Origin: Archaeoglobus sp. JdFR-37
GTDB lineage: Archaea > Halobacteriota > Archaeoglobi > Archaeoglobales > Archaeoglobaceae
Direction: 5' to 3'
Length of the DNA: 52,273 bases
NCBI GenBank assembly: GCA_002010215.1
Contig: MTMY01000007.1
Location: 62,001-114,273 of the forward strand
Positions 1-52,273 of this stretch are shown one piece after another. Every line of letters begins with the position of its first letter. Position 1 is the first letter of the stretch. A model generated the notes under the pieces. It was not told the DNA's origin, did no database searches, and saw only the letters and a program-made list of their open reading frames with translations. The translations under genes and the position numbers were made by a program.

Positions 1-533
1 AGCCTGTCGGTGTCGCTTTCCAGTTGTGCCACCTCTTTTAGTCCTTCCTTATCACCAAGTCTTATGCTGTCTTCAATGCCTTCAATCATTCCAGAAATTA
101 TCTGAGCCATTCTTCTTAAAACACCCTTGACATCTAGGTCTGGAGAGGTCATGCACCTGAGAACTACTCTCTTTGGACTGGCATCTATTATCTCCACTCC
201 AATCATCGTTCTTACGATATCACTCAGCCTGCTGAGAACCTTTGCAGACATGGTCTTATCTTCTATGACAATCTCATCGAGCCCTTGGATATAAAGGGCA
301 TATACGTATCTCGTAAGGAACTTCTCGTCGTGTCTAGGAATTCTGTTTACGTAAGCCTTTACAACTTTTTCCTCATCAAGAATCTTCTTTGGCTGAATCC
401 TTACGTAACCCTTGTCCACGATCAGAAAAAGCTCGTCTCCTTGCTCTAAATTGTTGGCTTTTACCCAATCCTTTGGCAAGCTCACCATGTAGCTTGATCC
501 ACCAATAAGCTGAAGTTTACGAATCTCGGACAC
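1..533 (-). CDS. phoU: Phosphate uptake regulator, AbrB-PhoU family (partial, runs off window start)
   Basis: Not in ORF track. Manual translation from GTG at 533 gives MSEIRKLQLIGGSSYMVSLPKDWVKANNLEQGDEL, the typical archaeal AbrB-PhoU N-terminus. Frame stays open to the window edge. Confidence 0.85.
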   Translation of the reverse strand, partial: MSEIRKLQLIGGSSYMVSLPKDWVKANNLEQGDELFLIVDKGYVRIQPKKILDEEKVVKAYVNRIPRHDEKFLTRYVYALYIQGLDEIVIEDKTMSAKVLSRLSDIVRTMIGVEIIDASPKRVVLRCMTSPDLDVKGVLRRMAQIISGMIEGIEDSIRLGDKEGLKEVAQLESDTDR

Positions 534-581
534 GAAATTAGTATGCAAAAGTAGGAATTAAAATACTTTCGGTGAAATTTG

Positions 582-854
582 TTATGATACGTATGGCTTC
601 TCGTCGCTACCGTAAGTTATATCCTGAAGCATTTTTGTGGCAAGCCCTAACAGGAGCTTGTCTTCCCCTACTATCTCTCTAATAAGCATGAGAGAAGCAG
701 ATTCTTTCAATTCATAACTTCTCAATTCTTCCAGTAATTTCACAAGCCTGTTAGCAGTCTTAAATATCTCGGCCAGCCTAATTTCGTCATCTTCACTTAT
801 TTCTTCTTCATCCTCTTCAAACAGATCTAGTATCAGTTCCTCAAACTCATCCAT
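582..854 (-). CDS. Small acidic hypothetical protein
   Basis: 90 aa ORF with GGGGTGA RBS upstream, co-oriented with neighbours. Confidence 0.7.
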   Translation of the reverse strand: MDEFEELILDLFEEDEEEISEDDEIRLAEIFKTANRLVKLLEELRSYELKESASLMLIREIVGEDKLLLGLATKMLQDITYGSDEKPYVS

Positions 855-894
855 ACTGATTCACCCCACCCGGTTCGCAGATTTAAGCTTTTCG

Positions 895-1563
895 CTAAAT
901 CAATTTTACTAGGCATCCATCGTGTGAAATTTTGTATCTGGAAACTCCAGGCTTCAATTCGGGAATTATGCTGTCTTTAATGCCTATGTAGTAATTATCA
1001 ACTTCAAAGAACATTTCCTCAGCTCTTTTTATTTTTATAATTACATCAAAAAGTTTGTCCATGAGCCTAGTTACCGCATCTTCATATGAGTTGCGACATG
1101 AAACTATAACAGTCGCCTTCTGGGGTATGGAATCAAAGATATCTAGTATATTCTTGACGATATCTTTACCGTAAATTTCTGGGATCATATACAGTCCCCT
1201 AAACACTATTAGGTCTTTATTATCGAGCCTAGAAAGGATGTCTTTGAGTTCTGAAAGTTCATCTTCTGGATCTCCAGTTGGTATATGGGCATAGAGATTG
1301 CCAAATGACACGCTACTCCTCTTGCCAATCTTTATTATGTGACTCCTGTCTAGGATAGAGGGTATTTCATCAGATACACCTGCTATGCTTCGATATATTT
1401 CGCTCTGTCTTCTGCATATGGTGTCTGAATATATGACGAAGAACAAACGGCGATGAGAAAAGGCGGGAACTATGTGGAAGAAGAGGAGGCTAATCATAGG
1501 AGCTATTGTGTCATATTCTATTTTTACTCTCCTGCCCTCTAGATGGGGAATTATTTCCTGCAT
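895..1563 (-). CDS. DUF257-like (degenerate RecA/KaiC-fold) protein
   Basis: Pattern VKIEYDT...FFVIYSDT...IIKIG...FDVIIKI. Start moved to MQEIIPH (1563) because the upstream part is AT-rich intergenic-like sequence. Confidence 0.55.
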   Translation of the reverse strand: MQEIIPHLEGRRVKIEYDTIAPMISLLFFHIVPAFSHRRLFFVIYSDTICRRQSEIYRSIAGVSDEIPSILDRSHIIKIGKRSSVSFGNLYAHIPTGDPEDELSELKDILSRLDNKDLIVFRGLYMIPEIYGKDIVKNILDIFDSIPQKATVIVSCRNSYEDAVTRLMDKLFDVIIKIKRAEEMFFEVDNYYIGIKDSIIPELKPGVSRYKISHDGCLVKLI

Positions 1564-1648
1564 TACAATCACTATAATAATCATTGTTAATGCAAGCATA
1601 AAAAGGTTTCGATTATTTAAGTTATACACAAAAAATAAATTTTTCTTA

Positions 1649-2086
1649 TTATTTGATAAATATCTTTCTTCTCTCTTCAACCAGTGATTTTATCAGTTCT
1701 TCTACAAAATCAACCACTTCGATTTTATCCACTTCGTTAATAGGGACCCATCTGATTTCCTCTGCATCGCTTCCCGGTCTTACGTTTCCATCAACTATTC
1801 TGGCGAAAAAGTCTATTATCACATAATGAAACTTGACTTCACCGTTTCTGAAGATCTCTTCGCTGACACATGCAACGTCATCCACTTCAATTTCAACCCC
1901 GACCTCTTCTCTGATCTCCCTTTTCAGGGCTTCAATCAGTGACTCACCAATTCTCACTAGCCCACCTGGAACGCTCCACTTACCTTTGTTGGGCTCATTG
2001 CCCCTTTTCACCAGCAGAATTCTACCGTTCTCTATGATGACTGCCCCAACACCCACAAGAGGCCTTTTAGGGAATTCTCTGCCCAT
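1649..2086 (-). CDS. Nudix hydrolase (ADP-ribose pyrophosphatase-like)
   Basis: Nudix box GGLVRIGESLIEALKREIREEVG. Start at MGREFPKRP. Confidence 0.9.
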   Translation of the reverse strand: MGREFPKRPLVGVGAVIIENGRILLVKRGNEPNKGKWSVPGGLVRIGESLIEALKREIREEVGVEIEVDDVACVSEEIFRNGEVKFHYVIIDFFARIVDGNVRPGSDAEEIRWVPINEVDKIEVVDFVEELIKSLVEERRKIFIK

Positions 2087-2813
2087 AGGTCTCACCAGCA
2101 AGTCTAGCAGCAAGTTTTAACGCCCTCACGTACCCCTCAGAATCCTGAGCTCTGCTGGTGTCGACGAAAAGGAACGGAAGACCAGCAATAGGGGCCCCAT
2201 GCTCAACACCTCTGCCAAGCAGACAGAGGCTTCTGAAAATCAAGTTTCCAGAGATACCATCTGGAGCTATGACGATATCTGCCTCTCTGGCAGCATCCTC
2301 GATAACTATTCCGTAATGTCTGGCTGAATAGCCTTTTTCTGAAAGAAATGAAGCCAAGAACTCACCATCGGCAAGCATCCTGTCAACCCTCCTGCTTCTT
2401 CCCACATCACTCTTTCTGCCTCCAGAAAGAATTGCAATTTTTGCCTGAAGTCCAAGCCTCTTAGCCAGCTTTACGCTCTCTTTAGCCAGGAAAATACGAT
2501 CAGAGAGATCTTCTCCTTCATCCACACCAACAGGGGCTAAAATGAATGGTTTACCCTCTGGAGTCTCAAGAAGAGCCAACCGAGCTACTTTTCCGTATTT
2601 TCTCAATTCTGGAATCAGCACTGAGGCTCTAGCTGTACCCCTGACTGCTGCATCAACCTCTCTGCTCTCCAGGAGTTCCAGCAATCTTCTCTCGGTTCTC
2701 TCTCCTTCATCTACAACTCTGACGTCAAAATCCACAGACTCTGCTGCCCTGTATACCTTCTCATCGTATCCTTCCCTCTCTCTGTAAACACCAATTGCAA
2801 TTCTCGGCCTCAT
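2067..2813 (-). CDS. mtxX: MtxX / methanogenesis marker protein 4 (phosphotransacetylase-like fold)
   Basis: Motifs AAVRGT, LAPVGVDEG, LSGGR..D.GR, APDGISGNLIFRSL, FVDTSRA. Confidence 0.85.
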   Translation of the reverse strand: MRPRIAIGVYREREGYDEKVYRAAESVDFDVRVVDEGERTERRLLELLESREVDAAVRGTARASVLIPELRKYGKVARLALLETPEGKPFILAPVGVDEGEDLSDRIFLAKESVKLAKRLGLQAKIAILSGGRKSDVGRSRRVDRMLADGEFLASFLSEKGYSARHYGIVIEDAAREADIVIAPDGISGNLIFRSLCLLGRGVEHGAPIAGLPFLFVDTSRAQDSEGYVRALKLAARLAGETYGQRIP

Positions 2814-3445
2814 TTCAATCCCCTCAGCTCTACCAGCTTTCCGGCAAGGCCGTCAGAGACATATTCTACTGCTATGGCAGCTAGGAATATTGCCATCACT
2901 CTTGCAATTATGTCTGAACCGCTTTTTCCTAGCAACCTTATTATTCCTGCGGAATATTTGTGAGTCAATCTGACGGTGGTGTATACAACCAGAATAGCAA
3001 GTATTAAAAGGAATCTCTCCACAAAGCCCCCCTCGGATGCCAAGACGATTGCTGCGGTGATAGCACCCGGGCCAGTATAAAGGGGAAGAGCTATGGGAAA
3101 GACTGCAAGGCTGTCAATATCGGCGCTTTCAAGGCTCTTCTGTGCTAAGTACTCTCTCGATCGTTTTCCAAGGAGGATGTCAATGGAGACAATGAACAGC
3201 ATAATCCCACCGGCTATTTTGAGACCGTCCAGTGTTATGCGGAAGAAATCCATTACAGCCCAGCCACCCAGTCCCATGAGTATCAGGAGTGATGCTCCAA
3301 TCGCTGTGGATTTTTTTGAAATCCTTTCTCTTGCTTCATCATCCAGTCTTTCTGTCAGGGCTATGAACATTGGTATGTTTCCCATGGGATCAACGATAAT
3401 AAATAAGGTGGTAAAGGCCGTTAAAAAATAGCTGATGTACTCCAT
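2810..3445 (-). CDS. MarC family integral membrane protein
   Basis: IVDPMGNIP, IAGGIML, VFPIALPLYTGPGAI motifs. Confidence 0.92.
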   Translation of the reverse strand: MEYISYFLTAFTTLFIIVDPMGNIPMFIALTERLDDEARERISKKSTAIGASLLILMGLGGWAVMDFFRITLDGLKIAGGIMLFIVSIDILLGKRSREYLAQKSLESADIDSLAVFPIALPLYTGPGAITAAIVLASEGGFVERFLLILAILVVYTTVRLTHKYSAGIIRLLGKSGSDIIARVMAIFLAAIAVEYVSDGLAGKLVELRGLK

Positions 3446-3447
3446 AC

Positions 3448-4410
3448 TCAGCCCCTGATGGAATCTATTGCCTTTTTAGTATTTTCCAACAGCTTCATGG
3501 CAGCTTCTTGGGATGGAAAACTGAACAGTCCGCAGTCAGGACCTGTGTACTCAAGAACATCCTCAAACCTTTCAACAGCATTTTTCAATCTTTTTTCAAT
3601 CATTTCTGGGCCCTCAATTTCATCAATTGCTTTCAGGATCAGCTCAGGGTCTCCCCATGCATTAACACCGTGTTTCGAGTTGAATTCTGCGATTATTCCA
3701 TCTATATCGCTTCTTGCTACACCAATTCTGAGCTTCTTGCTGTAGCTTTCGATTTCCTCAACATCAATAAAGTCCATGGCTTTGGGATTTTTGGCAGTTT
3801 CAATGCCGATTACATCTATTGAATCCACGTTGAGAATGTATGAATAGAACAGGGGGGAGTGGAGGTGTATCTGTACATCAGCATCAATTTCAAACTTCTC
3901 AAAAGCCAGTTTGAGCTGATCAACACTTGGCTGAAGTTCTGGGTTAGTTCCGAGAGATGGCTCATCAAGACTGATACAATCCACGTTAAGCTTTGATCTG
4001 ACCGCATTTTTGGCAAATCTTGCAAGGGATTCTGCAATGTTCTCTAGGACATCGTCAAATATGGTTGCACCGAATTCTTTATAATAGAGTTCGAAAGGGC
4101 CGGTGATACACACTCTAACACTTCCACCATAATTCAGACTTTCTAGACATTCTAGCTCTCTGATTACCGCATTTTCTTCCCTTATAAGGAAAGCATCCTC
4201 CTGAAGGTCGGGATTCTTTATCCGCTCCAAAAACATTTCATTCATGTCCCTGAACTGGGGATAGTTTGGACATTCCACGCCAGCTTTCAGTTTCATGGCA
4301 AAGGCTCTCTGAACCATTTCCTCGTATTCCTTCGTGTTGAGGTTTTCCTTTACCCATTCTCTGGTTATTCCTTCAGGTAAAGGAAAGCTCCCTACATCAT
4401 CAAATTTCAT
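3448..4410 (-). CDS. Cobalamin-independent methionine synthase, catalytic-domain-only (MetE-like)
   Basis: DDVGSFPLP, ITGPF, LDEPSLG, HLH...E...GPDCGL zinc-ligand motifs. Confidence 0.85.
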   Translation of the reverse strand: MKFDDVGSFPLPEGITREWVKENLNTKEYEEMVQRAFAMKLKAGVECPNYPQFRDMNEMFLERIKNPDLQEDAFLIREENAVIRELECLESLNYGGSVRVCITGPFELYYKEFGATIFDDVLENIAESLARFAKNAVRSKLNVDCISLDEPSLGTNPELQPSVDQLKLAFEKFEIDADVQIHLHSPLFYSYILNVDSIDVIGIETAKNPKAMDFIDVEEIESYSKKLRIGVARSDIDGIIAEFNSKHGVNAWGDPELILKAIDEIEGPEMIEKRLKNAVERFEDVLEYTGPDCGLFSFPSQEAAMKLLENTKKAIDSIRG

Positions 4411-5692
4411 TTTCCTCACCTCTAACTTCATTCTTTCTCTCCATAATCTCTGCCCATGCTATTTTGGCGTCCAGACTCTCTTCGTCTAAGTCTATAGTCT
4501 CTGGAGACTCCCAGACTCTATTGAAGAACTCCACAGCCTGTTTTGCCAGCTCTTCATTTTCAGCCCAGAATCCCACCTCGTAATTTTCAAAGAGCCCGGT
4601 CTGAGTCAGGTTGGCTGTGGTGAGGAAAACCTCTCGCCTGTCCACAATCACAAGCTTTGCATGAATGTTATCGTTGAGCTTCACAGTTCCCTTAGGAAAC
4701 ATCTCCAGAAATCTTTTGAGGGTGAAGTACTGCTTTTTGTCCTCATAAACTTCTTCAAGGCTCTTGAACTGTCTCCGCTCGAAACTGGGCCAGGTTATAA
4801 TTCTTACACTCACTCCTCTATCAATCAAGGGTTTCAGTTCAGCGGTGAGCCAGTCAGTGTAATATATGTGTGGGGAAGTAATAAGAACTTCCTCTTTCGC
4901 GTTCTTGAACATTTCCTTCATTCTGGCAACGATTTCACCGCTCCAGGGGGTGCTGGGGATTATTCCCATTTTCTGGTACTTCTTTTCCGCCCTATAAGAC
5001 AGGAAAAGCAGACCGAAGAAGGCAACTGCAGTCAGACTAGCCCCCACTATGTTCAGGGTGAAAAAATTGATGACTTCTCCAAATTCAACATAGGCAAAAA
5101 CTTGGTTTCTGGGTGTAACGAATGTCCATTCAACCTCACTCACACTGTTCAAGGAGTTGTAGTATATTTTGGAATTTGAGCTGACAGAAAGAATTCTGTA
5201 TGCGTAGAAAAACTCTTCAGGGAATTTCAGAGAGATTCTTACACTGTCAACCCCTATACCACTTTGTATGAATGCTTCGGGGTATTCTATGGCGGTAAAC
5301 CTGTAAAGTCCGCTTTCCAGCTTGTCAAGAAGATTGGGTAGGTCTCTCTGAATTGTAAGGTGGTAGGTTTCAGAAGGTGACAGCGTTTTATCGATTGTTA
5401 TAACAACAAACTGGCGGCCATCTCTCTCCATAACTTTGTAATTGAAATAGCCGAATGGACGATCCCTAATGCTGTACTCTCCATAAACTGGCAGAGGTGG
5501 TAGAACTATGTGCAGTCTGACAGGAGAGGATTCATTTATGTTCTTGAACCTGAGGGTGAAAATGTCTTTTGTGAGTTCTGGGTTTAGAATTACATATTCT
5601 GCGTTCAGAGAAACGGTAACTTCAGCCCCTGTTTTCCCTGTCGTCAGTATAGTGGCAACCAGCAGTGTCAACAGAAAGATTCTCATCCTCAC
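4400..5692 (-). CDS. Membrane-anchored phospholipase D/Nuc-family protein
   Basis: N-terminal signal peptide, one TM helix near aa 211-233, C-terminal single HKD motif HAKLVIVD...TTANLT...NYE. Confidence 0.8.
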   Translation of the reverse strand: MRMRIFLLTLLVATILTTGKTGAEVTVSLNAEYVILNPELTKDIFTLRFKNINESSPVRLHIVLPPLPVYGEYSIRDRPFGYFNYKVMERDGRQFVVITIDKTLSPSETYHLTIQRDLPNLLDKLESGLYRFTAIEYPEAFIQSGIGVDSVRISLKFPEEFFYAYRILSVSSNSKIYYNSLNSVSEVEWTFVTPRNQVFAYVEFGEVINFFTLNIVGASLTAVAFFGLLFLSYRAEKKYQKMGIIPSTPWSGEIVARMKEMFKNAKEEVLITSPHIYYTDWLTAELKPLIDRGVSVRIITWPSFERRQFKSLEEVYEDKKQYFTLKRFLEMFPKGTVKLNDNIHAKLVIVDRREVFLTTANLTQTGLFENYEVGFWAENEELAKQAVEFFNRVWESPETIDLDEESLDAKIAWAEIMERKNEVRGEENEI

Positions 5693-5740
5693 AATCAGTA
5701 ATCAATTTACGACGGTTTAAAGATTTTGTCTATCCGTTGA

Positions 5741-5781
5741 GCAAGATTTAAATAGCCATCCTCATACGCCTGTGAGGGTGA
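5741..5781 (+). promoter_or_regulatory. alba promoter (BRE + TATA TTTAAATA) and RBS GAGGGTGA
   Basis: TTTAAATA at 5747-5754 preceded by purines. GAGGGTGA lies just before ATG 5786. Confidence 0.65.
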
Positions 5782-5785
5782 TGAC

Positions 5786-6055
5786 ATGGCAGAGGAACAT
5801 GTGGTCTTTGTCGGAAACAAACCTGTGATGAACTACGTCCTTGCTGCTCTGACGCAGCTGAATGAAGGTGCAGGAGAGGTTACAATTAAGGCAAGGGGTA
5901 GGGCGATCAGCAGGGCAGTAGATGTGGCAGAAATTCTGAGAAACAGGTTCATGCCGAACCTGAACATAAAGGGCATAAAGATCGACACAGAGGAGCTTGA
6001 AAGCGAGGGAAGAAGTGTAAACGTATCTACAATTGAGATTGCCCTTGCTAAATAA
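5786..6055 (+). CDS. albA: DNA/RNA-binding protein Alba
   Basis: [14 protein letters not shown]...[16 protein letters not shown]...VSTIEI signature. Confidence 0.97.
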
Positions 6056-6110
6056 ATTTTAATTTATATTAATTTGCCAAATTTACTATTTTAAGCTGTT
6101 TAAATTTTTG
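6056..6110 (+). terminator. T-rich archaeal terminator downstream of alba
   Basis: Multiple oligo-T tracts right after the stop codon. Confidence 0.5.
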
Positions 6111-6214
6111 AAGATTGAATTTCAATCTCACAAGAGGCACAATCCAGCGAAGGTGATGGAAAATCTCTAGGCATAGAAACCAATCAATCCTAGGTAATGA
6201 CCAAGGATTAATCT

Positions 6215-6457
6215 CTACCTGAAATTACCACCTGAAATTACCCTCAGAACCTTTACTTCCCCCTCCTCTACTCTCTCGTCAGAAGGAACGGGAAGCCCGT
6301 CTCTCACTATAACTACCGTTTCAGGATTAATTCCTAGTTCTTTCAAAACATCTTCGTATGTTTTCCCTTCATCAACCTGCAAAATCTCCTCCTTCCTTTG
6401 AAAACCTAAAAATTTGATTTTGAGTTCAATCTTCTTCTGGTAGGAGTTCTTTTGCAA
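6215..6457 (-). CDS. MoaD/ThiS family ubiquitin-like small archaeal modifier protein (SAMP)
   Basis: Beta-grasp pattern LGINPETVVIVRDG...VKVLRVISGG, followed by NFR. Start uncertain. Confidence 0.85.
   Translation of the reverse strand: MQKNSYQKKIELKIKFLGFQRKEEILQVDEGKTYEDVLKELGINPETVVIVRDGLPVPSDERVEEGEVKVLRVISGGNFR
6217..6242. repeat. 13-bp tandem duplication ACCTGAAATTACC x2 at the SAMP 3' end
   Basis: Exact copies at 6217-6229 and 6230-6242. Confidence 0.9.
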
Positions 6458-6611
6458 CTTGCTTGAGATCTTGACCCCCTCCCTTTGTTTTGACCTCCTC
6501 TTTCAGATCATTCACATTCTTTGAAAGAAGTTTTTCTTCCTTGCTTTTTTCCTTTGACATCCCTTTTCTCCTGAAAAGCCTCCAGTTAAAACGCCTCATG
6601 ATATCACTCAC
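6426..6611 (-). CDS. Small basic hypothetical protein
   Basis: 61 aa ORF filling the gap between engB and SAMP, with coding-like composition. No family recognised. Confidence 0.4.
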   Translation of the reverse strand: MSDIMRRFNWRLFRRKGMSKEKSKEEKLLSKNVNDLKEEVKTKGGGQDLKQVAKELLPEED

Positions 6612-6683
6612 TTAATATTCTGTTTCCTTCCTATTAAATCCTTTTGTAGATCTCTTTCTAACATATATTAATTAATTTATGAA

Positions 6684-7289
6684 TTATTTAAATACTTTTA
6701 AAAGATCGTTTCTCCCGGCTTTAATCAGGATATCCATCAACGCTCTTTTTAGAGGGAGAACTTCGCCTTTCTTGGCAGAGATGGGAAACACTCTGTGCTT
6801 CCATAAAGTCCAAGGAGGGATCATGCCAAGCTTGTCCACAATTTCATTAAGGGTTTTGGTGGGATTTTCAACTCTGTCCATTTTGTTTACAGCAAGAAAC
6901 ACATCGAATTCGAACTCGTTGAGGAATTCAAACATCTCTATATCTATCGGTATGTAACCTCTCCTCTCCCATCTCTCCACAACTTCTATGAACGATTTCC
7001 CATCCACAACCTGTACAGCGGAGATTATCCTATCAGCATTCCTCTCGATATAGTGGACTATGAAATCTTTGACTCTCTCATTAAACTCCCTGTCAACTCC
7101 TGAGATGTACCCAAAACCCGGAAGGTCAGTAATCAGCAAATCTTTGAATTCCACAAAATTGGGCTTGATTGTTGTACCAGGTCTTTTGCCCTTTCTGACA
7201 TCAACGCCAAAAAGTCGGGAAAAGAGGGTGGATTTGCCTACATTAGAACGTCCGGCAAATATTATCTCAAGCTTACGGCCAGAGCCCAT
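6684..7289 (-). CDS. engB: GTP-binding protein EngB/YihA
   Basis: G1 GRSNVGKS, G3 DLPG, G4 NKMD, G5 SAK. Confidence 0.93.
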   Translation of the reverse strand: MGSGRKLEIIFAGRSNVGKSTLFSRLFGVDVRKGKRPGTTIKPNFVEFKDLLITDLPGFGYISGVDREFNERVKDFIVHYIERNADRIISAVQVVDGKSFIEVVERWERRGYIPIDIEMFEFLNEFEFDVFLAVNKMDRVENPTKTLNEIVDKLGMIPPWTLWKHRVFPISAKKGEVLPLKRALMDILIKAGRNDLLKVFK

Positions 7290-7449
7290 AGTATGCATTC
7301 AGAATGATTATCAAAAATCCACTCAGAAATCCGAAAACCAGTATGGCTTTTGGACTGATTTTTATCTGTGTTTTCTCCTCCTCAAAGTATCTCATTATTC
7401 CAGCGGAGGACATCAATGGAGGCGCACTATCCTTCTTTTTCTTTGCCAT
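7273..7449 (-). CDS. secG: Preprotein translocase subunit Sec61beta (SecG)
   Basis: LMSSAGIMRYFEEE...IKISP followed by a C-terminal TM helix. Confidence 0.92.
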   Translation of the reverse strand: MAKKKKDSAPPLMSSAGIMRYFEEEKTQIKISPKAILVFGFLSGFLIIILNAYYGLWP

Positions 7450-7487
7450 GTGCAAAGATTTATTGCCCCCAATATTTAACTTTAACC

Positions 7488-8471
7488 ATGGGTTACAGAG
7501 TTGTCTTGATTTCGCAGGACGGCATCTTTACAGGAGAGCTGTCTGAGGCTGGCAGGCATTTTGACGAGAGGGAAATTCAGCCTGAGTATATTGCTTTTCC
7601 TACATTCTTCAACGCTCATGTTCACCTCAATGATGCGGTAGCACTAGATCCGCCACGCATGGCTCTGGATGAGATGGTAGGACCTGGAGGTTACAAATTC
7701 AGAGTGATTTGGGGGAGATTTCATGACATCTCTCATGCCTTGAGGGCAGCTCTTGATTTGAAGGACACATCTCATTTTCTTGAGTTCAGAGAAGGTGGGG
7801 AGAAAGCGTTGAGGGTTCTTGAGGCTGCAGGAGTGGATGGTGTCTTACCTCTGGCAAGACCGGGCAGTATTGAGGAAGCCAGGAAAATTGCCAGGAAAGT
7901 CAGGGGTTTTGCCCTCAGCAGCGTTAGAGATCACGATGTTGAATTTATCGAGGAGCTCAGAAGTTTCGCCAAGCGAAAAGACCTCATCTTTGCAATCCAT
8001 GCTGGAGAGAAGGATAATGAGGATGTGGAAGGGGCTCTGAGCTTGGAACCTGATTTGCTCATTCATATGAACAGGGCAAGGAAAGATCAGCTCAGAATGG
8101 CCATGAATGAGGAGGTGCCAATTGTTTCATGCATCCGCTCCAATTTCTTTTTTGGCTTGGAGAATATGGAAAATTACGATATTCTGACAGAATACCATAA
8201 CTGGATGATTGGGACGGATAATGCAATGATCTGCTCTCCATCGATTCTGGATGAGCTCAGCTTCGCATCCTTTGTGATGGGTAGGGAGGAAAACCTTTTT
8301 GCAGCCTCTTTAAGAGGCCACATTATTTTCGGAACCCAACCCCGTACAGCTCTTGTTGAGGTCAAACCATTCAGATTTTCTGAGAATTTCATACATACGC
8401 TGGTCAGAAGAGTTTCATCGGCGCATGTTTCTTTGCAGCTTCCAGCTTTTCCTGAGAAGTTTAAGCTGTGA
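7488..8471 (+). CDS. Amidohydrolase family (cytosine/adenosine deaminase-like)
   Basis: FFNAHVH, IHAGE, IHM, IGTDN metal-binding motifs. Start at ATG 7488. Confidence 0.88.
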   Translation: MGYRVVLISQDGIFTGELSEAGRHFDEREIQPEYIAFPTFFNAHVHLNDAVALDPPRMALDEMVGPGGYKFRVIWGRFHDISHALRAALDLKDTSHFLEFREGGEKALRVLEAAGVDGVLPLARPGSIEEARKIARKVRGFALSSVRDHDVEFIEELRSFAKRKDLIFAIHAGEKDNEDVEGALSLEPDLLIHMNRARKDQLRMAMNEEVPIVSCIRSNFFFGLENMENYDILTEYHNWMIGTDNAMICSPSILDELSFASFVMGREENLFAASLRGHIIFGTQPRTALVEVKPFRFSENFIHTLVRRVSSAHVSLQLPAFPEKFKL

Positions 8472-8764
8472 TTGATGTTCCGTTAGAATCTAGGATTATC
8501 GGGCCTCGTTTCACATCAACCGAGAAAGTTGGCATTCTATCAAATTCGAACCGATGAAGTTCAGGGACGGAGGAGGGGCCAGGTGGGCAGGATAAAAGGG
8601 ATATAAATAAAATATACTGAGTAAATACTTCTTGCTGGCTCATCTATGCTAATACAGCACCCAAACTTCAAGTGGATTATTGAGGAATTGGAAAGTTTAA
8701 GGAAACACACCCGATATAGTTAAGAGAAAAGTATTTAACCAAGTTACTATTTGCTCTGGCTGAG

Positions 8765-9610
8765 ATGAGGGCAGAAGAAGTAATGAACAGAAATGTAATA
8801 TGTGCATCTCTCCCAGATAATAGGGAGAACGTGCTAGAACTCTTCAAAAAATACGGGATATCAGCCGTTCCCGTGCTGAAGGACGGAAAGCTTGCGGGAA
8901 TAGTCACCAGAAAGGACATCCTGAGGAAGGTTGAGGAGAATCAGCTTGCTCTCCTCATGACTCCTGACCCCGTAACCGTTCAGACTACTGATAGCCTGGA
9001 AAGTGTTGTTGATATTTTCCTCAAGACTCATTTCAGGAGATTGCCCGTTCTTGAAGAGGATGAACTCGTTGGAATAATCACGATTAGAGACCTCATCAAG
9101 AAAATTGCCGAAACCGACATCCAGACACCTGTGGAGAAGTTTATTACCAATACTGTTGTATGTGTCTGGGAGGAGACACCTCTCAGCGTTGTTGGAGAGG
9201 TTATGAGGCTCAGCAACGCAGAATTCTGTCCGGTCCTCAACAGCGATGCTGAAGTTGTTGGTGTGGTTGATGAAAAGATAATGCTCACCGAAACGCTCAT
9301 TGAAGAATTTCTGGAGCACACAGAATACTCATCCTCCAGTGATACAGATGATGCCTGGGCATGGGATGGTGTCAGGGATTATGCGGTCAAGTATTTCGAG
9401 GTGAGTGTCGTAAAATTGCCAAAAGAGCCTGTGAAGAAATTTATGAAGGATCCGGTCTTCGTTTATCCCCACACCTCTGTTTCCAAGGCAGCCAAAGAAA
9501 TGGTGAAGAACGACATTGATTACTTGCCGGTTCTTGATGTAAACAACAGACTGATAGGTCTGATTCCTGATAAAAATCTCATATCTGTCCTTTTAGATGT
9601 TCAGAAGTAA
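8765..9610 (+). CDS. CBS domain protein (four CBS repeats)
   Basis: Repeated (A/L)PVL...GI(V/I)T..D CBS motifs. Confidence 0.92.
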   Translation: MRAEEVMNRNVICASLPDNRENVLELFKKYGISAVPVLKDGKLAGIVTRKDILRKVEENQLALLMTPDPVTVQTTDSLESVVDIFLKTHFRRLPVLEEDELVGIITIRDLIKKIAETDIQTPVEKFITNTVVCVWEETPLSVVGEVMRLSNAEFCPVLNSDAEVVGVVDEKIMLTETLIEEFLEHTEYSSSSDTDDAWAWDGVRDYAVKYFEVSVVKLPKEPVKKFMKDPVFVYPHTSVSKAAKEMVKNDIDYLPVLDVNNRLIGLIPDKNLISVLLDVQK

Positions 9611-10238
9611 GAAGGAAGTTAGGAACCACATCTGGGAGAAGATTGAACCCTTTGCCGATTTTCCTTTTCCTGTTAGAGGTAGGATTCCCAATTTCAAAGG
9701 AGCTTCAAGAGCCTGCAATAGACTCAGGGAGCTGAAAGCATATAGAACTTGCAACGCCGTCTTCTCAGCTCCAGATTCTCCCCTTAGAAAAGCAAGACAG
9801 ATGGTTCTTGAAGACGGAAAATGGCTAATTGCAGCAAAACCACACTTGGAGGGACTCATCATCCTGAAAGATGGAGAGGCAAAAAGGCTAAGCAGCCTTA
9901 CCGCCATGCTGAAGTACGGTAAGGATGTTACGCTCTGGGAACTCAGAGAACTTGGTTTGAGTGTTGGTATATTTCTTCAGGGCTGTGTTGCGGTGGATTT
10001 GAAGGGGAACAGAGTGGGAAAGGGTAGTGGTTATGGAGATAAGGAGTTCTGGATGCTGAAAGAAAGCGGACTTTTGGCCGAGGATTACGTATACGCTGTC
10101 GTCTGCCATCCCGTTCAGATTGTTGAGGGCTTAGAGAACCTGATGAGCGATAGAGATGCGAAGGTAGATGTTATCCTCACACCCCACGAAATCATCTGGA
10201 CAGAACACGCAAAACAGCGTCTAAAACATCTTTTTTGA
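9597..10238 (+). CDS. 5-formyltetrahydrofolate cyclo-ligase family protein
   Basis: GRIPNFKG, PDSP, GCVAVD..GNRVGKGSGYGDKE, VDVILTP. Confidence 0.9.
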   Translation: MFRSKKEVRNHIWEKIEPFADFPFPVRGRIPNFKGASRACNRLRELKAYRTCNAVFSAPDSPLRKARQMVLEDGKWLIAAKPHLEGLIILKDGEAKRLSSLTAMLKYGKDVTLWELRELGLSVGIFLQGCVAVDLKGNRVGKGSGYGDKEFWMLKESGLLAEDYVYAVVCHPVQIVEGLENLMSDRDAKVDVILTPHEIIWTEHAKQRLKHLF

Positions 10239-10785
10239 CCTCCTCAAGCTCCCGCTCGGCATTGATTATCTTCACGTTCCGGGTTGTTTCACTCCACATA
10301 TCGCCTATTTTCAGAAAATTTTCCCTCACCTTTGCCAGATAGCTCTCTTCTTCAAAAACTGTCCTGCTCCCCCTATTACCAACCCTTCTCAGACCCTCTT
10401 GTGGTGAAACATCAAGAATTATCACCACATCAGGCTTTGGGGCTATTTCCTCGTTCATTCTTCGTATCTCATCCATGTCAAGCCCTCTTGCACCCTGATA
10501 GGCGATGCTGGAGATGTAGTATCTGTCCATGATTACAACCTTCCCATTCTTCAGGGCTGGAAGGATGTTTTTCTCCACATCCTCTTTTCTGTCCAGAAGA
10601 AACAGCTTCAGCTCCTCTTCAGGGTCGAATCTCTTCTCAGCTTCTTTTATTTTTCTTCCGTATTCACCATCGGTGGGCTCTTTAAGCAGAACAACTGAAA
10701 AACCCCTCTTCTCCAGCTCATCCCTGAGAAACCTGGATATGGTCGTCTTCCCTGCTCCATCTATGCCTTCGATGGCAATAAGCAT
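10192..10785 (-). CDS. tmk: Thymidylate kinase
   Basis: IEGIDGAGKTT P-loop and DRY..SSIAYQG motif. Confidence 0.96.
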   Translation of the reverse strand: MLIAIEGIDGAGKTTISRFLRDELEKRGFSVVLLKEPTDGEYGRKIKEAEKRFDPEEELKLFLLDRKEDVEKNILPALKNGKVVIMDRYYISSIAYQGARGLDMDEIRRMNEEIAPKPDVVIILDVSPQEGLRRVGNRGSRTVFEEESYLAKVRENFLKIGDMWSETTRNVKIINAERELEEVKKDVLDAVLRVLSR

Positions 10786-10834
10786 AGCCTGAATATTCGA
10801 AAAACCCTTAAATATTTAACTTATTATCAGCTCC

Positions 10835-12208
10835 ATGCGGATTTCCTTTTATGGTGCTGCACGAACAGTTACCGGTTCTTCTTTTATGATAGAGGATTCT
10901 GAAAAAGATTTTGGAAAGTTTCTTGTCGATGCGGGAATGTTTCAGGGTGCAATGGAGAGAAGAAACTACAGACCTCTGCCCTATGACGCTTCCAGCGTTG
11001 AAGCCGTCATCATAACCCACGCTCATCTGGATCACGTTGGATTGCTTCCCAAGCTTGTCAGGGAGGGGTTTTGTGGTACAATAATCTCCACTCAGGCCAC
11101 AAAGGAAATTTCTTGGTACATGCTTCAGGATTCTGCAAAGGTGCAGGAAGAAGAGGTTAAAAGTGAGGGAAAGAGGAGGAAGCGCAGAGGATTAGAGCCT
11201 GTAAAGCCCCTTTACACGATTGAAGATGTTGAAGATTGTTTCGATCTGGACTGGGAAATAAAGAAATATGGGGAGGAATTTCAGCTTGGTGGGTTTTCAG
11301 TGAAGTTCAGAAATTCTGGCCATGTACTCGGCTCAGCTTGTGTGGAGATTGATGGCATTGATGGTATCGCCAGTCTTGCAATCTCTTCAGACCTGGGAGA
11401 GCCTAGAAGGCTGATCATCCGGGATCCGGAGTTCCCTGAAGCGGAAGCAGTTGTAATAGAAAGTACCTATGGCGATAGGAATCACAGAACACCTGAGGAG
11501 TCTATTGAAGAACTGAAAAATGTTCTGTGGGATACGTATGAAAGGGGAGGAAACGTCATAATCCCCTCATTTGCACTGGAGAGGACTCAGGAAGTTCTTT
11601 ACGCCCTTCATTTGCTCTACAGGAGAGGTGAATTTCCTGATTTTCAGGTTTTCCTTGACAGCCCTCTGGCCATAGACATAACTGAGATTTTTCTGAAACA
11701 CCCCGAACTTTACGATGAGGAAGCGAGGAAAGAGTTTCAGAAAGGTAATCCCTTCAGCGTTCCTGGCATGAGGATGACGAGGTCGGTGGAGGACAGCAAG
11801 GAGATCAACGAGATTGAAGAGCATGCTTTAATCATAGCGGGAAGCGGAATGTGTAATGGCGGCAGGGTAAAGCATCACCTGAAGCACAATCTGTGGCGTG
11901 AAGAATGCAGCGTGGTATTCGTGGGCTATCAGGCTAAAGGAACTCTTGGCAGACAGATTGTAGATGGTGCCAAATTCGTCAGAATTTACGGGGAGAAAGT
12001 GGCTGTGAGAGCCCGAATTCACACGATAAATGGGTTCTCTGCCCATGCCGGGAAAGATTTTCTACTTAGGTGGGTAATGGAGAGTGGTGCGAGAAAGGCA
12101 TTCGTAGTCCACGGGGAATTTGAAACCAGCCAGAAATTTGCTGCAGAGCTGAGAAAGCAGGGGATTGAGGCAATAATACCTGACTGGAGGCAGAAGGTGA
12201 ACTTCTAA
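10835..12208 (+). CDS. Metallo-beta-lactamase/beta-CASP ribonuclease
   Basis: THAHLDHVG, GHVLGS, ESTYG, AGSGMCNGGR, FSAHA, VHGE. Confidence 0.93.
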   Translation: MRISFYGAARTVTGSSFMIEDSEKDFGKFLVDAGMFQGAMERRNYRPLPYDASSVEAVIITHAHLDHVGLLPKLVREGFCGTIISTQATKEISWYMLQDSAKVQEEEVKSEGKRRKRRGLEPVKPLYTIEDVEDCFDLDWEIKKYGEEFQLGGFSVKFRNSGHVLGSACVEIDGIDGIASLAISSDLGEPRRLIIRDPEFPEAEAVVIESTYGDRNHRTPEESIEELKNVLWDTYERGGNVIIPSFALERTQEVLYALHLLYRRGEFPDFQVFLDSPLAIDITEIFLKHPELYDEEARKEFQKGNPFSVPGMRMTRSVEDSKEINEIEEHALIIAGSGMCNGGRVKHHLKHNLWREECSVVFVGYQAKGTLGRQIVDGAKFVRIYGEKVAVRARIHTINGFSAHAGKDFLLRWVMESGARKAFVVHGEFETSQKFAAELRKQGIEAIIPDWRQKVNF

Positions 12209-12245
12209 CGGGTTAACTTTTATATTTTATCAGCTAACATCAGCC

Positions 12246-12797
12246 ATGATTCAGGATGCTATAAGGATTGGGAAAAAGCTCGCCGAATATCGTCTGATAG
12301 ATGGAGCCAGCGGAAATCTTAGCTACAGAATAGGCTGGCAGATGATTATAACAAAAAGTGGAGTTGTTCTCGACGAGCTGGATGAAAATTCCTTTGTTAA
12401 AGTAGCCATTGGGGAGGAACACCCCCATGCTTCCTCAGATCAGATGGTTCATCAGGCCATATATAAGAAAAGTGGGTTTAAGGCAGTTCTGCACTGCCAT
12501 GGCGTGTTTAACGTGGTACTTGGATTGATTCTTGATGAAATAGTTCCACGGGACTTGGAGGGACGTATGTTCATAGGAAGTCTTAAGGTAGTGGAAGGTA
12601 AATTTGGCAGCAAGGAACTGGCAAGAAAAATTGGCGAAAGCGTGGCGGAGAAGGGAATTGCTTTGGTTAGAGGACATGGAATTTATGCAGCTGGCAAGAA
12701 TTTTGATGAAGCATTTAAGCTTGCTAGTTATCTAGAACACTCTTGTGAGGTCCTCTACCGTCTCAGAGTGTATGAGAAGTTGGAGAGGAACAGGTAG
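12246..12797 (+). CDS. Class II aldolase/adducin family protein
   Basis: SGNLS, ASSD, HCH, RGHG motifs. Confidence 0.9.
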   Translation: MIQDAIRIGKKLAEYRLIDGASGNLSYRIGWQMIITKSGVVLDELDENSFVKVAIGEEHPHASSDQMVHQAIYKKSGFKAVLHCHGVFNVVLGLILDEIVPRDLEGRMFIGSLKVVEGKFGSKELARKIGESVAEKGIALVRGHGIYAAGKNFDEAFKLASYLEHSCEVLYRLRVYEKLERNR

Positions 12798-12892
12798 TCT
12801 GATTTGACCAGCATGTATTGCCAGCAACCGGCATACCGAAATAAACCCTTATAAGAAATCCTTATTACTGATGATATTTCAAAAAGTTGTTT

Positions 12893-13525
12893 ATGAAAAT
12901 TACTGGGAAGTTCTTGCTCATACTCATTGCAGTTCTCGTTGCAACTCTTTTTGCCATGTGTATAGACCAGGAGTCTCAGGGAACTCAGAAAACTCAGGAT
13001 TATCAAAATTATCAGCAAAATCAAAAAGTTCAGGAAGATAAAAAACCTCAGAATCAAGAGACTCAAGAAGGCAAATCATCCAGTAAAAAACAAATTACCT
13101 TCCCTCAATTCGGCATTTTCTATTATTATCACCCTCTGTGTCCTAACTGCCAGAAAATCAAGCCCTACATAGATCTCATGATGAATGTGACCGAAATAGA
13201 TGCCTGTAACGTCGGAAATCTCTCTACCTGCAGCGAAGAATCTATTGTGATGCTCAAACTCCTTGATAGCCAGGGTAAGTTCTTGGGAGTCCCTACAATT
13301 GCTGTTGTTGAGGATAACAATGTCACTCTCCTTATCGGATGGAAACAGGCTTTAAAGCTTGGAGAGATAGTAGAGAAGCATGGCATAGCCCCTCCCCCTG
13401 TTATCTACAATAACAGTACCTATACAATTCAGGAATGTGTTGATTGCCATAGTGCTAAAGGGTTAAAGCCGCCCAGCACATTCAGTTGCACCTACTGCTG
13501 CCATACAGGAGAGCAGAGTGGTTAG
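12893..13525 (+). CDS. Lipoprotein with thioredoxin-like CxxC domain and C-terminal CxxCH motif
   Basis: Signal peptide with lipobox Cys (LFAMC), Q-rich linker, CPNC...GVPT, CVDCH and CTYCCH. Confidence 0.75.
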   Translation: MKITGKFLLILIAVLVATLFAMCIDQESQGTQKTQDYQNYQQNQKVQEDKKPQNQETQEGKSSSKKQITFPQFGIFYYYHPLCPNCQKIKPYIDLMMNVTEIDACNVGNLSTCSEESIVMLKLLDSQGKFLGVPTIAVVEDNNVTLLIGWKQALKLGEIVEKHGIAPPPVIYNNSTYTIQECVDCHSAKGLKPPSTFSCTYCCHTGEQSG

Positions 13526-13560
13526 AAGGGTTCAGGATTGAGGGTTAATCAACTTCAGGG

Positions 13561-14343
13561 TTAAATCCACTTCACTGTAAACTTTGCAGTTATAAAGATG
13601 ATAATCGACAGAATTAAACCCAGTAAACCCGATTCGGGTGCCCATGCTTGGTGTCCAACCAGCCAGACTGGAGCATTAAATGTTACCGCAGCGAAAATGC
13701 CTATGAGGCTGTAACTTAAGTTGTATCCGAAATGCAGACCAAAGGGGAACCAGAGCGTACTTTCGGCTTCAAGAAAACCAACACTGAGAGCAACTCCTAA
13801 CACGGTAAAGGTGACGATACCCATTGCTACGAATACGGCAGACATTCCAGAATTCACCATATTTGGAAGATGTAGAAGAGCCCAAAGCAGGGATGACAGG
13901 AACATCGCCTTACTTGTTTTCAGGTTTAGGCTGAATTGCTGCAGAAAATAGCCTCGAAATACGACCTCCTCAACTGCAACCACAAGAGCAATCTTGATCA
14001 CCGCTATTAGTGACGATGTTATTGAATTTGAATTAACAATAGAATTGGGGCCCCAGACAATTGTAATCCAACCGCTGGCGTTTTCCATAATAGTTAAGAT
14101 GGAAGGAAAGGTAAATCCGATGAAGATTCCGAGGCATGCATAGTTTCGCCAAGAGGAGATAAAGTGGATACCTAGGTCACGTACAGAACGTCTCTCCAGC
14201 ATCCACAGCCATATACTTCCGGCAAGCAGCACAGAGAGAGAAAGGGGACTTAACCACGGTTTGTGGACTGCCAAGGCTATCATCACGAAAGCAATAGAGT
14301 AGAGCACAAGTGGTTTGGGTATTCTAGTCCTGTCGGGTGTCAT
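13561..14343 (-). CDS. CPBP family intramembrane metalloprotease (CAAX protease/Abi)
   Basis: EEVVFRGY, WALLH, LH..YN motifs and multiple TM helices. Confidence 0.9.
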   Translation of the reverse strand: MTPDRTRIPKPLVLYSIAFVMIALAVHKPWLSPLSLSVLLAGSIWLWMLERRSVRDLGIHFISSWRNYACLGIFIGFTFPSILTIMENASGWITIVWGPNSIVNSNSITSSLIAVIKIALVVAVEEVVFRGYFLQQFSLNLKTSKAMFLSSLLWALLHLPNMVNSGMSAVFVAMGIVTFTVLGVALSVGFLEAESTLWFPFGLHFGYNLSYSLIGIFAAVTFNAPVWLVGHQAWAPESGLLGLILSIIIFITAKFTVKWI

Positions 14344-14434
14344 GATCGGGGGCTGAGACTAATATCTACAGAAATTCGACCGTCTTGCCTGACCCAAGTA
14401 TTGCTCAATCCAGAGCTCATGTTCAAGCACATAT

Positions 14435-14749
14435 TCAATTTCCCCTCCACAAAAACAAAATTCCTGAGGCAATAAGAAATGTCCCTACGATTTTTGTGAA
14501 AGCGGTGAAAATTCCCACTATGCCGAAAAGTATGGCGACAGCGGCACCAATCATCTTCGTCCTGTCAAAGTACAGGAGCAGGGTTGGTATAACTCCGAGT
14601 ACTGCACCGTATATCACTGATAGGCTGACCAGAAAAAAGACGAAGCCACCAGCCCCTTCAGCATTGCTGGCAATATTTAAGAAGAAGAGGGCGAAAATTA
14701 GCTGGGCAAAAATGCCTGCAAGCGAGACTTGCCAGCTTCTTATTTTCAT
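14435..14749 (-). CDS. Small integral membrane protein (four TM)
   Basis: Hydrophobic 104 aa ORF. Confidence 0.7.
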   Translation of the reverse strand: MKIRSWQVSLAGIFAQLIFALFFLNIASNAEGAGGFVFFLVSLSVIYGAVLGVIPTLLLYFDRTKMIGAAVAILFGIVGIFTAFTKIVGTFLIASGILFLWRGN

Positions 14750-14827
14750 TATCTAAAAGGTTTACTCAAAAATAAAAAATTAACTGGCTGAATTGCTTGT
14801 GCTGTTAATGCTGTCAGCTACCTGACG

Positions 14828-16267
14828 TTAGCCCTTGGCAACTCCCATTGGGCGGAGTCTGGCTACCAGTGTGGATATACCAGCTCTGTGGACGACATCC
14901 ACAACTTCATCACTGCTCTTGTACGCTTCCGGCGCTTCCTCAGCCAGCAGTGCTCCCTGAGTGGCCCTGACGTAGATACCCTTTCTCTCTAGGCTCTGCC
15001 TGACTATATTGCCTCTCAGCCTTCTCTTGGCAGCAGCTCTGCTCATAATTCTGCCACTTCCGTGGCATGTGGAGCCAAAGGTCTCTTCCATGGCTTTTTG
15101 AGTACCTACAAGCACGTAGCTTGGAGTTCCCATGCTTCCCGGTATGAGGACGGGCTGCCCTATCTTATTGTAATCTGTTGGAATGTCATCCGTTCCATAG
15201 AATGCTCTCGTTGCTCCTTTTCTGTGAATAATCACTTTCCTCTTCTTTCCATCTATTTCGTGCTCCTCAAATTTCGCTATGTTATGAGCAACATCGTAGA
15301 TGAGGTCCATTCCCAGATCGTCCCCGCTCATCCTGAAGATCTTCTCAAAGCTCTCTCTGACCCAGTGGGTAATTATCTGCCTGTTGCACCATGCGTAATT
15401 TGCGCTTGCTGCCATTCCGGCAAAATAATCTCTTCCTTCCTTGCTGTTTATCGGAGCGCATGCAAGCTGCCTGTCTGGCAACTTTATCCCGTATTTCTTG
15501 ACAGCTCTGTCGAGAACCTCTAGGAAGTCTGTACACACCTGATGGCCCAGTCCTCTGCTTCCACAGTGGATCATTACCGTCACCATCCCTTCTTCCAGTC
15601 CCATGGCCTTTGCAGCTTCATCATTGAATATCTTGTCAACGTACTGCACTTCCAGAAAGTGGTTACCGCTGCCCAGAGTTCCGAGCTGGGGCTTGCCTCG
15701 ATCCCTTGCTCTCCTGCTGACCTCTTCACCTCTTCCACCAGGCATTGCTCCTCCTTCTTCGCAGTGCTCAAGGTCTTTCTCTGTGCCATATCCATTCTCA
15801 ACCGCCCACCTTGCACCGCTCACGAAGATTTCATCCAACTCTTTGTCGCTAACCTTCAGTCTTCCAGCACTGCCGACTCCAGAGGGGATTGCGACGAAGA
15901 GCTCATCAATGAGCTTCTTTATTATCGGCCTGACATCATCAATTCTGAGATTTGTTCTGAGCAGCCTGACACCGCAATTTATGTCAAAGCCAACGCCTCC
16001 TGGAGAAATAACACCCTCCTCTGCATCAAATGCTGCCACTCCTCCAATTGGGAAGCCGTAACCAACGTGGACGTCGGGCATTACAAGTGAAGCCTTATAA
16101 ATTCCGGGCATCGTAGCAACATTAGCAGCCTGATCAACCGCCCCCTCTTCAAGCATCTCCATAAGGCGCCGGTTAATATAAAAATAAGCCGGCACATTCA
16201 TTCCTGGCTTGTAGCCTTTTGGCAGTTCCCATTTATAATCGGTAATCTTCCTGAGAACACCTTCCAT
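14828..16267 (-). CDS. rtcB: tRNA-splicing/RNA repair ligase RtcB
   Basis: [44 protein letters not shown]. No intein. Start 16267 (alternative 16282). Confidence 0.97.
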
Positions 16268-16400
16268 TCCTCCTCTTGCCATAAAATTCACCTCCTGCGT
16301 AATTAATTGTAACTCGAATTTAATACACTTTAACCCAACTGCACCTAATTACTTTAGCCGCGTTATCAAAAAAGGTAAAACTGATATTAATCTTTTCCAC

Positions 16401-17204
16401 ATGCTGGCTGTGGAGCTGTCAGTCCTCTTCAGTGGAGAGTTCGGAAGGCGTTTCGTAGCACACCTTGCATATCCGAGAAGCTGTGCATATTTTGGAGCAT
16501 GCGGGATAGATGAATGTGATTACTGCAAGGACTGGGATTTTTCCAGCAATTTGAAAATGGCTCATGAGCTGGATGAACCTAGCGCATACGGCACGTACAT
16601 CGATTATGTTGATTCAATCCTTCCTGAAATCCAGCAAGCTGACATCATGGTTGCCATAAATCTGCATCCCGATATTCTTGCGGAAATTCCGGCCATTATT
16701 GCTGAGAAGGGTTACAGACTCCTGATTGTCCCTGCTGAAGATGGAAGGTGGTGCCCTCCTGGCCTGAGGGGACAGCTTAAGAGAAAATGTGAGGAATACG
16801 GATTGTATTTTGCAGTTCCGAAACCCTTCTGCTCTCTCCGTGGCGATGGTGTTGTGAAGGAATTCGTAAGACAATTCAGGCTGGGAATGCCGGAGTTTGA
16901 AGTGAAGATAGAGGGGAACAGAATCGTGGAGGCGAGGGTGATAACCTCCGACCCCTGCGGAAATGCCTATTACGTTGCCAGAAGGATGAAGGGCCACATC
17001 ATTGAGAGCGTTGAAGAGTTCTGGAAAGACATCCACCAGCATCAGTGTGCCTATCCATGCATGGCAAGTATGGACAGGGATGCAGAGCTGAAAGAAGCCC
17101 CTTTCCATCTGGCTGGCTACATAATGGTGTACCAGTTCAGCAAGGCATGCGGAATAGATGCCTCAGAGTTCGTTCCGGAGTATTTCAGGAGTTATTTTGG
17201 TTGA
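16401..17204 (+). CDS. DUF166 family protein
   Basis: LHPDIL, PKPFCSL, PCGNAYYVA, YPCMASM motifs plus an N-terminal Cys cluster. Confidence 0.75.
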   Translation: MLAVELSVLFSGEFGRRFVAHLAYPRSCAYFGACGIDECDYCKDWDFSSNLKMAHELDEPSAYGTYIDYVDSILPEIQQADIMVAINLHPDILAEIPAIIAEKGYRLLIVPAEDGRWCPPGLRGQLKRKCEEYGLYFAVPKPFCSLRGDGVVKEFVRQFRLGMPEFEVKIEGNRIVEARVITSDPCGNAYYVARRMKGHIIESVEEFWKDIHQHQCAYPCMASMDRDAELKEAPFHLAGYIMVYQFSKACGIDASEFVPEYFRSYFG

Positions 17205-17247
17205 TTTGTGAGCGGATTTGACGAACCTGAAACTGAGGAAAAGACTG

Positions 17248-18069
17248 TCACTGCTTATTCAGTGCTCTGGCAGATACAAGCATTGCAGAGGCGACGATGA
17301 GTGCAGCCCCAACATACTGTTTCGGTGTTAGTGTTTCAGCAAGCATCAGTGCGGAGAACATGTATGCAAAGACCCCTTCAAGTGAAAATATTATGGCAGC
17401 ATCAAAAGATGTTGTATGCCTTTGCAAATGATTCTGGAGCATTTTGGCCAAGAATGTGGCGAAGAACGCTGTTATGGCAATTGCAATGACAACATCGCTG
17501 TTTAACTCCATCTGCCATCTTAGGGATGCCGGAATGGCTGAAAGAAAGCCGGTTGCAAGAACCTGAGAGAAAGCAAGCTCTGTGGGGTTGAGGGATTTTG
17601 AGTAGTGAGATATCATAGCGATTTCAGCAGCGAAGAATATTGCGCAGAGGAGAATCAAAAAGTCGCCAAAAGCAGCCTCACCGTATCCGCTTATGAGATA
17701 TGCACCACTCAGGGCTGTAAAGGCCAGAACTGTATCAATTCCATCGATTCTCTCCTCGTACAGCAGCAGAGATATGAGGGGTGTGAATACAACATAGAGG
17801 GTTGTTATGAAACCGGCATTGGTAGCTGTTGTGTATTCCATTCCAACTGTCTGAAATGTGTAGCCCAAGAAGACCATCAGGCCTATTTTCAGGCCATCAA
17901 CACTGAGTTTTCGGGCGATGGGGAGGAAAAAGAGAGATGCAAGAAGGAAGCGGACTGTGTTAAAGGAGAAGGCTGATGAAGAGTCCAGAGCTATTTTTAT
18001 AACCGGAAAGGTGAGTCCCCATATCAGCGCAACAGCAACAAGTCCTAAATCTGAGTAGAATCTTTTCAT
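17248..18069 (-). CDS. DMT/EamA family transporter
   Basis: LIWGLTF, QTVGMEYTTATNAGFIT, SLEGVFA and about ten TM helices. Confidence 0.92.
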   Translation of the reverse strand: MKRFYSDLGLVAVALIWGLTFPVIKIALDSSSAFSFNTVRFLLASLFFLPIARKLSVDGLKIGLMVFLGYTFQTVGMEYTTATNAGFITTLYVVFTPLISLLLYEERIDGIDTVLAFTALSGAYLISGYGEAAFGDFLILLCAIFFAAEIAMISHYSKSLNPTELAFSQVLATGFLSAIPASLRWQMELNSDVVIAIAITAFFATFLAKMLQNHLQRHTTSFDAAIIFSLEGVFAYMFSALMLAETLTPKQYVGAALIVASAMLVSARALNKQ

Positions 18070-18093
18070 AGTGGAGCCCTTTATAAATGGTTC

Positions 18094-18939
18094 TCACAGG
18101 TTCTCATTCTTGAAAATCCCTGAATATGGAGTTGTGTAATCGGTGAGCTTTATGAAGACTAGCTGTACTATTCTGGCGTTTCTTTTCAGCCATAACCCAT
18201 CCTCGTTATACACTACCAGTCCAACCTCACTTCGCCCTGAATAGCCGGCATCCCAGACTGCAGTGAGAACGTTGGCACCGCTCCTTACTAGCGTTGACCT
18301 CGGCCTGGCAATAGCCATGATGTCTCTGCTCAGGCTGATAACTTCATTGAGATAGGCTCTGTAAACTCCTCTGGGCAGAAACACCCAGTCATCGCTGAAG
18401 GAAATCTCCTCCACCTCGGGCAGTTTTCTTTCAGAATTGTCGAAGTCTATTCTGCCAGCCCCCTTAATCCTTCCAATGGCCCTCAGGGTGCAGTCGAAGC
18501 CGTTGGGCTGGAGCTGAGTGCTAAGATCGATGTAGTCTTTTATCAGACCCTCATCTTTTATGCGCTTGGCAATATCCTTTGCTGTGAGAACGCTACCCAT
18601 TGGTAGGTCATAAAATTCAGAAAAAGGTTTGATGTCCAGAACAGGAGAGCCGGGCAAAGCATCGAGCCCCTCAACCTCAATGACATCTCCCTCTATCTTC
18701 CTGACTACCACTGCAGTCATACCAATCCTGTTCGGCCTGTAGGGACTCCGGGTGGAGAAAACACCCCTCAAAGGTTGGGACTTGTCTCCCTTTGGATGAA
18801 CTTTAAGGGCTTCTTCTGCAAGATGAAACTGATAGAGAATCCAGACTCTGTCACCTTCTTTCAGGCCATCAAGTGCCGGCAGGAACTCGTTGTGGATTCG
18901 GATTCTCTTTTCGTCGATAACTTCTCCAACAGCCTTCAT
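18094..18939 (-). CDS. TrmO/TsaA (t6A37 N6-methyltransferase-like) fused to archaeal dUTPase
   Basis: N-half GVFSTRSPYRPNRIG...LDALPGSPVLDIKP; C-half QPNGFD, PRSTLVR, VWDAGYSGR. Confidence 0.88.
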   Translation of the reverse strand: MKAVGEVIDEKRIRIHNEFLPALDGLKEGDRVWILYQFHLAEEALKVHPKGDKSQPLRGVFSTRSPYRPNRIGMTAVVVRKIEGDVIEVEGLDALPGSPVLDIKPFSEFYDLPMGSVLTAKDIAKRIKDEGLIKDYIDLSTQLQPNGFDCTLRAIGRIKGAGRIDFDNSERKLPEVEEISFSDDWVFLPRGVYRAYLNEVISLSRDIMAIARPRSTLVRSGANVLTAVWDAGYSGRSEVGLVVYNEDGLWLKRNARIVQLVFIKLTDYTTPYSGIFKNENL

Positions 18940-18998
18940 GCTATCACCATGTGGCTCTTCAGTATTCCTTCAGTACCTTCCTTATTCCATTTGCTCTA

Positions 18999-19322
18999 TT
19001 ATTCCATGAAGTCCACGTAATAAGCGTCCACCTCGTCATATAGCTTTAACTTTTTCGCAATGTAAACAGCCAGAATGTGGGCACAGGCTTTTTTTGCCTT
19101 CAAATTTATCTGAAAATCGGGGCAGTCGCAAAAACTGTTGTCAACAACATGCTCTTCCTCGCCAACCACCACAAAGAAGTCCCTGTACCTCTTAACTCTT
19201 TTTTCCTTGAGGTAGAAAAAAGCCTTCTCTCCCCTCTTCCCGTGATTTATTAATAGGGCTCTGTAGAGCCCGTAGTCGAGCTTTCCCCGCTCAAGCTCTT
19301 TCGCAACTTCATCAGAAATCAT
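18999..19322 (-). CDS. SWIM zinc finger protein
   Basis: CDCPDF...CAH motif. Confidence 0.88.
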   Translation of the reverse strand: MISDEVAKELERGKLDYGLYRALLINHGKRGEKAFFYLKEKRVKRYRDFFVVVGEEEHVVDNSFCDCPDFQINLKAKKACAHILAVYIAKKLKLYDEVDAYYVDFME

Positions 19323-19885
19323 TCCTCTTCGCTGCTATCTATCTCACTCAGAATCATGGTTGTGTTTATCGCATCCACGCCGTCTATCCAGTTGATAATC
19401 ATAAGGTCTTCATCTGGAATTTCTATGTCCTCAGGCAGCTTCTCTCCCTTGAATATCTTCGCACCCATTCTGGCAATGGCATCGAAGGCTCCCTCTATAT
19501 CTCCACTTGTCTCCTTCTGGACAGCTTCCTTTAAAAGAGCCTCAAAACTCTTCTTGCTGATCTTGCCCTCTAGAGCCAGAACAGCCGATCTGGCTATGAC
19601 CCTCATGGCCTCGCGAAGGTACTCAAAGACGTCGTTCTTGAATTCATCGCCCAAATCAATTCTGGATGAGATGATATCTTCCATCTCCTGAAGCTCTTTT
19701 GCTGCATCGCTTTTTGTGATCTCTCTCTCTTTAACAGCCCTTATTATGTTAACACACGCCACAACGAAGTCTTCCAGCATCTGATCGAGCACCGACAGGC
19801 TTTCCGGGTCTTCAGGAACCAACTCGGTCTCCTTGATACGCGCTATCCAGTTGTTGAACCTAGTCTCGCTATAGTAATTACCCAT
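19319..19885 (-). CDS. DUF2150 family protein
   Basis: YSETRFNNWI N-terminus, IGA/MGA..I.G and WIDG motifs. Confidence 0.75.
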   Translation of the reverse strand: MGNYYSETRFNNWIARIKETELVPEDPESLSVLDQMLEDFVVACVNIIRAVKEREITKSDAAKELQEMEDIISSRIDLGDEFKNDVFEYLREAMRVIARSAVLALEGKISKKSFEALLKEAVQKETSGDIEGAFDAIARMGAKIFKGEKLPEDIEIPDEDLMIINWIDGVDAINTTMILSEIDSSEEE

Positions 19886-20101
19886 CCTTATCTCCCTCCA
19901 ACTCTGTCAAGTCTCGCCATGGCTTTATTTATTACCTTTACCCCTCTGTTTTTTGATGGGCATTAATGGTTTCAGTTCGGTCTCTATCATTCCTATTTTG
20001 CCCCCATTTTTCAGCCCACCCACTCAACTCCGCCGTCCAGATAATTGTGCAAGAGAAATAAATTAAAGGGAACAACACTCAGACCCTCTGACAAAGCCTT
20101 G

Positions 20102-20117
20102 GCAAAACCTTTAAAAA
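20102..20117 (+). promoter_or_regulatory. BRE-TATA promoter of tRNA-Ser
   Basis: GCAAAACC-TTTAAAAA about 46 bp upstream of the mature tRNA start. Confidence 0.55.
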
Positions 20118-20162
20118 TCCCTGAAAAATGATTTTTTAGTGCCGTCATAATTATCCAAAGCT

Positions 20163-20243
20163 GCCGGGGTTGCCGAGTGGTAAGGCGTCGGTCTGCTAAA
20201 CCGATGGGCTCTGCCCGCGTGGGTTCGAATCCCACCCCCGGCG
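20163..20243 (+). tRNA. tRNA-Ser(GCT)
   Basis: Acceptor GCCGGGG/CCCCGGC, anticodon arm TCGGT-CTGCTAA-ACCGA, long variable arm GGGC/GCCC, T-arm GTGGG-TTCGAAT-CCCAC, discriminator G. No encoded CCA and no intron. Confidence 0.97.
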
Positions 20244-20454
20244 TGTCTCCTTTTGGTTCAACGCCTTTTTACACTGTTTTATATGCCTATAGGATCCACT
20301 ATCACCCAGTAAAAACACTTCATTAATAAAATGATGTTAAACTACTATCTCACTAGCCATGGCATTATAGAGAAAAGATATCGTTGAGGAAAGAAAAGAC
20401 GAATAATCATGAGATACATCTCAACAAACGTGTATTTATGTTACACTAATATAA

Positions 20455-20922
20455 TCAAACAGTTTGGACATTTCTTTTAAATCTTTTTGCGAACTCCCTC
20501 AAAGTCCCTGCAATTATATCCATTGATTTATACTGCTTACTTTCACCAAATGTATTTCTAGTAATAAATACCAATTCTACAATAGAGGAAATATTTTTAC
20601 CGGCTCTTGAAAGTTGTCCATCAAGCACTTCTTTTAGATACCAATCCCATTTTGCTGGATTTGGTGACCTCCTGTTAATCAAGATGTAACTAGCAACAAT
20701 GGGTGCAAGATCAGGTCTCAACGAATAAACTCTTGTATTTTTTTCTGCCGAAATTGATTCTAACCCTTCCCAAACGCTCGGATTTTCCACTATCCTATTA
20801 AAAACATGTAGTGCTGCATCCCCTGTCACTTTCGCGATAGGGGTTTTATCTCTCGAATATAACGTTAATTCAGGTCTCTTTTTTTCCTTAAGCATGAGGT
20901 AATAATCTGGTGTTACATCCAT
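20455..20922 (-). CDS. Small hypothetical, last gene of the DUF499/DUF1156 operon (positional analogue of DUF3780)
   Basis: GGAGGTG RBS overlapping the stop of the upstream PglZ-like gene. Family assignment is positional only. Confidence 0.65.
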   Translation of the reverse strand: MDVTPDYYLMLKEKKRPELTLYSRDKTPIAKVTGDAALHVFNRIVENPSVWEGLESISAEKNTRVYSLRPDLAPIVASYILINRRSPNPAKWDWYLKEVLDGQLSRAGKNISSIVELVFITRNTFGESKQYKSMDIIAGTLREFAKRFKRNVQTV

Positions 20923-20927
20923 TCGAT

Positions 20928-21713
20928 TCACCTCCAAGAAATTAGATAAAGAGCATACTTGCTAAATTTAAGTGTTCCCTCTTCCGATGGATGTGTAACA
21001 TAAAGGACATTACTCCTTTCTATAACGTTGTAGCCATGATCTGAAGTTAATAGGATGCTACCGTACTTAGTGGTTAATTGTAATACTTTCTCAAATATCT
21101 TTTCAATAGGAACTGCTTGAATAAAATCTCTAACATGAATGAATGATGAAGCATGTACAAGTCTATCGAAATAAGACAATTTGTCATTATAGGTTGCGTT
21201 AAAGCGTTCAGACAGTAATTCGGAAAATTTCTTGATCGTACCAAACTCTCCGAGCTGCTTTGTTAAATAACTAGTCACACCACCAATATTTACAAAATAA
21301 ATGTTAGGAATAGTTGCATTTAATTTCTTCTTTTTTAGTCCTGTTAAAATCGTTATCACCTCTATGGGTGAAAAGCAGTCAATTACATAGACGGAATCGA
21401 CCCCATCTATTTTCTTTTTAAGCTGCTTAATCACAAATTCGAGGTCAGAATACTCAACTTTTACTTCAAGAGCACCCAACAATTTTCTTGCAACCCTCAC
21501 ACCTTCGAAAAAGGGGTCAAATAGTATTCTCTCGTAAATGGTTGTTAAGTCCGGAATAGAGGTTTTCAAAAGTAAGACCTTTTCGCTTTCTTGTATACCA
21601 AAACCGGCTCTCAAAAAGGTTGCAAATACTAGGCGGTATATCTCCCCGATTTCAGCATTGGGAAAACTCTGGTCGATTATTTCTGAAAGTTCATCAGATA
21701 TGGCTGATATCAT
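20928..21713 (-). CDS. Minimal PglZ-like alkaline-phosphatase-fold protein
   Basis: VYVIDCFS and LLTSDHGY motifs. ATGA overlap with the ATPase gene. Confidence 0.7.
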   Translation of the reverse strand: MISAISDELSEIIDQSFPNAEIGEIYRLVFATFLRAGFGIQESEKVLLLKTSIPDLTTIYERILFDPFFEGVRVARKLLGALEVKVEYSDLEFVIKQLKKKIDGVDSVYVIDCFSPIEVITILTGLKKKKLNATIPNIYFVNIGGVTSYLTKQLGEFGTIKKFSELLSERFNATYNDKLSYFDRLVHASSFIHVRDFIQAVPIEKIFEKVLQLTTKYGSILLTSDHGYNVIERSNVLYVTHPSEEGTLKFSKYALYLISWR

Positions 21714-24700
21714 TCTACCCGTGCAGATTTGAGATATTGAGCGATTTCCTGTTTTTCAACACTTCTATTTTGCAAGTGAAGCGTTAGTTCGGGAGCGGAT
21801 TTGAACCTCTTTGCTAAGGCAAGGATAAATCTCATTATCACATCTAAGTCCTCCCTTTCGATTTTACCCATTTTTATGTCTATATTAAAGTCTTTAAAAT
21901 TCATTGCTATACGTCCCCCTTCAATGAACCTTTCTTTCTCCTGAACGAACCTTAAGACATCACTTATACACTTTTCATCTGCTATTTGATAAATAATTTT
22001 CTTTGCATAATCTTTTTCCTCTTTCTCCTCTTTTACAGCAAACTTCAGCATGTATTCGTCATCCGGGGTTGTTAGCTCATGTAATGATTCAATAACAAAC
22101 CTGTATTCCCCTTCTGTTTTTGGTAAAGGCACTTCAAATGCTAATTCCACACTTTCTCCAGTCTCTAATTTCCCAGCAGGATAAGATTCTATGAGACTTC
22201 CATCATCCGCATTCTTTATCCTTACTATGCAGTTACCAGTTGCACCCTCATTAATTACTTTTACCGATACCTTAACGATTTCACCAGGGTCGTAAAACAG
22301 CTTATATGGGGAGTACGAAACTTTTAATATCATTTTTGGCTCTTTTGGATGGTATTCAAATCTAATTTTCTTATCAGAACGATCGACTTTTATCCTGACT
22401 ACTTTATCTGGGAAGTCAATGATTTTGTTATTTAGTTTGTTAAGTGCCTCATTGGCGAGATCCACATTAATAGGCAGAACACCATAATTACCCACTATGA
22501 AGTTTTCAAATACTTCCTCAAGACTTATGTATTCCTTCCCATTTTCTGCAACGACTTCAACTATTTTTTTGTATATAACATCTCTAAGCGCTCCTGCATT
22601 ATCTTCAAAGCCTACTATACTGAGAATTTCCTCTAAAAACTTCCCAACAATGTTTGAGTACTCTTCAAGTTTTCCTGCGGATCTACCAACCAAGTGTTTA
22701 ATTTTCTCATCTTTCTTTTTATAGAATGCATCTGATGAAGTATAGCATTTCTCCTGAACCTTATAGTAAATTGGTTTTTCATAGATTGATAAGATGCTGG
22801 CGATAATCTCTCTACCATTTCTAATCTGCTGCTGATTTGCAGAATTCCTTGCATCCCTAATCTGCTGTTGAATGGCTATACTAAGCTGCCTCATAATATT
22901 TTTCTCGTCTATTTCTTCTCGTTTTCTAATAATTTCTTGTCTTATCTCCTCAGAGTACTTCTTAATAACTTCTTGTTCTTCTTTCAGGTAATCTAAAAAT
23001 CGTGCTGTTGCTGTGTAATCGATGAGAGTATCAACGGCAGTCTTTAGCTTAGATGTATTTGGCAATGCAACGATTAAAAACGGCGGTCTGTTCACTTCAT
23101 TAAGAAGTTCATTTATTCTTTTCGTTATTTCATCCAAAACTAAGTCATAACCTCTTAATTCTATTGCGTTGAAAAGCTGCAAATCCCAAGGTGGGATAAG
23201 GACTATGTTAGGTTTATCAAATTCCAGAGACTGTAAGAATTTTCCTGAGACCAACGACTCAAAATCCTCTGTTACAATTCTGCTTTTATTTCCACGCAAT
23301 CTTAAAAAGATGCCATATAATCTGGAGTTCCGGAGGTAATTCGGAACCCCCATTTCCTCAACTTTCTTCCTTTCCTCTATAATATGGGATTCCCTAATGC
23401 TAAAGATATGTTTTATTACTGATGGGAAGTAGTATCTGTCTCCATTTAAAGTCCGCTCCACTACCCTTGCACTTCGGATTTTTAATTCTGTTAAGGCATT
23501 TGGATATGATTCGAGGATATCGTTGACTTCATCACTTTTTGTTGTAGAGATGATAGATGCCTGAATATCTTTAACTGTAGTTCCATATTTTTTACTTTTT
23601 TCACCAAGTTCTATTAAAGCTAAAATATTTGAGGTTGTACCCTTTGATAAAATAACTTTGCTTATGACGTCAACAACTTTAGGATTGTTTGAGGATTCAA
23701 TTGCTTTAGAAATATCGGAAAGAATCGAGAACCACTCGATCTGGGCAGCATCATCAAGAGTGTCATGTAATGAAGCCTGATTTAGGCTTAAAAATCTAAC
23801 GCCTAGCGTAGGGACTTCTGGCTCTGAGATCAATGCAGATTTTGCAGCATCTTTTAATATACTGATAACGGTTCTAACATATTCAGTTCTTGGAAACTCC
23901 GATAGATCATGAACTTTCCTAAGTAAATTTGAAAGATCCGGAGAGAGAGGATAGTACTGCTTGATCTCTGATAAATAATTCTGAAGTTCTGTCTCATCAT
24001 CAAAAACTTGATATTGTCTTAGAATTGACTCAATGTAGTCTATAACAGAGTTCTTTGCTTTTTCAATATCGCTTATAGTTCTAAAAACTCTAAACTTTGC
24101 AATTTCTATGTTTTGGCGTGGGCTAACTTGCAATGGGGTAGCTTCTAAACCACCTGTGTACCTCTTTAACCGTTCCCTCAAGTCAACTTCTATTAATGTT
24201 TTTAACCCCTCAATCTTCTTCGAAAAACTTTCGTCATCTGCATAGTACTTGATTTTACCATCAAGAGAACGCAAATCTTGCTCAGCTAAAGCATATACTA
24301 TAACCAAGGATACCCCGATTCTCTGCAATTCTTCTGCTGCTGAGGATAAGAAGCTTATAAGTTTTCTTGCATCATCTATCAGCTCATCATTTTTCTGATC
24401 TTTTGCTGTATCTATTCTTTTAATTATCCCATAGCCGAGTTCATCGATAAGCAGAAGGATTCTTGGCATTTTTCCATATTTTTTCAACTCCTCGGCAAAT
24501 CTTACAAAAAAAGCAATGAGCTCTGAGGGATTATTTGAAAGTTTGTATTCATCGTGAGTTTCGAAGAGGTTTATTAGAGTCCTTATCATCTCTGGATCCT
24601 TGTTGAAGGTTACATCTTTAGCATAGGCTTTAAGAAGCTCTACAAGTGTCTTCAATGGAGGCTCTTTATCACTAACATCACATGCAAGTACAACAGTTTG

Positions 24701-25048
24701 TCGAATCAGCTCTTGTTGTGGGATTAATTCAGGAGGCAATCCATCTAATTCACCCTTGCTAAAGATGTGCCATAGTATTATCATAGAATGGGTTTTACCA
24801 AAACCAAAGCCTTTAACCAGTGGAAATGGAGTTGTACCGGGTTTAGACAGTCCATTAGCAACGCTTTTTACAAATAGCTTAAGTGGATCGGTAAAACAAG
24901 TGTTCTCAAAGACATATTTAGCATTGCCAAATCTTGTAGGATGTTTTGAACCCAAACTTCTCATTACTGCAGCATGAAGGCTTGGAGTAAGTTCTTCTGG
25001 TTCATCAATCTCCAGATTGAATTTCACCACTTCTCCTATTGGGATCAT
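21710..25048 (-). CDS. DUF499-type large AAA+ ATPase (BrxC/PglY-like) with C-terminal Ig-like domain
   Basis: Walker A GFGFGKTH, Walker B LLLIDE, YYPLSP motif, beta-rich PGEIVKVSVKVINEG...GEYRFVIE domain. Confidence 0.8.
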   Translation of the reverse strand: MIPIGEVVKFNLEIDEPEELTPSLHAAVMRSLGSKHPTRFGNAKYVFENTCFTDPLKLFVKSVANGLSKPGTTPFPLVKGFGFGKTHSMIILWHIFSKGELDGLPPELIPQQELIRQTVVLACDVSDKEPPLKTLVELLKAYAKDVTFNKDPEMIRTLINLFETHDEYKLSNNPSELIAFFVRFAEELKKYGKMPRILLLIDELGYGIIKRIDTAKDQKNDELIDDARKLISFLSSAAEELQRIGVSLVIVYALAEQDLRSLDGKIKYYADDESFSKKIEGLKTLIEVDLRERLKRYTGGLEATPLQVSPRQNIEIAKFRVFRTISDIEKAKNSVIDYIESILRQYQVFDDETELQNYLSEIKQYYPLSPDLSNLLRKVHDLSEFPRTEYVRTVISILKDAAKSALISEPEVPTLGVRFLSLNQASLHDTLDDAAQIEWFSILSDISKAIESSNNPKVVDVISKVILSKGTTSNILALIELGEKSKKYGTTVKDIQASIISTTKSDEVNDILESYPNALTELKIRSARVVERTLNGDRYYFPSVIKHIFSIRESHIIEERKKVEEMGVPNYLRNSRLYGIFLRLRGNKSRIVTEDFESLVSGKFLQSLEFDKPNIVLIPPWDLQLFNAIELRGYDLVLDEITKRINELLNEVNRPPFLIVALPNTSKLKTAVDTLIDYTATARFLDYLKEEQEVIKKYSEEIRQEIIRKREEIDEKNIMRQLSIAIQQQIRDARNSANQQQIRNGREIIASILSIYEKPIYYKVQEKCYTSSDAFYKKKDEKIKHLVGRSAGKLEEYSNIVGKFLEEILSIVGFEDNAGALRDVIYKKIVEVVAENGKEYISLEEVFENFIVGNYGVLPINVDLANEALNKLNNKIIDFPDKVVRIKVDRSDKKIRFEYHPKEPKMILKVSYSPYKLFYDPGEIVKVSVKVINEGATGNCIVRIKNADDGSLIESYPAGKLETGESVELAFEVPLPKTEGEYRFVIESLHELTTPDDEYMLKFAVKEEKEEKDYAKKIIYQIADEKCISDVLRFVQEKERFIEGGRIAMNFKDFNIDIKMGKIEREDLDVIMRFILALAKRFKSAPELTLHLQNRSVEKQEIAQYLKSARVE

Positions 25049-25052
25049 GCTA

Positions 25053-28031
25053 TCACCCTAAGAAGTCATCAAGACGAGTTAAAATTCTGCCTTTCGGTTT
25101 GACCTCTATTTGGACATCTCCTACTACTAAATGTGCTAAAGTCTCTGATATAATTTTACGTAGCTGCTCTGGCTCAACCTTAGCCAATCCCTCCAGATCT
25201 GAATCTGGAGCAGTTGCAAGCAATACCAACGCTAAGGCTGCATCAAATTCAATTTCATTTAAGTATTCTGCAAGGTTTTCATTTTCGGCTATTTCTTTAG
25301 CTCTTACAGCTGGCGTTCCACCAGTTATTGCTGCAAGATATGTCAGATAAATGGCTCTTCCGACAGGTGTTTTTAGGAATGTTTTAATATCTGTTTTTAT
25401 CTTTCCAGTTGAATAATCTTTCACATAAAGAAGTTTAAATATACTATTCTCTTTTTTAATCAATCCAGCTTTCGAGAGACTTTTTTCGTCATATCCACAG
25501 AGTTTTGAAACCATTTGCGTAAAATCAAAGCTAAGCAAGAGGGGGTCGTCATACAGGCTTCCGTCCATCTTCACATGAGATATCATCCATAGGGAGAGGT
25601 AGGAACGAGAAGATGCATCCAACAGCAACCTTTTCTCAATTTTTTCAGTTAGAACAGATGATTTTTCTTCTTCAAATCTAATATAACCAGTCTTACTAAA
25701 TATTCTGTTTAAGAGAGGTGCAAAGAACTCCCTTATGGCTAAAGTTATGGCCGGGGAGTAAAGCTCGTTGAATTTAACATCGAAAGGTAGCTCGTATTTA
25801 GTAATAACGCTCATCGCTGTGCTGAAGACAATGGCGATGGCATCTGCAGTCGTTATGTCGAGATCTTTGATCAGATTCCGGGCATCATCGACAGCTAATT
25901 TGACGGTATTTTCAAATTCCTCATTAATCAGCAGGGATTCAAGGACATCTGTGCTTCTTATTCCAGTTAGTAGCTTTCTTTCTCCTTTCTTAGCCACTAT
26001 GGCTAAGGTAACTTGTTGTGCTACCTGATTTACCTGTTTTTTGTATCGAGTTGGCATTTCTGTATACAGCGGGTAAACCTTTGGAACTACATAGTTTGAC
26101 TCATAGATGGACTCGCCAACTGTTTGCCAAGCTTCTGCTTTGGGATGGGTGAACCAGAGAATGAGGTAGCCATCATCTTTGAGCACCTTGTAAGTCTCTT
26201 TAACGAATTTTTTGAAAAGTTGGTTAAACCTTTCATCCCCATTTCCTTTCCTTGCAACCACTTCTTCATCTCTTGGCAGTGTTGGATTGCTGTAATCCCA
26301 GTTTTCAAGTTTTGAGTCCTTGAAGAGGATGGGTAAAACTGGCATTAGTGCTCTTCTTAGAATTGGCCAAAATAGTTCGCTTTTGTCGCTGTAAATTACC
26401 TGCTCGTAGTATGGTGGATCGACGTTTATCACGTCGATTTTCTCGTCTATTATCTTTGATAGCTGTGTTGCATCGGCTTGGTAAATTTTAACGTTGTTGT
26501 TTGGATTTTCTTTGAATTGGTCAGTTAGGAATCTTAGTACGGGAAGAATTCCGCCAGTAGTCTTTCCGTATTTTCTTTTTTCTGCTATTTCCGGTTCAAG
26601 TGCCCATTCTAAGCTTCTTTTTGGTAAAGTTACAACCATTTCTACGTATTCAGCCCTGAAGTCCATCGTGCTCTCCCCTCTAAGAAAAGGTGAAATATTT
26701 GCGTTTCCTCTATGCCAGGTAGTCCCAAGCATATTATAATTGGCAATTTTATCAATTGCAAAGACAATATAAAGCATTGCCGCGATCCCAAGCTCACCTC
26801 TCTCGTTATACAGTTCCAAAGCCCTCTCTGCAACGTACTTTGAAAGTTCAGCTAAAACCAGAAGTTGTCTCGGGTTAAAGAGCATGTACCATTTCGGCTT
26901 AATTTCGTCACCCACTAGATTTCTAAAAGTAGAGACCCATTGATTTTCTTCTGGAATTTCATCTAACGGAATGTAACTCTGAAGCTCGAAAATTTTGTTC
27001 GATAATTCCTTAAAGGCGTTTATGAGCTTCTTTCTCTCTTCTTCATCGTGATAAATAGCATAAAACTGGTTACCAACCTGTTTTACTAATGGGATATGGA
27101 TTTCAAGCATCTTTTCTTCAAGCCCATTTGTAGGTTCCAAATCTTCAACGACTCTCTTTATTAGATTGGCATGTTCTTTAAACCACCTTGCAAATGCATG
27201 GTCATTTCCTCTTCCTCTGAGCTTGAATAACTGGTTGCAGTAGGGACATTCGGCAAAAACATCTCCTTTTTTCTTTACTTTTTTAAGTCTCCAATTTTGT
27301 GGCACATCTGTTGTTTCGACTTTGAACGTCTTATTTTCTTTATCAAATTCTATTTTCAGAAATCTATTTTTGAAGGACTCTTTTTTTGTTATCTCTGGGA
27401 AAATACCAGCTACTGGAATTAAACCATTGCAGTGAGGACATCTTACACCTCTCGCAAAAATGTAGTTTTCAGCATCACTATAAAAACCACCCAAAATTTC
27501 CTTAGCTTTCTCAATAAAATCTTTGGCCTCCTTTAACGCTAAATCAAACAATTCTTCACCATACTTTGCAGGAAATTCTACTGTGGCTTTTAGAATGAGG
27601 TACGCCACAGGATTGTAATCAATAGCAATCGTTCTAAAGCTAAGCCTCGCAGCCTCAACAGGAATTGAGCCTCCACCAGCCATTGGATCGAGAACCGTAA
27701 TGCCAGATGGGTCAATATACTGACTAAGCTTTCCTATATGGGGTTGTGACATATAAATTACCTTTGGTCCCTTTTTACTCATTTTAATCTGATACAAACC
27801 AACGATTTGTTCGAATTCTTCCTCGCTAAAATCTTTTCCATTAACTTCAGCAGGTAATATTGCCGCCGTAGTCAATACTCTCGCCAATCCAGCTGGTCTT
27901 CTGGCAAACCACGTGTGGATGTTGTGAACCTTTGGATATGTTATTGAGCCTCTGCCAGCCTTGTAACCAGCTTCTTTGACTCCTATTTCATTAACCGCAA
28001 CAAGATCGAACCCTTTCTCAATAAGCCTCAT
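25053..28031 (-). CDS. DUF1156-domain adenine-specific DNA methyltransferase
   Basis: IHTWFARRP (DUF1156), motif I LDPMAGGGSIP, CPHC/CPYC zinc pair, motif IV VDPPY. Confidence 0.9.
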   Translation of the reverse strand: MRLIEKGFDLVAVNEIGVKEAGYKAGRGSITYPKVHNIHTWFARRPAGLARVLTTAAILPAEVNGKDFSEEEFEQIVGLYQIKMSKKGPKVIYMSQPHIGKLSQYIDPSGITVLDPMAGGGSIPVEAARLSFRTIAIDYNPVAYLILKATVEFPAKYGEELFDLALKEAKDFIEKAKEILGGFYSDAENYIFARGVRCPHCNGLIPVAGIFPEITKKESFKNRFLKIEFDKENKTFKVETTDVPQNWRLKKVKKKGDVFAECPYCNQLFKLRGRGNDHAFARWFKEHANLIKRVVEDLEPTNGLEEKMLEIHIPLVKQVGNQFYAIYHDEEERKKLINAFKELSNKIFELQSYIPLDEIPEENQWVSTFRNLVGDEIKPKWYMLFNPRQLLVLAELSKYVAERALELYNERGELGIAAMLYIVFAIDKIANYNMLGTTWHRGNANISPFLRGESTMDFRAEYVEMVVTLPKRSLEWALEPEIAEKRKYGKTTGGILPVLRFLTDQFKENPNNNVKIYQADATQLSKIIDEKIDVINVDPPYYEQVIYSDKSELFWPILRRALMPVLPILFKDSKLENWDYSNPTLPRDEEVVARKGNGDERFNQLFKKFVKETYKVLKDDGYLILWFTHPKAEAWQTVGESIYESNYVVPKVYPLYTEMPTRYKKQVNQVAQQVTLAIVAKKGERKLLTGIRSTDVLESLLINEEFENTVKLAVDDARNLIKDLDITTADAIAIVFSTAMSVITKYELPFDVKFNELYSPAITLAIREFFAPLLNRIFSKTGYIRFEEEKSSVLTEKIEKRLLLDASSRSYLSLWMISHVKMDGSLYDDPLLLSFDFTQMVSKLCGYDEKSLSKAGLIKKENSIFKLLYVKDYSTGKIKTDIKTFLKTPVGRAIYLTYLAAITGGTPAVRAKEIAENENLAEYLNEIEFDAALALVLLATAPDSDLEGLAKVEPEQLRKIISETLAHLVVGDVQIEVKPKGRILTRLDDFLG

Positions 28032-28482
28032 TTACTCACCTTCTCCAACCATGCCTTTAAACACTGAGCATAAGGTCCAAGACCTCCGCCACTTATGTAT
28101 GTACCCTCTGCATTGGTAATTTTTTCAATATCACCAATAGCTTTTCTAAATTTCTCCCCAAGGCTACAAAGACTTCATCATACTCTTTTTCAAAAATTTT
28201 CTTTAAAAATTCGACATTCCTCTTCACGACCTCTTTAGGCACATCTTTTGGCCCAAATCCACTCCAGCTATCCTCTTTTGGCTTCTTGTAAGGCAACTGA
28301 TCTTCAGCCCAAACTAACTCCAAATCTTCGGTAAGAACAAGGACGTCTACCTTATCTGACTTCAAATTCCTTCTAAGAACCCTGTATAGCACTCCATCGT
28401 ATCTTTCGATAGCTGGTAGAGGTTTAGCATCGCTCTTCCTTCTGTAGCTTGGAGGCATGATGAGTAGTTTTCTTGACATCAA
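28028..28482 (-). pseudogene. DUF6884/YaaA-like protein with single-base frameshift
   Basis: RRK...PAIERYDG.LYRVLR motif. Adding one G to the G4 run (28156-28159) gives ...ALGEKFRKAIG...GGGLGPYAQCLKAWLEKVSK*, whose TGA overlaps the methylase ATG. Confidence 0.7.
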
Positions 28483-28639
28483 TTTCGCGTAATCGATTAA
28501 CTTAATTAAAGTTTCTTTCTTGCTTGCCCTTTATCATAAACTGAAAATACATATCTTAAACCACCTTTACTAATCTTTTCTAAGAAAATTTTAATATAGG
28601 ATTATTGCAAATCAGATTCAAAAGCATTATGGTGGGCTT

Positions 28640-29566
28640 ATGCCCCTAACTCCTGAAGAAAGAAGACGTTTGGTCGAAGAGTTGTTATTAGGTGAGGTTA
28701 TAGGAGATATTAGAAGCGTCCCAGTTAGTGTGTCCAAAACCCACCTCAAACTCGAGAAAGACATTGAACCTAAATCTTTACTCAAACAAACTGCGCAGTT
28801 TTTGGAAGAGTATCTGTACACAAAAGACCCCAAAAAACTGAAAGAAGGCTTTACGGAACCAATTGTAGATGAAAATGAAATGGAGGTTTGGTATTTTAAG
28901 CAAAGCCCAAGAAAAGTCGTCATCCCGAAGGTCAAGTATCTCGATAAACAGTATATTAGTGATGTACTTCCACCAAATAGAGTCTATTTGTATGTAAGAG
29001 CAAATAGAAACTTAGTCGAAATCTATAGATTTGGTGGAAATGACGAATTTGCAAGGAAAGCAATTGATAAGCTTTTAAGATCTATAAAAAAAGCAGTAAC
29101 ATCATCATTTGAAACTATTCGACCTGGTTTTTCTCCTTCTGATATGTATGAAATTATGAGGCGATTAGGTTTGATAACATACATTAACGTTGATCCAATG
29201 GATAACGAGAAATTCTTTAAGGCAATAGAACGGGGATCGGGTAAGAAGCCAGTTTTAGAATATGCTGTCTCTGAAATTATGATAAAGGGGTATAAAATCA
29301 CAAACTCCCCGAAAATTAGAGAGATATTGAGAGAAGAGAAGATAAAAATCACAGAATTGATTGGTGATATAAAATATCAGGGAAGAAAAATTAAAGTTTG
29401 GGTTAAAGATAGCGGAAAAATAACCTTCTTCCTATCCCCAACCATTGCAGGAACAGACGACGAGGATGAAATAAAAAAGTACGGTATTGACCTCTATGAA
29501 GAGCTCTCAAGGATCGAGGAGATGATGGAAGGGCCGATAGGCCTTGCAAAATGGGGTATAAAATGA
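28640..29566 (+). CDS. Hypothetical protein, divergent from the methylase operon
   Basis: 308 aa ORF with GGTGGG RBS. ATGA-coupled to the next gene. Confidence 0.8.
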   Translation: MPLTPEERRRLVEELLLGEVIGDIRSVPVSVSKTHLKLEKDIEPKSLLKQTAQFLEEYLYTKDPKKLKEGFTEPIVDENEMEVWYFKQSPRKVVIPKVKYLDKQYISDVLPPNRVYLYVRANRNLVEIYRFGGNDEFARKAIDKLLRSIKKAVTSSFETIRPGFSPSDMYEIMRRLGLITYINVDPMDNEKFFKAIERGSGKKPVLEYAVSEIMIKGYKITNSPKIREILREEKIKITELIGDIKYQGRKIKVWVKDSGKITFFLSPTIAGTDDEDEIKKYGIDLYEELSRIEEMMEGPIGLAKWGIK

Positions 29567-30939
29567 CAGTCAATTGGAATGAGTATTTTAAGAAAATCCT
29601 TCCAAATCTTTCTTCCATGAATTCGGTAATAGAAATTCTGAAAGCCGTAAAAGAGAGCGGAAGATACGAGCTTTTACAAATAATATTTCCGAAAATTAAT
29701 GGCATTATCGGTCATCTTAAATTTGATGATTTGCCCTCAGATGAAGTTTTTCGTAAGATTATTGACCTTCTAAGTGATTTAGATCTAGAGGAGTTGTTAG
29801 ATGTCTGTGCAGAATCAATTTTTGGCAACATCATCTGGCTCAACATGTTATGTGAAAAGGAAAACATAATCACGAACTCCAATATACATACTGTATTAAA
29901 AGTTTTAAATCTTAAAAAAATAGATGACGTGTGCTTCTTTCAACCCAATTTTGGAAAGAAAATCTTCCTACGCATCAGTGAAGGGATTAATTTGCCCAGA
30001 AATGAACTAAAAAAGGTCATAGATTCTTTGCTTATTTTATTTAGATTAGATCTATTAGAGAAGGACAAAGAACTTGTAGACTCATTCAGAACTCTCTACC
30101 TGGAGACAGATTTGCCAGATTCAAGAAAAATTCTACGTGAAATTGAAATAATTCTGGAGTCAGACGAGAGTACACTTATCAGTGAATACAACTCTATTTT
30201 CGGAGAGCATGTTCAGAGCATTGAAGAAGTTAATTGGAAACAATTTTTTGATTACTTAGTTGAAATAAATTGTCCTGTTTTCTTCGAACTCTCGAAAGTA
30301 AAGGTTGAAGGAGACAAATTTTACAATGGAAACTTCTTCGTATTGGTCTATAAGGACTTATCAGGAAATCTGAAATTATTGAAGCCCTTTTCCCGAATAA
30401 AGGTAGATAAAGTCCAAAAAATATTGGATATCAGCAGAAGTATTTGGGCTACTCCACCTGTAAGACCTGGAAAGATACTTTTGGAAGACATTTACTCTTT
30501 TAGGAACATCAGATTAATTTCAAGAGAAAATGCTTCAAAATTCATTTCGAGGGTCATAGACCTCAGTGAAGATGAAATAGAAGAAAAACTAAGAAAAATT
30601 GTAGGAGACATTGGCTCAACACCACATACATCCACAGAGGTAGTTGACTACTACACATACAATTTGAGAATAAGCAGTGAGGAGGATCTTAGAGAAGCTG
30701 GTGTAATAATAAAAGGAAAATCATTTGGTAAGCAGATTACACTAAAAAATGTGGCAAATCAAATTATTAAAGCTGTAACAAATGATAGATTTGACCTGAT
30801 AATCCTAATCCACATACCACAACTTGCAGATGACGTTAGAATCCACTTTGAACGACTATGTTTGCAATTTAACAAAATGTATGCTATAATTGGTCCAGAA
30901 GACCTAACCAGATTGTTTTTAGCGTATAATGTTATTTAA
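29563..30939 (+). CDS. Hypothetical protein with C-terminal restriction-endonuclease-like domain
   Basis: C-terminal E...TPH.STEVVD...GVIIKG...NQI...IIGPEDLTRLFLAY resembles Mrr-type PD-(D/E)XK folds. Confidence 0.55.
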   Translation: MTVNWNEYFKKILPNLSSMNSVIEILKAVKESGRYELLQIIFPKINGIIGHLKFDDLPSDEVFRKIIDLLSDLDLEELLDVCAESIFGNIIWLNMLCEKENIITNSNIHTVLKVLNLKKIDDVCFFQPNFGKKIFLRISEGINLPRNELKKVIDSLLILFRLDLLEKDKELVDSFRTLYLETDLPDSRKILREIEIILESDESTLISEYNSIFGEHVQSIEEVNWKQFFDYLVEINCPVFFELSKVKVEGDKFYNGNFFVLVYKDLSGNLKLLKPFSRIKVDKVQKILDISRSIWATPPVRPGKILLEDIYSFRNIRLISRENASKFISRVIDLSEDEIEEKLRKIVGDIGSTPHTSTEVVDYYTYNLRISSEEDLREAGVIIKGKSFGKQITLKNVANQIIKAVTNDRFDLIILIHIPQLADDVRIHFERLCLQFNKMYAIIGPEDLTRLFLAYNVI

Positions 30940-31011
30940 GACGAATAAACATAAATATCAATAACTACTACTTAAGAAGATGCATTGATCTAAGCTAGTA
31001 GTTCGAACCAA

Positions 31012-33414
31012 TCATTTTGTTTTTACCTCTATGGGTTTTTCGCATCTTGAGTTAGAACACCTCAAAATTTTCAAATCACGGTAATAATTGATAAAACGCC
31101 CGCATTCTGGGCAGAGAAATGCCTCGTGGAGTTCTTTGACACGATTACAAAAACTTTCTACTTCGTCAATAGAAACGTTTTCAGCCAGTATATTATTGTG
31201 GGAAAGGAGATTTCCCATAATTATCATTAGATCTAAATTTTTGAATCTTTCGAAAACATGTGCTTTGAACTGTTCATCTTTTATTAACTCCTTAACTCGT
31301 TTTTTGGCAGGATCATAGAGGTCTCCCACCGTATATCTTCCAGAACTCTTAAACGGCACAGGAGCCTGAGTTAGTTCACAAATTCTCTCAAGAAGCCATT
31401 CAAGATATTGCCTTCCCTCATTCCCCGCCCCAATCTTATCTCCTGAGACAATTTTTTCCTGTATTCTTTCCCACCTTGGCTTATAAGGTCTGATTATCGG
31501 TCCCGTGTCAACGCTCCAATCGACTATACTCAAATTCTTAAAGTTACCTTCTACGCCGTATGCCCTCTGAGCTGCACGTAATTGTTCATACCATACGCCA
31601 TCGTGGGTAGTTATAATAAGCTGTTTATCTCCGAATTCCTCAATCAACAATTTGCAGATATTTTCTCTATGCCTTGCATCCACTGTGGTGACGACATCGT
31701 CTAAAACGATTAAAGAACAACTCTCATTAAACTTTTTCACAAATGCGAGAAATATACACAAACCCAGTGAGTCAAGGTGACCCTCACTAGTCAACGCTCT
31801 GGGATCTTCCTTTTGACCAAAAGATTCTATTTTGAGTTCTGTACTCGCTCTTTTACCAAGCGCCACTATAAGTTCGATATTCCTGTGGGGTTCGTTTGGA
31901 TGAAGCAATGAGTAAAAACGTTGGATATCCCCTTGTATAGAATGGTAGATCTCCTGAACCTTCTGTTTTTTAACCTGTGAAAAAGTGGAATATATTTTCT
32001 CGGCAAGTTCGTAGAATTTTCTATAGTCTGCAAGTTCGGAGCTGAGCTTAGAGATGTCTTTAACTTTAATCTTTACTTGTTCAATCAAACTGATGATCTC
32101 CAACAGTTTTCTCTCTTCCTCCGTAAGCTCCATCTCTTCTAGTCTGGTTTTACATTTTGTCAGTATGGAACTTAACAATGTGTTGATTTCCTCTTTTTGC
32201 TGGTTAAATTTCTGAACTTGTATCCTATTTCTAAGTTCAGTAGCAGTTTCAATTTCACGCATAAAACTCCTCAGAAAATCAACTTTCCTCGGCAATTCAC
32301 TTTTTTCCTCAGATAGTTCTGTGAACGGGTCGATTTTAGTTAGTATGGATTGCAATTCGTCGACCAACATTTCTAATTTCCTCTTTACCTGAACAGAAAT
32401 TTCTCGAATCTCTGAGGCTCTTTCGGAAAGGCTACGAAGAATTCTGAGGCGCTCATGGAGTTTCGAAAGTAACCTTTCTCGATCAATTCTTTGTTCACAT
32501 AGAGGGCAAGTGTCTCTCTTCTCTTTTTCTAAGATACTTTTACCCACTTCAAGTAGCTTGGATTCGAGCAAACTTAATTCGGAGAGATCAAAACCTTCTA
32601 CTAAAAGCTGTTCTATCTTTTCATTGAGGTTTTCGAGTTCACCCACGACATCGTCTGGTTTCAATAAAGTTTCTAACGTACTTTTCACATCTTTTAACGT
32701 TTTAATTACCTCCATATTGACATCCTTCTTTATGGCCTTTAGTATTTCCTCAGAAACAGCGTCAAAGTCCTCAAAAGCTTCAATCTCGGGTAAGTTAGCC
32801 TCCCTTAGTATTTTATTTAAAGCCGGTAATATCTCCTCAATCTTTGTTATGGTCTCTCCCAAGCTTCTGGAAAGATCGGCAAACAGTGTGTCAATCCTAC
32901 TCTCTATAGATTCTACCTCGCCCCTCAAATTATCACGAAGCCGCATCATTTCGAGTTCTATTTCATCCAGCCGTTCTATGCCGATAATACTCCCTATTGC
33001 TCTAAAACGGTCTGCAGGCCGGCTCATAATAAATGCAAGAATCTGCGACCTGCGTAGGATGAAGGTTCCTTTTTGAGTTACCTGGAAGTAATCCTTAAAC
33101 TCCTCGGGTGGGGCTGGAGCTGAAGTAAAAGTTCTCGTCAAAGACACGTTACCCGGATTAAATGTTATTTCAATTCTCACATCTTCCGGACTGTAATGTA
33201 CATGAGGCCCGTGCCGTTGTAAGGATAAACCCTTCACCCCCTCCAGATGAAACACTTTCCCTGTAAAGAAGAATTCAATAGCATTTACTATCGAGCTTTT
33301 CCCCGTTCCGTTTTCCCCCCGTATAATGACACTTTTTCCATCCAGTTCCAGCTCTAAATCTGGAATTCCCCTGAAAGCGTGAATATTTATTGCTTTAATC
33401 GTTACTGGCATCAT
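31012..33414 (-). CDS. Rad50/SbcC/RloC-like ABC ATPase with zinc hook and C-terminal extra domain
   Basis: Walker A GENGTGKS, coiled coils, CPLC hook, signature TSEGH, Walker B IVLDD, H-loop TTHD, C-terminal GNLLSH and CPEC...C....C. Confidence 0.85.
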   Translation of the reverse strand: MMPVTIKAINIHAFRGIPDLELELDGKSVIIRGENGTGKSSIVNAIEFFFTGKVFHLEGVKGLSLQRHGPHVHYSPEDVRIEITFNPGNVSLTRTFTSAPAPPEEFKDYFQVTQKGTFILRRSQILAFIMSRPADRFRAIGSIIGIERLDEIELEMMRLRDNLRGEVESIESRIDTLFADLSRSLGETITKIEEILPALNKILREANLPEIEAFEDFDAVSEEILKAIKKDVNMEVIKTLKDVKSTLETLLKPDDVVGELENLNEKIEQLLVEGFDLSELSLLESKLLEVGKSILEKEKRDTCPLCEQRIDRERLLSKLHERLRILRSLSERASEIREISVQVKRKLEMLVDELQSILTKIDPFTELSEEKSELPRKVDFLRSFMREIETATELRNRIQVQKFNQQKEEINTLLSSILTKCKTRLEEMELTEEERKLLEIISLIEQVKIKVKDISKLSSELADYRKFYELAEKIYSTFSQVKKQKVQEIYHSIQGDIQRFYSLLHPNEPHRNIELIVALGKRASTELKIESFGQKEDPRALTSEGHLDSLGLCIFLAFVKKFNESCSLIVLDDVVTTVDARHRENICKLLIEEFGDKQLIITTHDGVWYEQLRAAQRAYGVEGNFKNLSIVDWSVDTGPIIRPYKPRWERIQEKIVSGDKIGAGNEGRQYLEWLLERICELTQAPVPFKSSGRYTVGDLYDPAKKRVKELIKDEQFKAHVFERFKNLDLMIIMGNLLSHNNILAENVSIDEVESFCNRVKELHEAFLCPECGRFINYYRDLKILRCSNSRCEKPIEVKTK

Positions 33415-33568
33415 TATACCCCCTTTTTATTACTTCAAAGATTCTCTCTTGAGATACTTCACCACTTTCCAATAATTCCTTCAATTTCTCAATAATAGAG
33501 CTAGGAATAGCTTCATCCTCACTTAATTTTCTAAAAAACTCCTCGAATATTTCCCCCTGAATTCCCAT
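33395..33568 (-). CDS. 57-aa helical partner protein of the ABC ATPase (not in ORF track)
   Basis: MGIQGEIFEEFFRKLSEDEAIPSSIIEKLKELLESGEVSQERIFEVIKRGYNDASND with GGTGGGG RBS. Overlaps the ATPase start. Confidence 0.7.
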   Translation of the reverse strand: MGIQGEIFEEFFRKLSEDEAIPSSIIEKLKELLESGEVSQERIFEVIKRGYNDASND

Positions 33569-33837
33569 TCTATCCCCACCCTGTTGATCAGCAAATTCAT
33601 CTGTTTAGCTTTTAAACTCTTTAATTTCCTCTCCTCTTTACCCCGATTCTAACTATATTGATTCTTTTGGCACGATATGGCATATTATGGATCATTTACA
33701 AATTTATTTTTTGTCCCAATTTAGATGATATGTAAATTTTATATTATCTCTAATTTAGGTGAGATGTAGGCATCTACACATACTTTTTATCTCCTCTTGA
33801 ATTTTGCAAATAGCCGCTTCTTCAACAATCCTTTCCT

Positions 33838-35313
33838 TTATTCCTCATCGAGAGTGCAATCAAAATGTTGCGATAATTTACTTTCAACTATTTTAAAACT
33901 GAAATTCAGTAGTTTTTCAGAAGTTGGTTTGTCAATGGCCTCTCCCTTATGAACGAATCTGTTTCTTTTGTTTTTCAGATCTATCAGCAATTCATAACTC
34001 TCATCATCCAATTTTCCAGCCAAATTTAAGGTCTCCAGTATATGATCTGTTCCCCATTGAACGGGATTTTTGAGTTTCCTTTTCCTATCACCAATAACTT
34101 GCCGCTCTTTAATAAAATCCTCCCAAAGTTCAGACAAATACCTCTCAACAATTAACCAGTTGATTATGAAGGAGTGGGAATACTCTGAGTTAGCATAATG
34201 TGTGTAACCTTCTATCAGGAAAATCAATAACTCAGCCAGCTTTTGATCTCTTGCCACAATTTCGGCTTTATTCAAAATCTCTTCTATAGTCTCTTTAGGT
34301 ACCTCTTTCCGTATGTAATAGAGAGTATCTCTCCTCCTTTCCATAAGGAGAGACCTCAAAGACGAGAACTGCCATGTGGTTGCGGTAATAGTTAAAGAGT
34401 CAGGATCTATCTTTATGTCAGCCAATTCCAGCTCCCTTGTAGACAGACAATCAATACCAGATATCAAGGCGATACCAAAGATCGTGTTAAGAATTCGAAG
34501 AGCTTCACTCTCATCTTCTGCTTCCACCCCCACAAAACCATCTGAATATACAACGAGCTTTTTGCCATTGAAATCGAAATCCAGTATTTTTGAGGGTGGC
34601 GGGTATAGTTGGCCAGAGAGCCTATCCCTAAAAGTCGTTTCAGGAGTCTCGCCAATCCAGATGGGCGGGTAGAAGTGGGCACCATAGCCCTTTATTTTAG
34701 GTTGAGGTTGGACTTTCTCTTGAACAGAGTCAGACTTGACCTTGCTGATCCTGACTCTTTGCTTAGCATCTTTGATAATCTTATTCACGAAATCCGCATA
34801 ATCAAATTCGTCCACCCTACCCCTTACGCACCAGAACCAGCTGTTGCTATCTATAACCATCCCGCCCATGTGTTTTGTTTTGAATTCGGTGAAAACGGAG
34901 TCCTTGATTAAATTTAGAAAACCACTAAGTCTGGTTGCAAACACATCAGAGCGCTTAACTTTACCTGTCTTTGCGCCATAATATAGCGAATCTTTCGGTA
35001 TTGGTTTCCTCCATCTCGGCTCGTTCATAATTTTCTCCATTTCGTTTATGAATTCGTGGCCATGGTAAGGCCCATTAATTATGATCTCCTTGTCAGGTCT
35101 GTCAGGATCGTGTGAAATGGCGATAATTTGGTATTCTAACGGTTCAGATAACCAGAATACTTCGATCTGGCATGGAGGGCCATAGTAATCAGCTTTAGTT
35201 ATGAACGACCTTTCTTCTTCGCTCAATTTATCAAACTCGGTTCTGAACAACTCGATTAGTCGTATAAACCAGGTTCGTATTTCATGTATGGTTTGTTTGC
35301 TCTCGGATGTCAT
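33838..35313 (-). CDS. HEPN-domain protein (putative RNase toxin)
   Basis: C-terminal helical domain with W..VE and an RxxxxH motif (RNRFVH). Start likely at 35313. Confidence 0.7.
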   Translation of the reverse strand: MTSESKQTIHEIRTWFIRLIELFRTEFDKLSEEERSFITKADYYGPPCQIEVFWLSEPLEYQIIAISHDPDRPDKEIIINGPYHGHEFINEMEKIMNEPRWRKPIPKDSLYYGAKTGKVKRSDVFATRLSGFLNLIKDSVFTEFKTKHMGGMVIDSNSWFWCVRGRVDEFDYADFVNKIIKDAKQRVRISKVKSDSVQEKVQPQPKIKGYGAHFYPPIWIGETPETTFRDRLSGQLYPPPSKILDFDFNGKKLVVYSDGFVGVEAEDESEALRILNTIFGIALISGIDCLSTRELELADIKIDPDSLTITATTWQFSSLRSLLMERRRDTLYYIRKEVPKETIEEILNKAEIVARDQKLAELLIFLIEGYTHYANSEYSHSFIINWLIVERYLSELWEDFIKERQVIGDRKRKLKNPVQWGTDHILETLNLAGKLDDESYELLIDLKNKRNRFVHKGEAIDKPTSEKLLNFSFKIVESKLSQHFDCTLDEE

Positions 35314-35317
35314 ATTC

Positions 35318-36409
35318 TCATAACTCCGAAACCTCTCCCAAAATCTGGTTTTTGACATTAATAATCGCTTTCATGACCTTATCAATTCTCGGCGCCCATT
35401 CATCAATCTTGAAACTAGGATACCTATTTACCCAATCTTCAGGAAATCTGAAGTCTGCTTTTTCTAGTTCTTCCTTCAACAATGTCGCAACCTTAGCGCC
35501 AATCTCGCTTTCAGATAACCAGCCAAAATTTAGCTGTAGGGTGCCGTTTGAGAAAACAGTATAGATTGACCTTGTACCCAACAATGGGTGTTTCGCGTTG
35601 AAAGACCCTTTGGCGAGACCCGTTCCCCAACCCAGTATGAAATTTTCTCTTGAGAATTCGTAGAAAGCCCTTAGAATCTCAAAATCTTCTTCACTTAACC
35701 TATTTCTTGCGTCATCAAAGAAGCTTTGTTCGTCCCAAGTTTTTCTACGTGGCGACGTTTTTATTCTTGTATATTCCATTCCAAAGATCTTTGGTATCAC
35801 GATATCAAAATCCCCATACCTATAGAACTCCAATTCAGCAGCGAAGATATCAAACTTGGAATTCTGATTTAGGTAGAGCAATATGTGTTTTAAATCCTCA
35901 GGAATCGTGTCCATCAGAACGACAAATATGAACCTTCCTTCAGCCAAGTTCTGTTTAATACCGCTGATAATGGAATCGACGTACTCCTTTCCAAATTCTG
36001 CCTCTAACTTCTGCGCTAAACCTACTCCCACCTGTTTTTCTAGCACTACATTCAAATCGTTCAAAAATTTATCAGGGTTTGTGGAGTACTTTGCCCACAA
36101 GCCTGCGCCGTATTCGAGTAGCTGGGCAATGACGCGCTTTTTATCGGGATTTTTGTAGAGTTTCGTTTCTATAATGTAAATATCACCGTCCTCGTCAATC
36201 CCTATAACATCCATTGAGCCAGTGGATTGACCAATATTGACTGAAAACTCTTTAACGAGTGTAACAAACCTTTTATCTTCTTTAATTTCTGAGATTGGTA
36301 TAATTTCCGGGTTGCTGTGTATGTAATCTTGGAGATCTTGCTCTAAACTAATCTTTGATTTTTCAAGTGCTTTCAACACCTTTCCGTTCTTAGACACGAT
36401 AACAACCAT
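35318..36409 (-). CDS. NucS-like PD-(D/E)XK endonuclease
   Basis: LEQDLQDYI..NP, MDVIGIDEDG..IIETK, VIAQLLEY. Confidence 0.8.
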   Translation of the reverse strand: MVVIVSKNGKVLKALEKSKISLEQDLQDYIHSNPEIIPISEIKEDKRFVTLVKEFSVNIGQSTGSMDVIGIDEDGDIYIIETKLYKNPDKKRVIAQLLEYGAGLWAKYSTNPDKFLNDLNVVLEKQVGVGLAQKLEAEFGKEYVDSIISGIKQNLAEGRFIFVVLMDTIPEDLKHILLYLNQNSKFDIFAAELEFYRYGDFDIVIPKIFGMEYTRIKTSPRRKTWDEQSFFDDARNRLSEEDFEILRAFYEFSRENFILGWGTGLAKGSFNAKHPLLGTRSIYTVFSNGTLQLNFGWLSESEIGAKVATLLKEELEKADFRFPEDWVNRYPSFKIDEWAPRIDKVMKAIINVKNQILGEVSEL

Positions 36410-36460
36410 TCTAAACACCCCTATCTCCAACTTTGGCTTAATATCTGCTCTCAACTTTCC

Positions 36461-39400
36461 TTAAATGTACATTCGCATCGAATCGACTCTAACTTCCAAT
36501 TTTCCTTGTTTCCATAACTCGTGTGGATTCTCGAGAGCAAAAAATTTCGGCTCTTTTGTTCCAACTTTGTGGACTACATAGATGTAATAGCTGCTACCCT
36601 GGCTCGCAGCGAACTTCCATTGATTTAGAGAAATTTCAAAGAAGTCTTTATTATCTTTAATCGTTGATTTGACCTCAATATATTTTTCTTTACCCTCTCT
36701 TACCAATTTGATATCATATTCCTTCATTGCATCTTCTTTGTGATTTAACCAATGAATCTCTGCCAAAATCTGTCCATGACGCTTTAACACAATCTTGCCT
36801 CCATCGTCAAGTTCTTCAATTTCTGCATCTTCGTATTTTTTCAGCAGATCCTCCTTAAGGTGAAGAAATACAAGTTCTTCACCCATACGGCCAACTTTTT
36901 TCCTATTTTCTTCACTCAAAGCACCGTATCTTTTACTCGATGGCTGCTCTATAGCATCTCTACTTTCGTGCTTAGTGGATAGGAATTCTATAAGTTTTAC
37001 ATCACCCTTCGGGCTTTCATCAAATTCTTCAGTTGGTTTTATGTATGTCACAGGTATCGAACTAACATCCACCTCACTCGGCTCGCATTCTGGTTTCCAC
37101 ACCTCACGTGATTTTTCTTCAACTTCCAGAAGCACACTAAGTTTAACGCTTTCATCAGATTTGTCAGCTTCCCAAGTATCTTCAACTGTTGACTCAATGA
37201 GTTCACTTTTTTGTTCCGATGGTTCGACGATTTGAATGCCCTCTTTTTCAGAAGGTCTTGCCCCCTCAGCTGGCCTCTTTTGTCTCTCTTTTTCCCCTCC
37301 TCGCAATGCAACTTCAAGAGTTTGTTCTTCAACGTGTTCAGACGACCCTTCTGTGCCATAAATCGCTTTTACATCGTCAATGTGCGACTTTAACACATTT
37401 TCAACCTCTTCTTGGGTTTCTACACTATATTCAGCCGATTCAGATGGTGAAGGTGTCATCTCAACTACTTCTGCAGGTGTTTCACTGATTTGCCCGCTGA
37501 TTGATGTATCTTCAGTTAGTTCTTCAGTGGACACTGTTGGAGCCCCCTCTTCTAAATCAAAAGGAGGTTCCTCGACCTTCTCAATTCCCTTACTGAGCAG
37601 AAACTCCTTAACGTATTCGATTGGTCTGTCGAAGCAGTTACTAAATACCTCATCAAAATCCTTGAATGTGGACAAGTACTTAGACAGAGCATCTTTTATT
37701 TGGAATAACGCTGAGTACTCATTCCGCGCTTTTTCGTCTTTGATGTATATCGTATTTCTAGATTCATCGTAAGCAGCTGTTATTTCGACCCCACTGGTTA
37801 TCTTTTCCCCATCAACTTCGTATACCATTTTAATTTTCTTCGCCTTTTTGACCTTTATTCCAAGGATCCTTGAGCAGAGGTCCTTTATTTTGTCAGTATC
37901 GATATCTAGCTTGCTCCTATAGTTCCAGATGGCAAAAACCAGAGATTCCTTTTTAAAGTCTATGTCGTAATCTTCTTCCCCTACTGGTATGCACTTGTAT
38001 GTACTTATTTCTTCAATATCTGTAAGTTCCTTGAGTAAGACCTCATAAACTGAACCCTTGATGTTTCTGTCCCTTAGTCTCCCCGGAGTTCTAAGCGTCT
38101 TCTCTTTAATCTCTAGTAGTAAATTGGTGGCAATATCCCCATTTAAACAGTAGAATTCAATATCGGACTTTAGCACAAACCGGTGATTCAGATTTAACAG
38201 CTTGTCTGTATTTAAAATCTCGTTACGAACTTCATAGCTATCGGCGTTCAGGTATACATTCAAAACGAATGCGACTTCGGCATCGCTCAGAGGTTCTGTC
38301 TTTTCTAATAACTTGGTATAATAATCGATGAAAATCTTTGGGGGGATAATTTCTGGAATTCCAAGGACTTTAACGAAGAAATCCCTGAACCTTTCGCCGT
38401 AGTAGTCTTTAAGGGGCGTAATCATTTTTAATATTGTCTCCCGCTGTTGCTTTTTGCTAAACCCCTCCTCCCTTATCTGTGACGTCCAGCAGACTCTCTC
38501 GACTGGTACGAGTTCAACTTGCGTATCCTTCCAGATCGGTATCTTTTTTAGCTTCTCTTTTATCTTATTCTTCGATTTTTCGTTTTTACTCACTTCCAGA
38601 TAGATCTTCCAGAGTATATCTTCTATTTCTTCTCTATCCCTACGATTTATTGCCACTTCCAGCCTTTTGAGTAAGTACTCAATATCGGGGGACCTATTGA
38701 GCTCTAGGAATTCTATTAAATCCGGTGGTAGAGGCAAGTTCTGATTAACGACAGGCAAACCTAATTTTCGATTGTCATCGGTGTTAACAAAAAGCTCAAG
38801 AGGAGAGCGGGGCTCACCGTTAGCATCTAACAACCAACACTCTTCTTTGAGCATCTTCCCAAATTTGCTCAATCCGAATAGTTGTTCACCTACGCTATAT
38901 GTACCTATCTTGTAAGAATAAAGCAATCTTAATTTTAGGAATTGTTTATACTCTTGCTTATAATCTTGCCGGTCTCTAAAGAACATACTGACAAGATCAT
39001 CGGTTCTCCCGAGTTCTTGCCAGTTTCTCAGGATCATATTGCTAAAATTGATAACGTAGTCTCTATCCTTTCTTCTGAGCTCTTTGATTATTTTGTCTTG
39101 GTGCTCCATTTCTCTATCAATTATTCCGAACACATAACCGGAAATTTTATTAGGATAAATATTACTATTATAAGGTTTTAGAGGCACACCTATAAAGAAT
39201 TCAATGCTAAAATCAATGTTATTTTCTTCAATGAATTCTTTAAGCTCCTCTTTTGCTTTTTCAACAGGGTTTATGTTCTGAGATTTAGGTAACTTGATTA
39301 TATTATCTTCATCATCTTTAACGTCCAACCTTTGTTTTACCCCCTGCCTCTCAAGAAACCGAAATATCATTTCCTTTTTGTCTTCAACGCTATCTCCTTC

Positions 39401-41458
39401 AATTAGCTCAAGAAAGTCATCCTCCAAGAAATCAGGTAATACGAACTTGGAGTCTTCAGAGAACCTTAAGATTACTTCCAAATCGTAACCTAAAATTTCC
39501 TTGAATGCTTTTGAGAAGTAAATCTCATTAGGTCTAAACCACTCGACTTTGTTCGGAGTGGACAACTTATAGCAAGGAAATTTCAATTTATCGAGTTTTC
39601 TTGGATTTTCTTTTTGTAGGTTAATAAGTTCAGCAAATAAGCTCCTCCAGTTTTCAGGGTTCTTGTTTATTTCTTCAACTAAAACATCTTGTATAGTCCG
39701 CAGGGTTAGTTCTTTAACTCCAATCTCCTCCAAAAACTTGAGAATTTCCTCGGCATCCCCAGCTTGCTTTATTTCCTCTGTCAGTTCTCTATCCAGCAAG
39801 TCGATGTATTTAATAGCATATTTCAAGTATTTCTCAGGAATTTTGGATTTAACGTAATAAATTTCCTCAACTAAAGAGATGGAGGTGAAAGCTTTCTCCT
39901 CTAGTAGTAAGAAATTTGCATTAGCAATGAGGGTCTTTACTTCTTCATCATTCTTGGGTTTACTCATCCAATAGTCTTTAATCGCTTGATAAAATCGCAA
40001 CAGCTTTTCTGGTTCGGTTGGAAGAGAAGGATTATGTTCCAAATCCTTCAATATGTCTTCAAAAGTGAATTCCTCGATTTCTATATTGTGTTCTTTTAGT
40101 ATCTTTACGACCTCAGGATGTGCTTGATATCGTTTGTATCGTCTGCGTATATATTTGTAAGTCTTTTTCTTGTCGAGATAGTTAAACAACCATTCGTCAG
40201 CATTTACCACCTCCTCTTTCCTGAAAAACACCTCGTTGACGTCCTTATATAATGAATAATCGATCAGAATGAGGGCGTCATTCTCAAACATTTCTCTTAT
40301 GGCGCTGTGCAAATACGCAATTAGGGGCTCTTTTTCTCTATCAAACTCTGCCTTTTTGAGCCACTTATAAACTTGGAGCCTCTCGCTGTCAGAGTTAGCG
40401 TTCTTGTAGTATTCGATGACACGCTTTATGAGCCCTATAGCTTTCTCAATAAAGAGCCTGTTAAACTCATTCGTCTGATCTATAAAACGCCTGTCCTGCT
40501 CGATTACAAAATCAGCATGGATATTACAAGGTAGATATGTTTTAGATTGGGTAGGTAGGAATGTATAAAAGAGTCCATTGTACTCGTCATCAATTTCGTA
40601 TTCATTCTTTATAAGAATAGATACTGAAATGGATAACTCGATTTCCTCAGGGTAGTCTTTGGATGTTTCCTCGTACCTCTCTCTTAGCTTGTGCCTTAAA
40701 AAGCGAGTGCTATGTTCTCTGTCTAGTTTTATATAATCTTTCTTTAATATAAAGTGGTATCTTTCAACTTCTGAACCATCCTTACTTACGATTACGTTCC
40801 ACTTATCCCCACCTAAAAACTCTTTGCTAATCTCCTCGCACTTATCGTCGATTATGATTCTAATTTTTTTGATATTGCGCAAGAATAGTATTGTTTCCTT
40901 CGGAAAGTTCTTCAATTCCTCGAGAAAGATGTCCTTCCTATCTTCTTTTAATTCAAAGGATATTTTTGTGCCGACAGTGTATTCAACGTCATCTATACAG
41001 TCGTGGTCCCTGAATGGTACGCATATTGTATCTGATTTGTATACCCACTTCAAATAGCCAGAAGCTAACTTAACTTCGTCAGTATAATAAAAGACAGACT
41101 TAAACCCAATTCCGAAGTTCCCTATGAACTCCCCGAGCTTTTTGGTGCTTTCCCCTATAGCAGAAAGTGCTATGAACTGGTCTTTGGTAAATTCTTCACC
41201 ATCGTTCTGTATTTCTACGCCATATCCAAAAACTTTTATCGTTATCTCTTCAGATTTGGCATCATCAGCGTTTTGTATAACTTCTCGAATGAGAAATTCT
41301 GGTTTGCTTAGGAATCCTTTTATAGCTCTTGCTACACTTTTTTGATACGCTAATTTTTCTGGATTATCGAGTTCAAAGAAGTTATGTCTTTCGTCGATAA
41401 GTTTGACTGCTTCTTGAACGCTTTGGATGTCGCTGTGCTTTTTACCAATCATCTCCAA
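36461..41458 (-). CDS. Sacsin-like GHKL ATPase fused to C-terminal DUF3883/NO VEIN nuclease
   Basis: REVIQNADDA, NDGEEF, IGNFGIGFKSVF at the N-terminus; GRMGEE, YDIK, IEVKST, ISLNQW at the C-terminus. Confidence 0.88.
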   Translation of the reverse strand: MEMIGKKHSDIQSVQEAVKLIDERHNFFELDNPEKLAYQKSVARAIKGFLSKPEFLIREVIQNADDAKSEEITIKVFGYGVEIQNDGEEFTKDQFIALSAIGESTKKLGEFIGNFGIGFKSVFYYTDEVKLASGYLKWVYKSDTICVPFRDHDCIDDVEYTVGTKISFELKEDRKDIFLEELKNFPKETILFLRNIKKIRIIIDDKCEEISKEFLGGDKWNVIVSKDGSEVERYHFILKKDYIKLDREHSTRFLRHKLRERYEETSKDYPEEIELSISVSILIKNEYEIDDEYNGLFYTFLPTQSKTYLPCNIHADFVIEQDRRFIDQTNEFNRLFIEKAIGLIKRVIEYYKNANSDSERLQVYKWLKKAEFDREKEPLIAYLHSAIREMFENDALILIDYSLYKDVNEVFFRKEEVVNADEWLFNYLDKKKTYKYIRRRYKRYQAHPEVVKILKEHNIEIEEFTFEDILKDLEHNPSLPTEPEKLLRFYQAIKDYWMSKPKNDEEVKTLIANANFLLLEEKAFTSISLVEEIYYVKSKIPEKYLKYAIKYIDLLDRELTEEIKQAGDAEEILKFLEEIGVKELTLRTIQDVLVEEINKNPENWRSLFAELINLQKENPRKLDKLKFPCYKLSTPNKVEWFRPNEIYFSKAFKEILGYDLEVILRFSEDSKFVLPDFLEDDFLELIEGDSVEDKKEMIFRFLERQGVKQRLDVKDDEDNIIKLPKSQNINPVEKAKEELKEFIEENNIDFSIEFFIGVPLKPYNSNIYPNKISGYVFGIIDREMEHQDKIIKELRRKDRDYVINFSNMILRNWQELGRTDDLVSMFFRDRQDYKQEYKQFLKLRLLYSYKIGTYSVGEQLFGLSKFGKMLKEECWLLDANGEPRSPLELFVNTDDNRKLGLPVVNQNLPLPPDLIEFLELNRSPDIEYLLKRLEVAINRRDREEIEDILWKIYLEVSKNEKSKNKIKEKLKKIPIWKDTQVELVPVERVCWTSQIREEGFSKKQQRETILKMITPLKDYYGERFRDFFVKVLGIPEIIPPKIFIDYYTKLLEKTEPLSDAEVAFVLNVYLNADSYEVRNEILNTDKLLNLNHRFVLKSDIEFYCLNGDIATNLLLEIKEKTLRTPGRLRDRNIKGSVYEVLLKELTDIEEISTYKCIPVGEEDYDIDFKKESLVFAIWNYRSKLDIDTDKIKDLCSRILGIKVKKAKKIKMVYEVDGEKITSGVEITAAYDESRNTIYIKDEKARNEYSALFQIKDALSKYLSTFKDFDEVFSNCFDRPIEYVKEFLLSKGIEKVEEPPFDLEEGAPTVSTEELTEDTSISGQISETPAEVVEMTPSPSESAEYSVETQEEVENVLKSHIDDVKAIYGTEGSSEHVEEQTLEVALRGGEKERQKRPAEGARPSEKEGIQIVEPSEQKSELIESTVEDTWEADKSDESVKLSVLLEVEEKSREVWKPECEPSEVDVSSIPVTYIKPTEEFDESPKGDVKLIEFLSTKHESRDAIEQPSSKRYGALSEENRKKVGRMGEELVFLHLKEDLLKKYEDAEIEELDDGGKIVLKRHGQILAEIHWLNHKEDAMKEYDIKLVREGKEKYIEVKSTIKDNKDFFEISLNQWKFAASQGSSYYIYVVHKVGTKEPKFFALENPHELWKQGKLEVRVDSMRMYI

Positions 41459-41552
41459 CCACCATTATTGGTTGTGATATTTAATAAGAATTATCCGAAA
41501 AACATTCTTAAATACTTTGTATACTCTGTTGAATTAGATGTGTGTTCTTGTA

Positions 41553-41816
41553 TTACATCTCAAAGCCTCCCCCATCCTTCAACACCACAGCATTCTCAAA
41601 ATTCTCCACAAACCAGTCTGGATTCTCTGTGTGCACCGGAATAACTACATCTGGATCAATTTTCTCGATCACCCACCTCAGATCGCTCTTCGAAGCATGG
41701 CCTGATGCATGATACCCTCTGATGAACTGAGGTTTAAGCTTACCCTCATCCAGCACCATCTCAAAGCCGTAAATTCTGAACCCGAACTCCTTAAGCCAGT
41801 TGTAAAGCCTGAGAAA
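41553..41816 (-). pseudogene. 3' remnant of an RNase J-like MBL/beta-CASP gene
   Basis: FLRLYNWLKEFGF...YHASGHAS...IDPDVVIPVHTE. The N-terminal catalytic domain is absent. Confidence 0.8.
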
Positions 41817-41850
41817 AATATGAGAAAAAGCTTGGAAAGGGAGACTCTAT

Positions 41851-41891
41851 AAAGCTACCAGAAGTGTTAGTTTAAGTAAAAGCTACCAGAA
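41851..41891. repeat. 13-bp direct repeat AAAGCTACCAGAA x2
   Basis: Exact copies at 41851-41863 and 41879-41891. Confidence 0.85.
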
Positions 41892-42221
41892 CTTCCTGTA
41901 GTGTCTCAGAAATAACTCCTTATGATAGTAGTGCCCACTGTTGTACTGCCGCTTTCGTATACAGGATTACCACACAGCGGACACAGAAACCTTACCTTCC
42001 GGCAACCCCTTCATGAACTCCTCTAGTGCAATTATCAGACTGTAATCCTGCACTTTCTTCTCAAGTTTCTGACAGATTAACTTTGAGCTCTATTTCACCT
42101 CTTAAGTTGTGTTTTGTCTTAATTAAATGCCAAAGGCTCTAATGAGAAGCAAATGACATTCGTTTTACATCCGTAGGACGAATGCAAAAAGTATTAATAG
42201 GATTTAGCGTCAAATATTATT

Positions 42222-42782
42222 ATGGAAGAGTTTCACAAATGGAAATTGGCGTGGTTGGAAGGAAGTATCCTCGGTTACTTGAAAGGAGACATACCTTCCC
42301 AGCAACTTATCGGGAGAGTAGATAAAGCTATCAACGATTATAAAATGGATAAAAGAGAGATTTTGGAACTTATTAAAAAAATTGTAGAGAGTCCTGCGTA
42401 TCTGCCAAATATGAGCAAAGAGGAAAAGAGAAAGAGGGTTGAGGTACTGATTAAATCAACTGCTTTATCGAACAACTATATCACCACCAAAATAGGAAGT
42501 TACTCCGGAATCAAAAGGGGTGTGGGAGTAAGGGTTCCGCCTAGCATTCTGAAAGGAGTTGGATTGAAACAGGGTGATAAAGCTAGGATACAAGTTGACT
42601 TAAGTGGCAGGATCATAATAGGAAGAGGTATCGAAGGAATGTACTATGAGAGGAAGATCAGAAAAGGGGGAGTCATACGCATCCCAAATGAATTGGCAAG
42701 GCGGCTTGGATTGCTGGATGAGGAAACAGAAGCGAAAGTATGGGTTGAGGAAGAAAAAATTATTGTCGACATGATTAAATAA
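42222..42782 (+). CDS. AbrB/MazE-type DNA-binding protein (two AbrB-like repeats)
   Basis: GVRVPPSILKGVGLKQGD and GVIRIPNELARRLGL motifs. Confidence 0.7.
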   Translation: MEEFHKWKLAWLEGSILGYLKGDIPSQQLIGRVDKAINDYKMDKREILELIKKIVESPAYLPNMSKEEKRKRVEVLIKSTALSNNYITTKIGSYSGIKRGVGVRVPPSILKGVGLKQGDKARIQVDLSGRIIIGRGIEGMYYERKIRKGGVIRIPNELARRLGLLDEETEAKVWVEEEKIIVDMIK

Positions 42783-42881
42783 GCTCAAGGAATATATAGG
42801 ACCACTGATTGAGTATTATTTTTGACTGTTGAACCAAAAATGCTTTGATTTTCATTACTAAATCTACGGTGAAAGTATACG

Positions 42882-43466
42882 ATGGTGGTTGAAATGGATT
42901 TAGAGAGTTTGGAATCCATTGTGAACAATTTGAAGGCTGTGATGGAAATCCTCAGCAGTAGAGAATTAGAAGATAGGGTGTTGAGGTCCAGATACGCCGA
43001 GTTTCTGGTTGCGAAGGAGATGGCATCTAGGGGCTACGAAGTGCAGGTATTGGGTGAAAGATGGGAAGGCTTCAAAAGCGCCGACATTTACGTTCCAGAA
43101 ATCGATAAGAGGGTGGAGGTTAAGTCCGGTGCATTCAGGATGGAAGAGGGTATCACAGTAACTTTTGCTTCCTTCGGAAAAGGAAAGCAGATAAGAAATG
43201 GCAAGTTCGATGTGTGTGTGTTCGTTGCCTTCGATGGCATCGAACCTGAGTTTTACGTTTTTACGCGTGACGAGCTTATGGAGGTTGCCGAGAAGGAAAG
43301 GAAGGAGCTAGCAGACCATCCTGGCACAAATCCGTGCCTGCTAGTTCTTTGCAGGAGCTACGAGGACTACGAAGAATACATGACAGGCATAAGAAAGCTC
43401 GATGTGGAAATCGACCTTCACAGGAATCCGGGGAAGTATAGAGACAGGTGGGACAAAAATTTTTGA
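42882..43466 (+). CDS. Putative PD-(D/E)XK nuclease
   Basis: AEFLVA...ADIY....RVEVKS...FDVCVFV. Confidence 0.65.
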   Translation: MVVEMDLESLESIVNNLKAVMEILSSRELEDRVLRSRYAEFLVAKEMASRGYEVQVLGERWEGFKSADIYVPEIDKRVEVKSGAFRMEEGITVTFASFGKGKQIRNGKFDVCVFVAFDGIEPEFYVFTRDELMEVAEKERKELADHPGTNPCLLVLCRSYEDYEEYMTGIRKLDVEIDLHRNPGKYRDRWDKNF

Positions 43467-43557
43467 TTGACTTATCTTTCCAAGGTTACAATTAGAGATG
43501 TATACCTGTATGCCTATAAATCCTCCACTTCCTGATCGGAAAGAGGGAGTGGTGTGC

Positions 43558-44133
43558 ATGTTCGCCTCCGAGTGGGAGGAGGAGCTTGTGTGTGAGTGGC
43601 TTTCCCTCCAGGGGTACTTTGTGGAGGTTAATGTCCCGCTAACTACAGGTGAGGGCGGAGGCAGAAAGGAGGCGGACATAATAGCTGTCAGAGTCGATGA
43701 GAACAGGCTCATCATCAAGCACGTAGAGATCGGGAGCCTGGCAGAAAGCTTTCAGAGGAACGTTGAGAGAGTAACGCAGAAATTTGATGAGGACAGGGTG
43801 AAAGCCGTCGTTAATTACGTCAGAAGCAGGTTTTCCAAAGCCTTGGAGGTGGATTACAGAAAAATCTACATCGCAACCTTTTGCGGGCGTCCTGCAGATC
43901 TGAGAAGGGAGTTGGGAGAGAGAGGCGTTGAATTTTTGCTGCTCAGAGAGCTGGTTGAAAAGGAGATACCGGAATCCATAGAGAAGTGGAAGAAGGATCA
44001 GCAGGATGCGGGGCTGGTCAGGAGGTGGAAGGAGGCAATGCTGCCCCGCAGCTACTGGCTTCTGAAAATGATTGAGCTGATGAAGGACATGAGTCCATTC
44101 TACACGAGATTTCCAGCGAATGAGGTAGGATGA
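43558..44133 (+). CDS. Putative PD-(D/E)XK / Hjc-like nuclease
   Basis: EEELVCEWLSLQGYFV...EADIIAV...HVEI. Start at ATG 43558 after a GGAGTGGTG RBS. Confidence 0.65.
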   Translation: MFASEWEEELVCEWLSLQGYFVEVNVPLTTGEGGGRKEADIIAVRVDENRLIIKHVEIGSLAESFQRNVERVTQKFDEDRVKAVVNYVRSRFSKALEVDYRKIYIATFCGRPADLRRELGERGVEFLLLRELVEKEIPESIEKWKKDQQDAGLVRRWKEAMLPRSYWLLKMIELMKDMSPFYTRFPANEVG

Positions 44134-44286
44134 GGTTTTATGGCTAAATTATGTATAATGAAATTGGACTCATCTAAGATGACTTAAGCTGGAAAGGACT
44201 GGTCGAGAATCTGACGAAATACTCATGAGGTACAGGAGCTAGTTGTGAGGTAGAAAATTTTATATGGATCATACAATTGAGCCGTT

Positions 44287-44907
44287 ATGCACATATTTGA
44301 TGTGTTAGCTTTACTTGGCATCATACTGATTTCAATTTCCATCCTCAACCTGAGCATTTACCTCCAGCCCAACAGAAAGAGTGTGAGGCAATTCGTAAGC
44401 AGGAATGTCAAAGAAACCATAATCTACGGCCTTCTAATCTCCTTCATCATGCTTTTTCAGTAGATGGTTGGGATCTTCCTGGCTTTAGAACCCAGCGATT
44501 TTGCTCGATTTCTGATGGATGCGGGAGCGGTCGGACTGTGGGGCATTCTAACATCCATTAACGCTGCTATGATCTATACTCTGCTTAAGAATGGTTTCAG
44601 GCCTGCGCTGTCCAAGGACTTCGTGGACATCCTCTTTTACTTTGCGGTCGTATATCTAGTGCTGGAGAAGCTTAGTCTGCCATGGATGGCTGTGGCCTTC
44701 GCGTCAACGGTGTTAATGGTGGCCATTCTGTACCTGCTGGTTACGCTAATCAGGTATTCCAGAATAATTGATATAATGGTGGAGCCCGTCAGCCTGCATC
44801 CGCTTGCACTGGGATTCAGGATATTCTCCGTATTTATTGGACTCCTGCTGGCATCGCTTCCACACTCATGCCAACTACTCCGAATCGATCTGAGTGGTGT
44901 TATTTAA
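44287..44907 (+). pseudogene. Multi-TM membrane protein interrupted by in-frame TAG
   Basis: ATG 44287 reads MHIFDVLALLGIILIS... to TAG at 44461-44463, then continues in the same frame as ORF 44464-44907. Confidence 0.65.
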
Positions 44908-44997
44908 GATTTTTATGTTAGACATCTCCTTTCGATCTTAATCGTTACTCAAGATTTTAGATTGATGAGGTTAGGAAATACTGTTTTAAAAACCAAT

Positions 44998-45144
44998 TCA
45001 ATTTCTCTTCTTTTTAAGAACGTAAATTACTACTTCTTGACCAGCATATCCTCTTCCAATGAAAACACGACCATCATCACCTATTTTTGCTTCTTTCTTG
45101 GTAAGCAACTCTTCATCATCGATTTCAATGGTAATTTTTGCCAT
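44998..45144 (-). CDS. 48-aa AbrB/DUF2080-like small DNA-binding protein (not in ORF track)
   Basis: MAKITIEIDDEELLTKKEAKIGDDGRVFIGRGYAGQEVVIYVLKKKRN, a swapped-hairpin pattern D..GRV.I...YAG.EV.V. Confidence 0.65.
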   Translation of the reverse strand: MAKITIEIDDEELLTKKEAKIGDDGRVFIGRGYAGQEVVIYVLKKKRN

Positions 45145-45184
45145 GTTGGTTTGTTATATTGTTCCAAATAAATACGCTGCGGTT

Positions 45185-45235
45185 GTGTCACTATAGCACC
45201 ACAAAATTTAAATAATTGGTGTTACTATAGTACCA
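45185..45235. promoter_or_regulatory. Paired 17-bp operator-like repeats flanking a TATA box in a divergent promoter
   Basis: GTGTCACTATAGCACCA (45185-45201) and GTGTTACTATAGTACCA (45219-45235) flank TTTAAATA (45207-45214). Confidence 0.65.
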
Positions 45236-45242
45236 TAGATAG

Positions 45243-45929
45243 GTGAGAAGTATGGTGGAGTGCTCTGAACCCAAATTGAAGGAAGTCCTCAAAACCTACC
45301 GACCAAGCCAGCTCGACGAACAGCTCCTGACAGCATGTCCCTTCTATGAGCAGGACAGCAAAGAGCTAACATCCGCTTATAGACTTATCCACGAGATTGC
45401 CAAGTCGAGGATACTGGTAAAGCTCCAGATGAGGCTGAACGAAGTCTCTATCGTCAGCGAGCTCCCGCTGGAGTTTGGAAGGGTGGATGGTGCAGCAGGA
45501 AACAGGATTGCTTTGAAAAACAACAATGACGACATTATCCTCTTCATCGAGATCAAAACTGGAAGCATCAAGTTCGTTCAGCCAGCTATCTACACCCTCC
45601 AGACGAAAAAGAAGACCCTTGTTGCCGAGCTGAAGACTGGCGATGTCTTCGTAGTGGACATCGAGCTGGCTGAAGTTATTGTGGAGGAGCTAATAACGCA
45701 TTTGAAGGAGAAGGACATTCTCAGGCAGCTCAACAAAAAGATTCCCGGCTCCGAGTGCAGGTACTGCGGAGCAGAATGCGAGTTCAGAAGAAAAGTCAAG
45801 GCCAATGGAAGCCCACTGAAATCTCTCCCCAACATCCTGAACAACATAGATGTAATTGTGGACAAAATAGCTGCTGAGATCTCAAAGGAGCTTAACACCA
45901 GATTTTGTCAGGCTGCCGAAGCTGCCTGA
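45243..45929 (+). CDS. Solo Cas4/RecB-like nuclease with predicted Fe-S cluster
   Basis: N-terminal CPF, E...GRVDG, IEIKTG, QPAIY (QxxxY), C-terminal CRYC...C. Confidence 0.72.
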   Translation: MRSMVECSEPKLKEVLKTYRPSQLDEQLLTACPFYEQDSKELTSAYRLIHEIAKSRILVKLQMRLNEVSIVSELPLEFGRVDGAAGNRIALKNNNDDIILFIEIKTGSIKFVQPAIYTLQTKKKTLVAELKTGDVFVVDIELAEVIVEELITHLKEKDILRQLNKKIPGSECRYCGAECEFRRKVKANGSPLKSLPNILNNIDVIVDKIAAEISKELNTRFCQAAEAA

Positions 45930-45931
45930 CC

Positions 45932-46273
45932 ATGACGGGCGACAAGATCGAGAAAATAAGGAAGGACGTTCAGGAACTCTACAAAGAGAACTCTGAACAA
46001 ATAATCGCAGCTATATATGCAAGGGTCTCCTCGCCAAAGCAGATGAACAACTACAGCCTGGACGAGCAGGTGAGGATCTGCAGGGAGAGATGCGAGCTGA
46101 TGGGGTGGAAGGTCAGGTACATCTTCAGAGACGTCATGACAGCTGAAAGCACAGACAGGCCCATGTTCAGGAAGATGATGGAGAAGGCGAGGCAGAGAAA
46201 GCTCTCCCGTCAAGGATTACCTGCTGCACACCTTACCACATCTATCCTGAACCCCTTCTCTGTGATTGCGTAG
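45932..46273 (+). pseudogene. Truncated serine recombinase (resolvase N-terminal domain)
   Basis: AAIYARVSS.KQ...SLDEQ...DRPMF. Homology stops near 46200, before the expected D..V...LDR motif. Confidence 0.85.
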
Positions 46274-46411
46274 AGCCTCTTGTTGTACTTCTGGAACTCC
46301 TCGTCAGTTATGAGGACTGTATGCTCGGGCTCCCTTTGCTAAGAGTGCATGAGCCTCTAAGTGCCAGCTCTCTGGATTCCAGATCTTGATAAGAAAATGG
46401 AAAATTACAAC

Positions 46412-47479
46412 TCAATCTGAATAACAACCCAACTCCTTCATCGAAACACTCCTCAGACACAGATTGCATGATTTGCAGTCACTCGCTTCAATTTCGTTTC
46501 GCATCCACCTGATCGGGAGGTATGGGTCTCTTATCAGCGGCCTGGCCATGGACACCATATCGGCATATCCTTCTTTTATCAGCCTTTCTGCAAAGGCCTT
46601 GCTCCTGATCCCTCCGACAGCTATGACGGGTATGCTCACCGCCTCCTTAATCTTCTTGGTAAACTCCTTGAAATAACCTTCACCACTTTTGGAAACATTC
46701 TGGCACACAACATTGTAACCGGTATGGTGCGCTGACTCAAACATTCCTCCGCTCACTTCTATTGCCTCAAAACCTGCTTTTTCAAGTAATTTTGCAATTC
46801 TCATCGCTTCATCGATTTCAAGACCGCCCGGAATGAAGTCGTTGGCGTTCATCTTAATCAAAACTGGAATTCTGGTTTTTTCATCTATACGTTCCTTTAT
46901 GTCAAGAAGAATTTTCGCCCTCTCTTTACCGTATTCGTCTTTTCTGCGGTTCGTGTGGGGAGATATGAACTCGCTCAAGAGATATCCATGGGCTGCATGG
47001 AGCTGAACTGCATCAAATCCTGCTTTTTCTGCCCTTCGAGCGGCATCTCCAAATGAATCTATTATCTCCTCTATCTCTTCTTTTGTAAGCTCTCTGGGAG
47101 TAACTTTCATGACTGGATCGGGGATAGGGGATGGAGCTACCGGATTAAACGGGCCCTGCCTTCCGGCGTGGGAAATTTGAGCGACGAGTATTTGTGTTTT
47201 ATTGACTTTCTTCACTTCCTCAATCATTTTCTTCAAACTGCTGACGTGCTCATCCCTGCTTATGCCCGTCATTTTCCTGTGGGCTTTCCCGTCATCCATG
47301 ACGAACATGTGACCTGTGATAGCAACACCTGCTCCACCTTCGGCAAGCCTCTTGTAGAATTCGACGAATTTTTCCGTCACAAAACCGTCATCATCTGCCA
47401 TGGATTCTGCTGTAGCGGATTTTACGATTCTGTTTTCAACTGTGATGCTGTCAAGTTCTAATGGCGAAAACAATACCAT
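46412..47479 (-). CDS. NADH:flavin oxidoreductase (old yellow enzyme family)
   Basis: NRIVKSAT, QISHAGRQ, AGFDAVQLHAAHGYLLSEFISP..NRRKDEYG, C-terminal CKSCNLC. Confidence 0.93.
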   Translation of the reverse strand: MVLFSPLELDSITVENRIVKSATAESMADDDGFVTEKFVEFYKRLAEGGAGVAITGHMFVMDDGKAHRKMTGISRDEHVSSLKKMIEEVKKVNKTQILVAQISHAGRQGPFNPVAPSPIPDPVMKVTPRELTKEEIEEIIDSFGDAARRAEKAGFDAVQLHAAHGYLLSEFISPHTNRRKDEYGKERAKILLDIKERIDEKTRIPVLIKMNANDFIPGGLEIDEAMRIAKLLEKAGFEAIEVSGGMFESAHHTGYNVVCQNVSKSGEGYFKEFTKKIKEAVSIPVIAVGGIRSKAFAERLIKEGYADMVSMARPLIRDPYLPIRWMRNEIEASDCKSCNLCLRSVSMKELGCYSD

Positions 47480-47533
47480 GAAGTTGTGGAATTTGACTAA
47501 AATTAATGTATTTTTCGTATCATGTTTTTGGCC

Positions 47534-47555
47534 TAGCTTGACCATGGTAAAGTTA
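47534..47555. promoter_or_regulatory. Palindromic operator TAGCTTGACCATGGTAAAGTTA
   Basis: Near-perfect 22-bp inverted repeat between the divergent oxidoreductase and HTH-10 genes. Confidence 0.6.
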
Positions 47556-47624
47556 TACCTCCGAAAATCCTGTCCCAACTCTCACCTAAGACTTATATAT
47601 ATCATAACAAATAGTGAAATTACC

Positions 47625-48329
47625 ATGTATGTCCTTACAATCGATATGTTACAGTATGATTGCCCCTTTGTGAATACCTCAGATGACTTGGATGTCTCAT
47701 ATTTCGGTACCTACTGGGATTTTGGGCCCAATTCGTTCATCATCCGGGGATACATAATCGCTAAGGATTCTGATGAGCTTCAGAACGCAATTTATGCGTT
47801 GCAAACTCAGCCGAAATTTCACAAGCTGGATTTTCTATCCAAGGAGAGGAACATAGCTTCCGTCAGGGTTGAAATAGATTATACAGATGCGATGAAAGCT
47901 ATAAGGCGGAACCACGGCTACATCGTCGGGCCATTCCACGTCAGAAACGGAAGCGAGCTGTGGCAGGTGGGTTTTGACACAAAGGCAGATGTTGAAAGGG
48001 CTCTGCAGGACTTGGAGAAAAACAATCAGTTCGTCATACGTAACCAGAACAGGATTACCGTGGAGGACTTCTCCAGAATAATAAGCCATTCATCAATATT
48101 GGCCGACTTGATGAGGGCAATCGATGAACTTACTCCCACAGAGAAATCAATTCTGAAAGCAGCCATAAAGCACGGATTCTATGAAGATCCTAGGAAGGTG
48201 AACATAACGAAGTTGGCGAGAGAGTTTAGGATATCCAAGGCCGGAATTTCTAAGAACATAAGGAGGGCTGAGAAGAAAATCCTGACTCACATCGGGAAGA
48301 TAATTTCTCTTAACAATGAAAGAGTATAG
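47625..48329 (+). CDS. Bacterio-opsin activator-like HTH-10 transcription regulator
   Basis: QYDCPF N-terminus and C-terminal LT..E..IL..A...GFYEDPRK......LA..F.IS....S..IRRAEKK. Confidence 0.9.
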   Translation: MYVLTIDMLQYDCPFVNTSDDLDVSYFGTYWDFGPNSFIIRGYIIAKDSDELQNAIYALQTQPKFHKLDFLSKERNIASVRVEIDYTDAMKAIRRNHGYIVGPFHVRNGSELWQVGFDTKADVERALQDLEKNNQFVIRNQNRITVEDFSRIISHSSILADLMRAIDELTPTEKSILKAAIKHGFYEDPRKVNITKLAREFRISKAGISKNIRRAEKKILTHIGKIISLNNERV

Positions 48330-48429
48330 TTTGTGTGGGTGAGCAAGTAATTCTCATCAAAGTAACTTTTCTCTTTAATGTGCTTTAATGTGAAAAGTTC
48401 TGTTTGAGGTCAGAGCAGACCTGTGGTTC

Positions 48430-48459
48430 TGTGAACATGTTAACTTCACACTTTAAATC
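48430..48459 (+). promoter_or_regulatory. Palindromic operator GTGAACATGTTAAC upstream of TATA of the transporter operon
   Basis: 48431-48444 shares TGAnCATGnTAA with the 47534 site. TTTAAAT at 48452. Confidence 0.55.
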
Positions 48460-48486
48460 GTGATGTTATTTTAATGGGCCTCGGAG

Positions 48487-48933
48487 GTGATTAAAATCAG
48501 CCTGCGAGGCAATATTATCCTTTTAAACGGAGCAGTGATGCTGCTGGTTCTAGTTGCAGCACTGATGAACTCTTGGCAACTCCTTGGCTACTTGGTGGGA
48601 CTCAGCCTGACTCTGTGGCTAATTACTGGAGCCATGAAGGAGAACGAGCTTGGGCCAGCTTTGTGGCTTGGAATTACTCTGTTTGTTTTCTGGGCTGTGT
48701 GTATATCTCTGATATTCAAATATTGGGCGGAATTCAGAGGACAATTTCCAGCGTTCACTATTGCCGGCATGCATCCCGGGTTCTTTGTATTATTCCCAGT
48801 GATGTGGCTGTTACTATTCATCCCGGGAACTCTCAGCTATGCCCTGATCTTTGACAAGTGGATTCTCAGCGAGGAGACCTGGAATGAGTTCAAGAAGAAG
48901 GTTGAGGGCATAGAGGGAGGTGAGGAGCAATGA
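48487..48933 (+). CDS. Small membrane protein, partner of the sodium:solute symporter
   Basis: Four TM helices, ATGA-coupled to the symporter. Confidence 0.75.
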   Translation: MIKISLRGNIILLNGAVMLLVLVAALMNSWQLLGYLVGLSLTLWLITGAMKENELGPALWLGITLFVFWAVCISLIFKYWAEFRGQFPAFTIAGMHPGFFVLFPVMWLLLFIPGTLSYALIFDKWILSEETWNEFKKKVEGIEGGEEQ

Positions 48934-50402
48934 GTGACCCTGTTACAGTGACTGTTGTCATCGGTTACTTCGTTCTCACCTTTGCAATAGGCCTCTACGC
49001 TGTGAAGCGTGTGAAGACTGCTGAGCACTATTTCGGAGCCCATAAGCTGTTTGGAGCAGTTGTGACTTCGGTTGCTGCCTTTGCATCCATCATGAGTGGT
49101 TTCGGTTTCATTGGGGGTCCTGGCCTGGTGTATGCCCTCGGTGCCACCTCTCTCTGGATAACTCTGGCTGCACCGATAGGCTTTGGTTTGGGATGGTTCA
49201 TAGTTGGGAAGAGGATAAGGCTTATAGCGGAAGTTCGTCCAATAGCAACACTTCCTGACATCGCAGCAGCTAGATTCAAGAGCGAGGCCGTTAGAGGTCT
49301 TTTAGCCGTCAGCCTGGTGTTGGGAGTTATAGCCTATCTTGGTACTCAGGTTATGGCTGGCGGCTATGTGGTCTCAGGACTTCTCGGCGTAAATCTCGAG
49401 ACAGCAATACTCATCATCTTCGGAATAACAATGGTTTACACAGCAATTGCCGGAATGGCTGCCAGCATCCTAACGGACTTCTTCCAGGGGCTAATAATGA
49501 TCGTTGCAGCAATCGGAGTCCTCATATTCGCCCTGATGATGACCGGCGGAACAGAAGGACTTTTCACCACCATTGGCCAGAAGGACCCAATTCTGATAGA
49601 CCCACTTGGTAAGGGAACCTGGGTTCTCGTCCTGATGTGGTACTTTGTGTTTGCTCTCGGTGGACTTGGGCAGCCCCATCTGGCAACTAAGTTCTACGCC
49701 CTGAGGAATTACAGAGACCTGAAGTGGGGAGCGCTCATCAGCGGTGGAAGCTACATGCTCTCTAGCCTCCTCTGGATATTCGTCGGCTATGCTGCCCTCT
49801 GGCTTGTGATCGGTGGCAAGATTCCAGCCCTTCAAAAGCCCGACCAGGCGGCGATAGCCTTCTTGGGTCAGCTTCCGGTCTGGATGGCTGCAGTCGTATA
49901 TGCCGGACTGCTTGCGGCCATAATGTCCACAGCCAGCGGGTTCATATCCATTGGGACTGCTGCAATAGTCCGCGACCTGCCTTTGGCCTTTGGGAAGGAG
50001 CTTGAACACTCCAAGCAGGTCTGGTGGGGTAGGATAGTGACAATCCTCCTGACAGTCTTCGCAGTCATCTTTGGATACTTCGGGAAGTACCTCGTCGCAA
50101 TCCTCGGAGCTCTCGGTTGGGGCTACTTTGCCTCTGCAACACTGCCACTTCTTGCCATTGGCTTAAACTGGAAAAGAGCAACCAGAGAAGGGGCCATAGC
50201 AAGCCTGACTGTGGCGCTGGTGCTGAACATAGGGTTCCTGATTTACGAGAAGGTTCTAGGGATGAAGTTGCCCTATGCTCTGCCAAGCTACGGAATCAGC
50301 ATAATCGCGGCACTGCTAGTTATTATCGTGGTGTCGCTCTTTACGAGGGGCGCAGCAGAGGAAGATCTAGATCCGGACATAAAGGCAGCCATTGAGGCTT
50401 AA
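48930..50402 (+). CDS. Sodium:solute symporter (PutP/PanF family)
   Basis: ASIMSGFGFIGGPG, TDFFQG, GQPH, LAAIMST, WKRATREGA. Confidence 0.93.
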   Translation: MSDPVTVTVVIGYFVLTFAIGLYAVKRVKTAEHYFGAHKLFGAVVTSVAAFASIMSGFGFIGGPGLVYALGATSLWITLAAPIGFGLGWFIVGKRIRLIAEVRPIATLPDIAAARFKSEAVRGLLAVSLVLGVIAYLGTQVMAGGYVVSGLLGVNLETAILIIFGITMVYTAIAGMAASILTDFFQGLIMIVAAIGVLIFALMMTGGTEGLFTTIGQKDPILIDPLGKGTWVLVLMWYFVFALGGLGQPHLATKFYALRNYRDLKWGALISGGSYMLSSLLWIFVGYAALWLVIGGKIPALQKPDQAAIAFLGQLPVWMAAVVYAGLLAAIMSTASGFISIGTAAIVRDLPLAFGKELEHSKQVWWGRIVTILLTVFAVIFGYFGKYLVAILGALGWGYFASATLPLLAIGLNWKRATREGAIASLTVALVLNIGFLIYEKVLGMKLPYALPSYGISIIAALLVIIVVSLFTRGAAEEDLDPDIKAAIEA

Positions 50403-50445
50403 TTTTTTAATTTAATTTATTTTAATTTTTGTTACTTTAATTTTC
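50401..50445 (+). terminator. T-rich intercistronic terminator/attenuator-like tract
   Basis: Dense oligo-T runs between the symporter and the CoA-transferase. Confidence 0.4.
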
Positions 50446-50461
50446 AAGGAGGTGGGAAGGT

Positions 50462-51799
50462 ATGAGTGATTACTTCCAGTGGGTAAACGAGCTCTTCAGC
50501 TTGGATAAAGTCTATGAAAAGCCGGAGGTGCTTGAAGGCGTAAGAGTTCTGGATTTGACAATGGTCATCCATGGGCCTGAAACCACTTCACTACTGGCTG
50601 AGTTTGGAGCAGAGGTCATCAAGATAGAACCGCCAGCAATGGGGGATTTGATAAGGAGTGTCAGCCTCTGGGCCAGGTTCTGGAAGGAAGCTTCGCTGGG
50701 CGCCATGTGGGTAAATCGAAACAAATATCATGTTTCCATCGACCTGAAAAATCCGAAAGGGAAAGACCTTTTCATGAAACTGGTGAAAAAAAGTGACGTT
50801 GTTGTTGAAAACTTCAGGCCCGGAATAATGGACAAGCTCGGTCTGAGCTACAGACATCTGAAAGAAATCAACCCCAACATAATCTACATCTCTCTCAGCG
50901 GTTACGGGCAATGGGGTGAGCGGTGGGACTGGCCGAGTTTTGATGCAAGCGGCCAGGCCATGAGCGGCGCTTCAGCGGTTTCAGGCTACGAAGGAAGACT
51001 TCCCTTGAGATTCCCCCACTATCCTGGAGACTTTATAAACGCTACAGTAGGGTTCATGTGCGTTCTTGCAGCTCTTTACTATAGGGATAAAACTGGTAAG
51101 GGTCAGTACATAGACATAAGCCAAGTTGAGGTCTTTCCTAGGATAATGGATGCCATATACGCCTATGTGGCTCTAAAAGGGGAGAACAGGCCTAGGATGG
51201 GGAACAGAGACCCGAATTTGTCGCCAGCGAACATGTACAAGACAAAGGACGGAAAGCTGGTGGTAATCTCCGTTTTATCCAACAGGGAATTTGAGGGGTT
51301 ATGCAGGGCGATGAACGCACAGCATCTCCTGGCAGATGAGCGATTTGCAAGCATATCGGCGAGGCTGAAAAGGGAAAATGCAGATGAGCTGGACAGAATC
51401 GTTGCAGAATGGGTTTCCAGCAGGAATCTCGAAGATATAATCGAAGCCTCCAAGAAATACGGCTTTTCAGCCTCACCTGTAAGAAGCAGCTTTGAAGTTT
51501 ACCACGATGAGCATCTGAGGGCAAGAGGCAGCGTATGGTTCTATGACGATCCGGTGTACGGGGATATGGTTGCTGCGGGCAATCCCATCAAGCTCAGCAG
51601 GACTCCCGCCAGAATAAAGTGGTCGGTTTATCCGGTGGGCTACCATAACCGCTACGTCTTCAAGAGGCTGCTGGGACTCAGCGATGATGAGATTGAGGAG
51701 CTGGTTAAGGAAGGAGCAATATCCTACTGGGCGGACTTCATTGGCAGAAAACCTCCAACCGATTTCAAACCTGAGGAGGACCCGGTTTTCATGTGGTGA
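50462..51799 (+). CDS. Family III CoA-transferase (CaiB/BaiF)
   Basis: LEGVRVLDL, GAEVIKIEPP..GD, NRNK, ENFRPG, catalytic-Asp region SFD, GQYIDIS. Confidence 0.94.
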   Translation: MSDYFQWVNELFSLDKVYEKPEVLEGVRVLDLTMVIHGPETTSLLAEFGAEVIKIEPPAMGDLIRSVSLWARFWKEASLGAMWVNRNKYHVSIDLKNPKGKDLFMKLVKKSDVVVENFRPGIMDKLGLSYRHLKEINPNIIYISLSGYGQWGERWDWPSFDASGQAMSGASAVSGYEGRLPLRFPHYPGDFINATVGFMCVLAALYYRDKTGKGQYIDISQVEVFPRIMDAIYAYVALKGENRPRMGNRDPNLSPANMYKTKDGKLVVISVLSNREFEGLCRAMNAQHLLADERFASISARLKRENADELDRIVAEWVSSRNLEDIIEASKKYGFSASPVRSSFEVYHDEHLRARGSVWFYDDPVYGDMVAAGNPIKLSRTPARIKWSVYPVGYHNRYVFKRLLGLSDDEIEELVKEGAISYWADFIGRKPPTDFKPEEDPVFMW

Positions 51800-51827
51800 T
51801 TGGAGAATGTTGACAGGAGGTGGTAAC

Positions 51828-52273
51828 ATGTCTGACAATCAAAAATCTTGGGTAGAATATGCTAAAAAGCTGACCGATCCGGCAGATGCGAGGTTCAAGG
51901 ATGATGTGCTGAAAGACATTGTTGTTCTGGATATAAGCGTGGCACAGCCATCTGCCCATGTAACCTCATCAATTCTTGCAGAGCTTGGAGCAAGGGTAAT
52001 AAAAGTCGAACCACCTGAGGGCGACCCGCTGCGTAAAATCTCGCCTTTCGGTGAGTACTACTTCAACAATACCGGCCTAAATTTCTTGGTTGAGGGCAGA
52101 AACAAGGAGTTCATCACACTCAACTTGGATAGAGAGGAGGGCAGGGAACTCTTCAAAAAGCTCGTCACACATGCAGATGTTGTAATCGAATCCTTCCCGC
52201 CTGGTTATGCAGATGAGCTAGGAATTGGCTATAGACAGCTCAGAGAAATCAAGCCGGACATCATTTACCTTGC
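51828..52273 (+). CDS. Second family III CoA-transferase subunit (partial, runs off window end)
   Basis: Not in ORF track. ATG 51828 after GGAGGTGG RBS: ...VLKDIVVLDIS...LGARVIKVEPPEGDPLR...GRNK. Confidence 0.9.
   Translation, partial: MSDNQKSWVEYAKKLTDPADARFKDDVLKDIVVLDISVAQPSAHVTSSILAELGARVIKVEPPEGDPLRKISPFGEYYFNNTGLNFLVEGRNKEFITLNLDREEGRELFKKLVTHADVVIESFPPGYADELGIGYRQLREIKPDIIYL

What the first reader, a model, noticed from the sequence alone, without database searches (positions are those of the whole stretch)
20455..28482. Five-gene BREX/restriction-like hybrid operon: DUF6884-like, DUF1156 methylase, DUF499 ATPase, mini-PglZ, small unknown, with no helicase
Seen: five tightly coupled genes (ATGA overlaps or gaps of a few bp) with motifs for an adenine methylase (DPPY), a large P-loop ATPase and a TSDHG phosphatase fold. 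Established: DUF499+DUF1156 modules in the bacterial restriction-like system (Gao_RL) include DUF3780 and an SNF2 helicase-nuclease, while ATPase+methylase+PglZ is the BREX core. Inference: this locus uses RL-type parts in a BREX-like arrangement, drops the helicase, shrinks PglZ to ~260 aa and adds a DUF6884-like gene. It is the best candidate in the window for an undescribed archaeal antiviral system.
Basis: partly seen in the sequence, partly recalled or inferred. Interest (0 to 1): 0.85.

Follow-up and report, generated by a model that had tools for sequence, protein, structure and literature searches.

The report
Motor-less archaeal BREX-related defence cassette
An archaeon carries a compact four-gene cluster (DNA methylase, large ATPase, a very small PglZ nuclease-type enzyme and an unknown partner) that probably marks the cell's own DNA and attacks unmarked invading DNA; it is an uncatalogued, stripped-down relative of the BREX antiviral systems, and the fifth gene in front of it is broken in this copy.

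Summary
The cluster is real. The conserved core is four genes, not five: DUF1156-type m6A methylase, DUF499/BrxC-like ATPase, 261-aa PglZ and a 155–160-aa protein of no known family. The upstream DUF6884/YaaA-like gene is frameshifted here and absent in some relatives. Mini-PglZ has the PorX/BREX PglZ fold and keeps seven catalytic-type residues in 37 of 37 homologues. No SNF2 helicase was found in the genome or in 58 related loci; one locus has a different (DEAH) helicase. The window belongs to an old BrxL-less branch, not a fresh deletion. Closest described system: Type-3 BREX-related (Rakesh & Krishnan 2026). It differs in having no SNF2 helicase, no iSTAND and an ATPase/methylase lineage separate from my sample of types 1–3. 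Likely mechanism (inferred): ATPase-assisted hemimethylation of self DNA, PglZ nicking of unmarked DNA. Activity is untested, and the paper's supplements could not be read. This scan noted both forms before on other genomes. Verdict: new variant of a known kind.

The parts
28028..28482 (-). DUF6884/YaaA-like gene, frameshifted near 28162-28163 (129-aa ORF 28482-28093; the remaining C-terminal part is in another frame ending at 28028). Accessory, not core.
   Evidence: same sequence in an independent run. Family: DUF6884 E 1.2e-8 and YaaA E 3.9e-4 in 1 of 9 aligned members each; window ORF YaaA E 0.015. Detected in 12 of 17 complete cassettes by phmmer, 13 by profile; absent in L001, L008, L052, which have >3 kb of upstream sequence.
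25053..28031 (-). DUF1156/HmaB/MtsC-type N6-adenine DNA methyltransferase, 992 aa, with zinc-finger (2x CxxC) target-recognition insert
   Evidence: PADLOC HmaB 9e-27, DUF1156_MTase 1e-17; NF042963 1.2e-26, below its cut-off; DPPY-type motif in 17 of 17 full-length family members; variable block at about aa 350-500 between close relatives.
21710..25048 (-). DUF499/BrxC-related AAA+ ATPase, 1112 aa, with a weak Ig-like (CARDB) match at aa 921-983
   Evidence: HmaC 1.2e-12; CARDB E 0.005, below cut-off; Walker A pattern in 26 of 27 members; own clade, support 99-100, in trees with BR types 1-3 and BrxC.
20928..21713 (-). Mini-PglZ, 261 aa: about 100 aa of N-terminal helices plus a reduced alkaline-phosphatase-superfamily core with intact catalytic-type residues
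   Evidence: D112, T147, D183, H187, D225, H226, H241 invariant in 37 of 37. Model pLDDT 95. Foldseek top hit PorX, E 3.5e-4. VIA: PorX Z 7.8 (rmsd 3.6, 160 aligned); BREX PglZ 9zn5 Z 7.1 (3.2, 144); 9nv3 Z 5.2 (3.9, 160).
20455..20937 (-). Small conserved partner protein (155-160 aa; N-terminal beta-strands, C-terminal helices; invariant R74, D76, P79), no assigned family
   Evidence: Directly follows PglZ in 55 of 58 loci; the other three have under 300 bases after PglZ. No Pfam family, no profile link to DUF7680, DUF3780 or iSTAND, no clear fold match.
20162..20244 (+). tRNA-Ser(GCT) at the left edge of the low-GC island (about 20245-42800, GC 0.378 against 0.448 for the genome) that holds the cassette
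   Evidence: No att-like repeat found at the other edge.

Best explanation
A restriction-modification-like anti-invader system of the BREX-related kind, reduced to four genes. Step 1 (inferred from the homologous MANTIS proteins MtsA/MtsC): the AAA+ ATPase loads the DUF1156 methylase onto DNA, which hemimethylates an adenine in a short asymmetric site of the host genome; specificity lies in the variable insert between motifs I and IV. Step 2 (inferred by analogy of size and obligatory linkage only; homology not shown): the small protein is a co-regulator or adaptor in the role of MtsB or BrxB. Step 3 (inferred from BREX PglZ biochemistry): on unmethylated incoming DNA the methylase-ATPase complex licenses the metal-dependent mini-PglZ to nick or cut DNA and block replication. 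In most relatives a Lon-less BrxL ring ATPase helps; in this branch no separate motor is encoded. Shown here: gene content, conservation, fold and invariant catalytic-type residues, phylogenetic position, absence of SNF2/BrxL. Not shown: any activity.
For: Order MTase-ATPase-(BrxL)-PglZ-small in 17 of 17 complete cassettes, one of them the window's own record. Seven catalytic-type PglZ residues invariant in 37 of 37 homologues at 22-83% identity; PglZ fold. BREX PglZ is a metal-dependent endonuclease whose Thr/His mutants lose or alter activity and whose nuclease activity contributes to defence (PMC12205998 passages). MANTIS: ATPase- and small-protein-dependent hemimethylation by a DUF1156 methylase (bioRxiv 10.64898/2026.09.23.753747). 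Methylase divergence concentrated in the insert: window vs L004 86% overall but 58% at aa 401-450 while the ATPase is 92%; L001 vs L008 88% overall, 52% at aa 401-450. Patchy distribution (1 of 96 genomes of the class, 2 of 401 of the phylum), low-GC defence island, and varied neighbouring nucleases in relatives (GmrSD in L004 and L039, Mrr-type in L021, EVE in L052).
Against: No activity data. PglZ is reduced to 261 aa and lacks the N- and C-terminal domains of BREX PglZ (section 18 of PMC12839542), so DNA cleavage may not be kept; invariant residues show an enzyme, not its substrate. With neither helicase nor BrxL it is unclear how restriction would be driven; in MANTIS the helicase-nuclease is the effector. 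One gene of this copy is already broken, so the copy may be decaying. The small protein shows no detectable homology to MtsB or BrxB/iSTAND. The most basal relative (L052) has a DEAD/DEAH helicase directly upstream of the methylase.
Confidence: 0.6

Rival explanations
1. The BrxL-less form is a modification-only or weakened remnant. It methylates host DNA (possibly protecting it from, or working with, other nucleases of the island), while restriction needs BrxL or a helicase supplied elsewhere.
For: 33 of 42 readable relatives have BrxL. In the PglZ tree the window's branch groups with some BrxL-bearing loci (support 89, midpoint root), compatible with loss. The first gene is broken. The genome has housekeeping SF2 helicases (Hef, XPB-like, Lhr-like, DEAH) that could in principle be borrowed.
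Against: The BrxL-less branch spans ATPases at 44-92% identity and two host lineages (the window's genome and Ca. Methanoxibalbensis), always with intact PglZ. ATPase and methylase trees make BrxL-bearing loci one clade (support 91-98) with BrxL-less loci branching outside it. No BrxL in G000 or G274. BrxL is dispensable for defence in Salmonella BREX (PMC12839542 passage).
Confidence: 0.22
2. Mini-PglZ is not a DNA nuclease but a PorX-like phosphodiesterase of short or cyclic oligonucleotides or nucleotides. It acts as a signal or abortive-infection arm controlled by the methylase-ATPase sensor.
For: Best structural match is PorX rather than BREX PglZ, by less than 1 Z unit, i.e. tied. PglZ domains cleave cyclic and linear oligonucleotides. 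The protein lacks the accessory DNA-recognition domains.
Against: No cyclase or signalling gene is conserved in the loci. The same active site cuts dsDNA in BREX PglZ.
Confidence: 0.1
3. Classification rival: these loci are simply divergent members of the published Type-3 BREX-related set (569 taxa, 134 archaea) and are already listed in its supplementary data.
For: Same three parts: DUF499-like ATPase, DUF1156 methylase, standalone active PglZ. Type-3-like loci without adjacent SNF2 exist in my sample (L130, L131, L140). The supplements could not be read.
Against: The paper's main text gives Type-3 a helicase and iSTAND, calls BrxL specific to BREX types 1 and 4, and never mentions YaaA or DUF6884. 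The family's ATPase does not group with the Type-3-like/iSTAND loci (AU p = 0.008), nor does its methylase. Gene order differs (Type-3-like: ATPase-PglZ-MTase-iSTAND). The Type-3-like PglZ is 304-312 aa and matches the family profile only at E 4e-4 to 0.04.
Confidence: 0.25

Closest known systems
Type-3 DUF499-centred BREX-Related (BR) system (Rakesh & Krishnan, NAR 2026, PMC12839542)
   Same: DUF499-like ATPase, DUF1156 N6-methylase and a standalone, catalytically intact PglZ; common in archaea; no fused nuclease.
   Different: No SNF2/BrxHII-like helicase; no iSTAND, a small unassigned protein instead; PglZ smaller (about 250-290 aa); most relatives add a Lon-less BrxL and a DUF6884/YaaA-like gene; ATPase and methylase form their own clade in my sample; different gene order.
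MANTIS / Gao_RL / Type-2 BR (MtsABCD; bioRxiv 10.64898/2026.09.23.753747)
   Same: Homologous ATPase and DUF1156 methylase with DPPY; four genes including one small accessory protein; probable ATPase-assisted hemimethylation.
   Different: No DUF3780 match, no PLD-SNF2 effector; PglZ is the only candidate effector.
Hma / Type-1 BR
   Same: Best PADLOC matches are HmaB (methylase) and HmaC (ATPase).
   Different: No HmaA helicase-nuclease; adds PglZ and the small protein.
BREX types 1 and 4
   Same: PglZ; in most relatives a BrxL without Lon domain as in type 4 (TIGR02688 above cut-off); PglZ profile matches type-4 PglZ best of three small reference sets (hhalign 90% vs 75% Type-3-like and 33% type 1).
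   Different: Methylase is DUF1156-type, not PglX; no BrxA, BrxB or PAPS reductase; ATPase outside the sampled BrxC clades; family BrxL forms its own clade; the window has no BrxL at all.

Membership tests
Type-3 BR system | DUF1156-type N6-adenine methyltransferase | tested here: met
   HmaB 9e-27, DUF1156_MTase 1e-17; NF042963 1e-26, below cut-off; motifs I and IV intact.
Type-3 BR system | DUF499 AAA+ ATPase | tested here: inconclusive
   HmaC 1.2e-12 and NF042962 E 0.003 but no Pfam DUF499 hit; unrooted trees place it between BrxC and DUF499 types 1-3.
Type-3 BR system | ATPase belongs to the Type-3 clade | tested here: not met
   AU test rejects family + Type-3-like/iSTAND loci as one clade, p = 0.008 (7 + 5 rows of 24). 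References are my own sample from one phylum, not the paper's set.
Type-3 BR system | Standalone PglZ with intact metal-binding residues | tested here: met
Type-3 BR system | SNF2 (BrxHII-like) helicase in the locus | tested here: not met
   0 SNF2-profile hits in loci L001-L059; none in the genome. Only L001, L003 and L004 have >3 kb on both sides; the others would show only a directly adjacent helicase.
Type-3 BR system | iSTAND partner (82% of published taxa) | tested here: not met
   Small protein vs 9 iSTAND-like proteins: hhalign probability 0.1%; predicted secondary structure is beta-strands then helices. The 'iSTAND' label of the references is my inference from size and motifs.
MANTIS / Gao_RL / Type-2 BR | DUF3780 (MtsB) | tested here: inconclusive
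   0 of 30 small-protein members match PF12635 at E<=1; hhalign 0.3% against a 4-row alignment that included one unrelated row; no MtsB chain among the fold-search hits, and I did not check that the library holds one.
MANTIS / Gao_RL / Type-2 BR | PLD/HKD nuclease-SNF2 effector (MtsD) | tested here: not met
Hma / Type-1 BR | HmaA SNF2 helicase-nuclease | tested here: not met
   No HmaA match among the 14 island proteins.
BREX (types 1, 4) | BrxC/DUF6079 ATPase | tested here: not met
   No BrxC or DUF6079 model hit at E<=0.1; separated from 10 BrxC references by a branch of support 98.
BREX (types 1, 4) | BrxL | tested here: not met
   Absent from window and genome; present in 33 of 42 readable relatives.
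BREX (all types) | PglZ domain | tested here: met
   NF033445 only E 0.008 by sequence.
BREX / BR systems | Site-specific self methylation and restriction of unmethylated invaders | not testable with these tools
   Needs methylome and challenge experiments.

The most novel reading that the evidence does not exclude
A fourth, archaeal lineage of BREX-related systems, standing between BrxC-based BREX and the three DUF499 BR types. Its core is methylase + ATPase + mini-PglZ + a small protein of a new family, and its motor slot is modular (Lon-less BrxL, a DEAH helicase, or nothing). The window's branch would then be the smallest working PglZ-based immune system, restricting DNA with no helicase and no BrxL.
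Probability: 0.4. Interest if true: 0.78.

Novelty: new variant of a known kind. Interest (0 to 1): 0.6.

Why it matters
How BREX blocks invaders is still unresolved, partly because the systems have six or more proteins. A naturally occurring four-gene form with a 261-aa PglZ, and sister loci that differ by one gene (BrxL), would make three open questions directly testable: whether PglZ is sufficient as effector, what BrxL adds, and whether the ATPase-loaded methylation seen in MANTIS is general. The cassette is also poorly seen by current catalogues: PADLOC matched only the methylase and, weakly, the ATPase, so archaeal defence inventories may be missing this family.

Tried and rejected
Small protein as DUF7680/DUF3780 homologue: one of 30 members hit DUF7680 at E 0.087, and DUF7680 sits just upstream of DUF1156 methylases, so I tested it. 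hhalign gave 0.3% and at most 0.5% against DUF7680, DUF3780, iSTAND-like and Type-1 small proteins. The DUF3780 alignment had 4 rows, one of them an unrelated ORF (L104), so that comparison is weak. Rejected as unshown. Fold searches with the single-sequence model of the small protein (pLDDT 71) gave only generic helical matches. ESM Atlas gave no usable hit for two members. Complex prediction of PglZ with the small protein returned no answer. Sequence search of the PDB with the PglZ profile found nothing relevant; the fold match came only from structure. Viral contigs: no relative of PglZ. No RNA holder listed. No att repeat for the island; no tRNA in 17 related loci. The sigma-70 promoter scan was at chance level and is not suited to archaea. 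Frameshift as assembly error: rejected. Helicase or BrxL elsewhere in the genome: a home-made SNF2 profile hit six proteins, which NCBIfam names as Hef, XPB-like, Lhr-like and DEAH helicases. Recent deletion of BrxL: rejected as recent; ancient loss is not excluded. In one search I labelled five haloarchaeal loci 'T3' before checking; no PglZ was found in them, so they are iSTAND-like-bearing loci only. All trees are quick searches with SH-aLRT support and midpoint roots. For one search I dropped 14 of the 46 rows and added 10 BrxC; one search used 24 of those 42. Literature searches listed no paper describing DUF1156 + BrxL + mini-PglZ or this four-gene form; the library lacks most subscription papers, and the supplements of PMC12839542 were unreadable.
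Full report
1. Observation. The five ORFs are present on the minus strand: 28482-28093 (129 aa), 28031-25053 (992), 25048-21710 (1112), 21713-20928 (261), 20937-20455 (160; probably 155 from ATG 20922). The last four are tightly coupled. The first ends 61 bp short of the methylase because it is frameshifted. One base is missing near 28162-28163 relative to the intact 154-aa homologue in L004, and the missing C-terminus lies in another frame ending in an ATGA overlap with the methylase. A contig from an independent study carries the same letters across 27870-29425. The cassette lies at the left end of a low-GC island (GC 0.378 vs 0.448 genome) that begins after tRNA-Ser(GCT) and also holds LmuB-like, TmtA-like and NucS-like genes.

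2. The proteins. The methylase matches HmaB (9e-27) and DUF1156 models and has intact motifs I and IV with two CxxC between them. The ATPase has Walker A and B motifs but is divergent: HmaC 1.2e-12, NF042962 E 0.003, no Pfam DUF499 or BrxC hit. The 261-aa protein has 33 representatives at the 50% level among 1.84 billion proteins. In a 37-row alignment D112, T147, D183, H187, D225, H226 and H241 are invariant. Their order is that of the alkaline-phosphatase/PglZ two-metal site; the residue roles are assigned from my knowledge of that superfamily and from profile alignments to PglZ references, which align the D, DxxxH and SDHG motifs but not H241. The model (pLDDT 95) matches PorX first in Foldseek (E 3.5e-4). 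In VIA-align the three best of 48,161 chains are PorX (Z 7.8, rmsd 3.6, 160 aligned) and two BREX PglZ models (Z 7.1 and 5.2), above general AP-superfamily members at 4.9 or less. The small protein could not be assigned. The first gene's family touches DUF6884 and YaaA in 1 of 9 members each; DUF6884 is described as a YaaA-like, probably DNA-binding fold (PMC11701544, passages).

3. Relatives. A metagenome scan with the PglZ alignment gave 56 loci; GTDB gave one more, in Ca. Methanoxibalbensis (L001; L059 is the same place). Of the 58 loci mapped, the gene before PglZ is BrxL in 33, the ATPase in 11 and undetermined in 14. Without the window's own record (L003) and the duplicate (L059) that is 33 versus 9 of 42 readable loci. 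Many are near-copies, so these are not independent events. The BrxL is 463-481 aa and lacks the Lon domain (Pfam BrxL_ATPase about 1e-112; TIGR02688 above cut-off). Seventeen loci hold the whole cassette: 12 with BrxL, 5 without (L001, L003, L004, L008, L052). No locus has an SNF2 helicase; L052 has a DEAD/DEAH helicase 17 bp upstream of the methylase. L046 and L057 have another order (PglZ-small-methylase). Two named cluster members of one homologue are from Sulfolobales MAGs. The PglZ profile matched 1 of 96 genomes of the window's class (the window itself) and 2 of 401 of its phylum, so the system is rare and patchy. In L001 the four genes sit as a lower-GC insert (0.40 vs 0.49) among housekeeping-type genes, with no other defence gene apparent by eye. 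Neither the window's genome nor G274 has BrxL.

4. Phylogeny. As references I fetched 40 regions around DUF1156 hits and 16 around BrxL hits from the same phylum and typed them by neighbours. The family's ATPases form one clade (99-100) on a long stem. [quoted passage not shown] Without an ORC/Cdc6 root I can only say it lies between them. The AU test rejects joining it with the Type-3-like/iSTAND loci (p = 0.008). The methylases also form one clade (99), whose sister is a methylase next to a TdeIII-type restriction enzyme (L138). In both trees BrxL-bearing loci are monophyletic (91-98) and BrxL-less loci branch outside them. The PglZ tree does not reproduce this, so gain versus ancient loss of BrxL is open. 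Either way the window's branch is old: its ATPases range from 44 to 92% identity.

5. Mechanism. Most likely (0.6) an RM-like system. In MANTIS the homologous ATPase and a small protein are needed for the DUF1156 methylase to hemimethylate asymmetric 6-bp sites (bioRxiv 10.64898/2026.09.23.753747: abstract, sections 12 and 17, passages). In type I BREX, PglZ is a metal-dependent, sequence-independent endonuclease that contributes to defence (PMC12205998, passages). Here the methylase varies most in the insert between motifs I and IV while the ATPase stays conserved, as expected for changing specificity. I infer ATPase-assisted self marking and PglZ-mediated nicking of unmarked DNA, with the small protein as adaptor. 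The weak point is the missing motor: the BrxL-less form may only methylate (0.22), or PglZ may act on oligonucleotides (0.1).

6. Comparison with what is known. Rakesh & Krishnan (PMC12839542; I read the outline, passages and sections 18, 28, 29, 30, 33, 34, 36 and the first part of 35; supplements unreadable) define Type-3 BR as DUF499 ATPase + methylase + SNF2 helicase + standalone PglZ + iSTAND, in 569 taxa including 134 archaea, and call BrxL specific to BREX types 1 and 4. The locus works like Type-3 BR but fails the helicase, iSTAND and clade tests, so I do not file it as a member. Against novelty: three Type-3-like loci in my sample also lack an adjacent SNF2 (L130, L131, L140), and the family could be listed in the unread supplements (0.25). 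Seven literature searches listed no description of this composition. Earlier notes of this scan reported the BrxL-bearing and the four-gene forms on other genomes. I had reached that reading before the look-up, and they are not independent evidence.

7. Verdict. A real, conserved, uncatalogued archaeal variant of the BREX-related systems. Interest 0.6.

Noticed in passing
window 31012-33568 (-): 800-aa SMC/Rad50-like ABC ATPase with best PADLOC match LmuB (1.7e-33), preceded by a 57-aa ORF with no match; no LmuA partner was identified.
   Followed up: partly
window 36461-41458 (-): 1665-aa sacsin-type GHKL ATPase with C-terminal NOV_C domain; PADLOC TmtA (Tiamat) 2.4e-85. Similar genes lie near the cassette in L004 and L017.
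   Followed up: partly
window 33838-36454 (-): 378-aa NucS-like nuclease (PDC-S11 7.8e-11; NucS 2.8e-5) followed by a 506-aa protein with only a weak CARF-HEPN match (E 0.007).
   Followed up: no
window 28640-30939 (+): Two overlapping genes (308 and 462 aa), divergent from the cassette, lowest GC of the island, no match below E 0.02 in Pfam, PADLOC or NCBIfam; not found in any other related locus. Candidate unknown defence pair.
   Followed up: no
window 41553-46273: Right edge of the island: by eye (motifs recalled, not tested) a fragment of a metallo-beta-lactamase-type gene at 41553-41759, several small PD-(D/E)XK-like genes (42882-43466, 43498-44133, 45243-45929) and an N-terminal serine-recombinase fragment at 45905-46273.
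   Followed up: no
L090-L100, L113, L129: All 11 DUF7680 matches in 301 genomes lie just upstream of a DUF1156 match. In 7 of them read in full the order is ATPase-DUF7680-methylase-SNF2, the slot DUF3780/MtsB holds in MANTIS. DUF7680 matches the 123-130-aa small genes of L113, L129 and L100 (hhalign 92%).
   Followed up: partly
L114-L120, L125: Haloarchaeal-type loci with DUF499 ATPase, DUF1156 methylase, a 127-aa iSTAND-like gene, a divergently transcribed 582-aa SNF2 plus a conserved ~390-aa gene, and often McrBC; no PglZ was found in them.
   Followed up: partly
L130, L131, L140: Type-3-like cassettes (ATPase-PglZ 304-312 aa-methylase-iSTAND-like) with no SNF2 in the 20 kb fetched.
   Followed up: partly
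L138:8837-11969: The closest outside relative of the family's methylase (793 aa) is paired with a TdeIII-type type II restriction endonuclease and has no ATPase nearby.
   Followed up: partly
L179:9452-10885: A split BrxL that falls in the family's BrxL clade lies in an unrelated defence-like cluster.
   Followed up: no
L102 (G274:C34, 22 kb from L001): The second genome with the four-gene cassette also carries a Type-1 BR/Hma locus with an SNF2-NOV_C helicase on the same contig.
   Followed up: partly
window 20220-20260; genome C34:2905-2942, C9:6218-6262: The tRNA-Ser 3' end and the bases just after it resemble two other places in the genome, and contigs of the laid runs break here.
   Followed up: no
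window 18094-18939 (-): 281-aa ORF that by eye fuses a TsaA/UPF0066-like domain to a dUTPase/dCTP-deaminase-like domain (names recalled, not tested).
   Followed up: no
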